A program made the translations under genes and the position numbers. A stretch of DNA of 64,000 nt from an uncultured Gammaproteobacteria bacterium (lineage in GTDB: Bacteria; Cyanobacteriota; Vampirovibrionia; LMEP-6097): assembly GCA_964551135.1 (NCBI GenBank), contig CAZKAT010000003.1, forward strand, positions 1,514 through 65,513, read 5' to 3'. The number at the start of each line of letters is the position of its first letter. The stretch's first letter is position 1. This document shows, piece by piece, positions 1-64,000 of the stretch. Under the pieces are notes generated by a model that saw nothing but the letters and a program-made list of their open reading frames with translations, did no database searches and had not been told where the DNA came from.

Positions 1-574
1 ACTTGGATTAAACACTCTATCTGTAGCTCTATCATTAGCTACATCACGTCTCATAGCATTCACAGCTTTCACACCATCATATAGAGTCCATAAACCGGCC
101 AGCGGGAAAACGATCTGTGGCACTGAATTCATACCCATATAAGGAAGTACACTCGCTGCACCACCAGTACTCATTTGTTGAGCGATTTGAGCCATAGTTA
201 AACCACCATAAGTTTTCACACCTAGGTTCTGCGCTCTTGCTGCATTGATATCATACTGAGCTGCTTGTCCAGCAAACATAGGAATACGTCCCTGACTAGC
301 TCCTTGAGTAATACCACCAGACATAGAATTCATCACTTGATTAAATTGTCCTGCAAGCATTCCTTGCGATGTAGGAGCGATAGCTTGTTGCATATTAGAA
401 TCAAGGAAGCTATATCCTGGATTATTCATATAGCCATATGGTGATCCAGATCCATTTTGAGCCATTTGTGGTTGCCCATAAGGCTGTCCGTATGCTTGTC
501 CACCCATATCTTGACCATATGGTTGTCCATATTGTCCTCCGTATGGTTGTGCGTATGGCATTGTTTCGTACATA
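1..574 (-). CDS. Hypothetical protein with Gln/Gly/Tyr/Pro-rich low-complexity N-terminus (partial; C-terminus lies beyond window start)
   Basis: Reverse-strand ORF starting at ATG 574-572 (MYETMPYAQPYGGQYGQPYGQDMGGQAYGQPYGQPQ...), preceded by AAGAGG about 9 nt upstream; open to position 1. Not in the supplied track because it is truncated. Lies directly downstream of flgG on the same strand. Confidence 0.45.
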
Positions 575-594
575 TTTTTACCTCTTACCCTTTA

Positions 595-1395
595 CTAGAT
601 ATTTCTAGTGATTGTTGAATTCAAGTTTTCTTGCATTTGATCAAGAACTTTAATGATCTTCATTTCAGCTTTAATTGCGGTATTGATCTGAACTATATCA
701 GCCATCTTATCGATAATAGAAACATTAGCTTGCTCTAGATGTCCCTGTCTGACTTGAGTCTGACCTAACATTGGTCCAATCTCTAATTCATGTATGTCAC
801 CAGCTTGCTCAGTTGGAATATATAATCCATCACCAACATCATGTAAACCATCTACATTGGTAAAAGTTACTACACTAAGTTTACCGATAGTATCACCATC
901 ACTAGTTTTAAGAGTCCCGTCATTATCCATCATTACCGTTGAAGCCGTTGGAATGATCACAGCACCCGCATGTATACCAGCATCAAACGAAGGAGCAGCA
1001 CCATCAATCATATCATCATAGTTTTTAGCAATGAATTCAGGATTAGGATTAGCTGTGGTTATAGGATAACCTTGTGCAGAAAGTAACTGACCATCAGAGC
1101 CTATTTTAAAAGCACCATTACGAGTATAAGCTCTAGTACCATCTGGTAACTCTACTTCAAAAAATCCCTTACCTTCTATCGCAAAATCCAATTCTTGATT
1201 GGTTTTACCAGGGACTCCAGGTGTAAAATCCTTACGCTCAGTTACACGCAAACCATTCAAAGTATCATGAAAGGTATTTATTTTAGCTTGGTAGCCAGTA
1301 GTGAAAATATTACTGATATCAGTTACCTTATCACCGAGAACTTTCATGTGACGATTAACTGTACCTAAGCATTGATATGTGTACTGATTATACAT
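595..1395 (-). CDS. flgG: Flagellar basal-body rod protein FlgG
   Basis: 266 aa; C-terminal region GHLEQANVSIIDKMADIVQINTAIKAEMKIIKVLDQMQ matches the conserved C-terminal helix of FlgG/FlgF rod proteins; start codon overlaps the stop of the upstream rod gene (TAATG). Confidence 0.7.
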   Translation of the reverse strand: MYNQYTYQCLGTVNRHMKVLGDKVTDISNIFTTGYQAKINTFHDTLNGLRVTERKDFTPGVPGKTNQELDFAIEGKGFFEVELPDGTRAYTRNGAFKIGSDGQLLSAQGYPITTANPNPEFIAKNYDDMIDGAAPSFDAGIHAGAVIIPTASTVMMDNDGTLKTSDGDTIGKLSVVTFTNVDGLHDVGDGLYIPTEQAGDIHELEIGPMLGQTQVRQGHLEQANVSIIDKMADIVQINTAIKAEMKIIKVLDQMQENLNSTITRNI

Positions 1396-2057
1396 TATAC
1401 ATTCCTTCCATATGTTTCTATTAAAGCCTTATCTACACCGAGTTCCATCGACAGCATACTTTGCACAGTATCTATGTGTCTCTTGATTTGCATTATTTTA
1501 GTTATATTCGCTTGCAAATCTACGTTAGAAGTTTCTAACTTACCTTGAAGTATAAACGCTCTATCTCCAGGCATCTTAGCTTGATAGTCTATAGCGATAC
1601 GACCAACGTAATCTCCATCCACTCTCATTTCACCATTTTGATCGATAGCGATATTACCACCCTTGGACATTGTTTTCCAAGCTGGACTATTAATCTGCTT
1701 ATCAAGGATGACTAATGGTCTACCCGCAGAATCTACTATGTCTCCATCCTTATTAAAATTAAATTGGCCATCTCTAGTTCTAACAGGTTTGCCATCTTCA
1801 TCATCTACTAAGAAAAAAGCTTCAGCGCGCGTTAATGCTAGATCTAGTTTTTGATTAGTTTTAGTAAGAACTCCCTGAGATTCATCTCTGAACACCTCTC
1901 CCATTACGTCTGAAAACATCACCGACTCGGGGTGTATAGACTTAAAAGACACTGTATTAGCGTTCTCTAAGTTGGTCTGGATAATACCAATTCTCCTAAT
2001 GCTCTTTTCCATAGCATCATAGAGATTCGTTACTTCATGATTATATAATTCTGCCAT
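1395..2057 (-). CDS. flgF: Flagellar basal-body rod protein, FlgF-like
   Basis: 220 aa; N-terminal IIQTNLENANTVSFKS resembles the rod-protein N-terminal motif (ANNLANxNTxGFK) and C-terminal ETSNVDLQANITKIMQIKRHIDTVQSM resembles the rod C-terminal motif; AGGA-type RBS upstream; translationally coupled to flgG. Confidence 0.6.
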   Translation of the reverse strand: MAELYNHEVTNLYDAMEKSIRRIGIIQTNLENANTVSFKSIHPESVMFSDVMGEVFRDESQGVLTKTNQKLDLALTRAEAFFLVDDEDGKPVRTRDGQFNFNKDGDIVDSAGRPLVILDKQINSPAWKTMSKGGNIAIDQNGEMRVDGDYVGRIAIDYQAKMPGDRAFILQGKLETSNVDLQANITKIMQIKRHIDTVQSMLSMELGVDKALIETYGRNV

Positions 2058-2134
2058 TCTTTATCCTATATGGGTATAAAGTACTGTATTAGGGTTAAGA
2101 GTTAGTTAAACAAGCAGTTAAAAATTATTAAGTT

Positions 2135-4513
2135 ATGAGCTTTTCCGTCAGTTCTAAATTATTATCCAAGGTTCTAGTAGAAGAAGAAAACCTAGATATC
2201 CCTTTGGTTTTGGGGAAGTTCTTAGATGAATTACAGGATAAAGTATTCTGTGAGCAAGCATTTATAATCGATAAAAACCAAGGTAAGGTTTTCACTTGCT
2301 CTAATATCAGTCCAGCAGACATAAGTTGTTCAGGACAAGGTATTGAAAAATACCTTATCGAAGACTGGGGCTACTTATATGTAGTTAAAGCTGCTAAGAA
2401 AGAAGATGCTAGGTTTTGGGATGAAGTTACTGGATCTCTGTCACTGTTCTTACATAGCGCTGAACTTAAAATTCATACTCACCTCATTAGTAATCTCACT
2501 TCTGATATAAGACGCACTCTAAGACCGGATCTAGCATTAGAGAAGATGTATCAAGCATTGAAAGAATATGCTCAATTAAGTGGTTTTTATTTCTTCAAGA
2601 AACTCATTAACACTGATGATCATGAAAATATTTTCAAAGGATATAGTCTTTATTTTAAAGCTACTCATGATGACCTTAGTAAATTTAGCGAAGAGAGAAT
2701 TTTTAACTTAGATGAGATCAAAGAATTAGGATTCATAAGTAATGATTTAGAGATAGAAGTATTCCAATCTAAGGTTAGAGGCAGAGAATGGGGTATTTTA
2801 GTTGCTACGCGCCAAGAGCCTTGGACACCGGATTTGATCGAGACTTTCGAATTATTCTCAGAGCAAATGGCAAGTGTATTTAATCAACACGAGCTACACT
2901 CAGAGAGCTTAACCATGGCACAACGAGAATTCTTGCTGAACCAGATCACCACTAAGATCAGAGAGTCATTAGTTGTCGATAAAATTATCGAAACTGCAGT
3001 CGCAGAGATAGGACAAGTAATGGGAGTAGAATCCTGCGGTATCGTAGTGCTTAATCGTAAGATCAGAGGTAGCATTGGTCACCAAACTTGGTCTATAGAA
3101 GATGATTTCTCTTCTAAGATGACAGATGCTATTTATAGTACGCTGAGAACCGAATTAGAACCCAATTGGCTAGAGCCTTCTATTCAAGCGCCACGAGGAT
3201 TTCAAGATGGTGAAGAAACAGGAACTAATGGCTGGCAATCTATATCAAGCTTAGGTTTACAATCATATCTATGTTGTGGTTTATTCAGAGACAATACTAG
3301 AGAATTAATCGGTATCCTAGCAGTAGGATTCTTCAATCAAGTACGTAACTGGACTCACGATGAACAGTTACTACTAGAGGGTGTCGCCAAACAATTAGAG
3401 ATAGCACTTATTCAAGCTTCTATCTATCAAGAAGCTCAGCAAACCAAACGCCAAATGGCACTCCTACACAGGCTTAGCAGTGATATCAGAGACAGCTTAG
3501 ATATATCTATAGTATTAGGGCAGATTGCAAGTGGCATTGGTGAAGTATTAGGACTTAACAGATGCTTCGTAAGAAGATTCTCCAATGACTCTAATGTAAT
3601 TAAGACTGAAGAAGAATATTGCTCTAAGGGCTTTGATCCAAGTGCTGATATGATGTTTAATTTCGAGCGAGAGTGGATAACTGAGCTAGCTTCAGGTGAT
3701 AGCGCGCTTAAAGCTGTGGAAGTTCTCAATATAGCTTCAGTGGCATCCAAGCTCAGTGAAGAAAGTCCAGAACTCTTAAAGATAGCTGAGGCTATTCAGC
3801 TTAAAAGTTACCTTTCTATACCCCTAGTAGCACGTGGTAAGATCCTTGGCTCAATCATAGTTCACCAGTGTGATAGAGAACGAAACTTCCTGCCCGAAGA
3901 GATAGAGTTTATATTCAGAGTTGGATCTGAAGCTGCTATCGCTATCGAGCATGCTGAGTTGTTTGATACTATAAATAAATTTAATAAGACCGATCCTGAT
4001 ACTGGACTCTATAATAAACGTTATTTTAGAGAAATAGCAATGCAAGAAATTGCTAAAGCACAAAAAAACTCCAATCCTATATCTTTCATGTTAGTCGACG
4101 TAGACTACCTTAAAGAAATCAATGATGATCCAGATCATGGTGGACACGAAGCAGGTGACGAAGCGATTCAGATACTTGCTACCGTACTCACTAACACCGT
4201 CAGGCAGACTCCTGTAGATGAAGTTAGCAAGCGCATCTCTGATGTAGTTGGAAGATTTGGTGGTGATGAGTTTATGATACTCTTGCCTAATACTCCACTA
4301 GAAGGTGCAGCCACTGTCGCCAAGCGTATTGCAGAGCACTTAGCTAAGGCTAAACATAGTACTTGGAAACGAGCTCTCACTTGCAGCATTGGGATTTCTT
4401 CTGCTCCACATGATCCTTATGACTACGAGCAACTTAAGACCCTTGCCGATAAAGCTCTCTATCTCTCTAAGCATAAGGGTAGAAATGGGTTTAGTATTAC
4501 GACTGAGTTGTAA
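2135..4513 (+). CDS. GAF-domain diguanylate cyclase (GGDEF)
   Basis: 792 aa; C-terminal RFGGDEFMILLPNT GGDEF signature; long N-terminal region consistent with tandem GAF-type sensor domains. Confidence 0.8.
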   Translation: MSFSVSSKLLSKVLVEEENLDIPLVLGKFLDELQDKVFCEQAFIIDKNQGKVFTCSNISPADISCSGQGIEKYLIEDWGYLYVVKAAKKEDARFWDEVTGSLSLFLHSAELKIHTHLISNLTSDIRRTLRPDLALEKMYQALKEYAQLSGFYFFKKLINTDDHENIFKGYSLYFKATHDDLSKFSEERIFNLDEIKELGFISNDLEIEVFQSKVRGREWGILVATRQEPWTPDLIETFELFSEQMASVFNQHELHSESLTMAQREFLLNQITTKIRESLVVDKIIETAVAEIGQVMGVESCGIVVLNRKIRGSIGHQTWSIEDDFSSKMTDAIYSTLRTELEPNWLEPSIQAPRGFQDGEETGTNGWQSISSLGLQSYLCCGLFRDNTRELIGILAVGFFNQVRNWTHDEQLLLEGVAKQLEIALIQASIYQEAQQTKRQMALLHRLSSDIRDSLDISIVLGQIASGIGEVLGLNRCFVRRFSNDSNVIKTEEEYCSKGFDPSADMMFNFEREWITELASGDSALKAVEVLNIASVASKLSEESPELLKIAEAIQLKSYLSIPLVARGKILGSIIVHQCDRERNFLPEEIEFIFRVGSEAAIAIEHAELFDTINKFNKTDPDTGLYNKRYFREIAMQEIAKAQKNSNPISFMLVDVDYLKEINDDPDHGGHEAGDEAIQILATVLTNTVRQTPVDEVSKRISDVVGRFGGDEFMILLPNTPLEGAATVAKRIAEHLAKAKHSTWKRALTCSIGISSAPHDPYDYEQLKTLADKALYLSKHKGRNGFSITTEL

Positions 4514-5093
4514 TTGGCAACCCAAAAACTCTACGGAAATAATTTAGCAGAGGTTTAATCATATTTCCTTGCTCTAATTTACTAAAACCAATAATTTCGG
4601 CTGAATTAATAGATCCTTTCGGATATTTTTTATCAGCATCACTTGCAGTTAATACTGCTGGATCTTTAATTTCGTTAACTCCATATGCCGTTGTCTCAGT
4701 ACTGGTATAATTACCAGTAATCAGAGAAATTAAAAAATTATTCCAACCTGTTACTGTCTGCTCTACTTTTGTTTTAAATTCTTGCATTACCTTAACCGTG
4801 TCATTAAAAGTAGGTCCTAACATGTGACCATCAGAGCATACCAAGATATTAGTATTATTCATTGTATCTTTTTCTTTTGCATGCAAAGCATCTAAACCTA
4901 CTCTCAATTCTTCTGGATTGTTGCATTGAATAATATTATCCTTTTCAAATATCCCTGCACCCTTACAATGTTGATTAAGACCCCAGCGACATATTGGCTC
5001 ATCATCTACAATAAAACAATAATTTTTAACAGCGCCCATATCCAAGATAATATCATCTGCGCTATAAAAAAGCAACTGTAACCATTGCCACAA
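4497..5093 (-). CDS. Hypothetical protein, 3' segment of a frame interrupted by an in-frame TAA
   Basis: 198-aa ORF in the same frame and directly contiguous with ORF 5094..5618; the track start is a TTG immediately after the TAA stop; first ATG is at codon 19. No family recognised. Confidence 0.35.
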   Translation of the reverse strand: MWQWLQLLFYSADDIILDMGAVKNYCFIVDDEPICRWGLNQHCKGAGIFEKDNIIQCNNPEELRVGLDALHAKEKDTMNNTNILVCSDGHMLGPTFNDTVKVMQEFKTKVEQTVTGWNNFLISLITGNYTSTETTAYGVNEIKDPAVLTASDADKKYPKGSINSAEIIGFSKLEQGNMIKPLLNYFRRVFGLPITTQS

Positions 5094-5618
5094 TTATTTA
5101 AATAATTCATTGCACTTAGCTAATAATTTAGGTATTGCTACATGCCAAGTGCCAACTCCTCTGAAAATCTTAAATGGGTTTAAACCATTATTTATAGGTA
5201 AAGTTTCTATACCATCAACAGAATCTGCTTTTGGGATTTTTTCTGCACTTCCAGAATGTAATACAGAGAGGTATGAGCCATTATGTTCACTACTCCATTT
5301 TTCCAAAATTGGGTTGATAGCACTTGGATATTGATTTGATATTACTAATAGTTTATTACAATCTCTTTGTTGTTCAAGAATACTAGATAATTCATTAAGA
5401 TCAGAGACCGTCTGAACATCTAAATCCTTAATACCTTGATCATTTGCACTAGATTTTAGGCTACGTTTTGTTATAGGTAGTCCAGATTTGTAATTGTCAC
5501 AATAAATAACATCAAATTTAGCCATGATATAGATAATAGCATTTGTGCTATAAAAAGAGCAAGTGTCTACAATTGCCGCCATTATTACTGCCCCGGGAAA
5601 CGCCGCTGTATCTATCAT
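5094..5618 (-). CDS. Hypothetical protein, 5' segment of a frame interrupted by an in-frame TAA
   Basis: 174-aa ORF from ATG 5618; alternative ATG at 5525 (MAKFDV...) would avoid the 56-nt antisense overlap with the mnmE start. No family recognised. Confidence 0.35.
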   Translation of the reverse strand: MIDTAAFPGAVIMAAIVDTCSFYSTNAIIYIMAKFDVIYCDNYKSGLPITKRSLKSSANDQGIKDLDVQTVSDLNELSSILEQQRDCNKLLVISNQYPSAINPILEKWSSEHNGSYLSVLHSGSAEKIPKADSVDGIETLPINNGLNPFKIFRGVGTWHVAIPKLLAKCNELFK

Positions 5619-6876
5619 TAAGATCAGTGGTGAGCAGAGCTGGGCTATAGTCTCGTCATTGCGAGGAGATGATAAATTAACTCATCGTCATATAGAAATC
5701 TCATGGATACAAGATGGCGAGAATAAAATAGATCAAGTACTAATTCTTCCTTTCAAAGCACCATATAGTTATACAGGCGAAGATCTAATAGAAATCCATT
5801 CTCATGGTGGCATGTGGATTACCGAGAGAATTTTAAAATTAATTTTAGAAGCAGGAGCTAAGCTAGCTAAGCCTGGGGAGTTCACTGAGAGAGCGTTTCT
5901 AAATCACAAGCTAGATCTATCACAAGCAGAAGCGATCTTAGATATAATTCAAGCGCGCAGCGGTAAGGCTGGCGAAAATGCAATTAAACTTTATCAAGGT
6001 TATTTAGGCAATGCGATTAAAGAGATGCGCCTAACATTACTAAATCTCTTAGGAGAACTTACTGCTTGCATAGACTTCCCAGATGAGGTTGCTGACTACG
6101 ATATAGAGAAATATCAAAAACAAATAGCTAAACAAATACAAAAGATCGAAGAATTACTTGCAGGTGAAGAAGAGGGGCATATACTACGCGAAGGTTACAA
6201 AGTAGCAATAGTAGGTAATCCAAATACTGGTAAATCTACCTTGCTCAATACTCTACTGAAAAAAGAGCGAGCAATAGTTACAGATATACCAGGGACTACT
6301 AGAGATCTAATTGAAGAATCTTATAGTATTAAGGGTCTACCACTGATTCTTCTAGATACTGCAGGAATTCGCAATAGCTCAGACCGCGTAGAACAGATCG
6401 GCATGGAACGCAGTCAGAGAGCCATAGAAGAAGCAGATCTAGTTTTAGTTCTCAAAGAAGCGCAAGACTCAAGTCCTAATACTCAAGGCTCATTATTAGA
6501 TGTAAGTTTCAAATCTAAAAATCATTTAGTGATAGGAACCAAGTTAGATTTATATTCAAATGACAATCATAATGGCTTTGATATTTGTATTTCTTCTAAG
6601 ACTGGAACTAATATAGAAGAGCTTAAGGAATTAATATACTCACGTATCATACATGGCAGTAGCCAAAATCAAGTAAAGATTAATCACAGGCAAGCTGATC
6701 TGTTGCGTAAAGCTCAAGCTGCACTAGAGCACTCTATGAGCTCAACTCACTTAGCAATAGACTTCTGGACTATAGACCTGCGCGCTGCTATCGCTGCACT
6801 CGGTGAGATTACTGGTGAGTCGTTGACAGAAGAATTACTCGACAATATCTTCTCGAGGTTTTGTATTGGGAAATAA
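5563..6876 (+). CDS. mnmE: tRNA modification GTPase MnmE (TrmE)
   Basis: 437 aa; N-terminal TIAAIITAPGNAAVSIIKISG, G-domain P-loop GNPNTGKSTLLN and DTAGIR, C-terminal CIGK tetrapeptide typical of MnmE; GTG start. Confidence 0.9.
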   Translation: MSTIAAIITAPGNAAVSIIKISGEQSWAIVSSLRGDDKLTHRHIEISWIQDGENKIDQVLILPFKAPYSYTGEDLIEIHSHGGMWITERILKLILEAGAKLAKPGEFTERAFLNHKLDLSQAEAILDIIQARSGKAGENAIKLYQGYLGNAIKEMRLTLLNLLGELTACIDFPDEVADYDIEKYQKQIAKQIQKIEELLAGEEEGHILREGYKVAIVGNPNTGKSTLLNTLLKKERAIVTDIPGTTRDLIEESYSIKGLPLILLDTAGIRNSSDRVEQIGMERSQRAIEEADLVLVLKEAQDSSPNTQGSLLDVSFKSKNHLVIGTKLDLYSNDNHNGFDICISSKTGTNIEELKELIYSRIIHGSSQNQVKINHRQADLLRKAQAALEHSMSSTHLAIDFWTIDLRAAIAALGEITGESLTEELLDNIFSRFCIGK

Positions 6877-7449
6877 TAAAGCAACTTCTCTCATAAATTT
6901 ATCTACAAATGTAGCTATTGTTGGTATTCCTTGATTTAATCCCAATACAGAAGTATTTCTCTTCCTTGCATGAAAAGCAGAAGCTCTGTCTCTTATAACT
7001 TGATCCAGAGGATCAGTAGGATTAACTTTTGGAAATAACAGTTGATTTCGTATCGCCCAATCTCCAACAGTAAAATTTGGACTAATTTTCACAATAGCAA
7101 ATCTGTCAGTAGCTTTATATAAAGTTTCAAGAAGTTTATGATAAGTCTGAGACCAATCAGCACGTCTTCCTCCTCCAGTATTTTCTACTGCTTCCTCATC
7201 AACAAAAACTAAAACTGGTGTATTTTTATCTTCTGACATATTTTGCCAAAAATTCCTATTCTCATCGAAGTAAGAAGTTTGAGTACTAGAACCTCTAGAA
7301 TAAACTACTTGATCTTGTCCTAAATTACGAATAGCATTATCAAACCAACCTGCTAATGCGGAATCAGAGAAAACAGCTATTCTCGGTGTCGCTGCTGTTG
7401 GCTTGAATTCTTTTGTTGATTCTGTTGTAATAGGTGCTGTTATAGTCAT
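6835..7449 (-). CDS. Hypothetical protein (possible SGNH/GDSL-like hydrolase fold)
   Basis: 204 aa; IAVFSDSALAG weakly resembles SGNH block I; other blocks not convincing. Convergent with mnmE, overlapping its 3' end by 42 nt. Confidence 0.3.
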   Translation of the reverse strand: MTITAPITTESTKEFKPTAATPRIAVFSDSALAGWFDNAIRNLGQDQVVYSRGSSTQTSYFDENRNFWQNMSEDKNTPVLVFVDEEAVENTGGGRRADWSQTYHKLLETLYKATDRFAIVKISPNFTVGDWAIRNQLLFPKVNPTDPLDQVIRDRASAFHARKRNTSVLGLNQGIPTIATFVDKFMREVALLFPNTKPREDIVE

Positions 7450-7485
7450 AATAAGATATTATATAATATTTCTTATCTAAATAAA

Positions 7486-7977
7486 ATGTCTATATGTAAT
7501 AATAACTGGAAAATGAACGATAGTAAACCAGAATTCTCAATTAAAAATATCGGTGATGCCAAACTTGCAATCATAGTCGCTAGCTGGAATAAACAATTCA
7601 ACATGGAGATGTACGAATCTGGACGCGAAGTTCTTGAGAAAGCAGGAATAAAAAAAATTGATCTTTACGAAGCACCAGGTGCTTTTGAAATACCATTAAT
7701 CGCACAAAAACTTGCTGAGAGTGGTAAATATACTGGCATTATTTGTTACGGCACAGTAGTTCGCGGTGATACTAGACATTTTAAGATAGTGGCTGATGAA
7801 AGTGCACGAGGAGTAATGGATGTAATGCTAAAAACTGGCATACCTGTACTTAACGGTATACTTGCCTGCGAAAACGCTGGACAAGCGGAATTCAGAGCTT
7901 CACGCAAGAAAGAAGACAAGGGTAAGGAAGTTGCGCTTTCGGCATTAAGTTTACTTAGTACTTTAGCCTCATTATAA
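7486..7977 (+). CDS. ribH: 6,7-dimethyl-8-ribityllumazine synthase
   Basis: 163 aa; AKLAIIVASWN and APGAFEIPL motifs typical of lumazine synthase; size matches. Confidence 0.8.
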   Translation: MSICNNNWKMNDSKPEFSIKNIGDAKLAIIVASWNKQFNMEMYESGREVLEKAGIKKIDLYEAPGAFEIPLIAQKLAESGKYTGIICYGTVVRGDTRHFKIVADESARGVMDVMLKTGIPVLNGILACENAGQAEFRASRKKEDKGKEVALSALSLLSTLASL

Positions 7978-7992
7978 ATCTAGACACCTAAC

Positions 7993-9108
7993 TTACTTAG
8001 ATTTATTTGAGTTCATTAATTCTGTAAACTGCTTAAATAAATAATCACTGTCATGCGGTCCAGGAGAGGCTTCTGGGTGGTATTGAACTGAGAATATATC
8101 AGGACGATCCTTCAAACGAATACCAGCGACAGTATCATCATTAATATTCAAATGTGTTATTTCGAGGTTATCTGGTAGATTCTCCTTGCTCACTGCAAAA
8201 CCATGATTATGAGAAGCTATCTCTATATTAGTTGAATCAAGATTCTTGATAGGTTGATTAGAACCACGATGTCCAAACTTAAGCTTGAAAGTTTTCGCTC
8301 CACAAGCAAGTGCTAGAATCTGATGCCCTAAGCAAATACCAAAGATTGGTTTGCGAAATTTCTCTATCAAGGTTTTAACAGTCTCTATTGCATAAGTTAC
8401 GGCAGCTGGATCTCCAGGACCGTTACTAAGGAAAACTCCATCTGGATTAGCTTGAAGAATATAATCTGCTGGCGTAGTAGCAGGCACTACTTCTACCTCA
8501 CAACCATGAGCGAGAAGCTGATTCAGAATGTTTTGCTTAATTCCAAAATCGTAAGCAATAACTTTATAACGCGGATTGATTGATGTAGCTCCCAGAGCAG
8601 TGCTAGAAGCTTGAAACTTCTCCTTACAACTCACTGTAGAAGCTAGGTCTAGACCACTCATCACTGATGAAGCACGAATTTGTTTCAATAATTCACTATT
8701 ACTAATAGTGTCATCACTGCAGATAGCTGCCCGCATTGCACCTTTATTACGTATATGTTTGGTGATAGCTCTAGTATCTACATCATGAATAGCAATGATG
8801 CCATGTTGTTTCAAAAAATCATCTAAAGTTTCTTGTGATTTATAGTTACTTGCTACTGGGCTATAGTTCTTCATTACCATTCCTTTAGCAAAAGAACCCC
8901 TAGACTCCATGTCTTCAGAATTACAACCATAGTTACCTATCTCTGGATAAGTAAAAATTATAATCTGACCAGCATAACTAGGGTCAGTCATAATTTCCTG
9001 ATATCCTGTCATCCCTGTATTAAAAACTATCTCACCAAAACGACTTCCACGAGATCCTAAACCCTTACCTCTAAACTCTCTACCGTCTTCTAGTAATAAA
9101 CGCGCCAT
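7993..9108 (-). CDS. carA: Carbamoyl-phosphate synthase small (glutamine amidotransferase) subunit
   Basis: 371 aa; CarA N-terminal domain followed by class I glutamine amidotransferase domain with GICLGHQ catalytic cysteine motif and HPE. Confidence 0.9.
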
Positions 9109-9124
9109 AAGGCTATTATATCAT

Positions 9125-10768
9125 CTACCTATTTCTATCTATCGCGACTTTAACCAGGTCTAGATCAACATTAGTCATGATCTCAACTCTACCAATACTG
9201 GCTTTAGGGACAATAAATCTAGCCTTACCGTCTTCAACTTTTTTATCATATTTAAATGAATTAATTATATCTTTGGATTTAATATCTTCAGGCACTTTAT
9301 AAGTAAGTCCCAGTTGCTCCATTAAAGCTATTACCGCTTGAGTGTATTTAGACTTAAAGCAATTCAATTCTTCACCTAAGTAACATGCACAAATTACTCC
9401 AATAGCCACAGCTTCACCATGTGAATATCTCTTATAACCTGTAAGCTCTTCTATTGCATGCCCAAAAGTATGCCCCAGATTGAGATGCGCTCTGATGCCT
9501 TTCTCAGTCTCATCTTCAGCAACTACTCCAGCTTTAATTTTAAGACAATGATCTATCACTTCAGTAAGTACATCATGATCTCTATTATTAATCTGATCTA
9601 CATGACCTCGTACATATTCAAAAAAACTATCGCCAATAATATGATCCCATTGCATACCAAGTAAAGTATATTTCACGAGTTCACCTAAACCACATTTATA
9701 TTCTCTATCAGGTAAACTCTTGAGACAATTAACATCTATATGCACTAGATGCGGTTGATAAAAAGTACCAACTAAATTCTTGCCTTCAGGTACATTGATA
9801 GCAGTCTTACCACCTACAGAAGAATCAATCATAGAGAGCAATGTAGTAGGAACCTGCACATAATTAATACCTCGATAATAAGTTGAAGCAGCAAAACCCA
9901 CAGTATCACCAACAACGCCACCACCTAAAGCAAGTAAAGTATCCTTACGTTCGAATTTTAAAGCAAGGAGCTTTTGAATAATCAATTGATAAGTGAAAAA
10001 ATTCTTGGATTCTTCACCATCATCAATGATCATACTAGAGACCTTATATGACTCGCTTATGAGTTGATCTTTAAGCGTCTTAAGATAGTGCTTAGCGATT
10101 GGCTCCTGAGTCACAATGAAAACTTGCGAGCCAGGCTTAATAGTACTGAGATTTATTTTCTCTAGATCTTTATAGACAACCTTATAATCAGAATCAATTC
10201 TAGGAATCTTTATTTCAAGCTCTTGTATTTTAGGTTTACGTAAACCCAATGACTTAATGATTTCTAGGGCAATAACACTGATAGATTTATCAGTAGTGTC
10301 AATCTTAATATGACTATCCATATATGCTGGCTTACGCTCTTCCCATAGCTCCTCAAGAGTAGCTAATTGATCCTTACCCTTCAGTAAAGGACGATTCTTG
10401 CGGCGTTTAACACGATCATAGAGATCTGCCGGATCTGCGATTAAAGCAATCAAATGAGAACCCTTCTTAATAAGCTTACGGTTCTCATCATCAATAATGG
10501 CGCCACCACCAAGTGAAATGACCTGATTATCAACTTCAAGGACTTCTCTTACTAATTCTTTCTCTAGCTTACGAAAATATTTCTCACCATGTTCTTTAAA
10601 TATTTCATTGATAGTCGAACCTTCACGTGCTTCAATAAGGGCATCAGTATCTACGAAGTCTTTTTTCAATAAATACGCCAAATGACGGCCTATTGATGAC
10701 TTACCGCAGCCCATTAGGCCAGTAAGACTAATATTCTCATTATGATTCTTTAACTTAAGCTTAACCAT
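9125..10768 (-). CDS. aroKB: Bifunctional shikimate kinase / 3-dehydroquinate synthase (AroK-AroB fusion)
   Basis: 547 aa; N-terminal P-loop LMGCGKSSIGRHLA (shikimate kinase) followed by the dehydroquinate synthase region GGGVVGDTVGFAASTYYRGINYVQVPTTLLSMIDSSVGGKTAIN and HGEAVAIG. Confidence 0.85.
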   Translation of the reverse strand: MVKLKLKNHNENISLTGLMGCGKSSIGRHLAYLLKKDFVDTDALIEAREGSTINEIFKEHGEKYFRKLEKELVREVLEVDNQVISLGGGAIIDDENRKLIKKGSHLIALIADPADLYDRVKRRKNRPLLKGKDQLATLEELWEERKPAYMDSHIKIDTTDKSISVIALEIIKSLGLRKPKIQELEIKIPRIDSDYKVVYKDLEKINLSTIKPGSQVFIVTQEPIAKHYLKTLKDQLISESYKVSSMIIDDGEESKNFFTYQLIIQKLLALKFERKDTLLALGGGVVGDTVGFAASTYYRGINYVQVPTTLLSMIDSSVGGKTAINVPEGKNLVGTFYQPHLVHIDVNCLKSLPDREYKCGLGELVKYTLLGMQWDHIIGDSFFEYVRGHVDQINNRDHDVLTEVIDHCLKIKAGVVAEDETEKGIRAHLNLGHTFGHAIEELTGYKRYSHGEAVAIGVICACYLGEELNCFKSKYTQAVIALMEQLGLTYKVPEDIKSKDIINSFKYDKKVEDGKARFIVPKASIGRVEIMTNVDLDLVKVAIDRNR

Positions 10769-10940
10769 AGTTACTGTTGATTAATTGTGACATAAATTCA
10801 GGATTCTCATTTACCTGACTAGGGTTTTCGTACTAGACTAAAAGTTGAATTTTGCCAAATTGACTGCAGAGAATGCTCAGCTATCCGATAAACACATATA
10901 TAGCAATAGCAGATTTCATTAAGATTAGGAGAGAATAGCA

Positions 10941-11852
10941 ATGTTAGAACTCAACGCAGCAACCAAAAAAACACTTTTTACACTAGGCGTCGGTGCCTTT
11001 GGTAAGATGTCTGAATTAATTAAGGACACTGACTATCTCCCACAAAAGCCAGCATATTTATTTAAACTGCTAAGAATGGCATATTCCGTTGATATCAAAA
11101 ACAACGATATGGCACAAGAATTAACTAAAGACAAGGATGCAGTTGCACAAGTTCTCAATATTCCTTCTTTAAAAGATAACTATAATAGTATCGATCAAGA
11201 AGATATTGCTAATGCTATTTCTAATCTAGAAAGATCTTTTATTCAAAGTTCACTTGAAGTAGATTTTGCAAAAAAATATCATAGTGCTCTTGCTGATAGA
11301 TTAAATAATGATGCACAAAAAACTAAACTTAATCTTGCTCTTAAATCAGCTGTAATAGCTAAGTCTATTGCTAGATGGGTTGACTATCAGGATAAAGAAG
11401 TTGCATTCTTTGCTGCTTTACTTTCAGACTTACCTGCACAAGTGCTAAGTATTAATGATCCAGAATCACAAGAAAAAATAGATGACAAAATCAGCAAAGG
11501 TATGAGCGAAAAAGAAGCTGAAATGATAGTTCTTGGTTTTGATCATGCTGAGTTTGGAGCTAAATTACTTAAGTATTATTCAATGCCATCACCGGTAGTT
11601 GATTTAATACAAAATGATTTTAAAGCAGATAGAGTTAAACCTAAGAATGAGCAATTAGCTAAGATAGTTAACTTCTCTAAATTCTTAGCTAAATGTTTCT
11701 CTGATAGAACACAAACTCCTTCTAGCATTTGGCTTGAATCACAAAAATCCATTCAAAGTTTAGGATTAAATCTAAGCTCTGAGGAATGGGGTAATAAAAT
11801 TAGTCTTATGTTTGTTAAGGCTATCGAGTTTGAAATGTCTGTAACTGGTTAA
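10941..11852 (+). CDS. HDOD domain-containing signalling protein (degenerate)
   Basis: 303 aa; LGFDHAEFGAKLLKYYSMPSPVVDLIQ resembles the HDOD core (G-DH-E-G-LL--W-LP); the canonical HD residues appear degenerate. Confidence 0.5.
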   Translation: MLELNAATKKTLFTLGVGAFGKMSELIKDTDYLPQKPAYLFKLLRMAYSVDIKNNDMAQELTKDKDAVAQVLNIPSLKDNYNSIDQEDIANAISNLERSFIQSSLEVDFAKKYHSALADRLNNDAQKTKLNLALKSAVIAKSIARWVDYQDKEVAFFAALLSDLPAQVLSINDPESQEKIDDKISKGMSEKEAEMIVLGFDHAEFGAKLLKYYSMPSPVVDLIQNDFKADRVKPKNEQLAKIVNFSKFLAKCFSDRTQTPSSIWLESQKSIQSLGLNLSSEEWGNKISLMFVKAIEFEMSVTG

Positions 11853-11871
11853 TAGTGCTAAAATACGCCTT

Positions 11872-13311
11872 ATGGCAGTATTTTCCCAAGCTTCTAACTT
11901 ACATGATATTCACTTCGGTACCGATGGATGGCGAGCATTAATCGCTAAAGAGTTTACCTATAAAAACCTCAATATTTTCTTAGATGGATTAGCTAATTAT
12001 ATCCTTGAGAACTATGGCACCGATAAACCTTTAGTCATCAGTTATGACGCTAGATTTCTAGCCGATAAATTTGCGAAGTTTGCTTCTGAGATCATTAATT
12101 CTTGGGGCATTGATACTTTATGTACTGATCATCCTATACCGACACCAGTCGTAGCCTTTGCTGCTAAAGAATATAATTCATGCGGTGCTATAACCTTCAC
12201 TGCTAGTCATAACCCACCTGAGTACATGGGTATCAAATATATTCCAGAATACGCTGGTCCAGCTTCTAAAGCAATCACCGATGAAATCCTAGAACAAATA
12301 GAACTGGCTGCTCAAGGTGAACTAGTTAAGAGTGGTAAACAAGGTTCTAGCAGTGTCATCAATCCTAGAGAAGCTTATTTCGCTAAGATCAGAACCTTAG
12401 TAAACTTCGACGCTATCAAAGCAGCTAATCAAAAATCTAAAACTAAACTAATCTATGACCCGCTCTACGGCTGTGGTCGCAATTACACTAATAGATTATT
12501 AGAAGAAGCTGGTTTTCAAGTAGAAACCTTACACGATATTCATGATCCGACTTTCGGTGGTTCTATGCCAGATCCGAAAGAAAGCATATTACAAGAATTA
12601 AAAGCACGCATCATTAGTACTGGAGCTAATCTGGGAGCTGCTAATGATGGAGACTCTGATAGATTTGCATTTATGGATGAAGTAGGGAATTTTTATCCTG
12701 CTAATAAATCATTGCCAATTATTCTTAAATACTTAATTGAGAACCGTGGTTACAAGGGAGTGGTAGCGCGTACTGTAGCCACTACTCACTTACTAGATGA
12801 TGTAGCACATAAGCATGGATTTAATGTGATCGAAACAGCAGTAGGTTTCAAATGGCTTTGTGAAATCATGCGCAGAGAACCAACAATACTATGTGCTGAA
12901 GAATCAGGCGGTATGAGCATACTGGGACACATCCCAGAGAAGGATGGCATACTTGCTATCTTACTTATGGCAGAAGTTTTAGCTATCACTGGCAAGAAAC
13001 TTTCTCAATTATGGACAGAGGTACAGGAGTTTGTTGGTAAAAATTATTTTTATGATAGTTTAAATCTACACCTAGAAGGTGATGCTAAACAAGCTTTCAT
13101 GGATAAGTTTAATGATCCAAATCTAAAAGAAATCGCTAGCTTTAAAGTTCTTAATGTCGACAAGACTGAAGGTGTGAAGATCTATTTAGAACAAGGTACT
13201 TGGTTACTAGCCCGTCCTAGTGGTACAGAAGCCATGTGCAGAGTATATTTCGAGGGCAATGATAAGGCTATTCTAGATACTGTGGTTAAAGCAGTAAGTA
13301 ATATGATTTAA
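11872..13311 (+). CDS. Alpha-D-phosphohexomutase family enzyme (phosphoglucomutase/phosphomannomutase-like)
   Basis: 479 aa; GTDGWRALI N-terminus, catalytic-serine loop TASHNPPEYMG, metal-binding GANDGDSDR and sugar-binding EESGG motifs. Confidence 0.8.
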   Translation: MAVFSQASNLHDIHFGTDGWRALIAKEFTYKNLNIFLDGLANYILENYGTDKPLVISYDARFLADKFAKFASEIINSWGIDTLCTDHPIPTPVVAFAAKEYNSCGAITFTASHNPPEYMGIKYIPEYAGPASKAITDEILEQIELAAQGELVKSGKQGSSSVINPREAYFAKIRTLVNFDAIKAANQKSKTKLIYDPLYGCGRNYTNRLLEEAGFQVETLHDIHDPTFGGSMPDPKESILQELKARIISTGANLGAANDGDSDRFAFMDEVGNFYPANKSLPIILKYLIENRGYKGVVARTVATTHLLDDVAHKHGFNVIETAVGFKWLCEIMRREPTILCAEESGGMSILGHIPEKDGILAILLMAEVLAITGKKLSQLWTEVQEFVGKNYFYDSLNLHLEGDAKQAFMDKFNDPNLKEIASFKVLNVDKTEGVKIYLEQGTWLLARPSGTEAMCRVYFEGNDKAILDTVVKAVSNMI

Positions 13312-13326
13312 CTGGACAACTAAAAA

Positions 13327-13611
13327 ATGGACTGGAAAGATTTAAAAATTACCAGATATTTTCAAGAGCAGGTCTTAAAGAAGAGACCTTATTTAAAGCC
13401 AGAGTGGTGCTTAGCTCTTATGAAGGATAAAAGATACAGCGAAATACAAGAAGATGGTAGAATTCGTTTATGGGGTTATATTGAAGAAGAGAATAAATAT
13501 CTTCGATTGGTTCTGTTAGAAGACGGTCAAACTGTACATAATGCGTTTTTTGATAGAGATTTTAATGAGAAGGAGATGAACTATGAAGTTCCGTTATTAC
13601 CAAGAGACTGA
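13327..13611 (+). CDS. DUF4258-like small protein (putative toxin of a type II TA pair)
   Basis: 94 aa; pattern DGRIRLWGY...YLRLVLLEDGQTVHNAFFDRD matches the DUF4258 core; overlaps the downstream DUF2283-like ORF by 29 nt. Confidence 0.45.
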   Translation: MDWKDLKITRYFQEQVLKKRPYLKPEWCLALMKDKRYSEIQEDGRIRLWGYIEEENKYLRLVLLEDGQTVHNAFFDRDFNEKEMNYEVPLLPRD

Positions 13612-13813
13612 TTCACTGTATATAGACTTAGCTTTAAAAACAAGTTCAGAATCCATCGAAATCTCACCCGGCATAGTTGTTGACTATGATAAAGAAGGGG
13701 ATATCGTAGGTATCGATATAGATCAAGCTAGTACAAAAGTTGACATGTCTATTCTTGAAGCCGACTCACTACCATTTGGAAATTTATCAATTAAAAAAGA
13801 TACTGATGCTTAA
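13583..13813 (+). CDS. DUF2283-like small protein (putative antitoxin)
   Basis: 76 aa; MKFRYYQETDSLYIDL...GIVVDYDKEGDIVGIDID matches the DUF2283 consensus (MKIxYDxExDxLYI ... DxDxxGxIVGIEI). Confidence 0.55.
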   Translation: MKFRYYQETDSLYIDLALKTSSESIEISPGIVVDYDKEGDIVGIDIDQASTKVDMSILEADSLPFGNLSIKKDTDA

Positions 13814-14993
13814 GACTTCTAACTCAATTCTCAACAAAGCCCTAGAAGGCAAGTGCATTAGCGAAGCTGAGGCTGTAGAACTTTTCTATAAAGCTTCACC
13901 ACTAGATCTAGCTTATACCGCTAACGTATTGCGTGAGCGCAAACACGCTAACACTGAACCAACTACTTATGTAGTACAGCGCAATATTAATTACTCAAAT
14001 GTCTGCACTGCTAATTGCACTTTCTGTGCCTTTTATACACCACCATCTGATCCTAACCCTAAAAATCCCGCTTATGTTTTAGATTACGAAACACAAATGA
14101 AACCCAAGATAGAAGAATTAATCGCTATCAACGGCACAGAGATCTTACTACAAGGCGGTCACAATCCAGCTCTTGGCGTAGAATACTATACAGATTTATT
14201 CCAAAGAATTAAGCAAGATTTTCCTGGTATTACACTTCACGCTCTAAGTCCAGCAGAGATAATTCATATCACTGAGAAGAGAATTACTCCTGCAGAAGAT
14301 TATGGTGATGGTACTAATCGCAAGAGTATTAAAGCTCCTAATATGCAAGAGGTGAAAGAAACTTTACTCGCGCTTAAAGCAGCTGGCATGGATTCACTAC
14401 CAGGAGCAGGTGCTGAAGTATTAGTAGAATCTGTACGTAAGATTATTGCTCCGCTGAAGATTACTACTGAAACTTGGCTCAATGTTATGGAAACCGCTCA
14501 CAGTATAGGATTCCGTTCATCTGCAACTATGATGTACGGGCATGTGGAAACTTACGAAGATAGAGTAGAGCATTTCAGAACCTTGCGTGAATTACAAGAT
14601 CGTACTCACGGGTTCACGGCTTTCGTTACTTGGAACTTTCAACGCGGCGACACTCCGCTCGGTAAAATCATGGACTCAATGGAGAAACAAGGTAAATTGC
14701 CTGCTTATAACTCAAACTCTGGCGGCGAAGATTATTTACGTACTACTGCTATCGCTAGAATCTACTTAGATAATTTCGAGAATTTTCAAGCAAGCTGGGT
14801 AACTCAGGGGCATCAATTAGGACAAGTATCTCTTGCGTTTGGATGTAATGATTTAGGCGGTAATATGATGGAAGAGAACGTAGTCTCGGCTGCTAACACC
14901 ACTCATAAAGCCAGTGTTAATGAAATGCGCTACTATATTGAGGCTGCTGGCAAGCAAGCTCATCAGCGAGATACGCAGTATAATTTAGTTTGA
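13806..14993 (+). CDS. Radical SAM enzyme of the MqnC/MqnE/CofH family (probable futalosine-pathway menaquinone biosynthesis)
   Basis: CX3CX2C radical SAM motif (CTANCTFC); ILLQGGHNP, MMYGHVET...HGFTAFVTWNFQ and GCNDLGGNMMEENVVSAA blocks typical of this family. Start placed at ATG 13806 (MLKTSN...), which overlaps the upstream stop by 8 nt; the track start 13740 would overlap the upstream gene by 74 nt. Confidence 0.65.
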   Translation: MLKTSNSILNKALEGKCISEAEAVELFYKASPLDLAYTANVLRERKHANTEPTTYVVQRNINYSNVCTANCTFCAFYTPPSDPNPKNPAYVLDYETQMKPKIEELIAINGTEILLQGGHNPALGVEYYTDLFQRIKQDFPGITLHALSPAEIIHITEKRITPAEDYGDGTNRKSIKAPNMQEVKETLLALKAAGMDSLPGAGAEVLVESVRKIIAPLKITTETWLNVMETAHSIGFRSSATMMYGHVETYEDRVEHFRTLRELQDRTHGFTAFVTWNFQRGDTPLGKIMDSMEKQGKLPAYNSNSGGEDYLRTTAIARIYLDNFENFQASWVTQGHQLGQVSLAFGCNDLGGNMMEENVVSAANTTHKASVNEMRYYIEAAGKQAHQRDTQYNLV

Positions 14994-14994
14994 T

Positions 14995-16086
14995 ATGTAC
15001 CAAGGCACCATTCTTAAATATTCCGAGTACCTTTCTGTTGATAATCGCACACCGATTATTAGCATTAACGAAGGTCAGACTCCACTAGTACCAGCGCCGC
15101 ATATTGCCAAGCTCACTAGCGTACCAGGTCTGAAGGTTTATCTCAAAATAGAAGGACTCAATCCTACTGGTTCTTTTAAAGATCGTGGTATGACCATGGC
15201 TGTTTCTAAAGCTGTAGAAAAAGGTGCTAAGCGTATCATCTGTGCTAGCACTGGCAACACTTCCGCTTCAGCAGCAGCTTACGCAGCACGCGCTAGGGGA
15301 TTAGGTTACGAGCTAGATTGCTATGTGATTATTCCTGCAGGTTACGTTGCACTCGGCAAACTTTCTCAGGCAATGATTTATGGAGCGAAAGTTATACAGA
15401 TAGAAGGTAACTTCGATGCTGCTCTGAATATAGTAAAAGATCTTTCTAGTAACTATCCTATAGAGCTAGTGAACTCTATTAACCCTTATCGTATAGAAGG
15501 ACAGAAAACATCTGCTTATGAAATCTGTGACGAACTAGAAGCAGCTCCTGACTATCTCTGCATCCCCGTAGGTAATGCTGGTAACATTACCGCTTATTGG
15601 GCAGGTTTCAAGGACTATATCAAGAACCCAACAGCAAGACCTAAGATGTATGGCTTCCAAGCAGAAGGTGCAGCGCCAATAGTGAAAGGTCATATTATCG
15701 ATAAACCTGAAACAGTTGGAACAGCAATCCGCATCGGCAATCCAGCTAGCTGGAAACAAGCTGAAGCTGCGCGTGATGAATCTCAAGGACTTATAGACTC
15801 TGTTACTGATGATGAGATGCTTGAAGCTTACCGCATTATCCATGCTTCAGAAGGTTATGCTTGCGAACCTGCTTCTGCAGCGAGTGTCGCAGGTCTACTC
15901 AAAGCCGCTCGTCAAGGCAAGATCATTCCTGAATCTACCGTAGTCTGTGTGCTTACTGGTAACGGACTTAAAGATCCTAAGACTGCAATAGATCAGTCAG
16001 ATTTCAAATCAGCAGAGATAGTTTATAAAGCAGATATAAATGAGATAGCAAAAGCGCTATCGTTAGGTTCAGCATTGAAAGCTTAA
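14995..16086 (+). CDS. thrC: Threonine synthase
   Basis: 363 aa; PLP-lysine motif GSFKDRGMT and overall beta-family PLP enzyme layout matching threonine synthase. Confidence 0.85.
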   Translation: MYQGTILKYSEYLSVDNRTPIISINEGQTPLVPAPHIAKLTSVPGLKVYLKIEGLNPTGSFKDRGMTMAVSKAVEKGAKRIICASTGNTSASAAAYAARARGLGYELDCYVIIPAGYVALGKLSQAMIYGAKVIQIEGNFDAALNIVKDLSSNYPIELVNSINPYRIEGQKTSAYEICDELEAAPDYLCIPVGNAGNITAYWAGFKDYIKNPTARPKMYGFQAEGAAPIVKGHIIDKPETVGTAIRIGNPASWKQAEAARDESQGLIDSVTDDEMLEAYRIIHASEGYACEPASAASVAGLLKAARQGKIIPESTVVCVLTGNGLKDPKTAIDQSDFKSAEIVYKADINEIAKALSLGSALKA

Positions 16087-16090
16087 TCTT

Positions 16091-16888
16091 TTAAAACAGC
16101 AATAAAAATATTGCCAAAACCACCCGGTAGACAATAAAGCCCATTAAATTGTGGTTTTTGAGGAATTTGATCATGAAATCTATAGCTAAATAGCCAACAA
16201 TAAAACTTGTTATAAATCCCAAAAATAAGGGAATAATACTAGAATCAGAGTTTAATCCACCTTCAGCTAAATCTTTTAGTGCTAATAATCCTGCGCCGGC
16301 CACTGCAGGCAAACCTACCAAAAACGAAAATCTTGCAGCAGAGTCTCTACTTAGACCAGTAAATAAACCTGCAGATATAGTTGATCCAGAACGTGATACT
16401 CCTGGGAAAAGTGCAAGTGTTTGCATTAGACCCACGAAAAATATTTCTTTAATTGATAGATCTTCTATAGGCTTGTGTTCTTGACGCTTCTTAGTAAAAG
16501 CATCAGCACAGTACATCAAGACTGAACCGAGTAATAGAGTTATAACTATAGACATAGTAGACCTAATCATCTCAGATCCCCAGAACGCCTTGAAGCCAAA
16601 ACCAATAGCTATCACTGGTATAGTCGCTATCAAAATACCGATAGCAAGTTTACGTTCTGTAGGATTGTTAGAGATGAAACTCTTAAACATCACCAATACT
16701 TCCTTACGAAAATAAATTAGCGTTGCTGCAAGAGTTCCTAAATGCAAGAAAGCATCTACATCTAAGCCTGGGTCACAAAAGCCACAAAGCTTAGGAGCTA
16801 TTACTAAGTGAGCCGAGCTACTAATAGGTAAGAATTCTGTGAGTCCTTGGATAACAGCAAGTATAATTATTTCAATATATTTTTCCAT
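16091..16888 (-). CDS. uppP: Undecaprenyl-diphosphate phosphatase
   Basis: 265 aa polytopic membrane protein; N-terminal GLTEFLPISSSAHL motif characteristic of UppP/BacA. Confidence 0.85.
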   Translation of the reverse strand: MEKYIEIIILAVIQGLTEFLPISSSAHLVIAPKLCGFCDPGLDVDAFLHLGTLAATLIYFRKEVLVMFKSFISNNPTERKLAIGILIATIPVIAIGFGFKAFWGSEMIRSTMSIVITLLLGSVLMYCADAFTKKRQEHKPIEDLSIKEIFFVGLMQTLALFPGVSRSGSTISAGLFTGLSRDSAARFSFLVGLPAVAGAGLLALKDLAEGGLNSDSSIIPLFLGFITSFIVGYLAIDFMIKFLKNHNLMGFIVYRVVLAIFLLLF

Positions 16889-16901
16889 AATAAAATTATA
16901 T

Positions 16902-19900
16902 CTAGATACAAGCTCCAGCGGCTACAAGTCCAACCCAACTAGAACCATCAAAGAAGCATAATTCATTCGTATCAGAATCTACGTAAATATCTCCCAGAGA
17001 AGGCGAACTTGGTGCCGCTGACCTTGGTTCCAAACGCATAAGATCAGAAATATGAACAGTTCGCTGTGGAATATTAGTACCAACTCCTAATCGTTTATTC
17101 ACATTGTCCCAATATAAACTAGATTGGTCTTCAATAAGCACACCAGAAGTATTTGAGAATAATATTGAACCATTAGTAAAGTTACCGTCTAAATTAGCAC
17201 CATTAATAGTTGTGGCCTTAACAGTTGTGATATTACCCGTAGTAAAATTAGCTGTAACACCATTAATTTGTGCAGTTGCATTGATAGTACCAGTAACATC
17301 AAGAGCAGTTGCTGGGCTGGATTGATTTATACCAATCTTAACAGCGGAAGTATCTACATAGAGTTGATCGGTGTTAACAGCAAAATCTCCAGTAGTTGAA
17401 AGAGATACGTTTAAGTTAGTACCTGCTCCTGGGGTGATAGTCATGGCACCAGTACCAGTGAAAATAGTTGAAGCACCATCAAAACTTATATTAGGATCTG
17501 CAATAGAAACTGTCGTACTATTAATATCCAAAGGTGCATCCGCAGCCACAGTAAGAGTTTTACTAGCTTTAGTAAAACTCAATGCACCATTGCCTCCTAG
17601 AGCACTACTATCATTGAATTGAAAATTAGTATTAGCTCCTGCTGCCACAAACGATACACTACCATTAGTTAAATTATATTTAGTGCCACCATCATCCATA
17701 AAGTAAAGCTTAGAGTTAGCGGTATTAACATAGATCTGACCAAAGTTACTGATAGCGGTTCCAGGTGCAGCAACCTCATATAGAGCGGTAATACCATTGA
17801 CAGTAAGCAGAGCATCAGCATTAGTAGTACCCACTCCTAATCTATTAGCTGTTCTATTCCAGTAGAGTTTAGAATTATTCTGACTAATTATCCCAATATT
17901 ATTAGAGAAAAGTATGGAACCGTTAGTGAAATTACCATCTAAGTTAGCACCGTTTATAGTTGTAGAGTTAACCGTAGTTATATTGCCAGTAGTAGCTCCC
18001 ACGGTTGTAGCATTAACAGTAGTTATATTACCAGTAGTAGCTCCCACGGTTGTAGCATTAACAGTAGTTATATTAGCAGTAGTACCTGTATAGGTTCCTA
18101 CATAAGCGTTTGCAAAGCGAATTGCATTGGAACCTAAATCATATAACGCGTTACCATTAGGACCAATATTACCTACTACTTGTAATTTAAAACTACTAGG
18201 CAAGCTAGTTCCTATTCCTACATTCTGCGCAAAATATCCATTCTTAGTTACATGAAGATCACCTACGACATCCAAGTTATAAGCAGGAGTATTAGTTCCA
18301 ATTCCAAGTCTATTAAAAGCATCATCCCAAAAAAAGGATACTTCATCTGCATTAAAGGAACCTGGCGTAAGTCCTCTGAATTGAATTGCACCAGGGATAG
18401 TTCCCTGTGATGTATCAGATCCATTATTGACCACATTTACATTTGCCCAGTAAGCAAAGCCACTAGCATCAGTAGTGAGTACATAACCTACAGTTGCACC
18501 ATCCCTCATGGTAATTCCATTTGTAGTTAATAAACCTCTTACTTCTAATTTACTAGCTGGAGTATTAGTACCAATTCCCATTCTATTATTAGCACTATTC
18601 CAATAAACTTGAGAATTATTTTGGCTTATAGCTCCAGCAACATTTGAAAATAGAAGTGAGCCATTGGTAAAATTCAAATCAACTGTGTTGATATAAGCAT
18701 TTGCAAAGCGAGTTGTGTTTGTACCTAAATCATATAAAGCACTAGCATCAGGTCCAATACTACCTGCTACTTGCAATTTAAAACTACTTGGCGTAGCAGT
18801 CCCGATTCCAACATTAGTAGCGCTGGTATCTACATAAAGATGATTAGTGTTAACAGCAAAATCTCCAGTAGTAGCAAGAGACACATTTAAATTAGTACCA
18901 GCACCTGGAGTAATAGTCATAGCACCGGTCCCAGTGAAAGTAGTTGAAGCTCCATCAAAAGCAATATTAGTATCTGCAATAGAAACAGTTGTACTATTTA
19001 TGTCTAAAGGCGCATCAGCAGGGACAGTTAGAGTTTTACTTGCTTTAGTAAATGTTAGAGCTCCATTACCACCAAGAGCATTATTATCATTAAATTGAAA
19101 ATAAGTATTAGCTCCAGCTACCGTAGAAGCACTACCATTAGTTAGGCTGTAAACCACACCACTATCATCTTTAAAATACAATCTAGAGTTCGTAGAATTT
19201 ACATAAACTTGTCCAAAGTTACTCATTGTACTTGGCACTGTAGTTTTAAATAAAGCCAAAACCCCATTAATAGTCAGCATGGCATCAGCATTACTGGTTC
19301 CAACTCCTAATCTAGAATTAGTTCTATCCCAATAAAGCTTAGAATTGTTTTGAGAAATTACACCAGCAGCATTTGAAAACAGAAGCGAACCATTACTAAA
19401 GTCACCATCAAAGCTAGTCGTAGTACCGTTAAAAATACCAGAGACAATGACGTTAGTAAAGCTTGCATTAACACCATTCACAGAGCCAGATGAAAGAACC
19501 TTAGTTAAATTAGCAGTAGTACCATTAATATTAGTAGTAGATAAAACTTTATTGCTAGTGATAGTGCCGCTTAAATTTGCAGCAGTACCATTGAAATTAG
19601 TAGCTAAAACTGTACCTGCAATATAAGCATCATCATCTACCTCAAGATCATCGGCGGCAATAATATCACCAACACCATTTATAAAAGTAGCAATTCCTCC
19701 TCCTACATCTAATTGAGCTGCAGGACTACTGTCACCAATGGCTACCATATTAGTTGATCCTTGCGCAAAAATCAGATGAGTTTGACTGCTTCCTTCTACT
19801 CTAAAATTCACTGAATTAGCAGCTTCATTGAAAATTGCTCCACCATTAGCATTCAATATGATATCTGCTCCAGTTATAGTAGTACCTCCTATAACTGCAC

Positions 19901-21197
19901 TTTGATTTCCAGAACTAGCCCTAGGATATAAATATGTACCTTGATTAACCCATTCACTAGCAGTCGTAAGTAATTGAAGGTTTTGCCAACTAGCTAAACC
20001 GCTAGCATTAGAAACTAATATAAATCCTGCTCTTTGACTTCCATCTTTGATTTGCAATGATCCATTAAAAATTGCATTACCTTGTACTAATCCATTATGA
20101 GTAAAACTAAAAGGACCATTCACCAGGGTTCGTCCATTTAAAAAAGCATTCTGCAGCTTTCCATTACTAGTAAATGATAAAAGAGCATTTATATTACCAC
20201 CATTAGCAATAGAACCAAGAGGACCTTGCGCACCTTGGGGACCTGGGATACCTTGTGCTCCTGAACCACCTGGAATTCCTGCTGGTCCCCTCGGACCAAT
20301 AGGTCCCTGGGGTCCCTGAGAGCCAAGTATTGACCGCGTTCCATTGCTAGTAAAATAAAAATTTACACCATCGTATTCTATAGCTCCATCTACGATATTA
20401 TTAGTTAAAAGTCCTGCCTCAAATTTAATACCAGGACTTTCTCCATCACCAGCTTTAGCAGTAAAATAAGCAGGCTCAGTAATATCGATAACATTACCAT
20501 TACCTTGACCTCCACCAGATCCTTTGGAACTAGTTGATTTGATATATTGAATTCCTTTTATTGAAATTGGTATGGTAACTTTATAAAATCCCGATCTAGA
20601 TTTTATGACACTAGTAGTAATTTGTTTTTGTGGTTTAGCTTCAAAAACCACGTTATCAAAAATATATTGCAACTGACAATCATTAAAATTATTCTGATTA
20701 CAATCTGCATTAGTAAAGGCTTTCAGGGTTTCATTATTTTGGCCTGATAAATTTATAGCAGAGATAGTAGTTTGATAAGTATTTATTAGATTCTTATTAC
20801 TGTTATAAACTTCAAACTGAAGCGTTTTAGAATTCTTAGTAAAATATCCAATATTTATATTTAGTGTTCTGATTTTAGTTTCAGGAGCAAAGGTTATATT
20901 TTGAGTATTGAGAAATGTTCTAATATTGTTATTGATTTCAAAACAATCTATTTTAAAACTACTATTATTGTTGTTATTACTTATATAAAGATCTGTTGAA
21001 TCTATTTTAATATTAATACTATGCGTCTCTTTAAGATTAAGTTCTTGATCTTGCTTAAGTAAATAAAATTTTAGATTTGGATCAGAACCACTTATGAAAT
21101 CTATTGCAATATATGGATCAGATACGGCATTAACATAGCAAAAATTAAGAAGAAGCAAAAATATAAAAATTCTTCTGGTTAATTTATATTTATTCAT
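16902..21197 (-). CDS. Large secreted collagen-like repeat protein (possible surface fibre/adhesin)
   Basis: 1431 aa; N-terminal signal-peptide-like segment; collagen G-X-Y run (GSQGPQGPIGPRGPAGIPGGSGAQGIPGPQGAQGP); two roughly 240-aa near-identical internal modules; recurrent motif NGS(I/L)LFSN...LYW(D/N)...RLG(V/I)GT; very T/N/G/S-rich. Confidence 0.7.
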   Translation of the reverse strand: MNKYKLTRRIFIFLLLLNFCYVNAVSDPYIAIDFISGSDPNLKFYLLKQDQELNLKETHSINIKIDSTDLYISNNNNNSSFKIDCFEINNNIRTFLNTQNITFAPETKIRTLNINIGYFTKNSKTLQFEVYNSNKNLINTYQTTISAINLSGQNNETLKAFTNADCNQNNFNDCQLQYIFDNVVFEAKPQKQITTSVIKSRSGFYKVTIPISIKGIQYIKSTSSKGSGGGQGNGNVIDITEPAYFTAKAGDGESPGIKFEAGLLTNNIVDGAIEYDGVNFYFTSNGTRSILGSQGPQGPIGPRGPAGIPGGSGAQGIPGPQGAQGPLGSIANGGNINALLSFTSNGKLQNAFLNGRTLVNGPFSFTHNGLVQGNAIFNGSLQIKDGSQRAGFILVSNASGLASWQNLQLLTTASEWVNQGTYLYPRASSGNQSAVIGGTTITGADIILNANGGAIFNEAANSVNFRVEGSSQTHLIFAQGSTNMVAIGDSSPAAQLDVGGGIATFINGVGDIIAADDLEVDDDAYIAGTVLATNFNGTAANLSGTITSNKVLSTTNINGTTANLTKVLSSGSVNGVNASFTNVIVSGIFNGTTTSFDGDFSNGSLLFSNAAGVISQNNSKLYWDRTNSRLGVGTSNADAMLTINGVLALFKTTVPSTMSNFGQVYVNSTNSRLYFKDDSGVVYSLTNGSASTVAGANTYFQFNDNNALGGNGALTFTKASKTLTVPADAPLDINSTTVSIADTNIAFDGASTTFTGTGAMTITPGAGTNLNVSLATTGDFAVNTNHLYVDTSATNVGIGTATPSSFKLQVAGSIGPDASALYDLGTNTTRFANAYINTVDLNFTNGSLLFSNVAGAISQNNSQVYWNSANNRMGIGTNTPASKLEVRGLLTTNGITMRDGATVGYVLTTDASGFAYWANVNVVNNGSDTSQGTIPGAIQFRGLTPGSFNADEVSFFWDDAFNRLGIGTNTPAYNLDVVGDLHVTKNGYFAQNVGIGTSLPSSFKLQVVGNIGPNGNALYDLGSNAIRFANAYVGTYTGTTANITTVNATTVGATTGNITTVNATTVGATTGNITTVNSTTINGANLDGNFTNGSILFSNNIGIISQNNSKLYWNRTANRLGVGTTNADALLTVNGITALYEVAAPGTAISNFGQIYVNTANSKLYFMDDGGTKYNLTNGSVSFVAAGANTNFQFNDSSALGGNGALSFTKASKTLTVAADAPLDINSTTVSIADPNISFDGASTIFTGTGAMTITPGAGTNLNVSLSTTGDFAVNTDQLYVDTSAVKIGINQSSPATALDVTGTINATAQINGVTANFTTGNITTVKATTINGANLDGNFTNGSILFSNTSGVLIEDQSSLYWDNVNKRLGVGTNIPQRTVHISDLMRLEPRSAAPSSPSLGDIYVDSDTNELCFFDGSSWVGLVAAGACI
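17080..17900. repeat. Internal direct repeat, copy 2, within the collagen-like gene (approximate bounds)
   Basis: Near-identical antisense ORFs at 17371..17622 and 18847..19098 (about 90% identical over 83 aa) show two copies of a roughly 0.8-kb segment spaced 1476 bp apart. Confidence 0.7.
17986..18075. repeat. Perfect 45-bp tandem repeat (2 full units plus partial flanking copies) inside the collagen-like gene
   Basis: Units 17986-18030 and 18031-18075 are identical (ccagtagtagctcccacggttgtagcattaacagtagttatatta); encodes repeated TTVNATTVGATTGNI; unit length is a multiple of 3. Confidence 0.8.
18560..19380. repeat. Internal direct repeat, copy 1, within the collagen-like gene (approximate bounds)
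   Basis: Same as copy 2; protein-level modules NGSLLFSNAAGVISQNNSKLYWDRTNSRLGVGT... and NGSILFSNNIGIISQNNSKLYWNRTANRLGVGT... Confidence 0.7.
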
Positions 21198-21304
21198 ATA
21201 GTTTAACTTTTATTAAACTACCATTGAATCAAGTTTTCCGGACTTGTCTTTACGGTTCAACCAATTTCAAATAATATTAAATGATCGAAATATAAATAGC
21301 TATG

Positions 21305-22051
21305 TTATTTAGTTAGCTTAATCGCTTGTGTAAGTCTCCAAAGAAATATCTTCTTATGGTCTCCTTGTTCTAATACTTTCGGCACCTTCTCTCCTCTGAA
21401 GTCCGCTGGGCGAGTGTAATGGGGATATTCGGATAATTTTAAATTCTCTAAATCTTCTTTCTTTAGTCCGGTCTCATCAAGTAATGCTTGTAGTTCTCTC
21501 TTAGTAACTTGCAGCTCTTCTAGTTTCTTTAAATAATTTATTTCAGAATGGGTTTCTTCTTCGATACTAGTCTCGTCTCCTAACACTCCCGGGATATGGC
21601 GTAAAGTAGCATCGATAATAGTCAGCGCCGGCAACTCACCACCAGTGAGCACATAATCACCAACCGAGACTTCCATAGTCGCTCTATCTCTAATCCTCTG
21701 ATCAAAGCCTTCATAACGTCCACATAAAATTATCAGATGTTCTTTCTTTGATAATTCTTGAGCAAGTCTTTGATCAAACTTTCTGCCAGAAGGACTAGTA
21801 ACTATGATCTCAGCCTTAGCATAATTAGGAATAGCTTCCAAACAATCTATCATTGGCTGGCATTGTAAGACCATTCCAGCACCACCACCATAAGGAGTAT
21901 CATCTACACGCTTGTGCTTATCCTTAGTATAGTCACGAGGATTGTGCACATAAAGTTCATAGAGCTTTTGCACTTGAGCTATACCCAAGATACTTGCTTC
22001 ACAGTAGCTAGTGACCATATCTGGAAACAAACTTAGTACATCAATTCTCAT
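21305..22051 (-). CDS. trmD: tRNA (guanine37-N1)-methyltransferase
   Basis: 248 aa; MRIDVLSLFPDM N-terminus, YGGGAGMV and C-terminal YPHYTRPADFRG...VP motifs typical of TrmD. Confidence 0.9.
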   Translation of the reverse strand: MRIDVLSLFPDMVTSYCEASILGIAQVQKLYELYVHNPRDYTKDKHKRVDDTPYGGGAGMVLQCQPMIDCLEAIPNYAKAEIIVTSPSGRKFDQRLAQELSKKEHLIILCGRYEGFDQRIRDRATMEVSVGDYVLTGGELPALTIIDATLRHIPGVLGDETSIEEETHSEINYLKKLEELQVTKRELQALLDETGLKKEDLENLKLSEYPHYTRPADFRGEKVPKVLEQGDHKKIFLWRLTQAIKLTK

Positions 22052-22055
22052 ATAC

Positions 22056-23180
22056 CTATAGATCCAAGAGCTCAGTGATAAGTTTAATCTTAGAAGATCT
22101 AAGATACTTAGCTCTAAAAGAGACCTGTATCAAATCTTCTAATCTATCTTGATTAAGTTTCTCAGTAAAAATCACTTTCTTAAAGCTAGCGAGCAAGAAA
22201 TCATATTTCATTTCTTTTTTGGTCATTCTTTGTAAATGTGCCTGAATCAAGCTTATAGACTCTGCTTGATTAGTTTGAAGATATTTAAGTACTTGATCTT
22301 GTTCTTTCACAAAATTATCTACTAGATCTTTATTTATCTCATAGAACTCGCTATCTACAACCAGTAGTGTAGTAGGAAACTTATTAATAAATTTCAATTG
22401 ATCAAAAATAAACGCATTCTCACTACCTTCTAATTCTTCTATGACACCATAAGGTGGTCTTTCAGCCAGCTCTGTTACATTAATCATGCCTTTAGAAGTA
22501 AGTAAAGTACCCCAAGGCTCAGCAACTAAAGCAGCATCTATAGAGCCAGTGAAGAATGCCATCTCTAACTCAGCAGGGTGTATCGGAATATATTGCAATT
22601 TTTTATCAAATGATATTAACGGTAACTCCATTAATGACTGGATCTGAGGATGAGAAGCATCATATCTCTTAGCTTGATCTTGCAAACGATTCACCAGAAT
22701 CTTAGCTAGCAAATCTTGAGTATTACCCCACTGCGGCACTGCGATCTTCTTAACATTGAAACCCTTATCAGGTTCATAGTAGCTAGGTAATATCAAACTA
22801 TTACCACCAATGCAGCTAAGCTTAAGTAACTTGAGTTTCACGCCTTTACTGAGAGCATTAATATATGGACCAGGACCTATATAACCTAAATCCAGATTAT
22901 GAGTTAGAAGTGCATCTAATAAATAACCACCCGAGGTAAATGATAATGACTTTGTCTTCGTGAACTTACCAGCTTCCAAACCCACTATAGGGACAGCATG
23001 CGTCATATTCAGTAAATAACCTAGGCGTAATTTATCAACCTTAGTCACTTGCATGCGCTTAGAGCATGACGTTAGAAATAAGGATAGACCTATAATCAGC
23101 ACGAAGGTAGGTGCCGTCATCCTGAGGAGCCTGCGAAGCAGGCGACGTAAGGATCCACTTATACTAAAGTTTTTCTCCAT
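22056..23180 (-). CDS. Substrate-binding lipoprotein, NMT1/SsuA-like (ABC transporter periplasmic component)
   Basis: Lipoprotein signal with lipobox LTSC; body resembles NMT1/THI5/SsuA-type binding proteins. Start set at ATG 23180 (MEKNF...); alternatives are 23120 and the track start 23330. The N-terminal region overlaps palindromic element A. Confidence 0.5.
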   Translation of the reverse strand: MEKNFSISGSLRRLLRRLLRMTAPTFVLIIGLSLFLTSCSKRMQVTKVDKLRLGYLLNMTHAVPIVGLEAGKFTKTKSLSFTSGGYLLDALLTHNLDLGYIGPGPYINALSKGVKLKLLKLSCIGGNSLILPSYYEPDKGFNVKKIAVPQWGNTQDLLAKILVNRLQDQAKRYDASHPQIQSLMELPLISFDKKLQYIPIHPAELEMAFFTGSIDAALVAEPWGTLLTSKGMINVTELAERPPYGVIEELEGSENAFIFDQLKFINKFPTTLLVVDSEFYEINKDLVDNFVKEQDQVLKYLQTNQAESISLIQAHLQRMTKKEMKYDFLLASFKKVIFTEKLNQDRLEDLIQVSFRAKYLRSSKIKLITELLDL

Positions 23181-23226
23181 TATAGTGGATCCTGACGGTC
23201 GGGCTTCGCCCTCCCTCAGGATGACG
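23115..23226. repeat. GC-rich palindromic element A (RPE-like), 112 bp
   Basis: Perfect 13-bp terminal inverted repeat CGTCATCCTGAGG (23115-23127) / CCTCAGGATGACG (23214-23226) plus inner inverted GGATCCACT/AGTGGATCC; GC-rich island in AT-rich DNA; related to elements at 39469-39577 and 41697-41797. Confidence 0.75.
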
Positions 23227-23262
23227 ATTTTCGACTTACGTTTATGCTTATGCATTACTTTG

Positions 23263-23941
23263 TTACTTTGCTTTCTTGTTGTTATGATTCCAAGACTTAA
23301 CACCAGAAGTTTTAATAGAAACCACTGCACCAGGCTTACCTGAAACTGGTCCCTTAACTAATAAAAGTCTTTGCTCTGGGTCATACTTAACTACTTTCAC
23401 TTTAGTGATAGTTACTACATTGTCACCCATTCTTGCAGGCATGCGCTTACCAGGAAACACACGACCTGGAGTTGTACCAGCACCAAGTGAACCAATGATA
23501 CGCTTAGATTTAGAACCGTGACTACGTCTACCAACTCTCATGTTATAGAGCTTAATACCACTCTGAAACCCTTTACCAATCGAAGTGCTAGTAATATTAA
23601 CTTTCTCAAGATCTTTGAAAAAATCTTCAGCATTAACTGCATCCCCAATATTCACACCTTCGATATTCTCGTTAGTTCTAAATTCTTGTAACTTAGATAA
23701 ACTTGGTAAATTTTTCTTTTGTAAATTTCCTCTTTCAGGTTTAGTTAAAAGTGTGTCTCTCTTCTTGAAAGCTCCAAGTTGAAGCGCATAATAACCATCA
23801 CGCTCTTTAGTTTTAATATCAGTTATGATGTTCTCTGCAATCTGAATAACTGTTACTGGTACTACGTCACCCTCAGCATCAAAGACTTGAGTCATGCCTA
23901 GTTTCTTACCGATTAATCCGAAATCTTTAGTTGTTGTTGCC
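23263..23941 (-). CDS. rplC: 50S ribosomal protein L3
   Basis: Start at ATG 23941 (MATTTKDFGLIGKKLGMTQVF) preceded by AGGAGA RBS; conserved L3 blocks KGFQSG, HGS, PGRVFPGKRM; the track start 24000 adds 19 non-conserved residues. Confidence 0.85.
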
Positions 23942-24147
23942 ATAATTTTCTCCTGTTTTTTTATTAGACTTTGTTTCACATTAGAGTAATTCCGAGACAA
24001 GTCTATCTATACAAGGCCCTAATAAATTAAGACCTACACCTAAGCACAGTATTCTATGGCTAGAACCTTCATGCATAAGGCGTAAGGCTAGATTCTAGCA
24101 ATTGAAGATGCCTAAGTATTATTAAGAAAAGATTCAACAATAGTATC

Positions 24148-24177
24148 TTGACAGGTTCACAAAAAATCTGACATAAT
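24148..24177 (+). promoter_or_regulatory. Sigma70-like promoter candidate upstream of the 24210 ORF
   Basis: TTGACA (24148-24153), 18-nt spacer, CATAAT (24172-24177), about 30 nt upstream of the ATG at 24210. Confidence 0.35.
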
Positions 24178-24209
24178 GATACCGCTCAGATCAAATAAGA
24201 TTCAAAATT

Positions 24210-25925
24210 ATGACAAGAATTCCTCGAACAACTCCCGACAGATCATTTCGCCCTATAATTCCAGGACATTATCATAGTCGCAGTTATATTACTTCCACTG
24301 AGGATACTTTTCTAAATTATGATGATTACACTCCACGAATAAGACCTGTCGTTATTAGTCATGATTTTAAACCTCAACGAACAATTGAAATAAACAATGC
24401 TCAATCTAGACAAAAAATTAAGCATCAAATTTACAAAGCCTTAGTAAAGGAAAAGGTTAAAGACGATGCATTAATAGCAATATCTGAAGTTCACGGTGGC
24501 ACAAATAGCTCTCTTATTTACTCAGGTATCAAAGATCCTACAAAACCTGCCGAAACTTTACACTCTCTTCAATTTAAATTAAAGGGTGATCATCCTGAGC
24601 ACGATATTTCTATCGCCAGGGACATTATTGGACAAGTTGGACGCCAAGCTAAGAACTGTGGAGATCTATTTGGTGAACTCTGTGTTGCAAGCTGGCATAA
24701 AGGCGGTAAAGCAGATATTGCTAATGATGATGCTTCAGACTGGAAACACAAGCCAGGCTATTGGGCACATGTCAATCGTGCAATTGTTGATAGAGCTAAA
24801 GATTACGGTAAAAACGAACCATATAGTTTTGGAGAAGCTACTCAAAGTCGATTCGATGACCATTCATTAAACTTACATTCTAGTGTCACTAACGGTCCAG
24901 ATGGAACCCATCACTTATCAGCTAAAAATAAGCAAGGTATTGCTAGAAGGTATCACTCCAATATACAAAACGATGGTAGCTATGGACTCCAGTCATTTAG
25001 AGACTTATATGGAATACCAAAAGAAGAAACCATTGCAACTTTAATTTATGGTTCTGGTTATAACACCAATATCGGGCAGGGAAATATGATTGTTAATACC
25101 GAGAATGGACATATCACCAGGAAAACTTGTCCTGCATTACAGCAAGACTGGGATCAATATGGTCAATTTTTAGAACTGCAGAGAGTTGGTTCTAGCCAAG
25201 AGTTTGGTAATCTTGAAAGACATGAATTAATAGTCGCTGGAGGTAATACTGATAATCAATATGCTGGTCCTAAATTAGCAGCAAACAATATTATCAACTC
25301 AATTACTGAAGACTTAGCTCGTGATGGACAAGCTTCTGCAGTTACAAGTCAAATGTTGAAACTATTAGGGATTAGCTTTGAAGATGCTAAAGTAAGTGAT
25401 TTAATTGATATTAAACGAGAAAGAAATATTGACAATCCAGATATAGATAGAAGTATTCTTACTAATTACAATGACGGAACAGTGTCCCAGAAAGGCTTAC
25501 TGGCACTGAAAATATATGAAAACTTAGCTCATAGAGCTGGAACTATACTTGCTAAATTCTTCGATGACAGTCAAGTTAAGAAGGAACAAGAATTAACTAT
25601 TGATTTTAGAAAAGCAACTAAGATCGGTATCATTGGAAGCCAAGGCAAAGGAATGTATGATAGGAAAATGCCACCATCAATTCTAGGAAATTTCGTTAAT
25701 GCTCTCAATCAAGTTAGACCTAACAATCCATTATATGCAAACGATGTAATAATTCATGCACCGATACAAGACGGTGCCTATGCTGCAGCTCTAGCAAGAT
25801 TAGGAATTCAAATGCGATCATCTGACATTCAAGTTTCTAGCAACATAGATTCTGAAACTGAAGTTGCTAACACTATTAGAGGAGGAGGGTTTAGAGGTGT
25901 GAAGCATCTTGCACAAACTTCTTAA
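24210..25925 (+). CDS. Hypothetical protein (571 aa), no recognisable family
   Basis: Long ORF with a promoter-like element upstream; no motif recognised by eye. Confidence 0.45.
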   Translation: MTRIPRTTPDRSFRPIIPGHYHSRSYITSTEDTFLNYDDYTPRIRPVVISHDFKPQRTIEINNAQSRQKIKHQIYKALVKEKVKDDALIAISEVHGGTNSSLIYSGIKDPTKPAETLHSLQFKLKGDHPEHDISIARDIIGQVGRQAKNCGDLFGELCVASWHKGGKADIANDDASDWKHKPGYWAHVNRAIVDRAKDYGKNEPYSFGEATQSRFDDHSLNLHSSVTNGPDGTHHLSAKNKQGIARRYHSNIQNDGSYGLQSFRDLYGIPKEETIATLIYGSGYNTNIGQGNMIVNTENGHITRKTCPALQQDWDQYGQFLELQRVGSSQEFGNLERHELIVAGGNTDNQYAGPKLAANNIINSITEDLARDGQASAVTSQMLKLLGISFEDAKVSDLIDIKRERNIDNPDIDRSILTNYNDGTVSQKGLLALKIYENLAHRAGTILAKFFDDSQVKKEQELTIDFRKATKIGIIGSQGKGMYDRKMPPSILGNFVNALNQVRPNNPLYANDVIIHAPIQDGAYAAALARLGIQMRSSDIQVSSNIDSETEVANTIRGGGFRGVKHLAQTS

Positions 25926-25927
25926 GC

Positions 25928-27355
25928 TCAAGAATATAAGAGACGCGCCATAGCCATCTTACCTTCTAATACATCGATAAGACCATCCATAGCACCACGA
26001 TCATGCTTGAGAATTTTTAGATCGTTTAAACCATGTTTAGCTCTAAATTTTTGAATAGTACCGATAAACGCATTTTCTCCACCAGGTACTTCTAAAATAC
26101 CATGTAGTAAATGAGATCCGACCATAGCAAACGCAGTAGTCTTAGAGTTTTTCAAGAAATCTGCAAATTTAGTTATAGTAAAGTTTGCCGAACGCTCTGC
26201 TAGAGACAGAGTTAGAGCTAATGCTAAAGAATCACCTTTCTTAGCTTCTTTTTCTATCTCCTCTGCTTTATCTTTTATAGCTAAATCTGGTGAACTTACA
26301 ATTTGAAGTATTTTAGGATTATATTCAATAAAATTAGGAGAACCTAATGTCCCAACTGTTAATTTATGAGTACCATTTATAATAGATATGGCTAACTGTT
26401 TCTCCACTGGCAGATATTTATTCAAGTGTAATAGAACATTTGGAATATTTAGCATGTTCTCTCTTGTAGTTGCATTTTCCAATATCGATTTCAAAGTTTG
26501 ACATTGTCTAACTAATGATCCACCAGCAAGAACCTCTTCTGTATTAAGATCTTTATTTGCTCCTTCATAAATTGCATCTAAAGGAGATTTAAATTTATAG
26601 ATAGATTGATTAGCTTCTGTATTAGGAAGTGGGGGCTGACCTGATTCTGTGTTTTGGGTTCTTCTGAACTGACCAGTCCTAGTGTCATAATCTTCACCAA
26701 TACCTAAATTAAATCCAGTACCATCTACTAGACCAAGTGCGTTTTCACCTTCTTTAAGATGTTGGCCAGCACTAGCTGCAATCGCAACAGTATCGTTTAA
26801 TACAGTAGCTCTTAATCCAGTTTCAGTATCTAAATTACTAATACAATCAATATGATCATTCATTGCTTCATCTCGGTAACTAAGACTGATCTCAGCTCCA
26901 TTAGCTATGTCTCTCATATCACCTAAGGCATCCCAATTAAGTCCTGCCTTATCATTAGCGTTAGCCATGTATATATGTCCTTCTTCTGGGACTTGTGAAC
27001 ATAGTTGATTCAAGGCAACATTCTCTTTTGCATTAGTCGCATATCCTGCTACACCAAAGACTAGATCCATTATTGGTTGACTGACTGCTTTAGCTTGCTT
27101 GACGCAAGTTGCAAGTATCTCCTTCACTACTTTTAAGTCAGCCGTATGGTTAGCTATCGTTGACTTTGATCTCTCAGCTTTGATATCAATATGAATTGGA
27201 TCTTTATGCAAACCTGAAACTGCCATATCAACGCCACTACCACCAACTCTAACTACTGCAGCAAGAGGCTGTTTAGACTCAATAGATTGAGACTGAAGCC
27301 AGTTTGTCCAGTCTGCCGAACTAGTAATATTTACATCTGTAGTATTCATTGCCAT
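25928..27355 (-). CDS. Hypothetical protein (475 aa), possibly actin-like ATPase / sugar-kinase fold
   Basis: Gly-rich segments VVRVGGSGVDMAV and LGLVDGTGFNLGIG loosely resemble phosphate-binding loops of ASKHA-superfamily kinases; assignment weak. Confidence 0.3.
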   Translation of the reverse strand: MAMNTTDVNITSSADWTNWLQSQSIESKQPLAAVVRVGGSGVDMAVSGLHKDPIHIDIKAERSKSTIANHTADLKVVKEILATCVKQAKAVSQPIMDLVFGVAGYATNAKENVALNQLCSQVPEEGHIYMANANDKAGLNWDALGDMRDIANGAEISLSYRDEAMNDHIDCISNLDTETGLRATVLNDTVAIAASAGQHLKEGENALGLVDGTGFNLGIGEDYDTRTGQFRRTQNTESGQPPLPNTEANQSIYKFKSPLDAIYEGANKDLNTEEVLAGGSLVRQCQTLKSILENATTRENMLNIPNVLLHLNKYLPVEKQLAISIINGTHKLTVGTLGSPNFIEYNPKILQIVSSPDLAIKDKAEEIEKEAKKGDSLALALTLSLAERSANFTITKFADFLKNSKTTAFAMVGSHLLHGILEVPGGENAFIGTIQKFRAKHGLNDLKILKHDRGAMDGLIDVLEGKMAMARLLYS

Positions 27356-27406
27356 AACAGCTAGATAATATCATCCCGAGATAAGATTTACAAGATAAAG
27401 AGTTAT

Positions 27407-29452
27407 TTAACCCTTCACAAAGCCCTTAACCTCAGAAACATAAGGCATAAATCCTTGTTGTACTTCAGCAGGCAAATCTACTAATCCATAATTTTTAGAA
27501 TCTACAAACATTAGTATTTGTTTACCCTTACCCACTAATTCACCCTTAAGGTCAAGTATCTGATGTTCAAGAGTAACAAACTTACGATTGTAATCAGCAA
27601 TCCTAATCTGGATAGTCACTTCATCAAACTCCTTAATCTCCTTCTGGAATTTATGATCAATACTACGAGTAAGAATTAAATATGGTGAGGTCTTAGGATC
27701 AAAGTTAGGCAAGACATGCGCAAAAAATAATTCACGAGTTTTACCAACCCACATTAAATACATTGCAAAGTAAACATTACCAACAGAATTAGTATCCTGA
27801 TAAGTAGGAATAAAGCTGTGTACAAACCAATGATCCTTAATGTAGCAACCCTTAATACTCACAGGAACTGCACCTACAGGTAAATGACTAAGATCAACAG
27901 GTTTAATCTCTATAGCTTGAAAACCACCAATCTCTACTCTTGATTCAGGAATAAGCTTGCCTTCATTAATAATCCCAGACTGGGTTTGCGAGATCTTATT
28001 AGTTTCAATAGTCCAACCATACCAAAAAGGCATCAATGCAGCAATGCCCATAAGAATAGGATTCTCACTAAAATAACCAATTCCGAAGATCGCTATACTA
28101 GAAAGAGCTGAAGCAAAAAGCTTGAGAGAAGAGAAAGTTTCTCTAGGAGCCAGTCTTCCCGAAACAGCTCTATAAAGCACTACTGAATACACTAAGAAAA
28201 AAGATGCAAAGAACGCTAGATAGTATTCAAGTTCAAATCTGAAGAATCTCTCCAGGTTTGGATCAAAACGTGCAATAAACTTACCTGCTTCAGTAAAGTG
28301 CAAAGTACAGATAGCAGAAACTACACAAAAGGTAAACCAAAGTATTCCAGAATTAAGCAACTTCACTGGCACAAACGAAAATATAAGATTCTTAGAATCT
28401 TTCAGAATTGATTCTGTATACCATTTATAAGTTATATAACCACTATCGAAGGTAGCAAGCACGGCAAAACCAATAAAGGTCATATAGAAACTTAATAAGT
28501 AATTAAAACTAGGCTCCCATTTCAAAACTTGAGTAATAGTACTTTTAGCAGAAAATAGTAAACTACTACTATCTATATGAGAAAGACTTGCAAGCACTTC
28601 TGGGAAAGTAGTTTGACCATACATGTAACAAGCGAGGGCAATCATACCATCAGCCATCAATACTAACCAGAAAATTAAACCAGCAACAATATAACTCTTA
28701 GCTACAGAAGTATTCTCCTTCTTGATTTGCACCACACGCTGCCAATTCTGTAAGTCAAGCCAAGGACCACAAAGGAAACCAAGCAGAATCGGAATCCAAA
28801 ACATATAGTAAGCAAGTGCTGACTTGAAATGAAATAGACCTGGATAATTAAAAGCCTTCTCAAACCAAGATAGAGTCTCTTGATTCAAGGAGACTTTCGC
28901 AACTAAACCAGTATCATCTGAATTGAATACAGCAGAAATTAAAGAATCATTACTAAAGAGTTTAGAGTCCAAAAGCACCCATAGGGAAACAAACATAATC
29001 AATGCATAAGCAGCATGACTATATTTGATCTTATTAATAGGAAATTCTTCACCCAAAAATATCACCGCTCCGATAAACATCATGGCTACAAGGAAGGAAA
29101 AAATTCCCAGTGGCAAGGTTATATATTTAAGACAGCAGAATATAGTTAAAGTTATAGCTAAGAATTGATAGAAGAGTAGCGCAAACTTAAAATTGGCAGC
29201 TTGTTTCAAAAATTCTTTCTCGAATTCTTCGCCGCTAGCATAATGACTGGTAATCTTTGCATTAATAAGCCCAAACAAGGTCAGCCCCAGAGCATCAATA
29301 GTTACAAAAGCAATCAAAGCCTGAAAGCCAAACTGAATCGCCACCTGTACCGCAAAAAATAAACCAATACCCCAAGTCCAAGTTAAAGCAACTGAGTTAC
29401 CCCATAGTATGGTGTTAGTTGCTCTAGAAATAAAGTTAGATTTGGCTTGCAT
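27407..29452 (-). CDS. Polytopic membrane protein with C-terminal hotdog-fold (4HBT-like) thioesterase domain
   Basis: 681 aa; roughly 500 aa of repeated hydrophobic helices, then a soluble C-terminal domain (VGNVYFAMYLMWVGKTRELFF...) resembling 4HBT/YbgC-type acyl-CoA thioesterases. Confidence 0.45.
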   Translation of the reverse strand: MQAKSNFISRATNTILWGNSVALTWTWGIGLFFAVQVAIQFGFQALIAFVTIDALGLTLFGLINAKITSHYASGEEFEKEFLKQAANFKFALLFYQFLAITLTIFCCLKYITLPLGIFSFLVAMMFIGAVIFLGEEFPINKIKYSHAAYALIMFVSLWVLLDSKLFSNDSLISAVFNSDDTGLVAKVSLNQETLSWFEKAFNYPGLFHFKSALAYYMFWIPILLGFLCGPWLDLQNWQRVVQIKKENTSVAKSYIVAGLIFWLVLMADGMIALACYMYGQTTFPEVLASLSHIDSSSLLFSAKSTITQVLKWEPSFNYLLSFYMTFIGFAVLATFDSGYITYKWYTESILKDSKNLIFSFVPVKLLNSGILWFTFCVVSAICTLHFTEAGKFIARFDPNLERFFRFELEYYLAFFASFFLVYSVVLYRAVSGRLAPRETFSSLKLFASALSSIAIFGIGYFSENPILMGIAALMPFWYGWTIETNKISQTQSGIINEGKLIPESRVEIGGFQAIEIKPVDLSHLPVGAVPVSIKGCYIKDHWFVHSFIPTYQDTNSVGNVYFAMYLMWVGKTRELFFAHVLPNFDPKTSPYLILTRSIDHKFQKEIKEFDEVTIQIRIADYNRKFVTLEHQILDLKGELVGKGKQILMFVDSKNYGLVDLPAEVQQGFMPYVSEVKGFVKG

Positions 29453-29469
29453 AAGTAATACATTATAAC

Positions 29470-29964
29470 TTATTTATAAGCACAACCCTTATCATGATCA
29501 TTAACCATACCTACTGCTTGCATGAAAGCATAACAAATAGTCGCTCCGACAAATTTAAACCCATGCTTCTTAAGATCCTTGCTCATAGTATCAGCATCTT
29601 TAAAAGACCAAAGATAATCATTAAAGCTTAGACCTTCTTTCTTGAGCTGTAAGTATGCTTTAGCGTTGATGATCACAGAGTTAATTTTAAGTCTATTGCG
29701 AATGATACCAGCATTATTCATAAGCTTCTCTACCTGCTTTTCAGTAAACTTAGAGACCTTCACTGGATCGAAATTCATAAACGCCTTTCTATAATTCTCG
29801 CGCTTATTAAGCACAGTCTCCCAGCTCAATCCAGCCTGTGCACCTTCAAGGCAAAGCATCTCAAACAATTTCTGATCATCATAGATAGGTACTCCCCATT
29901 CCTTATCATGATAGTCAACGTATAAGGGGTTAGCCAAATTAACCCAATGACAACGCTTCTTCAT
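29470..29964 (-). CDS. tag: DNA-3-methyladenine glycosylase I
   Basis: 164 aa; YHDKEWGVP and LEGAQAGLSWETVL motifs typical of Tag; start overlaps the mutS stop by 4 nt. Confidence 0.85.
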   Translation of the reverse strand: MKKRCHWVNLANPLYVDYHDKEWGVPIYDDQKLFEMLCLEGAQAGLSWETVLNKRENYRKAFMNFDPVKVSKFTEKQVEKLMNNAGIIRNRLKINSVIINAKAYLQLKKEGLSFNDYLWSFKDADTMSKDLKKHGFKFVGATICYAFMQAVGMVNDHDKGCAYK

Positions 29965-32717
29965 AGACTCGATTCAAACAACGGCAACTTACCTATATCA
30001 AGCGAACCATCTTCACTAATAGCATCAGTAATATCGTGCTGATCAAGTTGCTTTTTAGTCATACCAAGCTTGCGGCTACGCTGTGCCTGAAGCTGATTAT
30101 TAATCGCTTTCGCTCTATCCAATACTGACTTCGGCAAACCTGCTAAGCGAGCGACTTCTATACCATAGCTGCGATCAGCTGAACCTTCCACTACTTTATG
30201 CAAGAACTCTATTCTAGTCTTAGCATTAGGACTATCATTTTCTACTACTAATACTTGATAGTTTTTAATACAAGGATATAACCTGTCTAAATTTGCAAGC
30301 TCATGATAGTGAGTTGCAAATATAGTGCGCGCTTGAGTAGTCTTAGCAATATGCTCAACTATAGACCAAGCAATCGCTACACCATCATAAGTACTAGTAC
30401 CTCTACCGATCTCATCTAAAACTATAAAACTTCTATCAGTCATAGAATTAATTATGGTCGCTGTCTCGTTCATCTCCACCATAAACGTAGATCTACCAGA
30501 TGCTAGATCGTCACTTGCGCCAATACGCGTGAAAATTCTATCTACTAATCCAATACATGCTTTAGTCGCTGGCACATAGCTACCCATCTGCGCAAGCAGG
30601 ATGATAAGAGCATTTTGGCGCATATAAGTACTTTTACCTGCCATGTTGGGACCAGTTAAAATCATCAGCTTACATTCCCTGCGAAAATCGTCATCTGCTG
30701 CGTTACGCTCGTCCCTCGAACTGCTCATTGACGTTCTAGTCAACTCCGCGTTCTCGGGACTCGCAAGCCTTGCATCTGAACGATTTTCGGCGGGGATATT
30801 TCCCACACCGAGCGTTATATCATTCGGCACAAACTCTCCAAACTTAAGCTTCTGCTCAAGAACAGGATGTCTTCCTTCTTCGATATACAGTTCATGAGAA
30901 TTAAGAAGTTCAGGACGCTTATAGTTTCTTTCTAGTGCAAGTAATGCCATAGACAGTAAAGCATCTAGCTGTGCGACTTGCAGTGCTATTTGTTTAATAA
31001 TCGGTGACTTAATTGCAAGTGATTTACGTAAACCAGAATAGATCTCATATTCTAAAGCATTACGCCTAGATTCTGCATGAGTAACTTTCTCCTCAAACTC
31101 AATTAGTTCCTCGGTTACAGCTCTGATGGTATTCACCATGGTCTGCTTGATCACATAGTGCTCTGGAAGTTTCTTTTCATTAAGTCTAGAGGTCTCGATA
31201 AAATAACCGTGTACCTTATTAAAACTTACTTTAAGGTTTTTAATGCCAAGCTTCTCTCGCTCAGCATCTTCAAAGTTCTTCATCCAAGCTTCAGAATCTT
31301 CTACTAAAGAAATCAATTCATCCAACTCTGCATTATAACCATGTTTAAGAATATTACCCTCGGTAACAGCAAGAGCCGGATCATCTTTCACCGCATTATC
31401 CACTACTCTAATAAAGTCCAAAGCTTGCTCTGGAATATATTTCAAGCTTGTAAGCAAACCAGATTGCAAACCCTGCATCAAAGCAGAGAGCTGCGTCACT
31501 ATAACCATTGAATGTTTCAATGCCACAGCTTCGCGTGGACTGATAAGTTCACTTGCAAGTCTATTAGAAAGCCTATCTATATCATAAGTCTGTGCTAGTA
31601 AATCCTTAAGTTCATTACATAGACTTGGATCTGAGACCAGTTCAGTAACAGCATCCAATCTAGCGTTAATAGCAGGGATATCATATAGTGGTTGCTCCAT
31701 CCATGCACGCAGTTTACGTCTGCCAAGTTTCGAAGACGTGCGATCTATCGCTGAGAAAAACGAACCAGCACTATTACCTCCCAAGGTTTTATTAAGCTCA
31801 AGATTGCGGCGAGTGCTTGCATCAAGCATCATATACTCACTTACATGATAGCTACGAATTTGATCAAAATTCTTAGCTGAGTTATTAGAGAACTCTGCTC
31901 CTTGAGTTTCTTTCAGATATTCAATAATCGCACCAGCAGCACGAAGTGCATAGCCATTGCTTTCTGTGCCCAAACTATCCTCAATCTGTTTCACTGAATT
32001 AAGCTTGAAGAGATCTTCTATATTTTGCACCGCAAGCTTAGTATCAAAATTCCGGTAATTAAATCCACTCAGATAAAATTCAATATTCAACTGATCTAAA
32101 TTAAACATCAATTCTTCTTCTCTGACGATTTGTCCTTCTAGCTTGCCGGCAGGTTTAGATGGCACTATGATTTCTGAAGCATTAATTCTTGCTAACTCTT
32201 GTTCTAAGTATTCAGCTTTAATTTCAGTAAGATAGAACTCGCCTGTAGAGATGTCTGCATAAGCCAAACCATAATGAGAATATGGAGTAGTCGAGTAAAT
32301 CGCGAGAATAAAATTATTCTGATATGAATCTAGAAACTCGAGATCATTGATAGTGCCAGGAGTGAAAACTTTAGTAATCTCGCGCGGCACTAAACCCTTG
32401 CAAGTTTTAGGGTCAGCCATCTGCTCAGCGATATAAACCTTATAATTGCGCTCGAGTAATTTAGCGACATAAGGTCTAATAGCGCGTGCTGGCACTCCTG
32501 CCATAGGAATACGCCCACCTGGATAAGTACTTTCAGGACGTCCGGTTAGAGTTATTTCCAGTTCTTTAGCAATAGTCTCAGCATCTTCAAAAAAGGTCTC
32601 ATAAAAATCCCCCATTCTAAATAAAAGTACTGCTCTACCTTGAAGCCTAAGCCTGGCATTGAGGTATTGCTGCATTACTGGAGTAAAATTAGAGAAATCT
32701 TGAGTTGGGGTCGACAT
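29961..32717 (-). CDS. mutS: DNA mismatch repair protein MutS (carries an in-frame repeat-element insertion)
   Basis: 918 aa; N-terminal mismatch-binding region (MQQYL...GDFYE) and ABC ATPase Walker A GPNMAGKST; about 33 extra residues immediately N-terminal of the Walker A are encoded by repeat element C. Confidence 0.9.
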   Translation of the reverse strand: MSTPTQDFSNFTPVMQQYLNARLRLQGRAVLLFRMGDFYETFFEDAETIAKELEITLTGRPESTYPGGRIPMAGVPARAIRPYVAKLLERNYKVYIAEQMADPKTCKGLVPREITKVFTPGTINDLEFLDSYQNNFILAIYSTTPYSHYGLAYADISTGEFYLTEIKAEYLEQELARINASEIIVPSKPAGKLEGQIVREEELMFNLDQLNIEFYLSGFNYRNFDTKLAVQNIEDLFKLNSVKQIEDSLGTESNGYALRAAGAIIEYLKETQGAEFSNNSAKNFDQIRSYHVSEYMMLDASTRRNLELNKTLGGNSAGSFFSAIDRTSSKLGRRKLRAWMEQPLYDIPAINARLDAVTELVSDPSLCNELKDLLAQTYDIDRLSNRLASELISPREAVALKHSMVIVTQLSALMQGLQSGLLTSLKYIPEQALDFIRVVDNAVKDDPALAVTEGNILKHGYNAELDELISLVEDSEAWMKNFEDAEREKLGIKNLKVSFNKVHGYFIETSRLNEKKLPEHYVIKQTMVNTIRAVTEELIEFEEKVTHAESRRNALEYEIYSGLRKSLAIKSPIIKQIALQVAQLDALLSMALLALERNYKRPELLNSHELYIEEGRHPVLEQKLKFGEFVPNDITLGVGNIPAENRSDARLASPENAELTRTSMSSSRDERNAADDDFRRECKLMILTGPNMAGKSTYMRQNALIILLAQMGSYVPATKACIGLVDRIFTRIGASDDLASGRSTFMVEMNETATIINSMTDRSFIVLDEIGRGTSTYDGVAIAWSIVEHIAKTTQARTIFATHYHELANLDRLYPCIKNYQVLVVENDSPNAKTRIEFLHKVVEGSADRSYGIEVARLAGLPKSVLDRAKAINNQLQAQRSRKLGMTKKQLDQHDITDAISEDGSLDIGKLPLFESSL
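30692..30790. repeat. Repeat element C (about 97 bp), in frame within mutS
   Basis: About 90% identical to 38316-38412 in gatB (shared core catctgctgcgttacgctcgt...cattgacgt...agtcaactccg...actcgcaagccttgcatctg); GC-rich relative to flanks. Confidence 0.8.
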
Positions 32718-32751
32718 CTAAACCTAATAATAGCGTACCTTAAGTAGTAAA

Positions 32752-33222
32752 TTAATTGTACGGAGTGAGTAGGCTACCTGCTCTTTCTCGTGCTGCTTCA
32801 CGTTCTGGAGAAACTTCAACTTTCCCATTTCCTTGTCCTAGACAATGCTGGTTTATGTAAGCATTAAATTGTCTAGTTCCCACAGAACCCTTCGTTGTAG
32901 CTACTGGCGTAGTAGAACCATTTCTAAAATAACACAAATAAGGTATGTGTTGACTATAAAAATGACTATCAATGTCTTTAACTTTATCTGAGTCAATTTT
33001 TAGTATATTGACTTTGCTAGCAAAATTTTGAGCTAGGGTAGGTAAAGCCCTATCTACTGTCCGGCAAGGCGGACACCAATCAGCTCCAATTTTCAAGAAA
33101 CTGGGCTTATCTGTTGTTCTTAAAAAATCAAGAAGACTATCTAAGCTAGTAAATTCAATTATATTATCAAAACTTCGACTGTATGCCGGAGGTCCCACTA
33201 AATTAGTTTGAGAAATTTCCAT
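32752..33222 (-). CDS. Thioredoxin-family protein
   Basis: 156 aa; WCPPCR active-site motif (variant of WCGPCK). Confidence 0.7.
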   Translation of the reverse strand: MEISQTNLVGPPAYSRSFDNIIEFTSLDSLLDFLRTTDKPSFLKIGADWCPPCRTVDRALPTLAQNFASKVNILKIDSDKVKDIDSHFYSQHIPYLCYFRNGSTTPVATTKGSVGTRQFNAYINQHCLGQGNGKVEVSPEREAARERAGSLLTPYN

Positions 33223-33276
33223 AATAGAAGTAATGATAATACCTTTATATTAAAACTACAAGCCCTAAAAGAAAAA

Positions 33277-33314
33277 ACACCTCAGACCGACCAAATCTGA
33301 GGTGTTTTTATTTT
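33277..33314. terminator. Intrinsic (rho-independent) terminator-like hairpin, potentially bidirectional
   Basis: Perfect 10-bp stem ACACCTCAGA/TCTGAGGTGT with 9-nt loop, followed by TTTTTATTTT on the plus strand and preceded by an A-run (T-run on the minus strand). Confidence 0.5.
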
Positions 33315-33495
33315 CAAATTTAAATCCAAAAACAAACTTTTTTTTAAAATTGTGGTTTTCGGCTTGCACCGGTTGTCCCACCGAGTTGTTTCTGAACCTT
33401 ACTTAAATGATAGTAGCACAGTTTCCTTAAGATTTCACTATTTTTTTATAAATTCTTTTTAATGTTACAATTAAAATTGTAGAGAGGAAATCGTG

Positions 33496-33744
33496 ATGTC
33501 CAAACAAGCAACACTCAATAAAGAAGAGAAAGAGTTAAACAAATTAGTAGACGTTTACCAAAAACATATTAAAGACAAAGGCGAAATAGAGAGTTGGTCA
33601 GACTCTTTTCTAATGACGATACGTGACAAATTTAGAAAAATAGCAAGAATAACCAGGGGTTATTGGACTTTTGACTTCTATGAAACTTTACAAGCTATAA
33701 ATAAGGAAAGCATTAAAAGAGACCTAGTGGCTGAAACTAAATAA
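33496..33744 (+). CDS. Small hypothetical protein (82 aa)
   Basis: ATG at 33496 with GAGAGGAAA RBS 5 nt upstream; basic/acidic helical-looking sequence; no family recognised. Confidence 0.4.
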   Translation: MSKQATLNKEEKELNKLVDVYQKHIKDKGEIESWSDSFLMTIRDKFRKIARITRGYWTFDFYETLQAINKESIKRDLVAETK

Positions 33745-33778
33745 GAAAACCAATGCTGGAGACAAAAAGCTGGTTAAA

Positions 33779-33967
33779 TTATTGTTGAGCTGGTTCTTCG
33801 GCTGCTTTATAAGAGCATTCTGCTGTATCTGCAAACTCTAGAACTTCCCCAAGTCCTTTAAGTTTATTTTCGTACTTGATTATTAAACTATCAAGTTCTT
33901 TTCTTGTTCGATAAAGAGTACCCAATTCCTTAGCGTACTTTTTGAACTCATCGACTATATTTTCCAT
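33779..33967 (-). CDS. Small hypothetical protein (62 aa)
   Basis: ORF only; coiled-coil-like sequence; no family recognised. Confidence 0.25.
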   Translation of the reverse strand: MENIVDEFKKYAKELGTLYRTRKELDSLIIKYENKLKGLGEVLEFADTAECSYKAAEEPAQQ

Positions 33968-34191
33968 TCCATATCTCCTACGTCAGTCATTACCTAAATT
34001 GAAAAGCGAGCAAGGCCACTAGAATATTCAGTTAGCAGCACTCCCTCTTTATAATCGGACAGTCGGGCGCAAAACTTGAGCTCTATTTAGCTGAATTTTT
34101 GCTGCATAATCTATATTTTATTATACGTATGACGGATCTAGAAGGCTTTTGAGCAAAAATACGCTAAATGATCTAGGTCAAATGGGGGAGA

Positions 34192-36714
34192 CTAGAGGCT
34201 AAACACTGACTTCTCTTCCGCTTCTGGAGCTATTTCTAGCTTAGGTCTATATTTTTCTATATCTGCAGGACTTGCAAGCCTATCATAACCACAACCCTTA
34301 GTATCAGAGCAGGCTACTTTATCACCACGCTTAAGAGTTTTATACATCATTAATTTATTGCATTGCGGGCAATGCTCATTGATTGGCGGATACCAGAACA
34401 CTGCATCACACTTAGTCTTAGACCAAGAGTTACAACCATAGAAAATCTTACCGAAGCGTGATTTCTTCTCAACTATCTCACCTTCACAACCTTCTTTAGG
34501 ACAATGTACACCAGTTTTCTTTTGTATAGGCGAAGTATGTTTGCAATCCTTAGTAGTACAAGCAAGGTAGTCACCATAACGTCCATAACGAATCACTAGC
34601 GAACCGTGCTTCTTACAGTCAGGACAATCTTCCTCTGCATAAGGTCTATCATCTGGAGCAGGCTTGCCTTCCTTAGTTAAATTAATAATGGTCTGACAAT
34701 CTGGATACTTAGAACAACCTAAGAAGGGTCCGAAACGAGATGACTTGAGATTCATAGTCGCACCACAACTAGGACAGTTATATTCTGTTGGTATAACAAT
34801 ATTCTCTATCTCACCTGATGCTTTCTTGACTATATCAATGAAGCCAGGGTCTAAACCTTCAGCAGGATCTTTCTCAACCTTAGCAGTCTTAGCATCTGAA
34901 TCTTCTTTTTTCTTCTTGCCGCCACGTTTAGGTTTGATCTTCTCTTTTTTCTTCCAATCTTTACCGAAATAAAATTCCTTGAGCATCACTATCCAATCTT
35001 GACCATGCTCTGCTACTGCATCTAAGCCGCTCTCCATCTGCGAAGTGAAATCTACATTAATATACTTACCAAAGTACTGTACCAATAACTCATTAACTTG
35101 CACACCGAGTCGGGTAGGTCTGAGTGCAGTACCATTCTCTACTTTCTCAACATACTTACGATCTTGAATAGTAGCAATAGTCGGTGCATAAGTAGAAGGT
35201 CTTCCTATGCCCAATTCCTCTAATACCTTCACCAAGCTTGCTTCATTGAACCTTGGTGGACCTTCAGTGAAATGTTGTTCTGGGCTAGCTTTGATCAGCT
35301 TGATTAGAGTGCCTTCTTTAATATCATCAGAGAACTTAGAATCTACTTCTTGAGCTTCCATATCCTCATTAATCTCATGACCACCATCAAATACTATTGA
35401 ATAACCTGCAAATATTTTCTTGGAGTTACTTGCTCTAAATAGCAGATCGCCCTTCTCAGATTCAATCTCCACAGTCTGTATCTCAAGCTTCATTGCCGTC
35501 ATCTGAGACGACATAAACCTCTGCCAGATTAGCTTATAGAGCTTGTATTGTTCATCAGTCAGATAGCTCTTAATTGATTCAGGAGTTTTGTCGATATAAG
35601 TAGGTCTAATCGCCTCGTGTGCATCTTGTTCGTTTGCTTTTTTGACCTTACCGTAAATATTTGGAGGATCAGGATAGTATTTATCTCCCCACTTATTAAG
35701 AATGTATTGTTTAGCTTCTGCCTGAGCTTCTTCAGCAATGCGTAAGCTATCAGTTCTCATATAGGTAATCAAACCAACTTGATCATTGCCACCAAGCTTG
35801 ACACCCTCATAAAGCCCCTGCGCTACCTGCATAGTACGTCTAACGGTAAATCCAAGCGCATTACTTGCTGCTCGCTGTAAAGTAGAAGTCTTAAAAGGAG
35901 CTTGTGATTTCTTGCTATTAGGTTTAGTAGAGATCTTAGTAACACTGAGCTTTGCAGATTTAATACGCTCAGTAATCTTATCCACTTCTGCTTTAGAACT
36001 AATCACCATCGCCTTAGTAGCATCGTAATCCTTCAGTGGGCTAACGATACGTTTAGAATCGACTTGCGCTAAAGCAACTCTAAAAGGATGATCTTTAGCA
36101 GCTTCTGTGACATCAGCATCTACTGACCAATATTCTTCAGGTATAAACTTAAGTATCTCTGCTTCTCTTTCACAAATTAATCTCACCGCAATAGACTGTA
36201 CTCTACCAGCACTACGTCCACCAATCTTGCGCCATAATAACGGACTGATCTTATAACCAACTAACCTATCCAAAATTCTTCGAGCTTGCTGAGCATCTAC
36301 CAGAGCTTGATTGATCTCCCTTGGATGCGCCACAGCACTTTTAACAGCATCAGGAGTGATTTGATTAAACGCAATTCTAGAAAACTTTTTACTCTTAATA
36401 ATCTGAGATAAATGCCACGCAATAGCTTCTCCTTCACGGTCAGGGTCGCTTGCTAGATAGATATGCTCAGCCTTCTTAGCAAACTCATTAAGCTCATCAA
36501 CAACCTTCTTCTTACCGGTCATAATCTCATAGCTTGGCTCAAAGTTATTCTTAACATCTATGCCTAAACCCTTAGCTGCAAGATCACGAATATGTCCAAC
36601 ACTTGATTTAACCAAGAAATCAGCCCCTAGTATCTTCGTAAGGGTCTTGGATTTAGCAGGTGACTCAACTATCACCAGGTATTTAAAATCTTTCTCTGAA
36701 CTTGTTTTAGCCAT
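34192..36714 (-). CDS. topA: DNA topoisomerase I
   Basis: 840 aa; N-terminal TOPRIM (LVIVESPAKSKTL), type IA topoisomerase core, C-terminal Cys4 zinc-ribbon repeats (CPSCGATM...CSKYPDC). Confidence 0.9.
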   Translation of the reverse strand: MAKTSSEKDFKYLVIVESPAKSKTLTKILGADFLVKSSVGHIRDLAAKGLGIDVKNNFEPSYEIMTGKKKVVDELNEFAKKAEHIYLASDPDREGEAIAWHLSQIIKSKKFSRIAFNQITPDAVKSAVAHPREINQALVDAQQARRILDRLVGYKISPLLWRKIGGRSAGRVQSIAVRLICEREAEILKFIPEEYWSVDADVTEAAKDHPFRVALAQVDSKRIVSPLKDYDATKAMVISSKAEVDKITERIKSAKLSVTKISTKPNSKKSQAPFKTSTLQRAASNALGFTVRRTMQVAQGLYEGVKLGGNDQVGLITYMRTDSLRIAEEAQAEAKQYILNKWGDKYYPDPPNIYGKVKKANEQDAHEAIRPTYIDKTPESIKSYLTDEQYKLYKLIWQRFMSSQMTAMKLEIQTVEIESEKGDLLFRASNSKKIFAGYSIVFDGGHEINEDMEAQEVDSKFSDDIKEGTLIKLIKASPEQHFTEGPPRFNEASLVKVLEELGIGRPSTYAPTIATIQDRKYVEKVENGTALRPTRLGVQVNELLVQYFGKYINVDFTSQMESGLDAVAEHGQDWIVMLKEFYFGKDWKKKEKIKPKRGGKKKKEDSDAKTAKVEKDPAEGLDPGFIDIVKKASGEIENIVIPTEYNCPSCGATMNLKSSRFGPFLGCSKYPDCQTIINLTKEGKPAPDDRPYAEEDCPDCKKHGSLVIRYGRYGDYLACTTKDCKHTSPIQKKTGVHCPKEGCEGEIVEKKSRFGKIFYGCNSWSKTKCDAVFWYPPINEHCPQCNKLMMYKTLKRGDKVACSDTKGCGYDRLASPADIEKYRPKLEIAPEAEEKSVFSL

Positions 36715-36929
36715 CTTGGTCTTAAATTTTAGTTGATTGATATTCCTTATATATGTTTCTAAGCAGGTCTAATATTACATAGCTATACCACAATTTTTAA
36801 AACTAGTAGAGAAATAAATTATTAATAGGTGTTTTCATTCATATTATTTATGATTATCGTAACGGAGCTATACAAATTAGATCTCAATACGCTAATATTA
36901 ATACATATTAACAGTTTAAGGAGTTGAAT

Positions 36930-37025
36930 ATGATCAAGCAATTAATCGCTGAAATCTTGGCCACAATCACTAATCTGATTCTGGGCCGAAGATATGCATA
37001 TCAAGTAGTGAAACGTAAATCCTAA
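36930..37025 (+). CDS. Candidate small hydrophobic peptide (31 aa)
   Basis: ATG 36930 preceded by AAGGAG with 6-nt spacer; encodes MIKQLIAEILATITNLILGRRYAYQVVKRKS; below the length cutoff of the supplied ORF track. Confidence 0.3.
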   Translation: MIKQLIAEILATITNLILGRRYAYQVVKRKS

Positions 37026-37057
37026 GGAGTCCGACCATAGTACCAGCTAACCTACAA

Positions 37058-37882
37058 GTGAATACAAACTCTAGGCGTGATGCTGATTATGATTTCTCAC
37101 GCCGTTCTAGAATAGATCCTATTTTCAGTCAGACACAAAAACCAAAAAGTTTCATTGCTGATAATGGTGGAAGTTTTATGGGGGATTTACACAATCCTCT
37201 CTTAGAAAACAGTATACATGCCCCTGCTAGATTAGATTACAGACCTAAATTTACTGAATATGGCTTAGATGATTTAATGCATCCAGAAACAATAGACAAA
37301 GCAAAAGACTGGACTGAAAAAATTACCGACTTCTTTAAGATCGCAGGTGATGCTACAAACAAAGTATTCTCACAACTCGGAGATATAACTAATGTTGGAA
37401 TTAATAAAACAGCAAGCAATCCTATGATCGTTACTGCTGGTGCAGCAATCGTAGGATTAATAGCTGGACTTAAAGCTGTAAAAAATATTCTCCATGGTAT
37501 TAAAGTAGCAATGGATCCTAAAAGTGATCCTAAACTAGGCTGGTTGCCACATGAGATATTAGGTATATTACAGGGTGGTTTATTCTTTGGTCTAACTTCT
37601 TCATTCTTTGGTAAGAGAAATTTCCTTACTGAATTCCAAAATGGTAAGCCAGTAGTAAAAGTCAAATCAATTATAGGAGTAGGCGTAGCTGCCCTTGGTT
37701 TAAGTGTCGCAATGGCACTCGCTAAGAGCACTTCAGTATTCCGCAAAGTTCCATTAATAGGACCTGCTATGCAAGAAATCAGTGAAACTGTATTTGGAGC
37801 AGCTAAAGAAGTAACTGTACCAACAGAAGACAATCAGAATGCTGCTGGACACGGAGCTGCTTTACCTGGAATGCCAGGCTAG
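37058..37882 (+). CDS. Hypothetical membrane protein
   Basis: 274 aa with several Gly/Ala-rich hydrophobic helices; start uncertain (GTG 37058 or ATG 37178 with GGTGGAAG upstream). Confidence 0.4.
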   Translation: MNTNSRRDADYDFSRRSRIDPIFSQTQKPKSFIADNGGSFMGDLHNPLLENSIHAPARLDYRPKFTEYGLDDLMHPETIDKAKDWTEKITDFFKIAGDATNKVFSQLGDITNVGINKTASNPMIVTAGAAIVGLIAGLKAVKNILHGIKVAMDPKSDPKLGWLPHEILGILQGGLFFGLTSSFFGKRNFLTEFQNGKPVVKVKSIIGVGVAALGLSVAMALAKSTSVFRKVPLIGPAMQEISETVFGAAKEVTVPTEDNQNAAGHGAALPGMPG

Positions 37883-39444
37883 AGTAATTTAGCAAGTATC
37901 TCATTTACCATTGCTGGCGAAGCTTTACCCTGCGTAAGTTTCATAACCTGTCCCACAAAAAACCCTTGAATCTTTGCGTTACCAGATTTATATTGTTCTA
38001 CTTGTTTTGGATTAGCAGAGATCACTTCTTTAATAACAGTCTCCAAAGCTCCTGTATCAGTAATCTGTGCTAGACCTTTATCATCAATTAACTTCTGCAC
38101 TGAACCACCATTAACCAAAAGCTCATTAATAATATCGTTCTTAGCAATATTATCCGAAATAATGCCTTGATCTATCAGTTTAATCATCTCAGCTAGTAGA
38201 GTTGCTGTAAGTTTAGTTTCTCTGATACTGAGTTTACTCTCGTTGAGGTAAGCAGCTACAGGACCTACCAACCAATTAGCAGCCTTAACAGCATTAGAGC
38301 CTATCCGCAAAGTCCCATCTGCTGCGTTACGCTCGTTCCTCGGACTACTCATTGACGTCTCAGTCAACTCCGTGTCCTCGGAACTCGCAAGCCTTGCATC
38401 TGGGAGCTTTTCGGATAGGCTCTTAATAACCTCTTCAAAATAGATCGCCGTATCCACTTCATCTGTAAGCGTAGTCGCTGTATCTTCATTAATATTAAAC
38501 TCTGCTATATATCTACTACGCTTCTGTTGCGGTAATTCTGGCAGAGAAGTTTTAGCTGTATCAATTTGCTTTTGGTTTAAAGTGAGAGGTAATAAATCTG
38601 GCTCAGGGAAATATCTATAATCATGAGCATCTTCTTTCGATCTCATAGAATGGGTTTTACCAGTGTTCTCATCGAAAAGTCTAGTCTCTTGAACCACAGT
38701 ACCAGCTTGATCTAATATTTCTGATTGACGTTTATATTCATACTCTATAGCGCGAGAAATAGATCTAAAGCTATTAACATTCTTGATCTCAGCGCGAGTA
38801 CCGAACTTCTCAGCACCAGGTTTATTCAATGAAATATTAATATCACATCTAAGCGAGCCTTCTTGCATATTGCCATCACATACTCCTATATATAGAAGTA
38901 TTTTACGCAACTCTTTCACGTAAGCCACAGCCTCATCAGCAGAACGTATATCAGGCTCTGAAACTATCTCTATAAGCGGCGTTGAAGCACGATTAAGATC
39001 TACTAGTGAATAATCTGAACCATGTAATCTCTCAGCACCTGAGTGTACTAACTTACCCGCATCTTCTTCCATGTGAATTCTTAATATGCGCACATCTTTA
39101 GAACCAATATTTAGCTTGCCATGATTACAGATAGGCTTATCGTATTGAGAGATCTGGTAACCCTTAGGTAGATCTGGATAGAAGTATTGCTTGCGATCGA
39201 ATTTAGAATTAAGATCTATCTGACAACCTAATGCTAGTCCAGCTTTAATCGCATACTCTACTGCGCGCTCATTCAATACTGGTAAAACTCCTGGATAACC
39301 CATACATACTGGGCAGGTATTCGCGTTCGGCTCTGCTCCAAACTTAGTAGAACAAGAACAAAATAACTTAGACTCAGTTCTGAGCTGAGCATGGACTTCT
39401 AGTCCGATAACGATTTGGTATTTTAATGCAGTTTCTGTTGCCAT
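37879..39444 (-). CDS. gatB: Asp-tRNA(Asn)/Glu-tRNA(Gln) amidotransferase subunit B (carries an in-frame repeat-element insertion)
   Basis: N-terminal YQIVIGLEVHAQL and CSC...CPVCMGYPG motifs; start set at ATG 39444 (MATETALKYQ...) matching canonical GatB N-termini; the track start 39522 would extend into palindromic element B. Confidence 0.9.
   Translation of the reverse strand: MATETALKYQIVIGLEVHAQLRTESKLFCSCSTKFGAEPNANTCPVCMGYPGVLPVLNERAVEYAIKAGLALGCQIDLNSKFDRKQYFYPDLPKGYQISQYDKPICNHGKLNIGSKDVRILRIHMEEDAGKLVHSGAERLHGSDYSLVDLNRASTPLIEIVSEPDIRSADEAVAYVKELRKILLYIGVCDGNMQEGSLRCDINISLNKPGAEKFGTRAEIKNVNSFRSISRAIEYEYKRQSEILDQAGTVVQETRLFDENTGKTHSMRSKEDAHDYRYFPEPDLLPLTLNQKQIDTAKTSLPELPQQKRSRYIAEFNINEDTATTLTDEVDTAIYFEEVIKSLSEKLPDARLASSEDTELTETSMSSPRNERNAADGTLRIGSNAVKAANWLVGPVAAYLNESKLSIRETKLTATLLAEMIKLIDQGIISDNIAKNDIINELLVNGGSVQKLIDDKGLAQITDTGALETVIKEVISANPKQVEQYKSGNAKIQGFFVGQVMKLTQGKASPAMVNEILAKLL
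38316..38412. repeat. Repeat element D (about 97 bp), in frame within gatB
   Basis: About 90% identical to 30692-30790 in mutS; encodes ARLASSEDTELTETSMSSPRNERNAADG, paralleling ARLASPENAELTRTSMSSSRDERNAADD in MutS. Confidence 0.8.
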
Positions 39445-39468
39445 ATATGGAGATTTTATCATATTAGT

Positions 39469-39577
39469 CGTCATCGCGAGGAGCGAGCGCAGCGAGTGAC
39501 GTCGCGATCCAGACGAATGCACAATATTTATGACTGGATCCCGACGTCGTCCACTTCGTGGACTCCTCGGGATGACG
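39469..39577. repeat. GC-rich palindromic element B (RPE-like), 109 bp
   Basis: Terminal inverted repeats CGTCATCGCGAGGAG (39469-39483) / CTCCTCGGGATGACG (39563-39577) and inner GGATCCAG/CTGGATCC; same family as element A; sits between gatB and nfi, and the nfi ORF terminates inside it. Confidence 0.75.
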
Positions 39578-40289
39578 GAACTAAAATATCTCCTACTTTT
39601 ACAAGCTTCTTTACTTCCTTGGAATACTGATCCGCTAACCTGGTTGCCTTGGGTATTCTATAGCCATCACAAAATTTAGTAATTATTTCTAAACTAGTTG
39701 GATGATCGATAAGATATCCAGGTGAAATAAAGACCGGATTACATTTAGCTTTAGTTCTGAGTACCGTACCAATAAGTTCATGGCTTTTAGGATCAAGAAG
39801 TTTGGAAGTGGAGAATCGTTCTTCAGCAAGCTTAGAATATTCACCATAGAGTAAAGATTTAGCGCAACCAATGGTCGGTTTATTTATCATCAAACCCATA
39901 TGCGAAGCAATTCCCAAGCGCCTTGGATGAGCGACTCCCTGTCCATCAAAGATATAAATATCAGCATTAATATTATGCTGCTCTATCAGTGCTAAATATA
40001 GAGAACATTCGCGAAAGCTCAGTAAGCCTGGAATATAAGGGAACTTAATCTCACCCACATAGTAATAACGATTAATAATTTCAAGCTCAGGGAAACTAAA
40101 AAGAACAGAAACAGCATAAGCTTGTCCCTGAGCTGTTCCAGCAGAAATAAACCTAGGATTAAGTTCTAAAGCTAAATCAAAAGCAGCTATAGTCTTGATC
40201 TCATCTAAAGAACCAAAAGAATTTTTTAAAACAATTTGTGAGGTCAATTGTTTTTGCAATTGGATTGCATCTTGAGGAGAAACTAGCAT
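39528..40289 (-). CDS. nfi: Endonuclease V
   Basis: 253 aa; AAFDLA, YIPGLLSFRE, HPRRLGIASHMG and PTIGCAKS motifs typical of endonuclease V; the last about 17 codons lie inside palindromic element B. Confidence 0.8.
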   Translation of the reverse strand: MLVSPQDAIQLQKQLTSQIVLKNSFGSLDEIKTIAAFDLALELNPRFISAGTAQGQAYAVSVLFSFPELEIINRYYYVGEIKFPYIPGLLSFRECSLYLALIEQHNINADIYIFDGQGVAHPRRLGIASHMGLMINKPTIGCAKSLLYGEYSKLAEERFSTSKLLDPKSHELIGTVLRTKAKCNPVFISPGYLIDHPTSLEIITKFCDGYRIPKATRLADQYSKEVKKLVKVGDILVPSSRGVHEVDDVGIQS

Positions 40290-40326
40290 TAAGCGTTAAT
40301 TATAGCTATTTGCTATTATATTATGT

Positions 40327-41124
40327 ATGCTTGGAATCTATATCACCGCTGGCTACCCAAATACTCAGAGCACTATTAAAGCTCTCAAAATTCTTGACGA
40401 GGCTAATGTTGATTTAATAGAACTTGGAGTTCCTTTCTCTGATCCTTTAGCTGACGGTCCAGTAATTCAAAAAGCTGCATATCAAGCACTGCAGCAAGGC
40501 ATGAACCTGGATAAAATTTTTGCTCTATTAGAAGAAGCTCGCAGCCAAGGTATCAAGGCAAGTTCAGGCAAAGGCTTAAACAATGTAATCTTGTTCTCCT
40601 ACTATAATCCACTCTATGCTTATGGCTGGGATAAGTTAATCAAACAATGTCAAGCACATCAAATACGCGGCGCACTAATTCCTGACTTACCTGTAGATGA
40701 AGCAGAAGTTCTATCTAAAAAATTTAAAGATGCTGGATTAGATTTAATTCTACTAGCAGCTATAACCAGTACTGATGAGCGCTTGCGTAAGATCTATGAT
40801 CTATCATCACCATTTATTTACTTAGTTAGCCGCATTGGTATCACTGGAAGCGACAGTGATGTTCAATCCTTGAAAGGTAACAGCTCTACTAGCGTTGACC
40901 GTCCGCTCTCAAGTGTTATTAGCAAGCTTAAGTCTTTTGGTAATAAGCCTATTGCTTTAGGTTTTGGTATAGATTCACGCACCAAAGTAGAAGATGCTTA
41001 TAAGACAGGAGCAGATATGGCAATAGTAGGAACCAAGGCGGTAAGAGTGCTTGAAGCCTGCGATGAAAGCTTGAATTGTTTTAAAGAATTTATTAAAGCT
41101 CTAAGAGCACCAGTAGAGGTATAA
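40327..41124 (+). CDS. trpA: Tryptophan synthase alpha chain
   Basis: 265 aa; ELGVPFSDPLADGPVIQ signature; no trpB adjacent. Confidence 0.85.
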   Translation: MLGIYITAGYPNTQSTIKALKILDEANVDLIELGVPFSDPLADGPVIQKAAYQALQQGMNLDKIFALLEEARSQGIKASSGKGLNNVILFSYYNPLYAYGWDKLIKQCQAHQIRGALIPDLPVDEAEVLSKKFKDAGLDLILLAAITSTDERLRKIYDLSSPFIYLVSRIGITGSDSDVQSLKGNSSTSVDRPLSSVISKLKSFGNKPIALGFGIDSRTKVEDAYKTGADMAIVGTKAVRVLEACDESLNCFKEFIKALRAPVEV

Positions 41125-41126
41125 TA

Positions 41127-41606
41127 GTGGACTTCTCACCTTATCAATTAATTGATTATTCAGCTGAATATCATGACGAGCTGATAGTGTTTCTAGATCA
41201 AGGTTATAAGTTTGTTGGTTACACTAGTTTAGAATTAGATACTTTAGATGATGATCTGTTGAATATAGAAGAAGTTTATGCTCAGCCATCTTGTTTTAAA
41301 TTATTACTAAAAGGCGAAAGCATTATAGGCAGTGTCGCTGTAAAAATTAGTGCTAATGAAGCAGAACTGAAAAGAGTCTTCGTTAATCCCAGTCTCCATG
41401 GTCAAGGCATAGGTAAGAATCTCTCACTCTGGGCATTTGACTATGCTAAAGAGCAAGGTTGCCATACTATGCATATCTGGTCTGGCACCCTCTGTGAAAC
41501 AGCCCATAGCCTCTACGAATATTTAGGCGCAACAAACACTCAAGAGCAACGTTTTATAGGTGGGCAGGATGATTGCTATGAATACTACTTCATAAAGAAG
41601 CTTTAA
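41127..41606 (+). CDS. GNAT-family N-acetyltransferase
   Basis: 159 aa; acetyl-CoA binding motif RVFVNPSLHGQGIGKNL. Confidence 0.75.
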   Translation: MDFSPYQLIDYSAEYHDELIVFLDQGYKFVGYTSLELDTLDDDLLNIEEVYAQPSCFKLLLKGESIIGSVAVKISANEAELKRVFVNPSLHGQGIGKNLSLWAFDYAKEQGCHTMHIWSGTLCETAHSLYEYLGATNTQEQRFIGGQDDCYEYYFIKKL

Positions 41607-41696
41607 ACATAGTCTTAATCAGGGAATGATATAATCAATAGCAACTAAGGTATTTAGTCTGTAAACTGACAATTTGGTAAACCCAATAATTATAAG

Positions 41697-41797
41697 ACGC
41701 AGTTATTTTGTCATTATTCGAGGCAGTTTGCTCCTGAGCGACCGGAGTGTATATGAACATACATGAGGATCGCGAAGGAGCAAACTAACGAAGAAGA
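41697..41797. repeat. Palindromic element E (about 100 bp), upstream of ssrA
   Basis: Imperfect inverted repeat TTTTGTCATTATTCGAGGCAGTTTGCTCCTGAGCGA / TCGCGAAGGAGCAAACTAACGAAGAAGAATGACAAAAG; termini resemble the GTCAT...GAGG ends of elements A and B. Confidence 0.6.
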
Positions 41798-41823
41798 ATG
41801 ACAAAAGAACAAGTCTTCTTTAT

Positions 41824-42228
41824 GGGGGCGTATAGCTTTGACAGGGGTCAGAGATGGTAAAACGCGAGTCCAGGTAGCCTAGGTCCTGGTAAAGCCAAGG
41901 CAAAACATAAGTGTAAATGAATTTGAAGTAACTGTAGCGCAAGCTACACCTGCTGAGCGTTTCGCTCAAGCAGCTTAGTCCCGACATACTGCGGACACTT
42001 CCTCGCTGCTTAACGGCTAACCGGTTAGGATTGTGAGGCACTAAACAGGTCAGTGCATGAATCATACTTTGATAAGTTTAGTATGAGGAGTAAAGATCAT
42101 AAGCTTAGAACCCGTTGAGTGTCTATGCTCTTAAGCACGGCAACAGCTTAGATTTATAGACTACACTCGTAGTGGTTTATCGTTGAAAACTTTTGGACGC
42201 GAGGGGCAGTTCCTCGCCGCCTCCACCA
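41824..42228 (+). ncRNA. ssrA: tmRNA (transfer-messenger RNA), standard one-piece form
   Basis: 5' GGGGGCG pairs with 3' CGCCUCC (7-bp acceptor stem with G3:U70 alanine identity pair) followed by encoded ACCA; 5' GGGGGCGUAUAGCUUUGACAGGGG resembles the tmRNA tRNA-like domain; T-arm GCGAGG/CCUCGC; internal open frame ending ...AQATPAERFAQAA then UAG, consistent with an Ala-Ala-terminated tag. The overlapping 81-aa minus-strand ORF is considered spurious. Confidence 0.75.
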
Positions 42229-42288
42229 TTTTTAATTAAAATATCCAAAATCTAGACATAATCATCAATTTTAGATAATATTACAATT

Positions 42289-43602
42289 ATGAGTACCAAT
42301 ATTATAAATGGAACTTTTATTCAAAGCCCAATGGTAGAAAGTCCTACCAAACCAAATTCTTATTTAGGTAAACGAATAAGAAAGATAACGCCACCTCTTA
42401 AATTACATCATAGACAATTACATTTATCTACAAAAGACTTGTTAAAACTTAGTCTTGAAAAACTCTTTAAAACAAATCCCAATCCAGATGTTGACCAAAT
42501 TTCTGCAGCCATAGACCCAATATTAGTTCCAAGCGAATATGAGCAAGCTTCTAATTCACAACTAATTTGCAAACTATGTGTGCATCGTATTAATGATGCT
42601 TGGGATATTTTTCAAAAATTAAAATCTGATTTGAAACTTGAAAATCCTCAAATAGACTTGGAGTTTGCAAAATCTATTCATGAATCTTATATAACATTAG
42701 TTGAGTCAGAACAAGATCCATTGTCAAACGAAGAGCTAGCGGAGCTAACTCTTAAGGTTATTAAAAAAACTAAATTCATGATAGATCCACGTATTTATAA
42801 AGCTATATTTGGAAACAATGGTAGCTTTAATGTCAAATCTTTTTTGATTCCAGTAACAATTCATGATCAAGCAATTAGACCTGATTCTTCTGAACACAAT
42901 GATTTAAAAAGATTTTTTAAAAATTATGATATAGATATCTCTAATATAGAAATTCCTCCACTGATTGAAACTGATACAGCGTCTGAAGTTGCAGGTCATT
43001 GTGCCACAAATTATATAATTTCTTACCCTCTTGATTCATCTAAAAAGTTATATAGGGAAACTATTGAAACACTTAGAGACTCTTCATTAAAAACACAACT
43101 ATTGTATGAAATAAATAACTATAGTAGCAGTGTTCTATCACATGAACTAACTCATTATTTCCTTAAAGTTAAAGTGCCAAATATTAGGTCTACAGAACCA
43201 ACAGATTTAAACGCAAAAATCTATATTTCGCCTGAAAATTATATTAATTGTGTTATACCTTCAAATGAAATGGCTCGTGAAATGATTGCATATACTATGA
43301 GCTTGTTTACTGATCCAATTTTTTCTATTGCTACAATGCTCGAAAGTAAAGATTCTTGCTTAGAACTTAGCAAGCCAATAATAATAATTTGCAAGGGATT
43401 GGCTTTAGGGTCTCTAGCAAAGGATCAAGCTGAGTTTGATGCAGATTTACAACTCTTACGCAATATGACTGGGATTAACTATATGATTTATATGTTTCAT
43501 AGACTAGGTCAAGAAAAATTTGATCAGTTTGTTAAAACAGTCCAAGAAGTTTTTAAATCTATTTCAGGGCAATTGCTAGCTCAGACACAAGCTCAAAAGT
43601 AG
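42289..43602 (+). CDS. Hypothetical protein with HExxH motif (possible zinc metalloprotease)
   Basis: 437 aa; SHELTHYF HExxH motif with a downstream Glu (PSNEMAREM) that could be a third ligand; otherwise unrecognised. Confidence 0.4.
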   Translation: MSTNIINGTFIQSPMVESPTKPNSYLGKRIRKITPPLKLHHRQLHLSTKDLLKLSLEKLFKTNPNPDVDQISAAIDPILVPSEYEQASNSQLICKLCVHRINDAWDIFQKLKSDLKLENPQIDLEFAKSIHESYITLVESEQDPLSNEELAELTLKVIKKTKFMIDPRIYKAIFGNNGSFNVKSFLIPVTIHDQAIRPDSSEHNDLKRFFKNYDIDISNIEIPPLIETDTASEVAGHCATNYIISYPLDSSKKLYRETIETLRDSSLKTQLLYEINNYSSSVLSHELTHYFLKVKVPNIRSTEPTDLNAKIYISPENYINCVIPSNEMAREMIAYTMSLFTDPIFSIATMLESKDSCLELSKPIIIICKGLALGSLAKDQAEFDADLQLLRNMTGINYMIYMFHRLGQEKFDQFVKTVQEVFKSISGQLLAQTQAQK

Positions 43603-43643
43603 TAACTAAAGCAAGACTGGATTGTATCTAGCTAGGATCCTAG

Positions 43644-44843
43644 TTAATTTGATGCAGCAGCCAATTGTTTTTGTTTTTGATAATAAAGCGTTGCCATAAC
43701 TTTGGCACCATTATGGTCATTCTCTATAGCTATAGGACTATCACTTAATCTATGAAGTTGAGAACCTTTAAACTCCTCAAGGAAAGCTTTTTTATTCTCA
43801 TCATTCGATAAAACATTAGTCAGTGGACTTGCTTGAACAATAAATTGAGCTTGTTGAATTTTAGAATTAGCTTTTATTACATAAGCTAAAACTTTCGCTA
43901 CAACAATTTGAATAGCTTGAAATACTATATCGTCTGTCTGTGGATTAAAGACTTGAGCCATACCATATTTATCACCATTAGTACCTATCTCAGAAGCTTG
44001 TATCTTATGCCTATCAGTTTTCAAATATTCCTCTAATTGTTCAATCAATTTAGGAGTATTAATTACACTTCTTAATTTAGCTAAAGCCACGTCTCTAGAT
44101 CTATTTAAGAGACTAACTATATGCTTTGCAATCGCAAGCAAACCTTCTCGCTCATTAGTTGGCGAGAATAATTCACCCAATTTCACAGCAACTTTTGGTA
44201 ATAGATCTTCAAAAACACCTTGAGGCTTGAATTCTGCATCGTAAAGATTGTGTTTAATTATTCCTTTATTGAAATCATTTTTTTCTTGATTAACATCTTG
44301 ACCCTCTGTTACAGTAAATTTCCCTGAACCAAGATCTATGAAAGCAAGATTCTGAGCAACTTGTATACTTGGAATAGATAAACCTGCAAAGAGTTTAGCA
44401 ATATTTGCACCAATAACTTTAATCTCTAAACCAGCTGCTTTAACACAATCTGATAAAGTTTCTAATGTCTTGCTTAGCGAAGCTTGAAAAACATCTTCAA
44501 ATTTTAAAAGATCTTGAGAATAAGTAGCATTTGGATCCACAAAAAATAATGTAGATGGTCTTTCTAATTTATGAAATTCATAATCAAGATTGGTTAAATT
44601 AGTTAAAGATTGTTTTAATCTAGTGTTCTCTCTATTTAATATCACAGCATTATAAGAACTTGGCTGAACAGATTTTTGGGGATCTCTTGGCAACTCTGAA
44701 TAATTTTGAATAGTTAAATCACCCTTAGTTTTCTTAGCAGAAGGCGGTTCATGCAAAACACAAGCTTTAAAAGACAAGCCTGCTGGTTGCGAAGTATGGG
44801 TACCGGTAATAAAAGACGTTTGCACGACATAATAGACTAGCAT
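43644..44843 (-). CDS. Hypothetical protein (399 aa)
   Basis: ORF only; AFIDLGSGKFTV loosely resembles a phosphate-binding loop of actin-like/Ppx-GppA ATPases but the context is unconvincing. Confidence 0.4.
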   Translation of the reverse strand: MLVYYVVQTSFITGTHTSQPAGLSFKACVLHEPPSAKKTKGDLTIQNYSELPRDPQKSVQPSSYNAVILNRENTRLKQSLTNLTNLDYEFHKLERPSTLFFVDPNATYSQDLLKFEDVFQASLSKTLETLSDCVKAAGLEIKVIGANIAKLFAGLSIPSIQVAQNLAFIDLGSGKFTVTEGQDVNQEKNDFNKGIIKHNLYDAEFKPQGVFEDLLPKVAVKLGELFSPTNEREGLLAIAKHIVSLLNRSRDVALAKLRSVINTPKLIEQLEEYLKTDRHKIQASEIGTNGDKYGMAQVFNPQTDDIVFQAIQIVVAKVLAYVIKANSKIQQAQFIVQASPLTNVLSNDENKKAFLEEFKGSQLHRLSDSPIAIENDHNGAKVMATLYYQKQKQLAAASN

Positions 44844-44975
44844 GAATTACCTGTAAATAACAATCTATGCTGCATTGCCACTATTCATCTTTCTACATAA
44901 TATTCCCAGCATTTGTCTAATGTCTAGCTATGACCCAATTACTTAACCTATTAAATCAAACAACATAATTCATAT

Positions 44976-47888
44976 GTGATAAAATCCACATTCGAAATGT
45001 TGATTAAACCACAATTAATTTTTCAAGCACCAGATAAGGATTTACCAGGCGTAAATCCTAAATCTGGTAATACCAATATTCCAAGTAATTCTTCTTTGCA
45101 ATTAAGACGTAATCTAGCAGCAACGTTATTAACTTATGAAGATACCAGACGTGCCAAATTTTTTGGAGCCATTAATGGAACTCCTCTGGAGTCTTATTTA
45201 CCTAAAGTAAAGTCTCCAATAGAAAAATTCCTGAAAACTAATCCCAGTGATAAATTAATTCAGGCTTGTGCTACAGATTTGCGTAATGGTAGTAGGGAAG
45301 AAGCTATATTAAAAGAAACATTGTCTATTTACGAATCTTTATCCAAAGCCAAGATAGATGATCGCTTTATACCTGTGTTTCAGTCTTTAGTCCGTGCAAA
45401 TGAAGACAATAAACAATATTCTAGACCTCAATTAGTAGAAGTAGTAATAGTTCCTCTATCAAGAATACAAAATTTTAGTGATAAATTACTAACCAAAGCT
45501 ACTAATGATTTAAGTTATTTAGTTGGTAAAAATGGACAAGATGAATCTAAGTTGGCTGAATATATAAAAGTAGCCCAAAATATAGCTGGATACAAACCTA
45601 CTGCTGACATTCGGAATCTTTACAACAATATCCTTAATGCTGTCTGTGCTACTAATGCAGAAGAGTTGAGATTAACAGCAGATTTAAATCGATTCTTCAA
45701 ACGACTTTCAAATTTATCGATATCCTATGATGTTCAAACTGAATTAGAGAAACAAATTCAATATACTGGTACTCAATTTGGATCAGTACCAAATAGCATA
45801 GATAAATATTTATTATCAGTTATAACTTCTTTTATAAACTTTAATGATCGCCTAACTATGTTTTCATCTGATCGTAGAACTCAAGTCGTAGCACATTACA
45901 ATGAATTAGTTCAAATTACAAAAGATTCTGGCATGCATTTGGATACTCTTAATGATTTATTTACAAGAGGAATAAAAGACGATTTTATAACTGAAGAACT
46001 GGATATTGCAAATTCACTTTATCGATCTTCTTTACATTCCACTAAAAGTGGTCTAGCTGATTTAATTGCATATAGAGGAGAGTCTGCTTTAGAGTTAAAA
46101 CGAAGCCTTCGTGACTTGTATCTTAAAGCAAATGACAAAGATAATGCAGTAGCTAAATCGCTGATCTCTAATTTCAACTCGCTTGCTTTATACTGTCCCA
46201 CTAATTGGGTGTCTGATCCTGGTTCATCTACTTTATATGAAGTACCCAACTTAAAACCTTTATTACCGATAGTTAAATGTTTCGACGCCTTAATCGATTC
46301 TAATAATTTCCGTAACAATACTGTTCATATTTTAACTGAAAGATTCAAAGATTCACTGGATGAAAGTCACTATCCATCAGATCTTGCTTATAACAAATTC
46401 GTTAGTGCTATCAAAGCAAAAGGTTATGATGCAGCTCAATTGAAGCGTCAATTAATATTGATTACTGCACATGATATTTTAATGCACAATATCTCTAACA
46501 CGGGAAAGGTACCAGATTGGAAATATTTTAGTGAAATATTCCATAATGGTGATCTTCCTTTTCGTCATGGTACTCCAGAATATGATCAATGCCTGAGAGA
46601 AAGCCAAATTATTATGAGAGCTAGTTTCAATGCTCACTATGGTTTTGGAGCTTTAGCAAACGATGCCAAAGGTTGGAAAGATTCCATCCTGGCAAGATTT
46701 GGAAGAGATGTTGCATTTCAAGAAGTACAGGCACCTCGTTGTAAAGATGGTAATGCTTTTCCTGGAATGGGTTATGTGATAACTGGTCTCAATGATGATT
46801 TTTTACGTATTCCTGATCCAGCAAGAGAGATGAATGGTGATGAGGCATATCAAGACTTTTTAGCAAATTATCCTTTCTTAGCTGCTGTTGCTGATGATAT
46901 AAGTTCTACTCAGTTTACATTTCTTAGGGGAATGGTGGTAATAACTAATACAAAAGATAAATATTGTTTGCCAGATCGTAATCATCAAATGATACCTTAC
47001 TCTCTCGTTATTTATAATGATCATTTTCATAATAATGGTTATGATATTGCTTTCTTAGTTCCTTCAAAAATACTTTTAGATAAAATGAAACCGACCTTAT
47101 TCTCTATCTATGATACAGATGCGCCTGCTACAATACCCCAAAATATTAATGATGTACCACTTGATATTGAGAGTCTTAGAAAAGAAGCTCATGACATGAA
47201 TGCAAGCATTCTTAGTTTAGGTTCATCATCTAATATTGCAGGCTTAAGTAATGCTTGGGAGCCTAATAGAAGACCATATTGGGCATGGGAAGCTGAAAAA
47301 AATCAAGATTGGCGAGACCTTGATGGACATAAACATAAATGGTTTGCGATGGCACGTCATGAACGGTTTTGGACCCCAGAGAATGAAGAAGAAATGAAAC
47401 CTTTTCAAAGAGTACATAAAGAAGTTTATGGAGTTGCAAAATCATTATTTGATAATTTAAATTCATTTAAATTATTTCTCTCAGCTTACAAGCATGGTTA
47501 TTTAGGTAATTTTGCTAGCAAAAAAAGTTCAGCTACAAGGGATGAATCAATAAGAACGTTTGCTAGTTCAGACAGTTTTCAAACCAGTTCTGACAACGAT
47601 ATGATGTTTGATCAAGCATATCTACTAAGGCAAGCAGCTTTAAAAAGAAAAGCCACAAATTTCCCTAAATTAGTTGTTTATGATACTTATAAATGGTCTT
47701 CCGAACCTATTGAAGGTTTTGAGCTTGATTTAGCTAATATGCAATTAACTTGGAATGGACAGACTCATCAATTAAATTTGGATAAACCAACAGCTACAGA
47801 TAGATCCTTATGGAGAAGAGTATTTAACCAATTTACAGGTTTGAATTATGATTTTAGATTTTATGAAAAGGGTTTAAATCAACATTAA
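44976..47888 (+). CDS. Large hypothetical protein (970 aa)
   Basis: Long uninterrupted ORF without recognisable motifs; no signal peptide apparent. Confidence 0.45.
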   Translation: MIKSTFEMLIKPQLIFQAPDKDLPGVNPKSGNTNIPSNSSLQLRRNLAATLLTYEDTRRAKFFGAINGTPLESYLPKVKSPIEKFLKTNPSDKLIQACATDLRNGSREEAILKETLSIYESLSKAKIDDRFIPVFQSLVRANEDNKQYSRPQLVEVVIVPLSRIQNFSDKLLTKATNDLSYLVGKNGQDESKLAEYIKVAQNIAGYKPTADIRNLYNNILNAVCATNAEELRLTADLNRFFKRLSNLSISYDVQTELEKQIQYTGTQFGSVPNSIDKYLLSVITSFINFNDRLTMFSSDRRTQVVAHYNELVQITKDSGMHLDTLNDLFTRGIKDDFITEELDIANSLYRSSLHSTKSGLADLIAYRGESALELKRSLRDLYLKANDKDNAVAKSLISNFNSLALYCPTNWVSDPGSSTLYEVPNLKPLLPIVKCFDALIDSNNFRNNTVHILTERFKDSLDESHYPSDLAYNKFVSAIKAKGYDAAQLKRQLILITAHDILMHNISNTGKVPDWKYFSEIFHNGDLPFRHGTPEYDQCLRESQIIMRASFNAHYGFGALANDAKGWKDSILARFGRDVAFQEVQAPRCKDGNAFPGMGYVITGLNDDFLRIPDPAREMNGDEAYQDFLANYPFLAAVADDISSTQFTFLRGMVVITNTKDKYCLPDRNHQMIPYSLVIYNDHFHNNGYDIAFLVPSKILLDKMKPTLFSIYDTDAPATIPQNINDVPLDIESLRKEAHDMNASILSLGSSSNIAGLSNAWEPNRRPYWAWEAEKNQDWRDLDGHKHKWFAMARHERFWTPENEEEMKPFQRVHKEVYGVAKSLFDNLNSFKLFLSAYKHGYLGNFASKKSSATRDESIRTFASSDSFQTSSDNDMMFDQAYLLRQAALKRKATNFPKLVVYDTYKWSSEPIEGFELDLANMQLTWNGQTHQLNLDKPTATDRSLWRRVFNQFTGLNYDFRFYEKGLNQH

Positions 47889-47907
47889 AATATGCTATTA
47901 TGTTGCC

Positions 47908-48213
47908 ATGATTAAGAATCAAATAATTTATACTGGCCTCAATAAACCTTTCTATGAAAGAACTCTACCTGTTATTGCACCTGAATCTAATTCTATAAGC
48001 ACATTGAGCAGTAGAGACTTACGTAATATTTTTATACCAGTCAATATGCCTGCCTCTCCTCTTCCAGATGCTCCTACAACTCCAACTACTCCAACTCCTG
48101 ATAAAGATGTACCAACAAGAAGCGTACCTTTACCAGCAAACCCTCAACAAGATCCCGATGGTGCTCCAAGTTCGGTACCTTGTCCTCCTAGTGAATGTCC
48201 TCATCCAAGATGA
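47908..48213 (+). CDS. Small Pro/Thr-rich hypothetical protein
   Basis: 101 aa; C-terminal PTTPTTPTPD...CPPSECPHP low-complexity; 20 nt downstream of the 970-aa ORF. Confidence 0.3.
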   Translation: MIKNQIIYTGLNKPFYERTLPVIAPESNSISTLSSRDLRNIFIPVNMPASPLPDAPTTPTTPTPDKDVPTRSVPLPANPQQDPDGAPSSVPCPPSECPHPR

Positions 48214-48271
48214 AACTCTTTGATTAAGACCATTTCAAAGCTACGTTTAGCATTTTAAATCTCTTAGCAAA

Positions 48272-49432
48272 TTAGTTAAAAATATACCAATCAATTATTT
48301 TCCACACATCTTGATTACCAAGCTCTGATGCCATCTCTAATCTAGATTGTGCCGCTGTCTTGCCAACACAGTAAATGCCTGCTTGACTAAGATTTCCTAT
48401 CATTTCGACAAGATGTTCTTGAGCTAATTTGTCTCCTGGAAATAGCTTTGGCATATAAGCATGAACCATATTTTGTAAAATAGCATTGAAAGTAAATAGA
48501 GTTGGCCAAGTGATCATTTCTGCTCTAGTTCTATCTCTGAGCTTTCCTAAGTCATCAGGATTAATTCCTTTCTTAAGTTCTCCGGCAATTACATCTCTTA
48601 AAATATATGCTGAACCAACTATCCCTCCTAAAGCTTTTCCTGAACTAGCATTCAGCTTTAAACCTAACGCAAAACTCAATCCAAAAATCAATAAATCAAT
48701 TGCTGATCTTTTCAAATTGAGTTCTTTTGTAGAAATTTTCTCAATACCCTCATTAGCTTTTTCAAGATCTTTTTTTCTTTCACAAAGATTTTTTACTAAT
48801 ATAGTTAAAGGAATATTTCTCGGGTCGTTTCTATATTCATCTGGATACTTATTTAATTCTGCTTTTACAACGTCACGAAGTTCACTAAGGATAGGATTTC
48901 TGAGATATTTAACTTCTCCAATAATAGTATAGTAACTAAGCATGCTGGCAAATCTAGATTGCATTTGCACAGAATCTGTAAATGATGCAGCAAGAAAATT
49001 AGCAGGATATCTTGCAAGCAGGGCACCTAACTGTATAATCAAACCAGCCCAGGGCCTGCAATAAGCATCAGCATTATCATAACGAAGTGCATCTTCAGAA
49101 CTATGAGGATCTTCTGCATGCTTAACAAAATTATTAGCAATTAAAACTTTCGCTTCATAAAATTCAGCTCCAATAGCAGGCAATGATGAACTAAGGGTGG
49201 GATTAACACAATGCATTACATGATTAACTAATGGAGCTTTTGTTTTTTTATTAGTCTTTTGTGCTAATGCTTTATTAGTTAGCTCTTCAGCATTAGATTG
49301 ATTTTTTTGCTCAGGTTGTTTTTTAATTTCATTTGTTGCATGACCACTAACCGTAAGCAAACCTAGGGGCAAAACTTTTAAAAAATTTCTTCTACTTATT
49401 GGGTGAACCAGCACTGGGCAAAATAATATCAC
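48272..49432 (-). CDS. Hypothetical protein with twin-arginine (Tat) signal
   Basis: 386 aa; N-terminal ISRRNFLKVLPLGLLTVSGHA matches the Tat consensus (S/T-R-R-x-F-L-K plus hydrophobic region and AxA-like site); GTG start. Confidence 0.5.
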   Translation of the reverse strand: MILFCPVLVHPISRRNFLKVLPLGLLTVSGHATNEIKKQPEQKNQSNAEELTNKALAQKTNKKTKAPLVNHVMHCVNPTLSSSLPAIGAEFYEAKVLIANNFVKHAEDPHSSEDALRYDNADAYCRPWAGLIIQLGALLARYPANFLAASFTDSVQMQSRFASMLSYYTIIGEVKYLRNPILSELRDVVKAELNKYPDEYRNDPRNIPLTILVKNLCERKKDLEKANEGIEKISTKELNLKRSAIDLLIFGLSFALGLKLNASSGKALGGIVGSAYILRDVIAGELKKGINPDDLGKLRDRTRAEMITWPTLFTFNAILQNMVHAYMPKLFPGDKLAQEHLVEMIGNLSQAGIYCVGKTAAQSRLEMASELGNQDVWKIIDWYIFN

Positions 49433-49483
49433 AAGAACACGCGCAACCTGTTATTTTAATCATCATGCTATTATTTTTAATCT

Positions 49484-50788
49484 GTGAAAATAGCTGAAGT
49501 TCAAAAATTAGTAAATAGAACAGAAATAGTGGGTCAGAAAAGACCTACAATTCTTGAAGATCTTTTTGCCTATTTAAACACTCTAGTTACTCAATTTCAC
49601 AAAGCAAAGCAAAATATTTTTGATAAAACTGAGATTGATTTTCAAGAGCCTCTAAAAATAGTAGCAAATGATTTACAAATTAATAATCTTCAACCAATAG
49701 TAGAAACAGAAGATTTCAATTTAGTACGGAATTTAAATTTGGTAGATTTTGCTACATTCCTGGATATAGTAATTAGGACTGTTGCCGTAAAAAATTCTGA
49801 TTTGATTAAGCTTACAGATTTAGCTGCTAAGAATATTTTTAGAACTCATATTAATAAACAAATTTCAGATAGATTAGGAAAAATGTTTTTTGAAGATCAT
49901 TTGGAACCATGGACAAATGATTACATTGATTCATTATCAAGTTCTGAAATTAGCCTTGAAACTCAAGATTTACAGAAAACAATGTTTGATCATGAGAGAA
50001 ATCATTTTTATATTTTTGATATTGATGGAACTCTTAAAGAAGAAGAATCAAATTGTGTAAGCCATGTTATACCAAACATAGATGATCAAGTTAGAAAGGA
50101 TTTGATTACTCTTAGCCAAAAACCTAACACCACCGTCTTAATATTAACATCAAGACCTACGGATGCAATCCAGGAGTCTAATCTACCATATAATATAATC
50201 CCTATGATTACTGGTGCTGGTCGAGAACTTATTAATGGTAATAGACATGAAGTCTTAGTTGGTGATGCATTAATGTCAGAGACAGAAAAGTTTGTAAATC
50301 ATTTACATACTCTGTTAAAGAATCTAAATATATCAAGAGATAAGTATCTTATAAGACAATATGCTGGCTCTCTTTATATTCAGTTCATAGAAAATAATTT
50401 CACTAAAGCAAAAGTTACAGCTATGAAAGCATTGGAAGTATTAATGGCAAACTCTCTTTCAGGCTGGTCAATTGAAAATAGTGATAGTAAATATATCTAC
50501 TTTAAGAACTCTCAATTTCAATATGACAAAGGAATGGCATTGAAAGAAATTCTTACTAATTATAGAGATCAAATAAATGATAAAACGAATATCTATGTTC
50601 TTGGTGATACTTCAAGTGATTATACCGCTATGAAAGCTCTTAAAGAAGCTGATCTGCCAAATGGAGTTAGAAAAGTTAATATTGCAGTTGGTAAAGAATT
50701 AACTGATACAAAGAAATATCCACATGTAGATAAGAGATTAAGTTCGTATCATGCTGTAGCAGATCTATTAAACTGGCTTGCAGTATAA
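49484..50788 (+). CDS. HAD-IIB family phosphatase-like protein (trehalose-phosphatase/Cof-like C-terminal domain) with unknown N-terminal domain
   Basis: 434 aa; HAD motif I FDIDGTL, motif II LILTSR, and motif IV YVLGDTSSD preceded by conserved KG. Confidence 0.5.
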   Translation: MKIAEVQKLVNRTEIVGQKRPTILEDLFAYLNTLVTQFHKAKQNIFDKTEIDFQEPLKIVANDLQINNLQPIVETEDFNLVRNLNLVDFATFLDIVIRTVAVKNSDLIKLTDLAAKNIFRTHINKQISDRLGKMFFEDHLEPWTNDYIDSLSSSEISLETQDLQKTMFDHERNHFYIFDIDGTLKEEESNCVSHVIPNIDDQVRKDLITLSQKPNTTVLILTSRPTDAIQESNLPYNIIPMITGAGRELINGNRHEVLVGDALMSETEKFVNHLHTLLKNLNISRDKYLIRQYAGSLYIQFIENNFTKAKVTAMKALEVLMANSLSGWSIENSDSKYIYFKNSQFQYDKGMALKEILTNYRDQINDKTNIYVLGDTSSDYTAMKALKEADLPNGVRKVNIAVGKELTDTKKYPHVDKRLSSYHAVADLLNWLAV

Positions 50789-50848
50789 TTATTAAGTGGA
50801 CAATTTCCTTTAATTTCAACTCAAATCATTTGAGGTATAATATACTTA

Positions 50849-51913
50849 ATGCCAAAACTAGAATTGAAACCTAGGACATATATAATTCTAGCTATCATCA
50901 TAGCTTTAATAATTGTCGTGCATTTGTATTTAGCAGTATGGGTGAAACATTATGTCAATAAAAAGATGGCAGATTTAAACGGATATAGTGGTTCAATAGA
51001 AAAAATTGAAATACATCTATGGCGAGGAGCTTATAAAATTGACGGTCTGAATATTTATAAAGAACTGGGTGGACTGAAAAAGCCTTTTTTCTCCACAGAA
51101 ACTATGGATATCTCTGTTGATTGGCGTGCACTGTTGAAGGGTGCCATAGTTGCAGAGATTACGTTTAATAAGCCTAAAATTAATTTCGCTAAAACCCAGA
51201 CGGGAGAAAACGCTGGATGGGGTGATTTTATTGACTCACTTGCTCCTTTTGAAATCAACCGTCTAAATGTAAAAAAAGGGAAATTATCCTATATCGATTA
51301 TTCAGCTGAACCAGATGTAAATCTATTTATTGACAATGTTAACGCACAGGTCACTAATCTTAATAACATTGATCATAAGAGTAATGCCCTTCCTTCAACT
51401 CTTAGGGTAACTGGTAAATCTATTGGCAATGGTAATTTAACAGTAAATGGAAGTATGAATATTTTGACTGATATACCAAGTTTTGATCTTGATTTAAAAC
51501 TTACCAAAGCCAAATTAACTGCATTCAATGATTTTATACATGATGCAGCTGGCATAACTTTTGAAGAAGGGAATATAGGAATCTTCTGTGAACTAGCTTC
51601 TACTAAAGGAGAAGTGAAAGGCTATGTTAAGCCTATTCTTACCCATGTTCGCATAATAGATATTAAAAAGGATAAAAATCCATTTAACCTAATCTGGGAA
51701 TCACTTGTATCAGTATTTATGGAAGCCTTCAAAAATCAGCATAAGGACCAATTCGCTATGCGTATACCAATAGAGGGTAAACTAGAAAATCCAAAAGAAG
51801 ATTCATGGAGAGGCTTCTTGAGCATTTTCAGTAATGCTTTTAAACATGCCTTCAAAAGAAATGTAGACGGAACTATAAGCTACAAGGATATACTTGTAGA
51901 AGCCAGAACCTGA
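50849..51913 (+). CDS. DUF748/AsmA-like membrane-anchored protein
   Basis: 354 aa; single N-terminal TM helix (YIILAIIIALIIVVHLYLAVW) followed by a beta-rich region resembling DUF748/AsmA-family proteins. Confidence 0.4.
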   Translation: MPKLELKPRTYIILAIIIALIIVVHLYLAVWVKHYVNKKMADLNGYSGSIEKIEIHLWRGAYKIDGLNIYKELGGLKKPFFSTETMDISVDWRALLKGAIVAEITFNKPKINFAKTQTGENAGWGDFIDSLAPFEINRLNVKKGKLSYIDYSAEPDVNLFIDNVNAQVTNLNNIDHKSNALPSTLRVTGKSIGNGNLTVNGSMNILTDIPSFDLDLKLTKAKLTAFNDFIHDAAGITFEEGNIGIFCELASTKGEVKGYVKPILTHVRIIDIKKDKNPFNLIWESLVSVFMEAFKNQHKDQFAMRIPIEGKLENPKEDSWRGFLSIFSNAFKHAFKRNVDGTISYKDILVEART

Positions 51914-51939
51914 ATACCTGATAAAATTTATAATGCTCG

Positions 51940-53257
51940 ATGTTTGAACTATGGTTAAAGCGTATATTTTTCTCTAAGATAGACATCTCTATTATTGCTT
52001 ATTTCAGAATTGTTTTTGGACTCTGCATGTTAATCAATAGTATCCAGCTCTTTACTGAAGATTACATTGAATATTACTGGTTGAGACCACGTTTTCATTT
52101 TCATTACCTAGGTCTAGAATGGATACATGCTCTACCAGGTAAGGGCATGTATATTCTATGCTTTATTATTAGTCTGAGTTCTTTGTTTATAATGCTTGGA
52201 TTCTTCTATCGATTAAGTATTATAGTTTTTTTCTTCAGTTGGACTTATACATGGTTAATCGGTCAGAGTACTTATAACAATCATTATTACCTTATTTCCC
52301 TTCTTAGTTTTCTAATGATTTTCATTGCAGCTAATGGAAAGTATGCATTAGATGACATGATATTCCCAAATATCCAAACAGACGAACTAGCGTCCTGGAC
52401 TTTATTTATACTGCGTTTCCAGATTGCGATTCCTTATATCTATGGAGGTATCGCTAAACTTAATGAAGATTGGTTTCATGGTGAACCAGTAAGAACATGG
52501 TTAACAAACACAGGAGGATTTGTTGATCAAGAATGGTTTGTATATTTTGTTTCATATGGAGGACTGATCTTTGACTTGACTATTATTCCTTTACTTATTT
52601 GGCAAAGAACAAGGTTGCTAGCATTTATCGCAGTTATTGGCTTTCATCTTAGTAATCACTTCGCGTTTTCAGATATCAGTATTGGAATATTTCCATGGTT
52701 GATGATTGCAGCGACTGCCTTGTTTTTTGAGCCTAGTCAATTCTCCAAATTATTTATGAGGATTAAGCATGTTAAGTAAAATAGAAAAACTAATTTCCTT
52801 ACTCTTAATTTTGTTCATTTTGATACAGATCATTGTTCCTTTTCGATATTTATATTACCCAGGACCTTCTGCCTGGAATGAAGAAGCACATAAATTTATT
52901 TGGCATATGAAACTCGCACACAAGAAGGCTTACGCTCAATTTATCGTATTCAGCCCAAGTCTGAACAAATCATATAAAGTTGATACAAGAAAATTTCTTA
53001 CTAGCTGGCAATATGAAGTGATGGTATCCAATCCCAGATTGATACTACAGTTTGCTCACTATTTAAGAGACTTATATAAAGAACGGGGCATCAATGACAT
53101 AGTAATTAAAGTTGAAGCCAAAACTTCACTCAATAATAGACCGCTACAATATCTCGTAGACCCTAATGTAGATTTAGCCAAGAAAGAAAACACTTTAAAG
53201 CATTTTGATTGGATTATGCCGTTAAATGTTAAGGTAGTACCTAAACATTCATTATAA
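51940..53257 (+). CDS. HTTM-domain (vitamin K-dependent gamma-carboxylase-like) membrane protein, apparently split by a +1 frameshift into ORFs 51940..52779 and 52769..53257
   Basis: First ORF carries HTTM hallmarks (AYFRIVFG, PRFHFHYLGLEW, LGFFYRLS, NNHYYL); second ORF (overlapping by 11 nt in another frame) begins ...PFRYLYYPGPSAWNEEAHKFIWHMKL, which reads like the continuation of the same domain. Confidence 0.5.
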
Positions 53258-53289
53258 TTTCTAATAATGACAAATAACTCTTTCTCAAT

Positions 53290-53478
53290 ATGTCCCTCAG
53301 GTATCATTCAAATACAAGTGCTAGATTAAACTCTTTTATTCAAACAAGAAATAAAACACTAAAACTAATCGAAAACTTAAATGAAGAAGATGCTTACATT
53401 CAGTCCATGCCAGATGTAAGTCACATTAAGAGTGGAATAGCTCTAATTCTTATAGTTTTATTTTTCTGTTCAATTTAA
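53290..53478 (+). pseudogene. Remnant of an egtB-like N-terminus (truncated paralogous fragment)
   Basis: SFIQTRNKTLKLIENLNEEDAYIQSMPDVS aligns with LFIQVRNKTLDLVRDLNEEDTCLQSMTDAS at the N-terminus of the egtB gene at 53867, then diverges and terminates. Confidence 0.5.
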
Positions 53479-53641
53479 ATTCTACCGAGTCACCTTCATC
53501 TTGTTTAACTTCTGGCTGCACTACTCTGACGGTTTCTTTAATAACATCAGGTTGTTTTACTTTGTTTTTATCTATGATTAAGTAAATACCCACCATAACC
53601 AATACTGTTAATAGGGCGATAATAATTCCATTGTTGTTCAT
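53450..53641 (-). CDS. Candidate small membrane protein (63 aa)
   Basis: N-terminal TM helix IIIALLTVLVMVGIYLII, charged tail; AAAGGAA RBS about 7 nt upstream. Confidence 0.3.
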   Translation of the reverse strand: MNNNGIIIALLTVLVMVGIYLIIDKNKVKQPDVIKETVRVVQPEVKQDEGDSVEFKLNRKIKL

Positions 53642-53866
53642 AAGAAATTCCTTTTAGTTCAATACATTACTACTCAAAACTTTTTTGTAATTTCATACAA
53701 AACAAATCTCAAATATATGTTCTATAGACTATTATACACCTTATTATGCCATTTATCACGCATTTCAGATCATATAATAACAGTAATTCTAGATATAGGC
53801 TTCATAATTTAATAATTTGATGTATAATCATTTGTATTCAAACTAAATGGGGTATAAGTTTTATAT

Positions 53867-55201
53867 ATGCATTTAATCAATCCACAAACTCCTAAAATAA
53901 ATTCAACTAGTACAAATACTATATTAAATCTATTTATTCAAGTAAGGAATAAAACTTTAGATTTAGTTAGAGATTTAAATGAAGAAGATACTTGCTTACA
54001 ATCAATGACAGATGCAAGTCCCACTAAATGGCACCTAGCACATAGCTCGTGGTTCTTTGAAACTTTCTTACTTAAAAAATTTAAAACTAATTACAAAGAG
54101 TTTAATCCTGATTTTAATTTTCTATTTAACTCTTACTACAACTCTATAGGTAGAAACCGCTTCCCGCGTTCAAAACGAGGCTTAATCTCAAAACCAACTC
54201 TCCAAGAAGTTATAAATTATAGAAAACATATTGATAATAGCATCATAGAATTAATGGAGAAAGGTCTTCTAGAATCCAAAGCAAACACTGTGCATGAGAT
54301 TATTAGCATATTAACCTTAGGAATTCATCATGAACAACAACATCAAGAACTAATCATTACTGATATTAAGCATGTTCTATCGAAGAATCCGCTGAAGCCT
54401 ATTTTCTCAGACTATACACGTAAAATAATTTTAGGTAGCAAATCTACAATTAGCAAAAAGTCTGAATATATATACCAGCCAGGCGGCATAGTCGAAATTG
54501 GTTATCGAGACGGGGACTCTACTACTGATTTTTGTTTTGATAATGAAATACCAAGCCATCCAGTCTATCTTGAACCATGTTTGATTAGCTCTCAATTAGT
54601 TACTAATAGTGAGTTTCAAGAATTTATGGAAGATGATGCTTATAATCGTCCTGAATTATGGCTAGCAGATGGTTTTGATTTTATTAAAGCTAATAATATT
54701 CATTGTCCACTATATTGGTTTAAAGAAGATAGTAAATGGCAAATCTTTACACTTGGTGGCGTATTCAAACTGAATCCTAAGGAACCAGTTGTACATGTCA
54801 GTTTCTATGAAGCAGAAGCCTTTGCTAGATGGCGTAAAGCAAGGTTAGTGCGTGAAGCAGAATGGGAATCTTTTGCAGAAGAACCATTTAGTAAGAGAAA
54901 TATACTAACTAGTAATTTCCAAGAAAATAATATTTTCCATCCTCTCGCTACTAACGAGTTACAAGTATATGGCAACCTATGGCAATGGACCATGAGTGCA
55001 TATAGTCCATATCCAGGTTATAAAGAACTACCAGGGGCGCTAGGAGAATATAACGGTAAATTTATGATCAATCAAATGGTACTCAAAGGTGGTTCCTGTG
55101 CGACTCCTAGATCACATATTAGATCAAGCTATCGCAATTTTTTCTATCCTCAGCAAAGATGGCAATTTATGGGGATTAGACTTGCCCAAGATGTTTCATA
55201 A
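53867..55201 (+). CDS. egtB: Ergothioneine biosynthesis sulfoxide synthase EgtB-like (DinB_2 plus FGE-sulfatase domains)
   Basis: 444 aa; N-terminal DinB-like metal site (HLAHSSWFFETF, GIHHEQQHQEL) and C-terminal FGE-like domain (GNLWQWTMSAY...KGGSCATP...RWQFMGIRLA). Confidence 0.75.
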   Translation: MHLINPQTPKINSTSTNTILNLFIQVRNKTLDLVRDLNEEDTCLQSMTDASPTKWHLAHSSWFFETFLLKKFKTNYKEFNPDFNFLFNSYYNSIGRNRFPRSKRGLISKPTLQEVINYRKHIDNSIIELMEKGLLESKANTVHEIISILTLGIHHEQQHQELIITDIKHVLSKNPLKPIFSDYTRKIILGSKSTISKKSEYIYQPGGIVEIGYRDGDSTTDFCFDNEIPSHPVYLEPCLISSQLVTNSEFQEFMEDDAYNRPELWLADGFDFIKANNIHCPLYWFKEDSKWQIFTLGGVFKLNPKEPVVHVSFYEAEAFARWRKARLVREAEWESFAEEPFSKRNILTSNFQENNIFHPLATNELQVYGNLWQWTMSAYSPYPGYKELPGALGEYNGKFMINQMVLKGGSCATPRSHIRSSYRNFFYPQQRWQFMGIRLAQDVS

Positions 55202-55212
55202 AGGAGAAAGAT

Positions 55213-56184
55213 ATGAGAAATACAATGACAATGATGAAGACTTACTTAGAACCTAACTTAGCTATTTGCAATGAAATTTATAACAGTTTAAGCCAAGTTA
55301 ATAAATCTCTTTCAAGTAAATTTTTCTATGATGAATATGGTTCAAAACTTTTTGAAGATATATGTGAACTTGATGAGTACTATGTGACCAGAGCTGAGAT
55401 GGAAATTATGGAAAAACAACTATCAGTGTTTGCAAACCTAGCAAAGAAAAAACTATTAGTGATTGAATTAGGTAGTGGTAACACTACTAAAATACGACAC
55501 TTATTGGACAATTTTCCCAATATTCAAACCTATCTCCCCATTGATATTTCAGGAGATTACCTCAAAATCCAAACAGAGAAATTAGCTAATAACTATATAA
55601 ATCTTAATATTCAAATGCTAGCAGCTGACTACACGCATCCTTTTGTTTTACCTAGATTAGAAAATAATTTCGAAGAGATTTTAATTTATTATCCAGGTTC
55701 TTCTATTGGTAATTTTGAACCAATGCAAGCTAGGGTAATCTTACAAAGAATCATTACTTTAATTAAAGAGAGCTATACCTCTTTACCAGTGAAGATGTTA
55801 ATTGGAGTTGACTTGATTAAGGACTCGCAGATTCTTAATCAAGCCTATAATGATTCAAAAGGCATTACTGCTAAATTTAATTTAAATCTTCTTAATAACT
55901 TAAATAATATAGCTGCAACTGATTTCGATTTAAATAAATGGGCACACTTTGCTTATTATAATAATCTACAGAAACGCATTGAAATGCATTTAATTAGCCT
56001 TCATCAACAAACAATCAAAATTGATAATAGAGAGATCTCTATACTGCCTGGTGAAAACATTCGCACTGAATATTCTTACAAATATACAATTGAAGATTTC
56101 TCACAATTATTCGAACCAGTATTTAAACTCGAAAAATGCTTAACCGATGCGAATAATTATTTTGGATTGTTCTTATTCTCCTAA
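55213..56184 (+). CDS. egtD: L-histidine N-alpha-methyltransferase EgtD-like
   Basis: 323 aa; EYYVTRAEMEIM and LVIELGSGNTTKIRHLL motifs typical of EgtD-type SAM methyltransferases; 11 nt downstream of egtB. Confidence 0.75.
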   Translation: MRNTMTMMKTYLEPNLAICNEIYNSLSQVNKSLSSKFFYDEYGSKLFEDICELDEYYVTRAEMEIMEKQLSVFANLAKKKLLVIELGSGNTTKIRHLLDNFPNIQTYLPIDISGDYLKIQTEKLANNYINLNIQMLAADYTHPFVLPRLENNFEEILIYYPGSSIGNFEPMQARVILQRIITLIKESYTSLPVKMLIGVDLIKDSQILNQAYNDSKGITAKFNLNLLNNLNNIAATDFDLNKWAHFAYYNNLQKRIEMHLISLHQQTIKIDNREISILPGENIRTEYSYKYTIEDFSQLFEPVFKLEKCLTDANNYFGLFLFS

Positions 56185-56290
56185 AAACATATTGGGTGAT
56201 AGCTCTAGGACTTTAACTAAAAATTCTTAGATCCAAGGAAATTATGATCTTTAGCTTCAACTATATGCTTATAAGCATTGTGCAATAAAG

Positions 56291-57067
56291 TCATTGAAGT
56301 TTTAGCCGAACTAGAAACTGCCTAGCTAATATACCTCCTTCAAACTTGAATCTATTTTTTTGTTCTTCTTGTCTTTTCTTTTCTAAATGATCAAAATGCT
56401 CCTCATCAGCTTTTCTTCTTTCTCTCATCTTGCTGGGTTTTGAACCTCTACTAATTATTCCTTGAATCTCATTTTTCATTTTTGCTTTTCCATTTTCATC
56501 ATCTGGATTAAGATTTAAAGCACGCTTAGCTAAATCAGCAAGCACTGTTACATTAGAATCATTCTCTAAAGTATCTGGATTAAGTGTATAAGGAATTTCA
56601 CCTTTGATAGCTTCTGGAGGATAATCTGGGGTTCTATAACCTAAAGCGGCTTTTAAAGATTCTATTTGTGCTTCATCCAGTACTCTACTTCTAATTAATA
56701 CTCCTATTTCATTCTGAGCTTGGTTTAAATCTTGAATTACTATGTTAGTTAAAATACTGATGATGATAGTCTCTCTACCTTCTTTCTTGGCTCTTAATTT
56801 TTCATGCTCTTGTTCAGCTGGGATGATTTCATTAATTTGCTTTAAAAGCCAATCTCTGTCAGCTTGATTAATTTCATGCATTGCAAATGCCTTATTAACA
56901 AGTTTAGTATTAGCTTCATCAATAACAGGCTTAGCTAATTCTTCAGGACTAACTTTTACTTTAGTCGTCACAGGATTTGGTTTAGCAACTTCTTTAGTGC
57001 AACCTAAAGCTAAAACTGGCATTAATGCCATAGAAGTAATAGTTCTCAAATTATTGCCTAGAAACAC
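56291..57067 (-). CDS. Hypothetical lipoprotein
   Basis: 258 aa; signal with lipobox LALGC (likely start at internal M, MALMPVLALGC); charged, helical C-terminal half. Confidence 0.45.
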   Translation of the reverse strand: MFLGNNLRTITSMALMPVLALGCTKEVAKPNPVTTKVKVSPEELAKPVIDEANTKLVNKAFAMHEINQADRDWLLKQINEIIPAEQEHEKLRAKKEGRETIIISILTNIVIQDLNQAQNEIGVLIRSRVLDEAQIESLKAALGYRTPDYPPEAIKGEIPYTLNPDTLENDSNVTVLADLAKRALNLNPDDENGKAKMKNEIQGIISRGSKPSKMRERRKADEEHFDHLEKKRQEEQKNRFKFEGGILARQFLVRLKLQ

Positions 57068-57091
57068 AATTCACAATAATACTACATATGC

Positions 57092-58213
57092 TTAGTATGG
57101 CGCAACTACATATTCTGCATAAAGTACTAGCTTTCCAGCAGTAAGCGCTTCACCAGCCACTACCATTGTGATATTGCGGCTTGCGGTAGTCTTCTCGGAG
57201 ATATTAGTTACTAAGCCATTCTGAATAGTACTATGTGCACCCAACGCCCATGGAGTAGTACCGTCAGAGATAGCAATAGGAGCCAAAATACCATTAGCAT
57301 CATCAGTTGGAATACTGAAAGATATAGTGGAAGCACCAGATGCAGAAGTGAGAGCCGTGAGAACCTCATACCAAGCACGAGTGACACGCGCTTTATTTGG
57401 CAGAGTAGCATTACGTAGAGTAATACTACCTACAGTACCACCATCGGTAGCAAAACTATATTCACCACGTAAAGTTCCAGCTATAAATCCAGCACTTGGC
57501 AAAGTGATACTTACAGCACCATTACCACTATTCAGTAACATTCTGTTAGTACCAGCTACAGAGAGTGTTGTATTGCCATTACTAATACTTGCAGCTTGTA
57601 TCTTACCAGCACCTGTAGAAATCACATGACTGTTCCATGACAATGCACCATTATATGAGCTAAGTACAATACCATTCATGGTAATTTTTTTAGGCACTAA
57701 GGTACCAGTATTGTCTACAACTTTTTTACTATTCCAAAGTAAATTACCATTAGCATCTCCTGATAAAGGAGTATCTTGGAAAACAACACTACCAGTTGTA
57801 ACAGTTGTCACATTAAGCTCGTCATCTGGTGGATCAGGATCAGGAGAACTTAAATCAGGTGTATTAAAAATCACTAAAGGAAAATCTTGAGGCTCTTCTT
57901 CTTTTACATCTCCACCAGTTACTCTCAGAATAAGAGTTTTGGTAGAAGTAACTGTAGGTGCTGTAAATTTAAATTTAGTAGGAGCAAGAGTTAATTCCAG
58001 GTCTTCTCCAAATTGTTCAGCATTGCCATCTATTAAGATTGCTCTGACAGGATTAGCAGCAGAAGTAAACTTCAGACCAGTTGCTATAACAGTGTTGCCT
58101 TCAAAAACAAAACTTGAAGAAAGTTTATTGACCTTAGCATTAACTAGTCCCATGCTAGTGATAAGTAGTAAAAACAAAAATAAACGCAGCATATTTCCAA
58201 TATACCATGACAT
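57092..58213 (-). CDS. Secreted Thr/Ser/Gly/Asn-rich hypothetical protein (beta-rich surface protein candidate)
   Basis: 373 aa; N-terminal signal-peptide-like LRLFLFLLLITSMGLVNA; low-complexity T/S/G/N-rich body. Confidence 0.45.
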   Translation of the reverse strand: MSWYIGNMLRLFLFLLLITSMGLVNAKVNKLSSSFVFEGNTVIATGLKFTSAANPVRAILIDGNAEQFGEDLELTLAPTKFKFTAPTVTSTKTLILRVTGGDVKEEEPQDFPLVIFNTPDLSSPDPDPPDDELNVTTVTTGSVVFQDTPLSGDANGNLLWNSKKVVDNTGTLVPKKITMNGIVLSSYNGALSWNSHVISTGAGKIQAASISNGNTTLSVAGTNRMLLNSGNGAVSITLPSAGFIAGTLRGEYSFATDGGTVGSITLRNATLPNKARVTRAWYEVLTALTSASGASTISFSIPTDDANGILAPIAISDGTTPWALGAHSTIQNGLVTNISEKTTASRNITMVVAGEALTAGKLVLYAEYVVAPY

Positions 58214-58237
58214 ATATTTTTAGGATATGTCAGCATC

Positions 58238-59350
58238 TTAGTGCCACATTTTTTGCAACGCCTCTCCGGCCTTATTCAGTGCTTCATTAACCGCCTGCGT
58301 TGCAACTTGTCCCACAGCTCCCACTAAATCAGGACGAATTTGTGGTTTATCAGTACGTCCTGTGATTTTAAGAGGAATGGTACCGCCAGGTAGTACTTGA
58401 CCAACTTTAAGGGGAACAATTCTATCAAGTCCATGGACAAATATACTTAAGTCCATATTATTGTCAAACCCAATAGAGCCTTGTCCTGTTGCCGAAAGTA
58501 ATTTATTGGAGAGTGATAAATTAGAAAGGTAAACTTTCTGATCACGAATGGAGAAGTTACTACTTAGCTTATCAAAATTATCACCTTGCTCTACTTCGCT
58601 TGACTCAGAAGATACTTTCAAACTATCAATTATAGGTTTTATTAAATTAATAAATTTAAATTCTCCTTGATATAAATTAAAACTTCCTTGACCAGTAATA
58701 TTGGTTAAAGGATCAATCTTGTCACTAGCGCTAAAACTGAGTTCAAATTTAGGGACTTCTACCTCTGCTCTAATCTGGTCAGTATCAGCATTTAAGCACG
58801 CTAATGTTTTGTTCAATGCTCCACGTGATAAAGCTCCATGCAATTGCACTATAGAAACTTCTGTCTTCATATCAGTATCCACTACACCATTTGCATGCAA
58901 ATTACTATTACCTAATGTCAATAAAGCATTACTAATAATGATATGTGGATTCTTTTGTTTTTCAGGAATATAAGGGACACATATAAAATCCAAACCACCA
59001 CTGCAACCAGAGATCGCTCGATGCCCTAGATAGATCTTCTCAGCAGCAGCATGACCATCTAAACAATAATTAGGTTGATAAGTATTTTTAGCGATTCTAG
59101 TAATCTCAATATTCTCAAGATTGATAGTTGCTTCTCCTTCGCCTACCGCTAAAAGCTTCAGAGTTATTTTCCTCTGCTCTTTGCTGAATGATTTAGCTAA
59201 ATTAAAGTTCGCACCTCGAACTTTAATTGGCATTTTAAAATCTTTTGTCAATTGGTATGAAATGATTTGATCTTTTACATAAAAGAAAAATACCAAAATC
59301 AATATGGCAACAATTAATATTGCAATCAAAGCTGTAGTCTTCTTATTCAT
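58238..59350 (-). CDS. AsmA-family-like membrane-anchored protein
   Basis: 370 aa; N-terminal TM anchor (ALIAILIVAILILVFFFY); C-terminal region (GTIPLKITGRTDKPQIRPDL) resembles the conserved AsmA C-terminus. Confidence 0.45.
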   Translation of the reverse strand: MNKKTTALIAILIVAILILVFFFYVKDQIISYQLTKDFKMPIKVRGANFNLAKSFSKEQRKITLKLLAVGEGEATINLENIEITRIAKNTYQPNYCLDGHAAAEKIYLGHRAISGCSGGLDFICVPYIPEKQKNPHIIISNALLTLGNSNLHANGVVDTDMKTEVSIVQLHGALSRGALNKTLACLNADTDQIRAEVEVPKFELSFSASDKIDPLTNITGQGSFNLYQGEFKFINLIKPIIDSLKVSSESSEVEQGDNFDKLSSNFSIRDQKVYLSNLSLSNKLLSATGQGSIGFDNNMDLSIFVHGLDRIVPLKVGQVLPGGTIPLKITGRTDKPQIRPDLVGAVGQVATQAVNEALNKAGEALQKMWH

Positions 59351-59448
59351 AAATGATTATTGTAGCAAAAATAGCTTGAAAACTAAAGATTCGTACTGAT
59401 ATTATTAATGCTATAATATTAACCAGAAATTTACTCAAGGAGAATCAA

Positions 59449-59898
59449 ATGACAACTACAATCAAGAAATCAAAAACAGTAACTGAGCTTAAGAATTGCT
59501 TGGCTGATACTTACACACTGCTACTTAAAACACATAATTATCATTGGAATGTTACTGGTCCTAACTTTTTTAGTCTGCATACTTTATTTGAAGGGCAATA
59601 CAATGAGTTATTTCTAGCAGTAGATGAGATAGCTGAAAGAATCAGAGCTTTAGGAGAAAAATCCCCTGGATCATTCTCAGAGTTCTCAAACTTAAGTCAC
59701 ATTACTGAAGCTAATAGTAATCTAGATGCTAGCGCTATGATTCAAGATCTTTACAATAGTAATGAACAAGCAATTGAAACTCTTATCAAGCTAAGAGATA
59801 CTGCTGAAGAAGAGAATGATGCTGAAACTGAAGATTTAGCTATAGCTAGAATTAAAGCTCATCAGAAAAGCGCTTGGATGTTAAAGTCAAGTAAGTAA
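59449..59898 (+). CDS. dps: Dps-family DNA-protection / ferritin-like protein
   Basis: 149 aa; ferroxidase-centre region THNYHWNVTGPNFFSLHTLFEGQYNEL...DEIAERI typical of Dps. Confidence 0.8.
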   Translation: MTTTIKKSKTVTELKNCLADTYTLLLKTHNYHWNVTGPNFFSLHTLFEGQYNELFLAVDEIAERIRALGEKSPGSFSEFSNLSHITEANSNLDASAMIQDLYNSNEQAIETLIKLRDTAEEENDAETEDLAIARIKAHQKSAWMLKSSK

Positions 59899-59902
59899 TT
59901 AA

Positions 59903-60547
59903 TTAGGTAAGTCTTCTAAACACAATGATATTCTTATCATTGCTATGTATTATTTCCATGGAGAATAATTCAGCAAGCTTCTCAAAAGTTTGCCTTGAAT
60001 AAAAAGCAATATGCGTTACATCATCTTTATAACGCCATGCTTTGAAATCTTCATAAGAGCAAGCAAAGCTAGTCATAATGGCAAGATAGCCTCTAGACTT
60101 AAGCAAACCTGTAATGAGCTTAAACTCTTTTAACGGATCTTGAAAATGCTCAAAAGTTTCTGTGGAAACTATCAAATCATACTGAGATTGTTTAATTAGA
60201 TCTCTTGGAGCATAATAAGGATCGTAGATATCTACATCATATTTGCAGTCTTTAAGTAGTTTAGCTAGAACAGGATTAGGTCCAGATCCATAATCCAATA
60301 GCTTATGGACTACATAAGGCTTAATTGCAATTTCAATAAAATCACTTAGTAACTTTAAATATCTAGAATCTTCTAAGGAGTTTTCATGCTTATCGTAACG
60401 CGCCTTCTCTTCATCTACACTAAGCAAGGAGTGTGAATCAATACTAATAAATCCACATGCATCACAATGATAAAAAATCCGAGAATTTTTTAGAGTAGTT
60501 AATTTCTCAATTGATGCTTTACAGATTTTACAATTGGGATTAATCAT
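59903..60547 (-). CDS. Class I SAM-dependent methyltransferase with N-terminal zinc-ribbon
   Basis: 214 aa; CKICK...CDACG Cys4 ribbon and methyltransferase motif I LDYGSGPN. Confidence 0.6.
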   Translation of the reverse strand: MINPNCKICKASIEKLTTLKNSRIFYHCDACGFISIDSHSLLSVDEEKARYDKHENSLEDSRYLKLLSDFIEIAIKPYVVHKLLDYGSGPNPVLAKLLKDCKYDVDIYDPYYAPRDLIKQSQYDLIVSTETFEHFQDPLKEFKLITGLLKSRGYLAIMTSFACSYEDFKAWRYKDDVTHIAFYSRQTFEKLAELFSMEIIHSNDKNIIVFRRLT

Positions 60548-60651
60548 GATCGAATATTATCATACACATGACTGCCATCGAATTCTTAAATATTAGAAGA
60601 TTCGCATATAGCACTTGTTTAAATTTGTTCAACAGTTCAGAATATTAGACT

Positions 60652-61629
60652 ATGGACATAGGAACGAGTATCGCGAATAATTTTCTGCACCCACCTGTTT
60701 TATTCTTTGTCTTGGGTTTACTTGCCGTAGTAGTCAAGTCGGACTTAGAAATACCACCAGCAATTGGTAAATTTTTAGCTCTATATTTACTGTTTGATAT
60801 TGGTCTTAAAGGTGGCGAAGAGCTCTTCCATAGTGGTTTTACTCTATCTATAATCCAAGTATTAATTACTTGTGTTGCATTATCACTGTTTATACCTTTA
60901 ATTTGCTACAAAATTTTAAGATTAAAACTAGATCCATATAATGCTGGTGCTATCGCAGCAACGTATGGTTCTATTAGCGCCGTTACCTTTATCACAGCTT
61001 CTTCCTTCCTTGATGCTCACCACATACCTTTTAGTGGTTTCATGGTAGCTTGTATGGCATTAATGGAGTCTCCAGCAATTATTTCTGGACTATTGATTAT
61101 TAAATCTGCAATTAAAGATGAAAACGGTAAAAAACAAAACTCTATTATGCATGTACTGCATGAAGCATTTACCAATGGTTCAGTTTTTCTTTTAATGGGT
61201 AGCTTGGTAATTGGTTATATCTCAGGTAGTGCAGGTGAAGCTGAACTTAAACCCTTTATTAGTGATATTTTCAAAGGAATGCTTTCTTTATATATGTTAG
61301 ACATGGGGCTTATTGCTGGTAGTAAACTTTCTAGTCTTAAACAATCTGGCTTATTCTTAAGTGGTTTTGCTTTATTCTATCCTATATGTGCATCGATCCT
61401 AGGTATCACACTTGCAAAATTACTAGGATTAGAGCCAGGTAATGCTCTATTGCTCACAATACTGACAGCTAGTGCTTCCTATATCGCAGTACCAGCAGCC
61501 ATGAGACTTGCCGTACCACAAGCTAACTTAAGCTTACTATTACCAATGAGCTTAGGTATCACCTTCAGCTTCAATGTTATTTTTGGGATACCACTTTACT
61601 ATTCAGTCATTGAAAGATTCTGGCAATAA
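60652..61629 (+). CDS. SbtA-like permease (DUF897, sodium-dependent bicarbonate transporter family)
   Basis: 325 aa polytopic membrane protein; N-terminus LHPPVLFFVLGLLAVVVKSDLEIP...LFDIGLKGGEEL matches the SbtA/DUF897 N-terminal signature. Confidence 0.5.
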   Translation: MDIGTSIANNFLHPPVLFFVLGLLAVVVKSDLEIPPAIGKFLALYLLFDIGLKGGEELFHSGFTLSIIQVLITCVALSLFIPLICYKILRLKLDPYNAGAIAATYGSISAVTFITASSFLDAHHIPFSGFMVACMALMESPAIISGLLIIKSAIKDENGKKQNSIMHVLHEAFTNGSVFLLMGSLVIGYISGSAGEAELKPFISDIFKGMLSLYMLDMGLIAGSKLSSLKQSGLFLSGFALFYPICASILGITLAKLLGLEPGNALLLTILTASASYIAVPAAMRLAVPQANLSLLLPMSLGITFSFNVIFGIPLYYSVIERFWQ

Positions 61630-61640
61630 GCATCTTAAGC

Positions 61641-63800
61641 TTATACGTTTAAAACAACTACTGGACATTTAGCATGTTGAATCATATATTCAATTCTTGA
61701 ACCAAGGAATAATCTATCAGAGCCTGATTTAACGCTAGTACCAAGAATTATTAAATCAGCCTTTTCTATCTCTGAAATTTTTAGTATGGTTGATTCGACA
61801 TCATCACCAATTTCAATTATATCTTTGACTGCAACCTCATATATTGAGGCTAATTGCTTAATATTATTAATAGCATTAACAGCTACTTCTGTTTGCCTAT
61901 CAAATGCATACTGATTTACATTCTGCGACCAAGCGGAATTTGTTCCAGTTAAGACACTTAGCAGTGTCACAGTATTAGAAGGTCCAGCGATAGACAATCC
62001 AAGTTCAGCAGCATATTTGGTAGCAGGAGAATTACTCACAGCAATTAAAATATTATGGGGTTGCCAATCTGGATCCAAATGATTTGCATAAATCAAAACT
62101 GTTGGACAAGGTGACATACGAACAACATCACTAATAATGGGGGAAAAGAAATCTATTGATTGTCCTTGATTAGTCGATCCCAAAACCATCAAATCATAAC
62201 CCTTTTCTGCTTCATCCAATATAGCAGTAGATATTTCACTACTCTTACTCTTTGCTATCTTCAAAGCAACATCAAGCTTCCAATTATTTTCATTTATTAA
62301 ATTCAAAGTCTTTTTACCATCGGATTTCTCACTGATTATAGGATTAACATGCAATATCGTAAGTGAAAGCTTCCTCTTACTTGCAATTCTCTCCAAAATT
62401 TTAAATCTCAAAATTTGCCAATCTGATAATTTATCTTCCCTAGGCTCTCTAATTGGTAATAAAACTCTTTGCATTTTAGCAATCGGACTCTCATGCAATA
62501 ATTTCTCTTCTTCAAGTCGTTTCAATTCTTCATCGACTGGTTCCATATGCTTGAGAATCGTTTGCAACAATGCTGGCGCCATTACTGATGTAGTTAACGC
62601 CATAATAACAATGATGGAGAACATTTCTTGAGATAGAATTCCTGCAGCCAGTCCGATAGTAGCTATGATAATTTCCATTGCACCACGAGCATTCAGTGCT
62701 GCACCAAACCCAAGTGCAGTCCAATGATCTGTATGTCCTATAAACCTTGCCCCCAGATAGGCTCCTACAACTTTCCCGAAGCAGGCAACAGCAATAACAG
62801 CTAAAGTTATTAGCATATAATCTATAGTCATTAGGTTATAAATATTAACTTTCAAACCAGCAATAGCAAAAAATACCGGTGAAAAAATAGCCATGGCAAT
62901 ACTTTGCAATTTAGCTTTTACTTCGTAATGGAAACGAGGGATTTCTCCAATAATAATTCCTACTATAAACACTCCGAGTAAAGGTTCAAAGGAAAGAGAC
63001 TTGCTAAGTGAGCCCCAGAGAAAAGCTAACCCAACTATCAAAGTTAAAAACTTATCTTGCGATTTCACTTCATCTTGTACAAAATTAAAGACTACTTCTA
63101 TACACCACTTACCAATAGTAAAACTGAAAATAATGAATCCAGAGATAACCATGAGTGGAGTCATTACCGACATTAAATCAATCTTCTGTCCGCTTGCCAC
63201 CCCTGTTACTAAGGACAATAAAATCCAACCAACAGTATCATCTATCATTCCTGCTGCAATTATGCTCTGTCCTAAATTACGTCGCATTAATTTCATATCA
63301 ATCAATACTCTTGAAATTACGGGGATAGCAGATATAGACATCGCAGTCGCAAGGAACAAAGTAAAAACCAATCTACGATTAGGATCTGCAAGTAAATAAT
63401 CAGGAATAAAATATTGTCCTAATATAAACCCAGAGATGAATGGTAGAAATATTCCTCCAAGAGCAGTGCCTAAAGTAAATCTAGCTAATCTTTTGATTAA
63501 AGGAAGATCAGTTTCAAGACCAGTGATTAACAAGAGAAACATTGCACCGAACAAACCGACCACTTCCAGTAAATGTCCCTGTATTTTAGTAGCAGGCAGT
63601 GCAAAGCCTATTAACTCTGGGAAAATTCTCCCAAGAAAAGATGGACCCCAAAAAACGCCAGCCAAAATTTCACCAATAACTGAAGGTTGCCCGCATCTCT
63701 GGAAAATTTCACCAAAAATTCTCGCGGTAAACAGTAGTACGCTAATCTGAGTAATTAGCCCCAAGATATCTTGATAAGGTGCTGCGGTGAAAACTGGCAT
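61641..63800 (-). CDS. Cation:proton antiporter with C-terminal universal-stress-protein (Usp) domains
   Basis: 719 aa; N-terminal roughly 420-aa Na+/H+-exchanger-type membrane domain, then two Usp-like alpha/beta modules (VLLPIREP..., ILIAVSNSPAT...DLIILGTSVKSG). Confidence 0.7.
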   Translation of the reverse strand: MPVFTAAPYQDILGLITQISVLLFTARIFGEIFQRCGQPSVIGEILAGVFWGPSFLGRIFPELIGFALPATKIQGHLLEVVGLFGAMFLLLITGLETDLPLIKRLARFTLGTALGGIFLPFISGFILGQYFIPDYLLADPNRRLVFTLFLATAMSISAIPVISRVLIDMKLMRRNLGQSIIAAGMIDDTVGWILLSLVTGVASGQKIDLMSVMTPLMVISGFIIFSFTIGKWCIEVVFNFVQDEVKSQDKFLTLIVGLAFLWGSLSKSLSFEPLLGVFIVGIIIGEIPRFHYEVKAKLQSIAMAIFSPVFFAIAGLKVNIYNLMTIDYMLITLAVIAVACFGKVVGAYLGARFIGHTDHWTALGFGAALNARGAMEIIIATIGLAAGILSQEMFSIIVIMALTTSVMAPALLQTILKHMEPVDEELKRLEEEKLLHESPIAKMQRVLLPIREPREDKLSDWQILRFKILERIASKRKLSLTILHVNPIISEKSDGKKTLNLINENNWKLDVALKIAKSKSSEISTAILDEAEKGYDLMVLGSTNQGQSIDFFSPIISDVVRMSPCPTVLIYANHLDPDWQPHNILIAVSNSPATKYAAELGLSIAGPSNTVTLLSVLTGTNSAWSQNVNQYAFDRQTEVAVNAINNIKQLASIYEVAVKDIIEIGDDVESTILKISEIEKADLIILGTSVKSGSDRLFLGSRIEYMIQHAKCPVVVLNV

Positions 63801-64000
63801 TTATCAACTCCTGTTCATTTTCAGAACAATTTCTTCCAAAAAGAAGAAAACTTTTTCTTCTTACTTCTGTATCTTACATGCTTGGTATTAACGCAAGAAT
63901 TTGGTTTTAAGATAGTAATATTTGGATAATGAATTAATCTGGCTCTTAATTGATCCAAGTTACTGCAATTAATAGTACGATTGAAACGCAGATCAACTGA

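Follow-up and report, generated by a model that had tools for sequence, protein, structure and literature searches.

The described repeats closest to the one analysed here include the Rickettsia palindromic elements (RPE-1 and others of its type; Ogata et al. 2000, summarised in PMC10969869) and the REPs, which are palindromes of 20-40 nt bearing at one end a GTAG or CGTC tag that stays unpaired (PMC3733652). Intragenic GTAG/CGTC-tagged REPs and REP dimers have been documented in many phyla (Di Nocera et al. 2013, PMC3733652), where some lie inside genes, notably those for repair proteins and tRNA synthetases, and some provide a stop codon (PMC3733652).

We analysed a 64,000-nucleotide stretch of melainabacterial DNA, referred to as the window, in which mutS and gatB each contain an in-frame copy of a repeat. 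The two copies probably represent a selfish, non-autonomous, hairpin-forming repeat of the MITE, REP or RPE kind, and the inserts in mutS and gatB would be passengers, not functional domains. The repeat family is apparently undescribed, but its novelty is weaker than the preliminary description of the locus implied, because in-frame palindromic repeats within genes had already been documented outside Rickettsia in several phyla (PMC3733652).

Two hairpin copies in mutS and gatB

BLASTN aligned the mutS and gatB cores at 89.66% identity over 87 nt, and repeat finding within the window returned the two segments as a 99-nt repeat with 87% identity (Table 1). Two sub-motifs of 20-21 nt had two exact matches each in the window, with an expectation of 0 from 100 shuffles. 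The minus strand encodes mutS and gatB, and both copies lie on that strand; their GC content is about 52% compared to 31-43% for the window. The preliminary description had correctly recognised the related segments, their shared orientation on the coding strand, their GC richness and the peptides they encode, but it drew them too narrowly. On either side of each core, the flanking sequences mirror one another as inverted repeats and share homology with the outer arms found in other copies, so each segment is the center of an imperfect palindrome of about 128 nt. Secondary structure prediction gave a hairpin for both, with folding energies of -41.9 kcal/mol (z -4.1) for the coding strand of the mutS copy and -43.2 kcal/mol (z -4.7) for the gatB copy. 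The CATCTG sequence (CAGATG on the coding strand), previously suggested to be a duplication at the ends, is instead a conserved internal part of the hairpin in which CAGAUG pairs with CAGAUG. It is no target duplication, as it lies inside the hairpin and other subfamilies carry covarying sequences there. The segments were also said to be multiples of three in length, which is false for one of them, since they measure 99 and 97 nt; relative to orthologues, the net inserts nevertheless preserve the frame and lengthen MutS by 43 aa and GatB by 39 aa.

These are the only two strong copies in the window. A weak, box-less distant relative lies in an intergenic position adjoining the 5' end of the tmRNA gene, where it forms a long hairpin of 133 nt (-55 kcal/mol, z -8.2) and keeps the CCGGAG-hairpin-TGAGGAT center.

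Table 1. Positions of the repeat copies, their parts and neighboring genes in the window.
Feature	Position	Strand	Support or remark
mutS, host gene, 918 aa	29961..32717	-	
mutS copy, full hairpin element, ~128 nt	30672..30799	-	model R1, 97.7 bits
mutS copy, conserved 87-nt core	30692..30778	-	BLASTN, exact sub-motifs
mutS copy, box A GCAAGGCTTGCG	30762-30773	-	
mutS copy, box B GCGTAACGCAGC	30697-30708	-	
gatB, host gene, 521 aa from MATETALKYQ	37879..39444	-	mechanical ORF up to 39522
gatB copy, full element, ~128 nt	38296..38423	-	model R1, 105.2 bits
gatB copy, conserved 87-nt core	38316..38402	-	BLASTN, exact sub-motifs
gatB copy, box A	38386-38397	-	
gatB copy, box B	38321-38332	-	
Weak, box-less distant relative of the element	41686..41826	+	model R1, 21.7 bits, E 0.0085
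tmRNA gene	41824-42228		

Across the family, the unit is one long hairpin of about 125-130 nt. From the outside inward it comprises outer arms of 23-29 nt, which are variable in sequence and complementary across 130 copies, the two boxes, an inner stem that varies and, at the tip, a small hairpin between GGAG and TGAG. The boxes GCAAGGCTTGCG and GCGTAACGCAGC are asymmetric and pair with each other via a G.U pair and a bulged C; they are near-invariant, although in the main alignment this invariance is partly built in because the scan demanded exact boxes. The pairing is backed by covariation, with 92.8% of cells paired against 30-45% when the partners are slid, and 518 compensatory cells against 164 in shuffles, none of which (0/500) reached the observed value. 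Two G.U pairs are near-invariant (115/118 and 99/118 copies), and the strand carrying the boxes is more stable than its complement in 118/118 copies with RNA parameters and 117/118 with DNA parameters. Conservation is highest in the interior, with the boxes better conserved than the termini, a pattern not predicted for a simple transposase recognising terminal inverted repeats. In the Marinilabiliaceae and Caenarcanales subfamilies, the ends are TA...TA and the terminal repeats measure about 25 nt; of 130 copies, only 33 have TA no more than 3 nt from each end of the palindrome.

The mutS copy encodes MutS residues ~639-682 (NIPAENRSDARLASPENAELTRTSMSSSRDERNAADDDFRREC), directly N-terminal to the Pfam domain MutS_V (685-877) and the Walker A motif GPNMAGKS. 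AlphaFold2 modeled residues 639-680 as coil with pLDDT below 50, flanked by confident strands at 632-636 and 684-688. The gatB copy encodes (K)SLSEKLPDARLASSEDTELTETSMSSPRNERNAADGTLRIGS, located between the GatB_N region and the GatB_Yqey domain (Pfam domains at 11-294 and 380-521). Judged from the intact open reading frames, the inserts would be translated as a hydrophilic, probably disordered appendage of about 40 residues that the host protein would tolerate. The MutS loop before Walker A is variable in length among homologues and carries this element in two lineages, those of the window and of P0010. The same loop in P0013 carries a different, CGTC-type palindrome, clearly another element, and further inserts at this site in P0014 and P0019 are seen as peptides only.

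Gain, loss and distribution of the repeat family

The mutS and gatB segments are insertions, because close orthologues lack them. The insert is missing from MutS of L127 (80% identical) and L126, and GatB of L004, L005, L126 and L127 is without the 39-aa insert at site 1; an insert at the same MutS and GatB positions throughout Melainabacteria and outgroups was tested for and not seen. MutS of P0010 and P0012 is 98% identical outside the insert, which is found only in P0010. On the basis of its outer arms, the P0010 copy belongs to a different subfamily from the copy at the same MutS site in the window and is therefore an independent event. Insertion polymorphism is thus present between close relatives. 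The trmD gene contains a full copy in L005 and an internally deleted remnant in L126, and it is empty in the window and L004. The element in mutS of L004 has a 63-nt internal deletion, internally deleted remnants stay in frame, and truncated copies also occur. Filled and empty coding sites are too diverged or rearranged for target-site duplications to be read at the insertion junctions. Between the window and L002, the orthologous mutS copies show 20 differences over 141 nt, including two pairs that changed on both sides with pairing kept and amino acids changed, which suggests a constraint on the nucleic acid rather than on the peptide.

An exact two-box pattern search identified, among the matches listed, over 120 loci from at least six phyla, with representatives in Bacteroidota, Desulfobacterota, Acidobacteria, Lentisphaerae and Melainabacteria. 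Model R1 found 118 copies in ~1 Mb of retrieved loci. The carriers within Bacteroidota are from gut and sediment. Genomes often contain 5-10 or more copies, dispersed singly and not in arrays, and many contigs break at a copy. Most copies are intergenic and about 16 of 131 lie in long ORFs; with this range, the element is not a lineage-specific invention. Copies between co-directional genes are oriented 15 sense and 32 antisense, and coding copies 14 sense and 10 antisense.

Coding copies in melainabacterial relatives occur in at least 10 other genes, in either orientation. On related contigs they are found in frame in transketolase-N, LeuA-like, AcrB, IleRS, U5-methyltransferase, SDR and trmD genes and at a second gatB site, with Pfam domains split around the inserts. 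Every copy that genes have retained preserves the reading frame and is free of stop codons, in whichever of the three usable frames applies. The junctions of the melainabacterial subfamily run from CAGAT directly into box A and from box B directly into AGATG.

Rfam 15 at the gathering threshold matched only the tmRNA, and Rfam scans by E-value, covering the element and four loci, produced no match at the element, which was also absent from the PLSDB plasmids, phages and literature searched. Neither a transposase or other mobilising gene beside copies nor a longer 'autonomous' version or parent IS with the same termini was found in ~1.3 Mb of flanks, and the retrieved ~10-kb flanks showed neither a RAYT nor a TnpA gene.

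Proposed mobilisation and alternative explanations

The multi-copy distribution together with the presence and absence of copies suggests that a selfish repeat would spread within genomes, and evidently between phyla, by an enzyme supplied in trans. Since the strand asymmetry is constant, one specific single strand, either ssDNA or RNA, may be the recognised form. The very conserved, strand-asymmetric core should be a pointer to a mobilising enzyme, or to a function as RNA, that the copies share. Copies of the melainabacterial subfamily that land in genes could persist because their reading frames are stop-free, provided that the net length added is divisible by three and the loop is permissive.

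One possible version of this mechanism, which we hold only tentatively, is that the folded ssDNA is moved by an HUH/Y1 enzyme (RAYT- or IS200/IS605-like) and not by a DDE transposase. The HUH/Y1 route is that proposed for REPs and REPINs, and the DDE alternative binds double-stranded terminal repeats. Consistent with an HUH/Y1 enzyme, the strand asymmetry is also obtained with DNA parameters, the box mismatches and bulge are conserved and asymmetric, hairpin geometry is conserved rather than terminal sequence, no consistent target-site duplication was seen, and REPs have been reported inside genes in several phyla (PMC3733652). However, no conserved GTAG or CGTC tag lies beside the hairpin, the retrieved flanks contained no RAYT or TnpA gene, and the TA...TA ends with ~25-nt repeats in Marinilabiliaceae and Caenarcanales resemble a Tc1/IS630-type MITE.

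It is unlikely, but deserves consideration, that the repeat is a dispersed functional structured nucleic acid, that is, an RNA or ssDNA module acting in cis, for example to stabilise mRNA, as a processing site or protein-binding platform, or as a ribozyme-like core. The strong covariation and near-invariant G.U pairs would fit such a role, as would the greater stability of the same strand in every copy, the arms kept at 23-29 nt despite variable sequence, the internal boxes near-invariant across phyla and the compensatory change inside mutS while the peptide drifts. On the other hand, orientation to transcription is not fixed, the contexts are unrelated and include the inside of coding sequences, presence varies between genomes with 98% identical MutS, near-identical bursts break assemblies, and no Rfam family matches. 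Replication template switching at quasi-palindromes can yield compensatory-looking changes without selection. The conserved G.U pairs and the in-situ compensatory change nonetheless count against a purely selfish repeat, as they could mean that the hairpin has a function of its own. It is similarly doubtful that the core represents an undescribed type of module that functions as a single strand, with coding copies kept by selection at the nucleic-acid level. The features cited for such a module are the asymmetric core, the GGAG-hairpin-TGAG tip, the fixed arm length and the universal strand asymmetry. If the core were such a module, it might be, for example, the recognition structure of a new class of structure- and strand-specific mobilising enzyme shared across phyla, or an active RNA motif.

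Removal of the segments after transcription or translation as an intron- or intein-like intervening sequence, leaving the proteins unaltered, is very improbable. The stable mRNA hairpin could conceivably be a substrate for a double-strand-specific RNase, but copies retained in genes keep the frame and are stop-free, for which an excised element would have no need; remnants with internal deletions likewise stay in frame, and signatures of inteins or group I/II introns are absent. Finally, although the window contains only two strong copies, the idea that the segments are ancestral lineage-specific protein parts, or that gene conversion copied them from one of the two genes to the other, is refuted by orthologues at 80-98% identity that lack them, by the hundreds of mostly intergenic copies elsewhere, which exclude gene conversion, and by the independent insertion of another subfamily in P0010.

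A selfish repeat, if translated as predicted, would extend the Rickettsia phenomenon of selfish DNA translated in essential proteins to non-photosynthetic relatives of cyanobacteria. The events are dated and recent, as genomes with 98% identical MutS differ in inserts that have come or gone, and they therefore offer a tractable natural experiment for learning which loops of a protein can accept 40 extra residues. The analysis also exposes the wider family in Bacteroidota, Desulfobacterota, Acidobacteria, Lentisphaerae and Melainabacteria. In MAG annotation, the element breaks assemblies, splits gene calls and inflates protein lengths; trmD in L005, for example, is called as a 70-aa fragment.

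Comparison with described repeat systems

Integron attC sites (57-141 nt) are likewise imperfect palindromes of variable sequence and conserved folded geometry, with one strand as the active form and with conserved extrahelical bases. The elements described here differ in their variable ends without R and L boxes (RYYYAAC/GTTRRRY), in conservation that is inner and not outer, and in copies that are single and dispersed instead of forming cassette arrays. With MITEs (ERIC, Correia/NEMIS, Nezha, Coxiella QMITE1 and IS630/Tc1-type were compared), they share small size, multiple copies, no capacity to encode a transposase, terminal inverted repeats, a hairpin fold, occasional in-frame fusions, insertion polymorphism between close relatives and, in some subfamilies, TA...TA ends. 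In contrast to MITEs, no parent IS was found for them in the ~1.3 Mb of flanks and no consistent target duplication was seen, their interior is more conserved than their termini, and their cross-phylum range is far wider than that of named MITE families.

The REP/REPIN-RAYT systems are likewise hairpin repeats found across phyla and sometimes within genes, for which a single-strand-specific enzyme is suspected, and REP dimers also fold into longer hairpins. Here, however, the element alignments show no conserved GTAG/CGTC tag, one hairpin of about 128 nt with two different boxes takes the place of two inverted 20-40-nt REPs, and no RAYT was present in the ~10-kb flanks retrieved.

RPEs are also palindromic, at ~100-150 nt, GC-rich in an AT-rich genome and able to form a long hairpin; they occur in frame in many unrelated housekeeping genes, where they are read through as an extra peptide, as well as between genes, and decay by deletion. 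The present family differs in its near-invariant internal core with variable termini, and in spanning at least six phyla with mostly intergenic copies outside one melainabacterial clade. Its host here is a melainabacterium (Cyanobacteriota) with a one-piece tmRNA, in agreement with the non-Rickettsiales origin argued in the preliminary description, and the likeness seen is one of behavior. That behavior is indeed RPE-like, as was also proposed there, because the subfamily is read through in frame in at least 10 other genes of related genomes.

Two copies of a palindromic element in mutS and gatB

The two similar segments that a preliminary description had reported in mutS and gatB were confirmed, with a BLASTN match of 87 nt at 89.66% identity (30692-30778 versus 38316-38402), and a repeat finder run on the window returned the mutS/gatB repeat as 99 nt at 87%. 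Two sub-motifs of 20-21 nt occur exactly twice each in the window and were absent from 100 dinucleotide shuffles. As described, both copies share one orientation on the coding strand of their host genes, leave the ORFs intact, encode the peptides that had been quoted for MutS and GatB, and are GC-rich (about 52%, compared with 31-43% in the window). Each can be read without stop codons in a single sense frame (ARLAS...) and in one frame of the antisense strand, and a second antisense frame is also open in the gatB copy.

Parts of the proposed anatomy had to be revised. The full units measure about 128 nt rather than about 97 bp, with the presumed flanks forming the arms of the element. In either copy, the sequences flanking the shared core are inverted repeats of each other (CGAAAATCGT/ACGATTTTCG and, further out, ATATCCCC/GGGAATGT in mutS; AGAGCCTATCCGAAAAG/CTTTGCGGATAGGCTCT in gatB). 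Although the mutS and gatB copies have unlike outer arms, these have homologs in the arms of copies from other genomes, such as the copy adjoining the mutS stop codon in locus L127 (arms GAGCCTGTCCATAAAGTCCCA), and so belong to the element. Similarly, the CATCTG at the ends (CAGATG on the coding strand), suggested to be a short duplication, lies inside the hairpin as a stretch that pairs with itself and is not a target duplication; in other subfamilies this position holds covarying alternatives, for example CAGTT...AAATG and TCAGA...TATGG.

Features of the window discussed in the text
Feature	Position	Strand	Description
mutS ORF	29961-32717	-	intact, 918 aa
gatB ORF	37879-39444	-	
Element copy in mutS	30672-30799	-	about 128 nt, inverted-repeat arms
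Element copy in gatB	38296-38423	-	about 128 nt, inverted-repeat arms
Long hairpin	41686-41826	+	133 nt, near-perfect, -55 kcal/mol, z -8.2
tmRNA	41824-42228		Rfam, 93.6 bits
Short GC-rich hairpin	23189-23222		TCCTGACGGTCGGGCTTCGCCCTCCCTCAGGA, z -3.5 on the minus strand
L3-like ORF	23263-24000	-	
Diverged direct repeats	17200-19420		several, spacing about 1.47 kb, with 45-nt tandem units (families D1-D4, D7, D8)

MutS matched best to MAG proteins that bear the names Candidatus Melainabacteria, Caenarcaniphilales or Cyanobacteria bacterium, in agreement with the earlier view that the host is not a member of Rickettsiales; the tmRNA in the window is one-piece. In the MutS alignment, the homologs P0007-P0009, P0011, P0012 and many others have no insert, and the preceding strand runs directly into K-I-M-I-L-T-G-P-N. 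The full element is present in MutS of the window and of locus L002, and mutS of L004 carries the same insertion minus 63 nt through an internal in-frame deletion. The homolog P0010 harbors an independent copy of a gatB-like subfamily in the same loop and is 98% identical to P0012 apart from this insert; both mutS events brought a net gain of 43 codons. The 39-codon GatB insert is missing from GatB of L004, L005, L126 and L127. The insertion reading thus survived the two tests proposed with it, as orthologs do not share the segment at the same positions and many further copies were found elsewhere. At 12616-12756 (minus strand) of L127, a copy begins inside the mutS stop codon (…CAA GTT TGA|GCCTGTCC…) so that the gene ends in element sequence; the final residues of this MutS are unlike those of its relatives.

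The MutS insert spans residues ~639-682 and ends three residues ahead of the Pfam MutS_V domain (685-877) and the P-loop. AlphaFold2, run with a 25-sequence alignment, modeled residues 639-680 without secondary structure and with pLDDT below 50, between confident strands at 632-636 and 684-688. The GatB insert is located between the GatB_N (11-294) and GatB_Yqey (380-521) domains. In MutS P0013 (locus L158), the same loop before Walker A holds a different palindrome of CGTC-REP/RPE-like type (GTCATTGCGAG...CTCGCAATGAC, fold of -33 kcal/mol, insert peptide ...EAKQSPSACKEIATSQQAAPRNDG), and P0014 and P0019 have further inserts at this site, known from peptides alone (alignment columns 701-760). 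On the basis of these sequences, the loop is a recurrent home of palindromes predicted to be translated, and we infer that inserts recur there because a permissive loop lets them survive, not because the site is targeted.

Other repeats were also observed in the window. The long hairpin that ends at the start of the tmRNA gene is a distant relative of the element, with the central CCGGAG-hairpin-TGAGGAT module common to the family and without its two conserved internal boxes (box A and box B). ARAGORN found no tRNA in window positions 1-64000 and did not report the tmRNA seen by Rfam. The short hairpin is intergenic, between the L3-like ORF and an NMT1-like ORF, and the GATGACGATTTTCGA that follows it shares 14 nt with the mutS element at its 3' end; this stretch may represent a REP-like element or a scar that another copy left behind. 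The diverged direct repeats probably reflect a repetitive surface-protein gene unrelated to the mutS/gatB element.

Hairpin structure and strand asymmetry

Secondary-structure prediction folded both window copies, read on the coding strand, into one long hairpin (-41.9 kcal/mol, z -4.1 in mutS; -43.2 kcal/mol, z -4.7 in gatB), while the opposite strand was unremarkable (z -0.8 and -1.7, respectively). An 87-sequence MAFFT alignment gave a consensus hairpin with compensatory changes in 16 of 26 pairs. A covariance model of the element (R1) identified 118 copies in about 1 Mb of fetched loci, and standard pairs occupied 92.8% of the cells in its alignment, compared with 30-45% when the 3' partners were slid by 1-3 columns. 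Cells changed on both sides numbered 518 against 164 ± 10 in shuffles, none of 500 shuffles reaching this count. These pairing counts lean toward structure, the alignment being fitted to the model; the independent MAFFT alignment gave the same helices. Two pairs are nearly always G.U (115/118 and 99/118). The strand with GCAAGG... was more stable than its complement in all 118 copies with RNA parameters (means of -53.0 and -40.4 kcal/mol) and in 117 with DNA parameters, an asymmetry partly inherited from the shared core in copies that are non-independent observations. The distance from box to palindrome end is 23-29 nt in most copies despite differing sequence. Box invariance was built into the first alignment by the search pattern, and copies detected by R1 alone still kept the boxes (109-117 of 118).

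Between the window and L002, the orthologous mutS copies show 20 differences over 141 nt. In two stem pairs both partners were replaced and still pair (C-G to A-T; A-T to G-C), three single changes leave pairing intact by going into or out of a wobble pair, the terminal loop varied freely, and the encoded residues were altered (P to H, N to D, S to P, R to S). From these small numbers, what appears to be preserved in the mutS copies is the hairpin and not the peptide. Selection acting on a single strand in its folded form would account for this preservation, as would 'correction' of the quasi-palindrome by template switching in replication. Template switching at quasi-palindromes during replication is a known mutational process.

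Distribution and in-frame copies

A scan with the pattern GCAAGGCTTGCG-N38-68-GCGTAACGCAGC over one representative genome per species identified at least 120 loci. The matches listed include Bacteroidales, Rikenellaceae, Alistipes, Tidjanibacter, Marinilabilia, Anaerophaga, Cryomorphaceae, Geobacteraceae, Geothermobacter, Desulfobacteraceae, Candidatus Tharpella, Acidobacteria and Lentisphaerae, together with two melainabacterial MAGs carrying 8 and at least 10 copies. Many short contigs start or stop in a copy, a hallmark of high-copy repeats. Since only about 16 of 131 copies lie inside a long ORF, the element is essentially intergenic outside the clade of the window. No match to the element was found in Rfam 15 (gathering-threshold and E-value scans), by BLAST in PLSDB plasmids or INPHARED phages (except one 21-nt chance hit in the latter), or by exact-pattern scan of IMG/VR, and a full-text literature search for both box sequences on both strands returned unrelated primer matches only.

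In Marinilabilia and Anaerophaga (L037, L088), copies lie head-to-tail with only a few bases (TAAT) between them, and Marinilabiliaceae copies are part of a ~170-nt unit with an additional ~41-nt 5' segment in which the terminal repeat occurs a second time. Separately, several copies in Desulfobacterota-like MAGs (L019, L094, L116, L117, L119, L120, L124) have a second GC-rich repeat (CCTTCGGCTTTGCTCAGGGCCGTGAGCCTGTCGAACGG...) directly after box B; it splits the 3' arm, indicating one repeat family nested in another.

Peptide searches for coding copies returned three matches with a word-indexed search, which missed the known MutS copies, and four with a representative library; DNA patterns were therefore used, as such searches are insensitive to a 44-aa insert within clustered proteins. 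A metagenome scan for the subfamily of the window gave 30 loci. Copies bearing the CAGAT|box A junction were found in frame within genes for a transketolase N-terminal subunit, a LeuA/CimA-like synthase, an AcrB-type transporter (antisense), isoleucyl-tRNA synthetase (antisense), a U5-methyltransferase and a short-chain dehydrogenase (SDR). The Pfam matches of the transketolase, AcrB and SDR proteins each fall into two stretches with the insert between them. In L005, trmD (20248-21132) forms an intact ORF of 294 aa that contains an antisense in-frame element, and its public gene call is a 70-aa C-terminal fragment only; the element thus degrades automated annotation. At this trmD site L126 retains an internally deleted remnant, and the window and L004 are empty; a remnant in the window, hinted at by a flank-distance anomaly, was rejected by protein alignment. 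A further copy in L126 occupies a second, different site in gatB, and L145 carries a diverged ortholog of the LeuA insert in another reading frame with a nested insertion inside. A sister subfamily (termini TAGACTTGTCACGAAATCG, junction TTCAGA|box A) is intergenic.

Mobility and relation to known palindromic elements

When all ORFs of 120 loci were clustered, no transposase recurred near copies, and the clusters consisted solely of histidine kinases, acyl-CoA ligases and syntenic mur genes. No longer, autonomous version was found among the fetched loci; pairs of termini 0.5-4 kb apart, considered as a candidate, were merely neighboring copies on either side of an ABC permease. A search for empty sites among these loci found every syntenic intergenic pair filled in both genomes. 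By crude ORF calls on non-independent copies, 15 copies between co-directional genes are sense and 32 antisense, and 14 copies in coding sequence are sense and 10 antisense. This mixed orientation argues against a purely RNA-level role of the better-folding strand. A strand-specific single-stranded DNA mechanism, HUH/RAYT-like, is thereby left as a serious alternative. The idea of insertion with TA duplication of the IS630/Tc1 type draws on the ends of the ~170-nt Marinilabiliaceae unit (TA|GTGTCTGTCCATAAAGT...|TA) and of Caenarcanales copies (TA|GACTTGTCACGAAA...|TA), which resemble those of Tc1/IS630-type MITEs; it seemed to fit these two subfamilies and is a weak lead overall, with TA at both ends of only 33 of 130 copies. 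Readings of the element as attC, an intein or intron, or a GTAG/CGTC-REP were rejected on defining features.

We file the element with the palindromic MITE/REP/RPE kind. The preliminary description was right about its behavior, which matches that of Rickettsia palindromic elements as summarized in PMC10969869; the likeness is one of behavior, in an unrelated host. The novelty was overstated. Intragenic palindromes are already known, since Di Nocera et al. (PMC3733652) catalogued REPs within genes in several phyla, including repair genes and tRNA synthetases, some of them providing stop codons. Those REPs bear GTAG/CGTC tags, whereas the present element has no such tags and is built differently. 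What is unusual is its internal asymmetric core conserved across phyla, its universal strand asymmetry, and a clade in which most observed copies lie inside housekeeping genes and are predicted to be translated.

Follow-up and report, generated by a model that had tools for sequence, protein, structure and literature searches.

A small open reading frame (sORF) of 31 sense codons and a TAA stop, at 36930..37025 on the plus strand of a 64-kb window (the whole 64,000-nucleotide stretch of DNA that was analyzed), is very probably a genuine protein-coding gene and the first of a two-gene operon. Its product is the peptide MIKQLIAEILATITNLILGRRYAYQVVKRKS, and the gene that follows, here called X (37037..37882, plus strand), encodes a conserved, uncharacterised, multi-pass membrane protein of 281 amino acids if translation begins at ATA 37037. 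The reading that is preferred here, with a probability of roughly 0.55, is that the sORF forms the leading cistron of an operon with linked translation and that the peptide it encodes would serve as a small partner or modulator of X.

The sORF is preceded by a Shine-Dalgarno (SD) sequence, AAGGAG, at 36918-36923 (plus strand), with a spacer of 6 nt (TTGAAT) to the ATG at 36930, and it ends with TAA at 37023-37025; all of these positions agree exactly with a preliminary description of the locus. A second AAGGAG, the SD of X, lies at 37024..37029 on the plus strand and overlaps the stop of the sORF as TAAGGAG. The surroundings of the two SD sequences form an 8-nt direct repeat, TAAGGAGT, at 36917-36924 and 37023-37030. 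A mechanical ORF listing carries the frame back to TTG 36924, which was disregarded as a start because it abuts the SD and because relatives keep the ATG instead. The preliminary description also placed the frame directly upstream of a membrane-protein gene, as is found; X starts only 11 nt past the sORF stop if ATA 37037 is used. It further placed the frame after topA, and this has to be corrected: topA (34192-36714) is on the minus strand, such that the 215-nt gap lies upstream of topA and is a divergent promoter region.

The bare pattern of SD and short frame is statistically unremarkable. In 200 first-order Markov simulations of the window, AAGGAG followed after 4-9 nt by an ATG with at least 31 open codons turns up one or more times in 27% of runs, with a mean of 0.34 per window, and the reality of the sORF therefore rests on its conservation. 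The window itself contains eight strong-SD-type sites with an ATG, six of them AAGGAG, and only three open long genes. An AGGAG-type motif stands before the start in only about 7 of about 50 long ORFs, and the sORF and X are two among the few cistrons in the window with a strong SD. Frames of 31 and 34 codons behind a GGAGG-type motif and an ATG are also seen on the minus strand at 20500-20405 and 530-426, respectively, the first of them nested in a 1435-codon ORF (21209-16902).

Conservation was assessed in 16 distinct related loci from genome and metagenome contigs, all belonging to one clade; two contigs identical to the window were kept apart. The relatives are labelled as Melainabacteria or Cyanobacteria bacterium, apart from L003 (CAYPGT010000064.1) and L004 (CAZELI010000021.1), which carry the label 'uncultured Gammaproteobacteria bacterium'. 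This label is probably wrong for both, since TopA and GatB of both share about 90% protein identity with the window's, and Melainabacteria or Cyanobacteria is the label of every other relative. On contigs of sufficient length the gene order is constant, with a divergent topA, then the sORF and X, then a convergent gatB. The topA-sORF gap of L004 (~3735-3775) and L003 (~3700-3760), otherwise AT-rich, contains a GC-rich insert, for example GGGGTTTTTCCGCCGCTTCGCGGCATTTGCGCAGCGCTCTGC, that the window lacks, perhaps a short repeat or a hairpin-forming element.

A homologous sORF, with the same ATG behind an SD and in the same place, is found in 13 of the 16 loci, which answers the call of the preliminary description for a search of the frame in related genomes. 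The SD-like sequence reads AAGGAG, AGGAG, GGAG or GAGG. There are 12 distinct peptides, 11 of them of 27-32 amino acids and one of 46 amino acids after loss of the stop. The peptides include MIKQLIAEVLATITNLVLGRKYAYQVVKRK (L004), MSINYLAEEFLATIVNLVWGPKLAYQKIRTK (L003), MYIALIREILAMITNTVLGQRYAYQRSIRSN (L007), MIKQIIKEILAMVLRPNFGPLKAYAYVRN (L005), MITSLIIEILSLAMSLVWGPKYAYQVVQSK (L017), MRQSLLDNILAQIIYLIFGHQIKFAYAKVRNR (L020), MVKNLIIEILSLARSLVWAQKYSYQKVQFRY (L022), MIKQLIVEILDIISLGPRYAYQVVKRK (L023) and MIMQLILEILATIVNLVWGPSYAYQVVRHQSK (L024). The 64-kb window holds no second copy of the peptide.

These homologues allow a genuine gene to be weighed against a chance frame in the 5' leader of X that is conserved for some function of the DNA or RNA. 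Besides the 27% of simulated windows, a chance frame would be in keeping with the strong conservation, as DNA, of the 45 nt upstream and with the failure of the gene caller to call the sORF on this contig. Against it, the frame is open in all 12 distinct sequences, and every indel in it comprises whole codons, though nucleotide identity between lineages is often just 50-60%. On a gap-free 87-nt alignment of ten sequences, no stop occurs in frame 0, as against 43 and 22 in the other forward frames and 11-26 in the reverse frames. The mean pairwise BLOSUM62 score per site in frame 0 is 1.85, compared with 0.52 ± 0.26 for a column-shuffle null, and none of 1000 shuffles reaches 1.85. Nei-Gojobori (NG86) dN/dS values are below 1, mostly 0.2-0.7. 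The closest pair, the window and L004, differs only by two I/V replacements, one R/K replacement and synonymous changes. Nor does the locus show an RNA family or structure that a chance frame might be conserved for. The chance-frame explanation is thus already largely refuted, and we regard it as highly improbable.

In most pairs, the fraction of identical codons at identical amino acids is at the level found for topA, gatB and X, from which it follows that only the protein code constrains the sORF. The conserved residues and the substitution pattern indicate that purifying selection acts on the peptide over its whole length.

The expectation that standard ORF callers miss such a gene is borne out on the window's own contig, where the sORF is uncalled. 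An exact look-up of the window peptide in a collection of 15 billion proteins found it absent. Of ten further peptides looked up in this way, namely nine homologues and a 33-aa extended form of the window's own, three are present in the collection, all unnamed. No match was found between the peptide and Pfam, NCBIfam or PADLOC models, nor with the sequences of the PDB. A phmmer search with the single peptide against 1.84 billion representatives gave one clear match, the near-identical L004-type P0016. A second hit, P0015, is spurious, as it is an FN3-like repeat protein whose score is summed over weak repeats; the third, P0017, is a protein of 3,500 residues that came without a reported aligned stretch.

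Gene callers start X at GTG 37058, which gives a protein of 274 amino acids. The frame of X opens at 37019 and contains no ATG, GTG or TTG before 37058, and ATA 37037 is situated seven bases past the SD. The start region was compared at the window site (37024-37060) and at L003-L007, L009, L013, L015, L017 and L019-L024. At all 16 of these loci, AGGAG is followed after 6-8 nt by ATA (7 loci) or ATC (9 loci) in frame with X, and never by a canonical start or ATT at that position. The stretch between the ATA or ATC and the first canonical start is homologous across lineages, with the motifs N-x-N-T and Y-D-F-x-x-R-S. The first canonical start is 2-82 codons into the frame in the 14 loci tabulated; it is 82 codons down in L020, 34-36 in L005 and L009 and 24 in L007, each time past conserved residues. 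Because conserved residues lie upstream of the first canonical start, translation would have to begin at the isoleucine codon, and X appears to start at ATA or ATC.

With such a start, automatic calls of X would be truncated at the N-terminus, by 7-82 codons where this was checked, and the N-terminus of X in the window would read (f)M-VPANLQVNTNSR. Among the long ORFs of the window, no other has an isoleucine codon with its own SD ahead of the first canonical start, so this kind of start is specific to X there. In L020, where the first 82 codons of X offer no canonical start, a pipeline left this N-terminal coding part uncalled and called a 48-aa gene (2793-2939, minus strand) inside it, which is very likely spurious. 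Fourteen homologues of X were found in public data, none of them named and none with a Pfam domain, and X itself matched nothing in Pfam, NCBIfam, PADLOC or the PDB sequences. An AlphaFold2 prediction of X with the 14-sequence alignment reached a pLDDT of 41, too low for a usable model.

A near-cognate start that is kept in one particular gene has a precedent in infC, the gene for IF3, whose AUU start is conserved across species and serves autoregulation by IF3. The likeness to X is in the isoleucine-type codon retained in a single gene. X differs from infC in encoding a membrane protein and in its start codon, which across the 16 loci is ATA or ATC and in no case ATT.

The sORF and X are on the same strand, separated by -1 to +28 nt, with no terminator between them and one promoter-like block upstream of the pair, and from this arrangement they seem to share one operon. 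In most loci the stop of the sORF overlaps the SD of X, as TAAGGAG or TAGGAG. The distance from the sORF stop to the X start is 11 nt in the window, which is also the mode; it is -1 nt in L007 (TAATC), 2 nt in L021, 9-14 nt in 11 loci and 28 nt in L004. Termination-reinitiation needs a distance of about 20 nt or less, and subunits of one complex are overrepresented among such closely spaced gene pairs (PMC10666635). The L004 gap exceeds the range of efficient reinitiation in E. coli. The junction resembles that of known coupled pairs in that the stop is within about 10 nt of the next start or overlaps it and the upstream gene contains the SD or ends with it, and the TAATC of L007 is an analogue of the classic TAATG overlap. 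It differs from the usual coupled pair in its ATA or ATC start, as opposed to ATG, GTG or TTG, and in the 28-nt gap of one lineage.

Fusion of the sORF to X by programmed frameshifting or readthrough was also considered. The offset between the two frames is +2 in most loci, +1 in L004 and L015 and 0 in L020, and this variation rules out a conserved frameshift fusion.

The block upstream of the pair was delimited by an alignment of 14 loci to 36868..36912 on the plus strand. It consists of a -35-like TATACA (36869-36874), shared by relatives as CTATACA; an 18-nt variable spacer; a -10-like TAATAT (36893-36898), which is TAnnAT in all relatives; and TAATACATATTAAC (36899-36912), which includes the inverted repeat TTAATA-CA-TATTAA. 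Only three positions of this last element vary, by one base each in the L006/L013, L007 and L015 lineages. The distance from the block to the SD is constant to within 1-2 nt in every locus, while the distance to topA ranges from about 146 to 229 nt, so the block is assigned to the plus-strand genes. It is read as a promoter because TAnnAT varies just where -10 hexamers are least conserved. A consensus promoter scan did not call it, with 8 of 12 positions matched, and a regulon search of the 64-kb window found only one good copy. From its conservation, the region 36868-36912 is probably a promoter followed by an operator or a conserved 5' end.

Not every lineage retains the sORF. It is found only beside X (13 of 16 loci), and X occurs alone in L006 and L013 and with a remnant in L015 and L016. 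In L006 (3651-3700) and L013 (2294-2340), a clean deletion leaves the upstream block and a single TAAGGAG directly ahead of an ATA-started X, which is the layout that recombination between the 8-nt TAAGGAGT repeats would yield. In L015 (2919-2975; L016 is the same), an in-frame deletion has left a 13-codon ORF, MSLSILNKILAKK, that ends in TAAGGAG. The two losses are independent of each other, and both are secondary, since neighbour-joining trees of TopA and of X nest these lineages in sORF-bearing clades. In these lineages X persists without the sORF or with just its remnant, and the peptide is therefore dispensable for X there.

The main rival to a functional peptide is a regulatory upstream ORF (uORF), whose translation and termination on the SD of X would tune a weak start, the peptide being secondary or acting in cis as a nascent chain. 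The stop of the sORF, which overlaps or abuts that SD in most loci, is placed as a uORF would require. The start of X is near-cognate and poorly used de novo, given that AUA and AUC initiate at 1-2% of the level of AUG in E. coli (10.1101/063800). The 13-codon remnant in L015 and L016 keeps the place of the start and the TAAGGAG end, as if termination at that point had been retained. The pattern of selection argues otherwise, as it extends over the whole length of the sORF and is not confined to the region near the stop. Arrest peptides, which keep certain residues at a set spacing from the stall site, are not matched either, because the tail varies in sequence and length, from 5-7 residues to 22 in L021. 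Moreover, L006 and L013 have X behind the same SD and ATA with no upstream ORF, and no structure masks the SD of X that translating ribosomes might open. Whole-length purifying selection, the variable tail and the lineages that lack the sORF together suggest that the peptide itself matters, and a purely regulatory uORF is a doubtful explanation, though one to be taken seriously.

RNA-based explanations of the locus were rejected for want of an Rfam match, a stable fold or covarying structure. No Rfam family matches at the sORF, whether the gathering score or an E-value of up to 10 is applied; over the whole window Rfam has a single match, a tmRNA at 41824-42228 on the plus strand (RF00023, 93.6 bits). 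The 173-nt segment from the leader into X (36903-37075) folds no better than its shuffles (z = +0.36), and the SD of the sORF is unpaired in the centroid structure. The alignment supports just one pairing, of 4 bp (GGCC with GGCC), and this is broken where alanine is replaced by serine; it is a by-product of coding, made by the codons of a conserved alanine (GCC) and of Gly-Pro (GGC C). The aligned loci show no covarying RNA structure. The region 36500-38100 contains no terminator-like site, including between the sORF and X, and no promoter-like site on the minus strand, the consensus scans being weak tests.

The preliminary description had likened the frame to type I toxins and to leader peptides. 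As with the toxins TisB, Fst and AapA1 and the leaders TnaC, SecM and MifM, a short ORF with a strong SD is found ahead of a gene. The sORF lacks the features that define these systems, namely an antisense RNA signal, a fold that sequesters the SD, a terminator or antiterminator, and an arrest motif whose distance is fixed. A membrane peptide repressed by an antisense RNA would accord with 31 amino acids, a hydrophobic N-terminus, a basic C-terminus and the strong SD. The suggested search for an antisense partner, made with scans that are themselves weak, encountered no minus-strand promoter-like site, no terminator and none of the excess constraint that an antisense RNA overlapping the gene would place on synonymous sites. 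Nor is a stable or conserved RNA fold seen, or any sequestration of the SD. The gene is present in a single copy in the window, is joined to X in an operon and has been conserved by vertical descent at a single syntenic site. In several homologues, moreover, the sequence is too polar to form a transmembrane helix (18-residue Kyte-Doolittle maximum 0.8-1.3), and some have Arg-Pro-Asn or Arg-Pro-Asp in the middle of the 'hydrophobic' segment. A type I toxin is accordingly a most improbable identity for the peptide.

The comparison with leader peptides did not hold up either, in that neither a terminator or antiterminator nor a run of regulatory codons is seen and the peptide sequence itself is under purifying selection. 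No SD-masking or alternative structure was found between the sORF and X, where 11 nt separate the stop from the X start, and the homologues do not share an arrest motif with a constant spacing to a stall site. Regulation through translation of the sORF, by way of the stop that overlaps the next SD, is possible.

The peptide is shorter than 50 amino acids and essentially one helix; AlphaFold2, run on the single sequence, predicts a helix over residues 2-30 with a pLDDT of 92. Residues M1, L10 and Y24 are invariant and E8, G19 and A23 nearly so. A hydrophobic stripe on one face is made up of L5, I6, I9, L10, I13, L16 and I17, and most relatives have Gly-Pro at 19-20, which should kink the helix. 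The maximal Kyte-Doolittle value over 18 residues is 1.52 for the window peptide and 0.77-1.97 for the homologues; the L005 clade has Arg-Pro-Asn inside the hydrophobic segment. Hydrophobic moments range from 0.16 to 0.42. The tail that follows the A-Y motif varies in its residues and their number; the C-terminal tail has a charge of +2 to +5 and the peptide a net charge of +1 to +5. There is no signal peptide, and a tryptic fragment of the peptide would be QLIAEILATITNLILGR. From these properties we read the peptide as a membrane-interacting amphipathic helix, borderline transmembrane and not a clear anchor.

A cationic amphipathic peptide of this kind might instead be an independent effector whose target is not X, for example a leaderless peptide that is secreted or active on membranes, with X providing immunity or export, or it might be a modulator of some other complex. 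Its shortness, charge, helix and lack of a signal peptide would suit an effector, as would its location next to a multi-pass membrane protein. Bacteriocin loci are usually patchy and mobile. In each lineage the sORF-X pair is flanked by two housekeeping genes, topA and gatB, whose phylogeny it tracks, no transporter, modification or immunity genes lie nearby, and PADLOC gave no match; an effector is thus an unlikely reading.

The operon reading, in which the peptide is a small partner of X, is set out here as a model. The sORF-X operon would be ancestral to a clade resembling Melainabacteria or Vampirovibrionia, and the promoter-like block would drive a short leader. The strong SD and ATG would then lead to efficient synthesis of a cationic peptide of 27-32 residues that begins with a helix of amphipathic to borderline-hydrophobic character, has a Gly(-Pro) hinge, and continues through the invariant Tyr of an A-Y motif into a basic tail. 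Ribosomes that finish the sORF would be delivered onto the start of X by short-distance translational coupling. Much peptide and little X would be made, as the ATG of the one and the weak ATA or ATC of the other imply a large excess of peptide. At the membrane, the peptide may partner, stabilise or modulate X, much as KdpF does with KdpABC or UgtS with UgtL. We infer the start of transcription, the coupling, the membrane association and the interaction with X; a role as small partner or modulator of X at the membrane is the most likely function, at about even odds.

Two characterized systems illustrate such a role. KdpF, of 29 amino acids, is encoded by the first gene of kdpFABC in E. coli and stabilises the complex (PMC12648545). 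The sORF peptide is likewise a single helix of about 30 residues whose gene opens an operon and immediately precedes that of a membrane protein. KdpF is dispensable in some lineages. Unlike the sORF peptide, KdpF is plainly hydrophobic and spans the membrane as a helix, its partner is known and its structures have been solved, and there is no sequence similarity between the two, as judged by the lack of a Pfam or NCBIfam match. In Salmonella, the 34-aa UgtS is bicistronic with UgtL, which it binds and modulates (PMC12648545). The pairing of a small-protein gene with a membrane-protein gene is common to both cases. UgtSL, in contrast to sORF-X, occurs only in Salmonella and is linked to PhoQ signalling; the sORF and UgtS showed no homology, and no kinase is encoded in the sORF neighbourhood.

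A more specific form of the model, which is tentative and on the unlikely side, is a translational device in which the sORF, by ending on the ribosome binding site of X, would license X, through reinitiating ribosomes, at a low, fixed ratio to a peptide that binds it. If true, this would amount to a previously undescribed arrangement, namely an isoleucine-codon start conserved throughout a family and coupled to an upstream small gene. X would in that sense be a natural test case for how near-cognate starts and short-distance coupling set the ratios of proteins. The locus also demonstrates that comparative genomics alone can tell a true gene of 31 codons from the chance ORFs that are so numerous at this size, and it adds an unannotated small-protein family to a little-known, uncultured group that is sister to the cyanobacteria.

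Follow-up and report, generated by a model that had tools for sequence, protein, structure and literature searches.

Comparison with related contigs shows that in this Melainabacteria-like genus the tmRNA gene, ssrA, is an integration hotspot, with a proven attachment site at its 3' end. In the window (the whole stretch of 64,000 nucleotides that was analysed), the DNA downstream of ssrA is, we think rather probably, the fixed and decayed cargo of ssrA-targeted islands, and no longer mobile. Six ORFs next to ssrA, called hereafter the block, form the ssrA-proximal half of a species-specific, low-GC accessory tract of about 14.9 kb (42229 to about 57100), and this tract presumably arrived by site-specific integration. 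What the window itself holds is of a familiar type, in a lineage that has received little study, and is no new kind of system. The features downstream of ssrA are the following.

42219-42233 (+): attachment site, unoccupied, GCCTCCACCATTTTT, with the core TCCACCATTT at 42222-42231
42289-43602 (+): 437-aa orphan, HExxH...E, putative gluzincin-like metal site
43644-44843 (-): 399-aa orphan, a singleton 90% cluster
44976-47888 (+): 970-aa orphan, mosaic gene (5' third divergent, 3' half conserved)
47908-48213 (+): Pro-rich orphan of 101 aa, in linkage with the 970-aa gene
48272-49432 (-): 386-aa orphan, twin-arginine signal-like motif at the N-terminus
49484-50788 (+): 434-aa protein, N-terminal ~170 aa unmatched, then a divergent HAD-IIB (trehalose-phosphatase-like) domain
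50849-57067 (no strand assigned): second half of the low-GC domain, with DUF748, HTTM + VKGC-lumenal-like, an egtB 5' fragment, EgtB, EgtD and a 258-aa orphan

The ssrA 3' end as an integration hotspot

A full-length ssrA gene lies at 41824-42228 (+), where Rfam model RF00023 matched over positions 1-374 with 93.6 bits (gathering score, 47); the preliminary description of this DNA had placed a tmRNA gene at this point. An ARAGORN scan did not detect it, probably because of its non-canonical T-loop, GGCAGTT. It can be aligned with tmRNAs from four related species, and five relatives have orthologous tmRNAs after the same genes on the left. This left synteny, PGI/MutS-TopA-x-GatB-(EndoV)-TrpA-(GNAT)-tmRNA, is kept down to 64% TrpA identity. 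The DNA after ssrA is different in every lineage, and contains no homologues of the block.

The attachment site consists of the last ssrA bases and a T-run (GCC-TCCACCATTT-TT), and is used by several families of integrative elements in the genus. Its core occurs only once in the window. On one strand of L003, a single short Logan contig of 6.5 kb, it was found four times exactly and once with one mismatch, for a chance expectation of 0.02, and these five att-like sites have three recognisable types of upstream arm. It was found twice in L092, in ssrA and in an intergenic copy 3.7 kb downstream (0.02 expected).

The site is occupied in a sibling strain. There, the homology of a contig (L002/L090) with the window begins at 42219, at 99.9% identity; before that point lies foreign DNA, namely an island of at least 9.9 kb inserted exactly between ssrA and the 437-aa gene. 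The junction, ...TCTATTAA|GCCTCCACCATTTTT, has just 15 nt in common with ssrA, less than an assembly chimera would require. The island encodes HTH_17, 275-aa, 115-aa, DUF3987, 383-aa, GmrSD, 99-aa, 313-aa and 292-aa proteins, of which the HTH_17 (AlpA-type) and DUF3987 genes are reminiscent of P4-like islands. Since this island lies between ssrA and the block, the active site has the block on its chromosomal side.

In a sister species (L095), whose tmRNA is at 12027-12432, ssrA is abutted by the ORF of a 539-aa serine recombinase (Resolvase, Recombinase and Zn_ribbon_recom domains; 12381-14000, minus strand), which reads into the tmRNA 3' end. HTH_17, SEFIR/TIR and DUF3854/DUF5906 genes follow, the first being homologous to the HTH_17 gene of L090. 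At least one element family is driven by such a large serine recombinase, encoded on the reverse strand beside attL. In L003, the 970- and 101-aa genes have their orthologues between two ssrA-3'-end-like sites, and homology with the window stops just past the 101-aa gene, at the right-hand att-like site of L003. The earlier proposal that the ssrA 3' end is an integration site is thus borne out by its use by elements in L002/L090, L095, L003 and L092.

Every integration would restore ssrA and shift older cargo downstream, which would explain the tandem cassettes seen in relatives, with copies of the site as their boundaries. The tract of the window is probably cargo left behind by such integrations (accretion), the integration module and att repeats having since been lost, so that the tract would now be fixed and immobile; the att site itself is intact and empty.

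In the window, searches with 34-, 18-, 15-, 12- and 10-nt patterns did not find the ssrA 3' end again beyond chance, the att core did not recur even with mismatches allowed, and no att-arm vestiges were found. The same displaced-repeat test was positive in L003, L092 and L090. According to Pfam, no tract ORF encodes a recombinase or integrase; tblastn of L095 and L090 island proteins against the window hit only the antisense of the tmRNA end, and no remnant of an integration module was detected. The preliminary description, which had reported no integrase and, by eye, no attR-like duplicate, was therefore right on both points. This lack of att repeats, arms and module remnants, although relatives preserve such repeats well, counts against the decayed-cargo reading.

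Extent and origin of the low-GC tract

An unbiased change-point scan placed the best low-GC segment of the whole window at 42250-57100 (GC 0.324, versus 0.373), and the left boundary is within 50 nt of the tmRNA 3' end. GC was 0.323 in both 42229-50848 and 50849-57070. In the second half, the HTTM + VKGC-lumenal-like domain is encoded by two overlapping ORFs (Pfam), and the egtB 5' fragment is a duplicated piece. Of the island at 42289-50788 that had been suggested, the left edge at the tmRNA 3' end was retained, whereas the right edge moved from 50788 to the best change-point, near 57100. Its attribution to ssrA integration is favoured by the hotspot, the GC drop and the L003 cassette, but a delimited island with attR, arm and integrase was not found. 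That an intact and currently mobile island occupies 42289-50788 is effectively refuted: such an island would adjoin ssrA and have a low GC, as observed, but every mobility feature is absent, including recombinase and attR, position 50788 is neither a compositional nor a repeat boundary, and the active att site, to the left of the block, is empty.

The tract is species-specific. It is absent from the 5.8-8.4 kb that follow ssrA in L092 and L095, the two nearest species, whose contigs end before the right-hand genes. The left flank is conserved in them. No contig of any relative reaches the right-hand genes of the window, and an empty site between both flanks was not seen. The same GC drop is seen after ssrA in L092 and L095. 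Among the three assemblies of the species, the tract is identical and exhibits no presence/absence polymorphism.

Composition gave a mixed answer. GC3 of the block was low (0.18 versus 0.27, p=4e-4), and close to that of other orphans scattered in the window (0.182 versus 0.208, p=0.056). Synonymous codon choice in the block was consistent with the genome's own usage. The deviation to be expected of an island was thus found for GC, but not for codon choice, nor for GC3 relative to other orphans, so that composition could reflect weak constraint or young genes instead of a foreign origin.

These data bear on an alternative to which we give a real but minor chance, that the genes are native, lineage-specific orphans on ordinary chromosome that drifted to low GC, never were cargo, and adjoin ssrA because elements insert on the ssrA side. 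It would account for the absence of att repeat, arm and integrase from the window, for the insertion of the sibling-strain island between ssrA and the tract, which leaves the tract to the chromosomal side, for the fixation of the tract in 3/3 assemblies and for its genome-like codon choice; the other orphans of the window, equally low in GC3, also have a similar dN/dS (0.28). It does not predict, however, that the strongest compositional boundary in 64 kb coincides (<=50 nt) with the tmRNA 3' end, or that the Pfam-positive genes at 50.8-57 kb have the same low GC. The att-bounded cassette of L003 with the 970/101 orthologues, and the entirely different DNA after ssrA in the nearest species, also argue against it.

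Six orphan genes

The six ORFs had been described earlier with exact coordinates and lengths, and the motifs then noticed (HExxH, Pro-rich, Tat-like, HAD-IIB plus extra N-terminal domain) are present in the sequences. All six are intact, in mixed orientation, with spacers of 19-132 nt. Five of the six had no match in Pfam, NCBIfam, PHROG, PADLOC or PDB, and searches of the six proteins against defence and phage libraries gave none. The fraction of ORFs lacking a Pfam match was 5/6 in the block, versus 9/44 elsewhere in the window. The genes are real, fast-evolving orphans. Three of them encode unknowns, and the others a Tat-signal protein, a putative metalloprotein with HExxH and a HAD-IIB phosphatase of divergent sequence.

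Only two homologues of the 437-aa protein (32% and 24% identity) exist among 1.84 billion representatives. Its HELTH motif (residues 285-289) is invariant in both; at 22-33% identity, the three proteins all retain H285, E286, H289 and E331. It had no match in Pfam, NCBIfam, PADLOC or PDB, and a fold search with its structure model (pLDDT 57.5) returned noise only. The 399-aa protein matched nothing in any profile library or in PDB.

The 970-aa protein (963 aa in databases, from a later start) retrieved only itself and one relative, 75% identical, among 5.8 billion clusters. Over its first ~750 nt the gene is 45-60% identical to L003, and over the last 1.3 kb the identity rises to 91-98%. It is under purifying selection; its dN/dS of 0.37 is that of a real gene under relaxed constraint. 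The 101-aa protein contains 22 Pro, and is 72% identical to a 98-aa ORF that follows a 965-aa gene in L003, with a dN/dS of 0.77.

In the 386-aa protein, SRRNFLK at residues 13-19, followed by VLPLGLLTVSGHA, is a putative Tat signal, and no significant family or PDB match was obtained. The 434-aa protein contains FDIDGTL (DxDGT) and GDxxxD motifs. Its residues 172-433 gave weak trehalose-phosphatase/HAD-IIB matches, all under curated cut-offs: 25.8 versus 26.7 for T6PP_C (PF21141) and 22.4 versus 27 for Trehalose_PPase (PF02358) in Pfam, and 28.3 versus 68.05 for TIGR00685. PDB entry 6upb was matched with E=0.03. As these scores are below the family cut-offs, its designation as a demonstrated trehalose-6-phosphate phosphatase was rejected, and we call it HAD-like.

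An uncharacterised functional module had been suggested at first, and a coherent module inherited as a unit, for instance an exported effector or envelope system, would fit the compact packing and the presence of a Tat-type signal, a conserved HExxH site and a HAD phosphatase domain, in one protein each. We hold it to be quite improbable. Both homologues of the 437-aa protein (n=2, distant) are in unrelated contexts, the other five genes being absent from their neighbourhood, and L003, with the sole relative of the 970-aa protein, shares just the 970+101 pair, preceded by a toxin-antitoxin pair and other genes instead. The mixed orientation and the lack of defence or phage library matches do not favour a module either. 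Under the decayed-cargo reading, the genes would have been gathered piecemeal, not inherited as one functional module.

Comparison with known integration systems

A close published parallel is that of the Dehalococcoides ssrA genomic islands, to which the window tract, as read here, is analogous. These are low-GC islands in tandem downstream of a single-copy tmRNA gene. Direct repeats of the ssrA 3' end delimit them, each repeat being preceded by a conserved arm; at attL, a reverse-strand integration module begins with a gene for a ~540-aa serine recombinase (McMurdie et al. 2011, PMC3146451). Some of them lack the integration module, and a tract further downstream, without island signatures, appears fixed (PMC3146451). 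The relatives show the same traits, with the 539-aa reverse-strand recombinase of L095 at attL and repeat-bounded tandem cassettes with arms in L003 and L092; both are absent from the window, which shows the eroded, repeat-free state only. On both sides, some islands have no integration module, and a tract further downstream, devoid of island signatures, appears fixed. The systems differ in phylum (Chloroflexi versus Melainabacteria-like), in the repeat (20 bp in the T-loop, versus 10-15 nt located at the very end of the 3' acceptor and in the T-run), in modules (DsiA/RecF/ParB/Mom, versus HTH_17 with DUF3987 or DUF3854/DUF5906 primase-like genes) and in cargo (reductive dehalogenases, versus defence genes and orphans).

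The tRNA/tmRNA islands catalogued in Islander integrate into the 3' part of ssrA and restore the gene, a displaced 3' fragment marking the far boundary (PMC4383910). Site-specific integration with regeneration of ssrA would be common to both. The low-GC tract does begin at the tmRNA 3' end (42229-42250) and its GC differs as given above, yet the GC3 of the block is not distinct from that of other orphans, and no displaced 3'-end fragment marks a far boundary within the window. Islander-type islands and prophages use tyrosine integrases, whereas none was seen at any locus here, the sole recombinase observed at the site being of the large serine type. In SCCmec, the large serine recombinases CcrA/CcrB target a single-copy essential gene and insert cassettes at its 3' end, with possible accretion (PMC3146451). 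Recombinase type, cargo cassettes at a gene 3' end and accretion are shared; the target is rlmH/orfX in place of ssrA, and the recombinases are likened by type, not by CcrB homology.

The Dehalococcoides-type picture, an ssrA landing pad where serine-recombinase islands stack and decay, is thereby extended to the non-photosynthetic relatives of cyanobacteria, and GCCTCCACCATTTTT is an att site concrete enough to be tested. Attention is also drawn to a few protein families that are true orphans and under selection. A bolder view, which we consider rather unlikely, is that of an undescribed Melainabacterial serine-recombinase island accretion at ssrA, whose fixed cargo of new families (the three-member HExxH family, the 970-aa mosaic with its hypervariable N-terminal third, the Tat-signal protein) would be exported and act in interactions with host or prey; replacement of the tmRNA tag segment might likewise be driven by traffic at the site. 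Eleven contigs, representing five or more lineages of the clade, end at or inside ssrA, so that MAGs of this group systematically lose accessory DNA beyond it.

The ssrA leader and tag

Upstream of and within ssrA, three further features were located.

41622-41635 (+): GGGAATGATATAAT box, extended -10-like, kept in the window, L092 and L095 (alignment A2)
41702-41810 (+): nested hairpin of ~109 nt, after the promoter-like box and before the 5' end of the mature tmRNA
41913-41978 (+): tag ORF of ssrA, encoding VNEFEVTVAQATPAERFAQAA

The box is probably the ssrA promoter. A palindromic element just upstream of ssrA had been noticed before; it corresponds to nested inverted repeats with arms at 41702-41719/41793-41810 (89%) and 41725-41752/41759-41786 (75%). 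It is a structurally conserved leader hairpin: RNAalifold on three species gave 42 pairs, 24 with compensatory double changes, and an att-related role was rejected on this basis. Rfam returned only sub-threshold, generic hairpin matches for it. Separately, the tag-coding segment of the tmRNA was found to be replaced between near-identical genomes.

The 3' end of ssrA in a sibling strain

The tmRNA gene (ssrA) was recovered at full length by its Rfam match (93.6 bits, for a gathering score of 47), and the six ORFs behind it lie exactly where the preliminary description had placed them. The features on which the analysis rests are the following.

41824-42228, plus strand: tmRNA gene
42219: start of the last 10 nt of ssrA
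42289-50788: block of six ORFs (437, 399, 970, 101, 386 and 434 aa)
42250-57100: low-GC tract, of which the block is the ssrA-proximal half

In a sibling strain from another sample (contig L002, extended as L090), the sequence was 99.9% identical to the window from 42219 onwards, and the DNA to the left of this point differed over at least 9.9 kb (GC 0.34). The junction reads ...TCTATTAA on its left side and GCCTCCACCATTTTTAATT on its right side. It cannot be a k-mer assembly chimera, since only 15 nt are common to the tmRNA end. As the foreign DNA extends up to 42219, the six-ORF block is on the chromosomal side of attR in the sibling strain. The window itself has the att site empty, and in this genus ssrA is an active landing pad for integrative elements. 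The att-site sequence is GCCTCCACCATTTTT.

DNA following ssrA in related genomes

TrpA homologues provided three graded relatives and two more distant ones, which were compared for their left flank and for the DNA following ssrA. The left-hand order (PGI-)MutS-TopA-x-GatB-(EndoV)-TrpA-(GNAT or 2-hydroxyacid dehydrogenase)-tmRNA was common to all, and the DNA after ssrA was different in each lineage examined. Gene contents of the sibling element and of two sister-species loci were as follows.

L090, element left of the junction: HTH_17 (AlpA-type), DUF3987 protein, GmrSD restriction enzyme, several unknowns
L092 (TrpA 82%), after ssrA: RelB/ParE pair, small ORFs, M78 peptidase
L095 (TrpA 79%), reverse strand: 539-aa large serine recombinase, its ORF running into the tmRNA 3' end
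L095, beyond the recombinase: HTH_17, SEFIR/TIR protein, DUF3854/DUF5906 primase-like protein

The SEFIR/TIR protein is likely defence cargo. HTH_17 is homologous between L095 and L090, and a 188-nt non-coding stretch is also common to both elements. No homologue of the six block proteins was found in the relatives' ssrA loci examined. In terms of presence and absence, the block was missing after ssrA in these loci and present in all three assemblies of the species. In L095, a TPP riboswitch (11312-11420) and a Thiamine_BP gene (11410-11748) are inserted between GNAT and tmRNA.

A start or end inside the tmRNA gene was seen in eleven contigs (L005, L006, L007, L008, L091, L093, L098, L099, L100, L105 and L106), which come from five or more lineages and several assemblers; a further contig, L107, ends 163 nt beyond the gene. 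The DNA past ssrA is therefore lost systematically from MAGs of this clade. A metagenome scan with a clade-specific tmRNA 3' pattern gave no contig beyond the one already known.

Arrays of att-like sites

The last 7 nt of ssrA followed by TTT form a 10-mer, TCCACCATTT, of which the 6.5-kb metagenomic contig L003 has four exact copies and one with a single mismatch, all on one strand. In L092 two copies were found, one in ssrA and one 3.7 kb downstream, in an intergenic region; 0.02 occurrences were expected from shuffles for each of the two contigs. Upstream of each copy lies one of three recognisable types of arm, one of them matching the sequence at the right end of the L090 element. L003 alone has relatives of the 970- and 101-aa genes; they lie between two att-like sites, in a cassette that also holds a ParE toxin-antitoxin pair 94-95% identical to that of L092. 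Homology between the window and L003 stops at the right-hand att-like site. In a relative, then, this portion of the block at the least is cargo of an island, the relatives being metagenomic contigs and L003 a short one.

The closest described system is that of the Dehalococcoides ssrA genomic islands, which are low in GC, lie in tandem downstream of ssrA and are bounded by repeats of the ssrA 3' end, each adjoined by a conserved arm; a reverse-strand integration module stands at attL, with a serine recombinase of about 540 aa as its first gene (PMC3146451). Some of these islands are without the module, and a further tract without island signatures appears chromosomally fixed (PMC3146451). The genus studied here reproduces the same layout in another phylum. 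Its repeat, however, is shorter and lies at the extreme ssrA 3' end, the accessory genes of the module differ, and the cargo consists of defence or orphan genes, unlike that of Dehalococcoides.

Composition, boundaries and origin of the tract

When all 64 kb were scanned without bias for two boundaries, at 50-nt resolution, the tract emerged as the best low-GC segment (GC 0.324 versus 0.373). Its left boundary therefore matches, at this resolution, the tmRNA 3' end. The right end proposed earlier, 50788, was not borne out by composition, as the low-GC edge lies about 6 kb further on: GC is 0.323 both in the block and in the DUF748-HTTM-EgtB-EgtD-orphan stretch after it. The same GC drop follows ssrA in L092 and L095. 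GC3 was 0.18 in the block versus 0.27 in the other window genes (p=4e-4). The compositional deviation was borne out in these respects, but compared with other orphans in the window (GC3 0.21) the block was not significantly lower (p=0.056), and its synonymous codon choice fits the genome. A 1431-aa orphan on the minus strand (16902-21197), with only a sub-threshold collagen-repeat match, has a very low GC3 of 0.18, so that large low-GC orphans occur far from ssrA too in this genome.

No second att core, arm vestige or protein remnant of an integration module was detected in the window. The preliminary description had spotted neither an integrase nor a duplicate of the ssrA 3' end, and this was borne out; the downstream direct repeat that it proposed to look for was not found within the window either. 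Two near-matches to the att core, at 57911 and 58883, did not qualify as attR: they are intragenic, occur at chance frequency and have no arms.

An intact mobile island is thereby effectively excluded. The most economical reading, and to us the probable one, takes the tract for old, now fixed cargo of integrative elements that target ssrA. Repeated integration at a regenerated ssrA site would have let cargo accumulate, and later loss of the recombinase and of the repeats would have fixed the tract in this species. The main rival is that native, weakly constrained, lineage-specific genes merely border the hotspot. We find this rather doubtful, although it is favoured by the lack of any att trace in the window, by the orphan-like composition found elsewhere in it and by the lack of presence/absence polymorphism among the three assemblies. 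By the usual criteria for tDNA-associated islands, the proposed ssrA-integrated island showed adjacency to ssrA and deviating composition, whereas repeat and integrase were missing; for synteny, relatives were compared on the left flank, none being comparable at the right flank. The tract is accordingly filed as a decayed relative of ssrA islands, not as a delimited island. As an observation the preliminary description stands; its reading as an ssrA-integrated island finds support in part.

Within the tract, the sole noteworthy repeat is a 117-nt copy of the egtB 5' end (53313-53429 versus 53911-54027, 74-75% identical), in the spacer upstream of egtB, a sign that the low-GC domain was locally rearranged. 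HTTM (51940-52779) and a vitamin-K-carboxylase lumenal-like domain (52769-53257) are encoded by two ORFs with an 11-nt overlap, identical in three assemblies; this may reflect a frameshift in one gene or two naturally separate genes.

The six block proteins

Five of the six proteins had no significant match in Pfam, NCBIfam, PHROGs, PADLOC or PDB sequences, and ORFs without a Pfam match made up 5/6 of the block versus 9/44 in the rest of the window. Of the features described earlier, the HExxH and twin-arginine motifs and the proline richness were all found, the 386-aa protein having a canonical Tat motif. The HAD-IIB assignment was recovered as a divergent (trehalose-phosphatase-like) domain in the 434-aa protein, scoring under every curated cut-off, with the catalytic motifs kept and the N-terminal ~170 residues unmatched. 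Structure prediction for the 437-aa protein was uninformative: AlphaFold reached a pLDDT of 39 with a single sequence and 57.5 with three, and Foldseek against the PDB returned noise only (best E 0.17, TM<0.2).

An exhaustive search of 1.84 billion representatives gave two relatives of the 437-aa protein (32% and 24% identity). In this family the HExxH and a downstream Glu are invariant at 22-33% identity, which suggests a metal-dependent hydrolase. A 294-aa HExxH protein on L003 was ruled out as a homologue, as it gave no BLASTP match. The most distant homologue, P0135, is encoded on an unrelated contig (10001-11350 of L104), where a tRNA gene (8777-8849) lies about 1.1 kb upstream of it; this may be another tDNA-associated location.

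Among 5.8 billion clusters, the 970-aa protein retrieved, apart from itself, a single relative (75% identity). Its gene is a mosaic relative to L003, with 45-60% identity in the first ~750 nt and 91-98% in the last 1.3 kb. Its dN/dS is 0.37, whereas flanking housekeeping genes have 0.03-0.09 and another orphan has 0.28, which marks it as a real gene under relaxed constraint. The 90%-identity clusters of all six proteins are confined to this species; five are singletons, and that of the 386-aa protein also includes the sibling strain's 380-aa form. Co-inheritance of the six genes as a functional module is unlikely, given that homologues of the 437-aa protein lie in unrelated neighbourhoods and that the 970+101 pair alone is common to L003.

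The tmRNA gene, its leader and its tag

ARAGORN reported no tmRNA in the window, and the Rfam match took precedence. The miss is probably due to the T-arm (42195-42228), whose loop is the unusual, non-canonical GGCAGTT, where TTCGAAT is typical; GGCAGTT is kept in all four related species examined. Between a conserved TGATATAAT box (41622-41635) and the mature tmRNA 5' end lies a hairpin of about 109 nt (41702-41810), with strong covariation across species (compensatory double changes in 24 of 42 pairs, three sequences) and no Rfam family match. It is possibly a structured pre-tmRNA leader. A promoter and terminator scan gave no excess over shuffles.

The tag ORF of the window (41913-41978) encodes VNEFEVTVAQATPAERFAQAA, with resume codon GUA and the end ...AQAA. 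The tag is AETSEFSSEVAYATPASYALAA in L091 (1-376), in L006 (2295-2605) and in the sister species L092. L105 and L106, 99.4% identical over 12.3 kb, have the tags VETSEFATEKVEVAFAAPALRVA and ADTNEFTAVRATTTGSHLMAA, respectively (about 12195-12265). The tag-coding stretch is thus rewritten between otherwise near-identical sequences in both comparisons (window versus L091/L006, L105 versus L106), which could reflect short-patch recombination or inter-species assembly chimerism across common tmRNA segments. Two tag alleles in one species were treated as unproven: L091 and L006 could be chimeric, because the sister species has identical tmRNA segments and occurs in the same samples.

Organism and other genes of the window

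The window belongs to an ENA contig of 288 kb, and its other genes include those for flagellar rod proteins, a GGDEF protein and MqnC. TrpA homologues with names (59-64% identity) came from Candidatus Melainabacteria, 'Cyanobacteria bacterium' and Candidatus Caenarcaniphilales MAGs. For GatB, the best of the matches listed among GTDB representatives was a Melainabacteria MAG (55% identity), with no closer relative among them.

A partly palindromic element of about 100 nt is present in two copies, 87% identical, in MutS (30692-30790) and GatB (38316-38414). It lies in frame in both genes, where it adds ...ARLAS(S/P)E(D/N)(T/A)ELT(E/R)TSMSS(P/S)R(N/D)ERNAAD... peptides, which are missing from the sister species L092. 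It recalls the palindromic elements that in Rickettsia insert within coding sequences.

Follow-up and report, generated by a model that had tools for sequence, protein, structure and literature searches.

A one-piece tmRNA gene with a GGCRG T-loop and a divergent tag segment in a Melainabacteria-like genome

The window, a 64-kb (64,000-nt) stretch of DNA from a metagenome, contains at 41824-42228 a sequence that an earlier note, made from the letters alone, had called a tmRNA with an atypical T-loop and a long tag. Is an RNA whose T-arm departs from the standard model in this way a genuine tmRNA gene and, if so, what kind of genome carries it, what does its T-loop represent, and how does its tag compare with those of its relatives?

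The gene and its genome

We searched the whole window with Rfam cmscan, which gave RF00023 tmRNA at 41824-42228 (+) with 93.6 bits (gathering score 47, E 3.5e-35). The alignment covers model positions 1-374 of 374 and is not truncated, so that the boundaries are identical to those of the earlier call and the gene is full length. It is the sole above-threshold Rfam match in the window. The one-piece topology put forward in the earlier note also passed the covariance-model check with Rfam, as no permuted family was matched and the gene is colinear, with the 5' acceptor strand first and the T-arm and CCA at the 3' end. The canonical acceptor stem can be read directly from the sequence, as had been claimed: GGGGGCG (41824-41830) pairs with CGCCUCC (42218-42224), giving G3:U70, and the discriminator A and encoded CCA occupy 42225-42228. 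This stem, including G3:U70, is invariant in the six clade sequences. RNAalifold predicted 106 pairs from the six clade tmRNAs, 32 of which stay paired despite changes on both sides; the compensatory pairs are located in helix 2 and the pseudoknot stems, and the fourth T-stem pair occurs as GC, AU and GU. The features of the locus are as follows.

41702..41810, no strand: imperfect palindrome of 110 nt, single-copy, between the stop of a GNAT gene (41127-41606) and the ssrA 5' end (-55 kcal/mol, z -8.7)
41824..42228, + strand: ssrA, mature one-piece tmRNA of 405 nt (RF00023 and clade covariation)
41824..41830, + strand: acceptor 5' strand GGGGGCG, G3 at 41826 (7/7 pairs with 42218-42224)
41831..41842, + strand: D-loop analogue UAUAGCUUUGAC, with A41834-G41835, a 4-nt spacer and GAC (compared with the Rfam consensus)
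41870..41901, + strand: pseudoknot 1, upstream of the resume codon (Rfam alignment; compensatory clade pairs)
41913..41978, + strand: tag frame, GUA at 41913-41915, 21 codons VNEFEVTVAQATPAERFAQAA, UAG at 41976-41978 (alignment with five relatives and the Rfam consensus)
41914..42005, + strand: hyper-divergent segment relative to locus L001 (all 36 differences; 61% identity)
41950..41973, + strand: helix 5 hairpin CUGCU-GAGCG-UUU-CGCUC-A-AGCAG, at the 3' end of the tag frame (Rfam alignment)
41979..42172, + strand: pseudoknot domain PK2-PK4 (Rfam alignment; compensatory changes)
42199..42217, + strand: T-arm, GCGAG/CUCGC with extra pair G42204-C42212 and loop GGCAGUU at 42205-42211 (covarying stem)
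42218..42228, + strand: acceptor 3' strand CGCCUCC, discriminator A and CCA (sequence reading)

The sequence at 41824-42228 is a genuine one-piece tmRNA of a Melainabacteria-like bacterium. The exact TrpA protein of the window is found on metagenome contigs, for example ENA ERZ3430527 NODE_13 (288 kb). Three loci, L017 (MAG Candidatus Caenarcanales, JAJTHA010000118), L032 (MAG Candidatus Melainabacteria, JAPPOW010000158) and L026 (JAYQSH010000005), are syntenic with the window as topA-gatB-...-trpA-ssrA, the synteny being read from topA, gatB and trpA as far as each 8-kb locus covers them. The tmRNAs of these loci and of the metagenome locus L146 are 75-78% identical to that of the window and all four have the same T-arm type, with the D-loop analogue UA(U)AG(C/A)UUUGAC. 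Nucleotide identity in the flanking genes is 66-75%, and protein identity to the relatives is 72% for TopA, 71% for GatB and 54-64% for TrpA. Because of this synteny and the TopA and GatB identity of about 72%, we place the genome near the Caenarcanales/Melainabacteria MAGs; Caenarcanales are placed in Vampirovibriophyceae/Melainabacteria. The one-piece topology had been used earlier as an argument against an alphaproteobacterial (Rickettsiales) origin. That origin is indeed not supported, given the topology and the Caenarcanales/Melainabacteria synteny; however, the T-loop flagged in the same note is itself of the alphaproteobacterial type, and it is topology and relatives that decide the origin, not the T-loop. 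A tblastn search of the 64-kb window with an approximate E. coli SmpB query gave no smpB (best E 0.69).

The T-loop and the D-loop analogue, here and in other genomes

The T-stem GCGAG (42199-42203) / CUCGC (42213-42217) encloses nine nucleotides, GGGCAGUUC, which can be read as a sixth pair, G42204-C42212, around the 7-nt loop GGCAGUU (42205-42211). The stem is present and covarying, and the loop reads as the earlier note had stated, GGCAGUU and not UUCRANN. The D-loop analogue, UAUAG-CUUU-GAC, shows AG where canonical tmRNAs show GG, the canonical layout being GG, a 4-nt spacer and GAC (Rfam RF00023 consensus cuGGaUUCGAC). Both features match the elbow of RF01849 alpha_tmRNA, whose printed consensus has the T-arm CCGGG-GGCgGUA-CCCGG and the D-loop analogue AAAuAGGAUCGAC (AuAGGAUCGAC). 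The loop is thus not idiosyncratic to this gene: GGCRGNN is the RF01849 consensus and widespread, the standard alphaproteobacterial T-loop and a known alternative that is atypical only relative to the standard model. The window gene differs from RF01849 in being non-permuted, in the extra G-C pair of its T-stem and in its Melainabacteria-like genome.

The tRNA elbow is built on the contacts G18-Psi55, G19-C56 and U54-A58, and we know of no solved structure of the alpha-type elbow. We collected 65 unique tRNA-like domains and compared the T-loop with the D-loop analogue in each.

GGCRG T-loops: D-loop analogue AG in 42, AA in 14, GG in 0
UGCRA T-loops: D-loop analogue AG in 5
UUCRA T-loops: D-loop analogue GG in 4

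A GGCRG loop was accompanied by AG or AA in 56/56 unique domains, and no exception occurred across all 65. Within the GGCRG loops, positions 1-5 are fixed, so that the equivalents of C56 and R57 are kept, and positions 6-7 vary freely. As a pattern in sequences, this G to A covariation of the D-loop argues that the elbow contact may be kept in an alternative form. In published descriptions, the Reclinomonas americana mitochondrial tmRNA has GG at T-loop positions 1-2 as in the window, but is two-piece, reduced, organellar and tagless; the Caulobacter tmRNA has G at position 2; and the Dehalococcoides tmRNA has a possible sixth helix-12 pair as in the window and is otherwise canonical (PMC1168896). 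In our literature search no paper explicitly described a GGCRG loop for one-piece tmRNAs, the remarks of PMC1168896 being on Reclinomonas, Caulobacter and Dehalococcoides only.

We scanned one genome per species (approximately 185,000 species) for a T-stem GCGRG/CYCGC around any 9 nt before NNNCTCCACCA. The pattern leaves the loop free, and 17 of the 33 loci obtained have GGGCRGNNC. These belong to Saccharibacteria, Bacillota/Clostridia, Melainabacteria/Caenarcanales and one MAG labelled Gammaproteobacteria; the remaining loci have UUCRAYN or UGCGACU loops with a 6-bp stem. Rfam found a full-length RF00023 tmRNA in all 16 GGGCRGNNC loci scanned; the 17th, with 49 nt of the gene at a contig end, was left out. 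We also scanned metagenomes with the stem left free, using the pattern GGAC-N5-GGGCRGNNC-N5-CNNCTCCACCA, and obtained at least 121 matching loci. As this pattern fixes the loop letters GGGC-R-G..C, their invariance in these loci holds by construction, and the loop was free in the genome scan only. Among the matches listed, T-stems were perfectly complementary in 118 of 121, and the full-length unique domains had 17 distinct T-stem sequences. Also among the matches listed, 47 were full-length one-piece genes and 57 were permuted genes, in which the T-arm and CCA are followed by a 26-100-nt spacer and the 5' acceptor strand; Rfam assigned the permuted loci (L046 and similar) to RF01849 alpha_tmRNA or RF04321.

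Two side observations were made in these scans. The 34-mer of T-arm and acceptor at CAZELI010000060.1, 5851-5884 (the locus at a contig end, L016), is identical to that of the window; the MAG is labelled 'uncultured Gammaproteobacteria' and has a GC content of 0.34, the contig holds 49 nt of the tmRNA gene, and its flank is unlike that of the window. This may be a mislabelled or misbinned relative. Two IMG/VR viral contigs, L164 (2468-2501, -) and L165 (5329-5362), carry an identical permuted tmRNA gene with a 6-bp GGGCAGUGC T-arm of the window type, followed by an 83-nt spacer and GGGGGCGAAAUAGGUUCG; it looks like a phage-borne alpha-type tmRNA.

The earlier note had suggested ARAGORN or Rfam as a check. 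Rfam supports the gene at full length, but ARAGORN reports no tmRNA in the window or in the sub-region, which the T-loop type explains. ARAGORN misses the one-piece GGCRG tmRNAs throughout (all 17 genome-scan sequences, the window and L001), as well as all one-piece loci among the 121 metagenome loci listed, and it also misses every one-piece gene with the UGCGACU T-loop. In our local run it detected GGCRG loops only as permuted genes ('tmRNA*', 41 loci, among the matches listed). Because it accepts this loop in permuted mode only, its silence on the window is not a true negative.

The tag frame and the surroundings of ssrA

We aligned the window gene with five related tmRNAs and the Rfam consensus UAAuU|GCa. 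The alignment places the resume codon at GUA (Val), 41913-41915, in the context UAAGU|GUA, and the tag frame is conserved in all five relatives. The tag, VNEFEVTVAQATPAERFAQAA, has 21 codons and a hydrophobic end, ...AQAA, before the stop UAG at 41976-41978, in agreement with the earlier reading of a frame open for more than 20 codons and ending ...AQATPAERFAQAA. The tags of the relatives have 19-22 residues, and all resume at GCA.

L017: ANEFEVTAVEATPAYALAA
L026: ANNEFEVTAVNTTADYALAA
L146: AKSEFDVVETARKAAPTYALAA
L032: AENTEFTAVEVATTSKLMAA
L001/L002/L040: AETSEFSSEVAYATPASYALAA

Published tags have 8-35 residues, and most resume codons are for Ala, with Gly in some cases (PMC3968760). The long tag had been flagged as noteworthy; it is ordinary for the clade, since the five relatives have 19-22 residues, and lies inside the published range. 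An N-terminal EF motif is common to the window and the Caenarcanales/Melainabacteria tmRNAs. The window is nevertheless an outlier of its clade, with GUA in place of GCA as resume codon and the C-terminus ...ERFAQAA, whereas the relatives end ...YALAA or ...LMAA. A Val resume codon and a ...QAA ending are both rare and could reduce the efficiency of tagging or proteolysis.

The tag is also where the window departs from its nearest relatives. A comparison of the window with L001 over 6.8 kb (37327-44118) gives 36 differing positions, three indels among them, and all 36 lie inside 41914-42005, the 92 nt of tag frame and helix 5. This segment is 61% identical between the two, compared with 51-70% between clade species, and the tmRNA outside it is identical at 313/313 positions. 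The N-terminal part of the window tag matches L017 at 19/22 and L026 at 20/25 positions and the conspecific L001 at 11/28; that of L001 is somewhat nearer to L032 (16/28). Both alleles keep helix 5, that of L001 having its own at the same place (CUUACGC/GCGUAAG). Such phylogenetic incongruence agrees with recombination over short tracts or with allelic classes of long standing, and it suggests, from sequence comparison, that tag modules may be exchanged between near-identical genomes.

The L001 allele is carried by L001, L002 and L040 (three samples), and the window allele was seen in the window only. An 81-aa antisense ORF crosses the tag segment; an exact-sequence look-up with it gave no second assembly with the window allele, and L001 is without a comparable ORF. 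Two Logan contigs end at 41874, roughly one k-mer short of the polymorphic region, which suggests graph branching there. For phage carriage of the window allele, a viral-contig scan with the clade T-arm gave the two unrelated permuted tmRNAs only; a 16-mer scan of viral contigs from the tag was too unspecific, gave chance matches and was discarded. We also considered a diversity-generating retroelement acting on the tag segment and rejected it in view of the three indels and of changes that are not limited to one base type.

The 110-nt palindrome at 41702-41810 is present in conspecific contigs and absent upstream of ssrA in L017, L026 and L032. It may be a leader, may terminate the upstream operon or may have come in as a MITE-like insertion; a promoter and terminator scan gave weak consensus matches only and no terminator. 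Its sequence is unrelated to a palindromic repeat of about 99 nt that occurs twice in the window, at 38316-38414 and 30692-30790 (87% identical). One copy of this repeat lies in frame within gatB, at about aa 370-403 (...KLPDARLASSEDTELTETSMSSPRNERNAADGT...), and in the stretch 38287-38537 the window is approximately 117 nt longer than L017, seen as an alignment gap. The gatB repeat is probably what the earlier note called an RPE-like element, namely a Rickettsia-palindromic-element-like in-frame insertion in a Melainabacteria-like genome.

At the 3' end of ssrA, a sister strain (L039 from 2431 onward; L162 12706-20592; Logan SRR17828886) has at least 8 kb of foreign DNA. The junction core GCCTCCACCA corresponds to 42219-42228 of the window, which represents the empty site. 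Among the proteins encoded by the inserted DNA are a GmrSD type IV restriction enzyme (PF03235/PF07510) and a DUF3987 protein, and no integrase was seen within the part of the L039/L162 insertion that was covered. The insertion is likely a mobile defence island; ssrA is a typical integration site of islands (PMC11915505). Downstream of ssrA in the window (42289-47888 and onward), GC drops from about 0.38-0.40 to 0.31-0.34 over large ORFs of 437 (42289-43602), 399 and 970 aa, for which no Pfam match is on record. We considered whether this low-GC region is an ssrA-integrated island and rejected it: a search of the window for a second copy of the tmRNA 3' end (attR), allowing up to 3 mismatches, gave none, and in the sister strain the island is followed by the same genes. 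For both reasons we regard the region as core flank.

Alternative readings, mode of action and significance

Compared with the E. coli SsrA-type RF00023 tmRNA, the window gene has the same parts: the acceptor with G3:U70, discriminator A and CCA, a D-loop analogue ending in GAC, helix 2, PK1, a resume codon after the UAAGU context, a tag frame with stop, helix 5, PK2-4 and the T-arm. It differs in the T-loop (GGCAGUU, not UUCGAUU), the 6-bp T-stem, the D-loop analogue (AG, not GG), the tag length (21 residues, not 10), the resume codon (Val GUA, not Ala/Gly) and the tag end (FAQAA, not YALAA). We consider it very probable that the locus is a functional one-piece ssrA with an alpha-type elbow, whose tag and helix 5 form one of at least two diverged alleles. 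By analogy to the trans-translation pathway, the tmRNA would be charged with alanine via the G3:U70 acceptor stem and the ACCA end and would enter stalled ribosomes with SmpB and EF-Tu; translation would switch to the internal frame at GUA 41913, and the stalled peptide would receive (A)VNEFEVTVAQATPAERFAQAA and terminate at UAG. The tRNA-like domain would have an alpha-type elbow with G54 G55 C56 A57 G58 (tRNA numbering by analogy), a 6-bp T-stem and the A-G D-loop analogue. As judged from covariation, the G19-C56-type pair would be kept, the G18-Psi55-type contact would become A-G and the U54-A58 pair G-G, so that the fold of the T-loop and the elbow would persist although the m5U54/Psi55 modifications would be missing. 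The tag and helix-5 module would be one of at least two deeply diverged alleles in near-identical genomes, most likely introduced by short-tract homologous recombination through the conserved flanking tmRNA sequence.

The coincidence of several deviations (no GG in the D-loop analogue, GGCAGUU, the GUA resume codon and ...FAQAA), together with the silence of ARAGORN, might be taken as signs of a decaying or non-functional tmRNA whose T-loop, D-loop analogue, resume codon and tag end drifted in a reduced or host-associated genome. We give this hardly any credence, as the same T-loop and D-loop pair is found in five relatives from the clade, recurs in several other phyla and matches the alphaproteobacterial consensus, helices carry compensatory changes, strains do not differ in the tmRNA outside the tag segment, and the window allele keeps its open frame, stop codon and helix 5. 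An acquisition of the tRNA-like domain or of the whole gene from an alphaproteobacterium, or from a phage with an alpha-type tmRNA, would account for an elbow of the alphaproteobacterial consensus type, and two IMG/VR viral contigs do carry permuted tmRNAs with this T-arm type. The viral genes, however, are permuted and in other respects unrelated, and one-piece lineages that are not related to this clade have the same elbow. The window gene itself is one-piece and syntenic, with 75-78% identity to four related loci, each of which has the elbow; this argues for vertical inheritance within the clade and makes a horizontal origin highly unlikely. It is also improbable, if to a lesser degree, that there is no T-loop at all and that the T-arm is a simple hairpin of 7 bp with GCAGU as its 5-nt loop, or carries an unstructured 9-nt loop, in an elbow unlike that of tRNA. 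The MFE fold of the T-arm does have 7 bp and the 5-nt loop (-13.7 kcal/mol), and the RNAalifold drawing of the clade agrees with it. The seventh pair, however, would be G-U in five and G-A in one of the clade members and could form in no more than 12 of the 35 unique T-arms. The fixed GGCRG with freely varying positions 6-7 follows the pattern of canonical T-loops (UUCRA-NN), the counterparts of C56 and R57 are still there, and the D-loop changes in concert with the T-loop; the free positions and the low number of pairable T-arms argue against the MFE fold and for a T-loop-like architecture.

As to the tag difference, a segment of a co-occurring related species might have been stitched in at a bubble of the de Bruijn graph: the source is a metagenome, the window allele is absent from every other retrieved assembly, and the two Logan contigs that end at 41874 point to branching of the graph. 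Such an assembly artefact would need a second organism that is identical over 90 nt upstream and 223 nt downstream and 39% divergent in between, which would also be a mosaic tmRNA, and a further SNP is present in the same region in L002. We regard an artefact as a real though unlikely explanation. A more far-reaching proposal, which we offer as speculation and consider rather doubtful, is that the tag frame and helix 5 (41914-42005) may constitute an exchangeable cassette, with 'NEFEVT...' and 'AE(T/N)xEF...' allele classes that are each common to other species and that persist, or are swapped by short-tract recombination, between genomes which are otherwise identical. In the same proposal, the systematic coupling of a G to A change at D-loop position 13 to a U to G change at T-loop position 55 would represent a second solution to the elbow, which would have arisen or spread in at least five bacterial lineages and would be invisible to ARAGORN in one-piece genes.

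The strict pairing of GGCRG or UGCRA T-loops with an A-G D-loop analogue is a clean natural covariation, usable for testing how the elbow, SmpB and the ribosome cope when the G18-Psi55-type contact and the m5U54/Psi55 modifications are lost. ARAGORN is the tmRNA finder in several common annotation pipelines, and its failure on these genes amounts to a systematic annotation gap in Saccharibacteria, Melainabacteria, some Bacillota and an abundant soil/peat group of tmRNAs of about 355 nt. Where Melainabacteria, Saccharibacteria and some Bacillota seem to be without a tmRNA, the gene may have escaped detection, and the gap may bear on the many genomes without identified tmRNA that are reported in PMC11915505. 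If the cassette proposal is true, the degradation tag would be under diversifying or balancing selection; it might, for example, be adapting together with protease adaptors, or escaping phage or competitor factors by which tagged proteins are recognised. If confirmed on reads, the confinement of all strain-level differences to the tag module would be an unusual case of within-species variation in a degradation tag.
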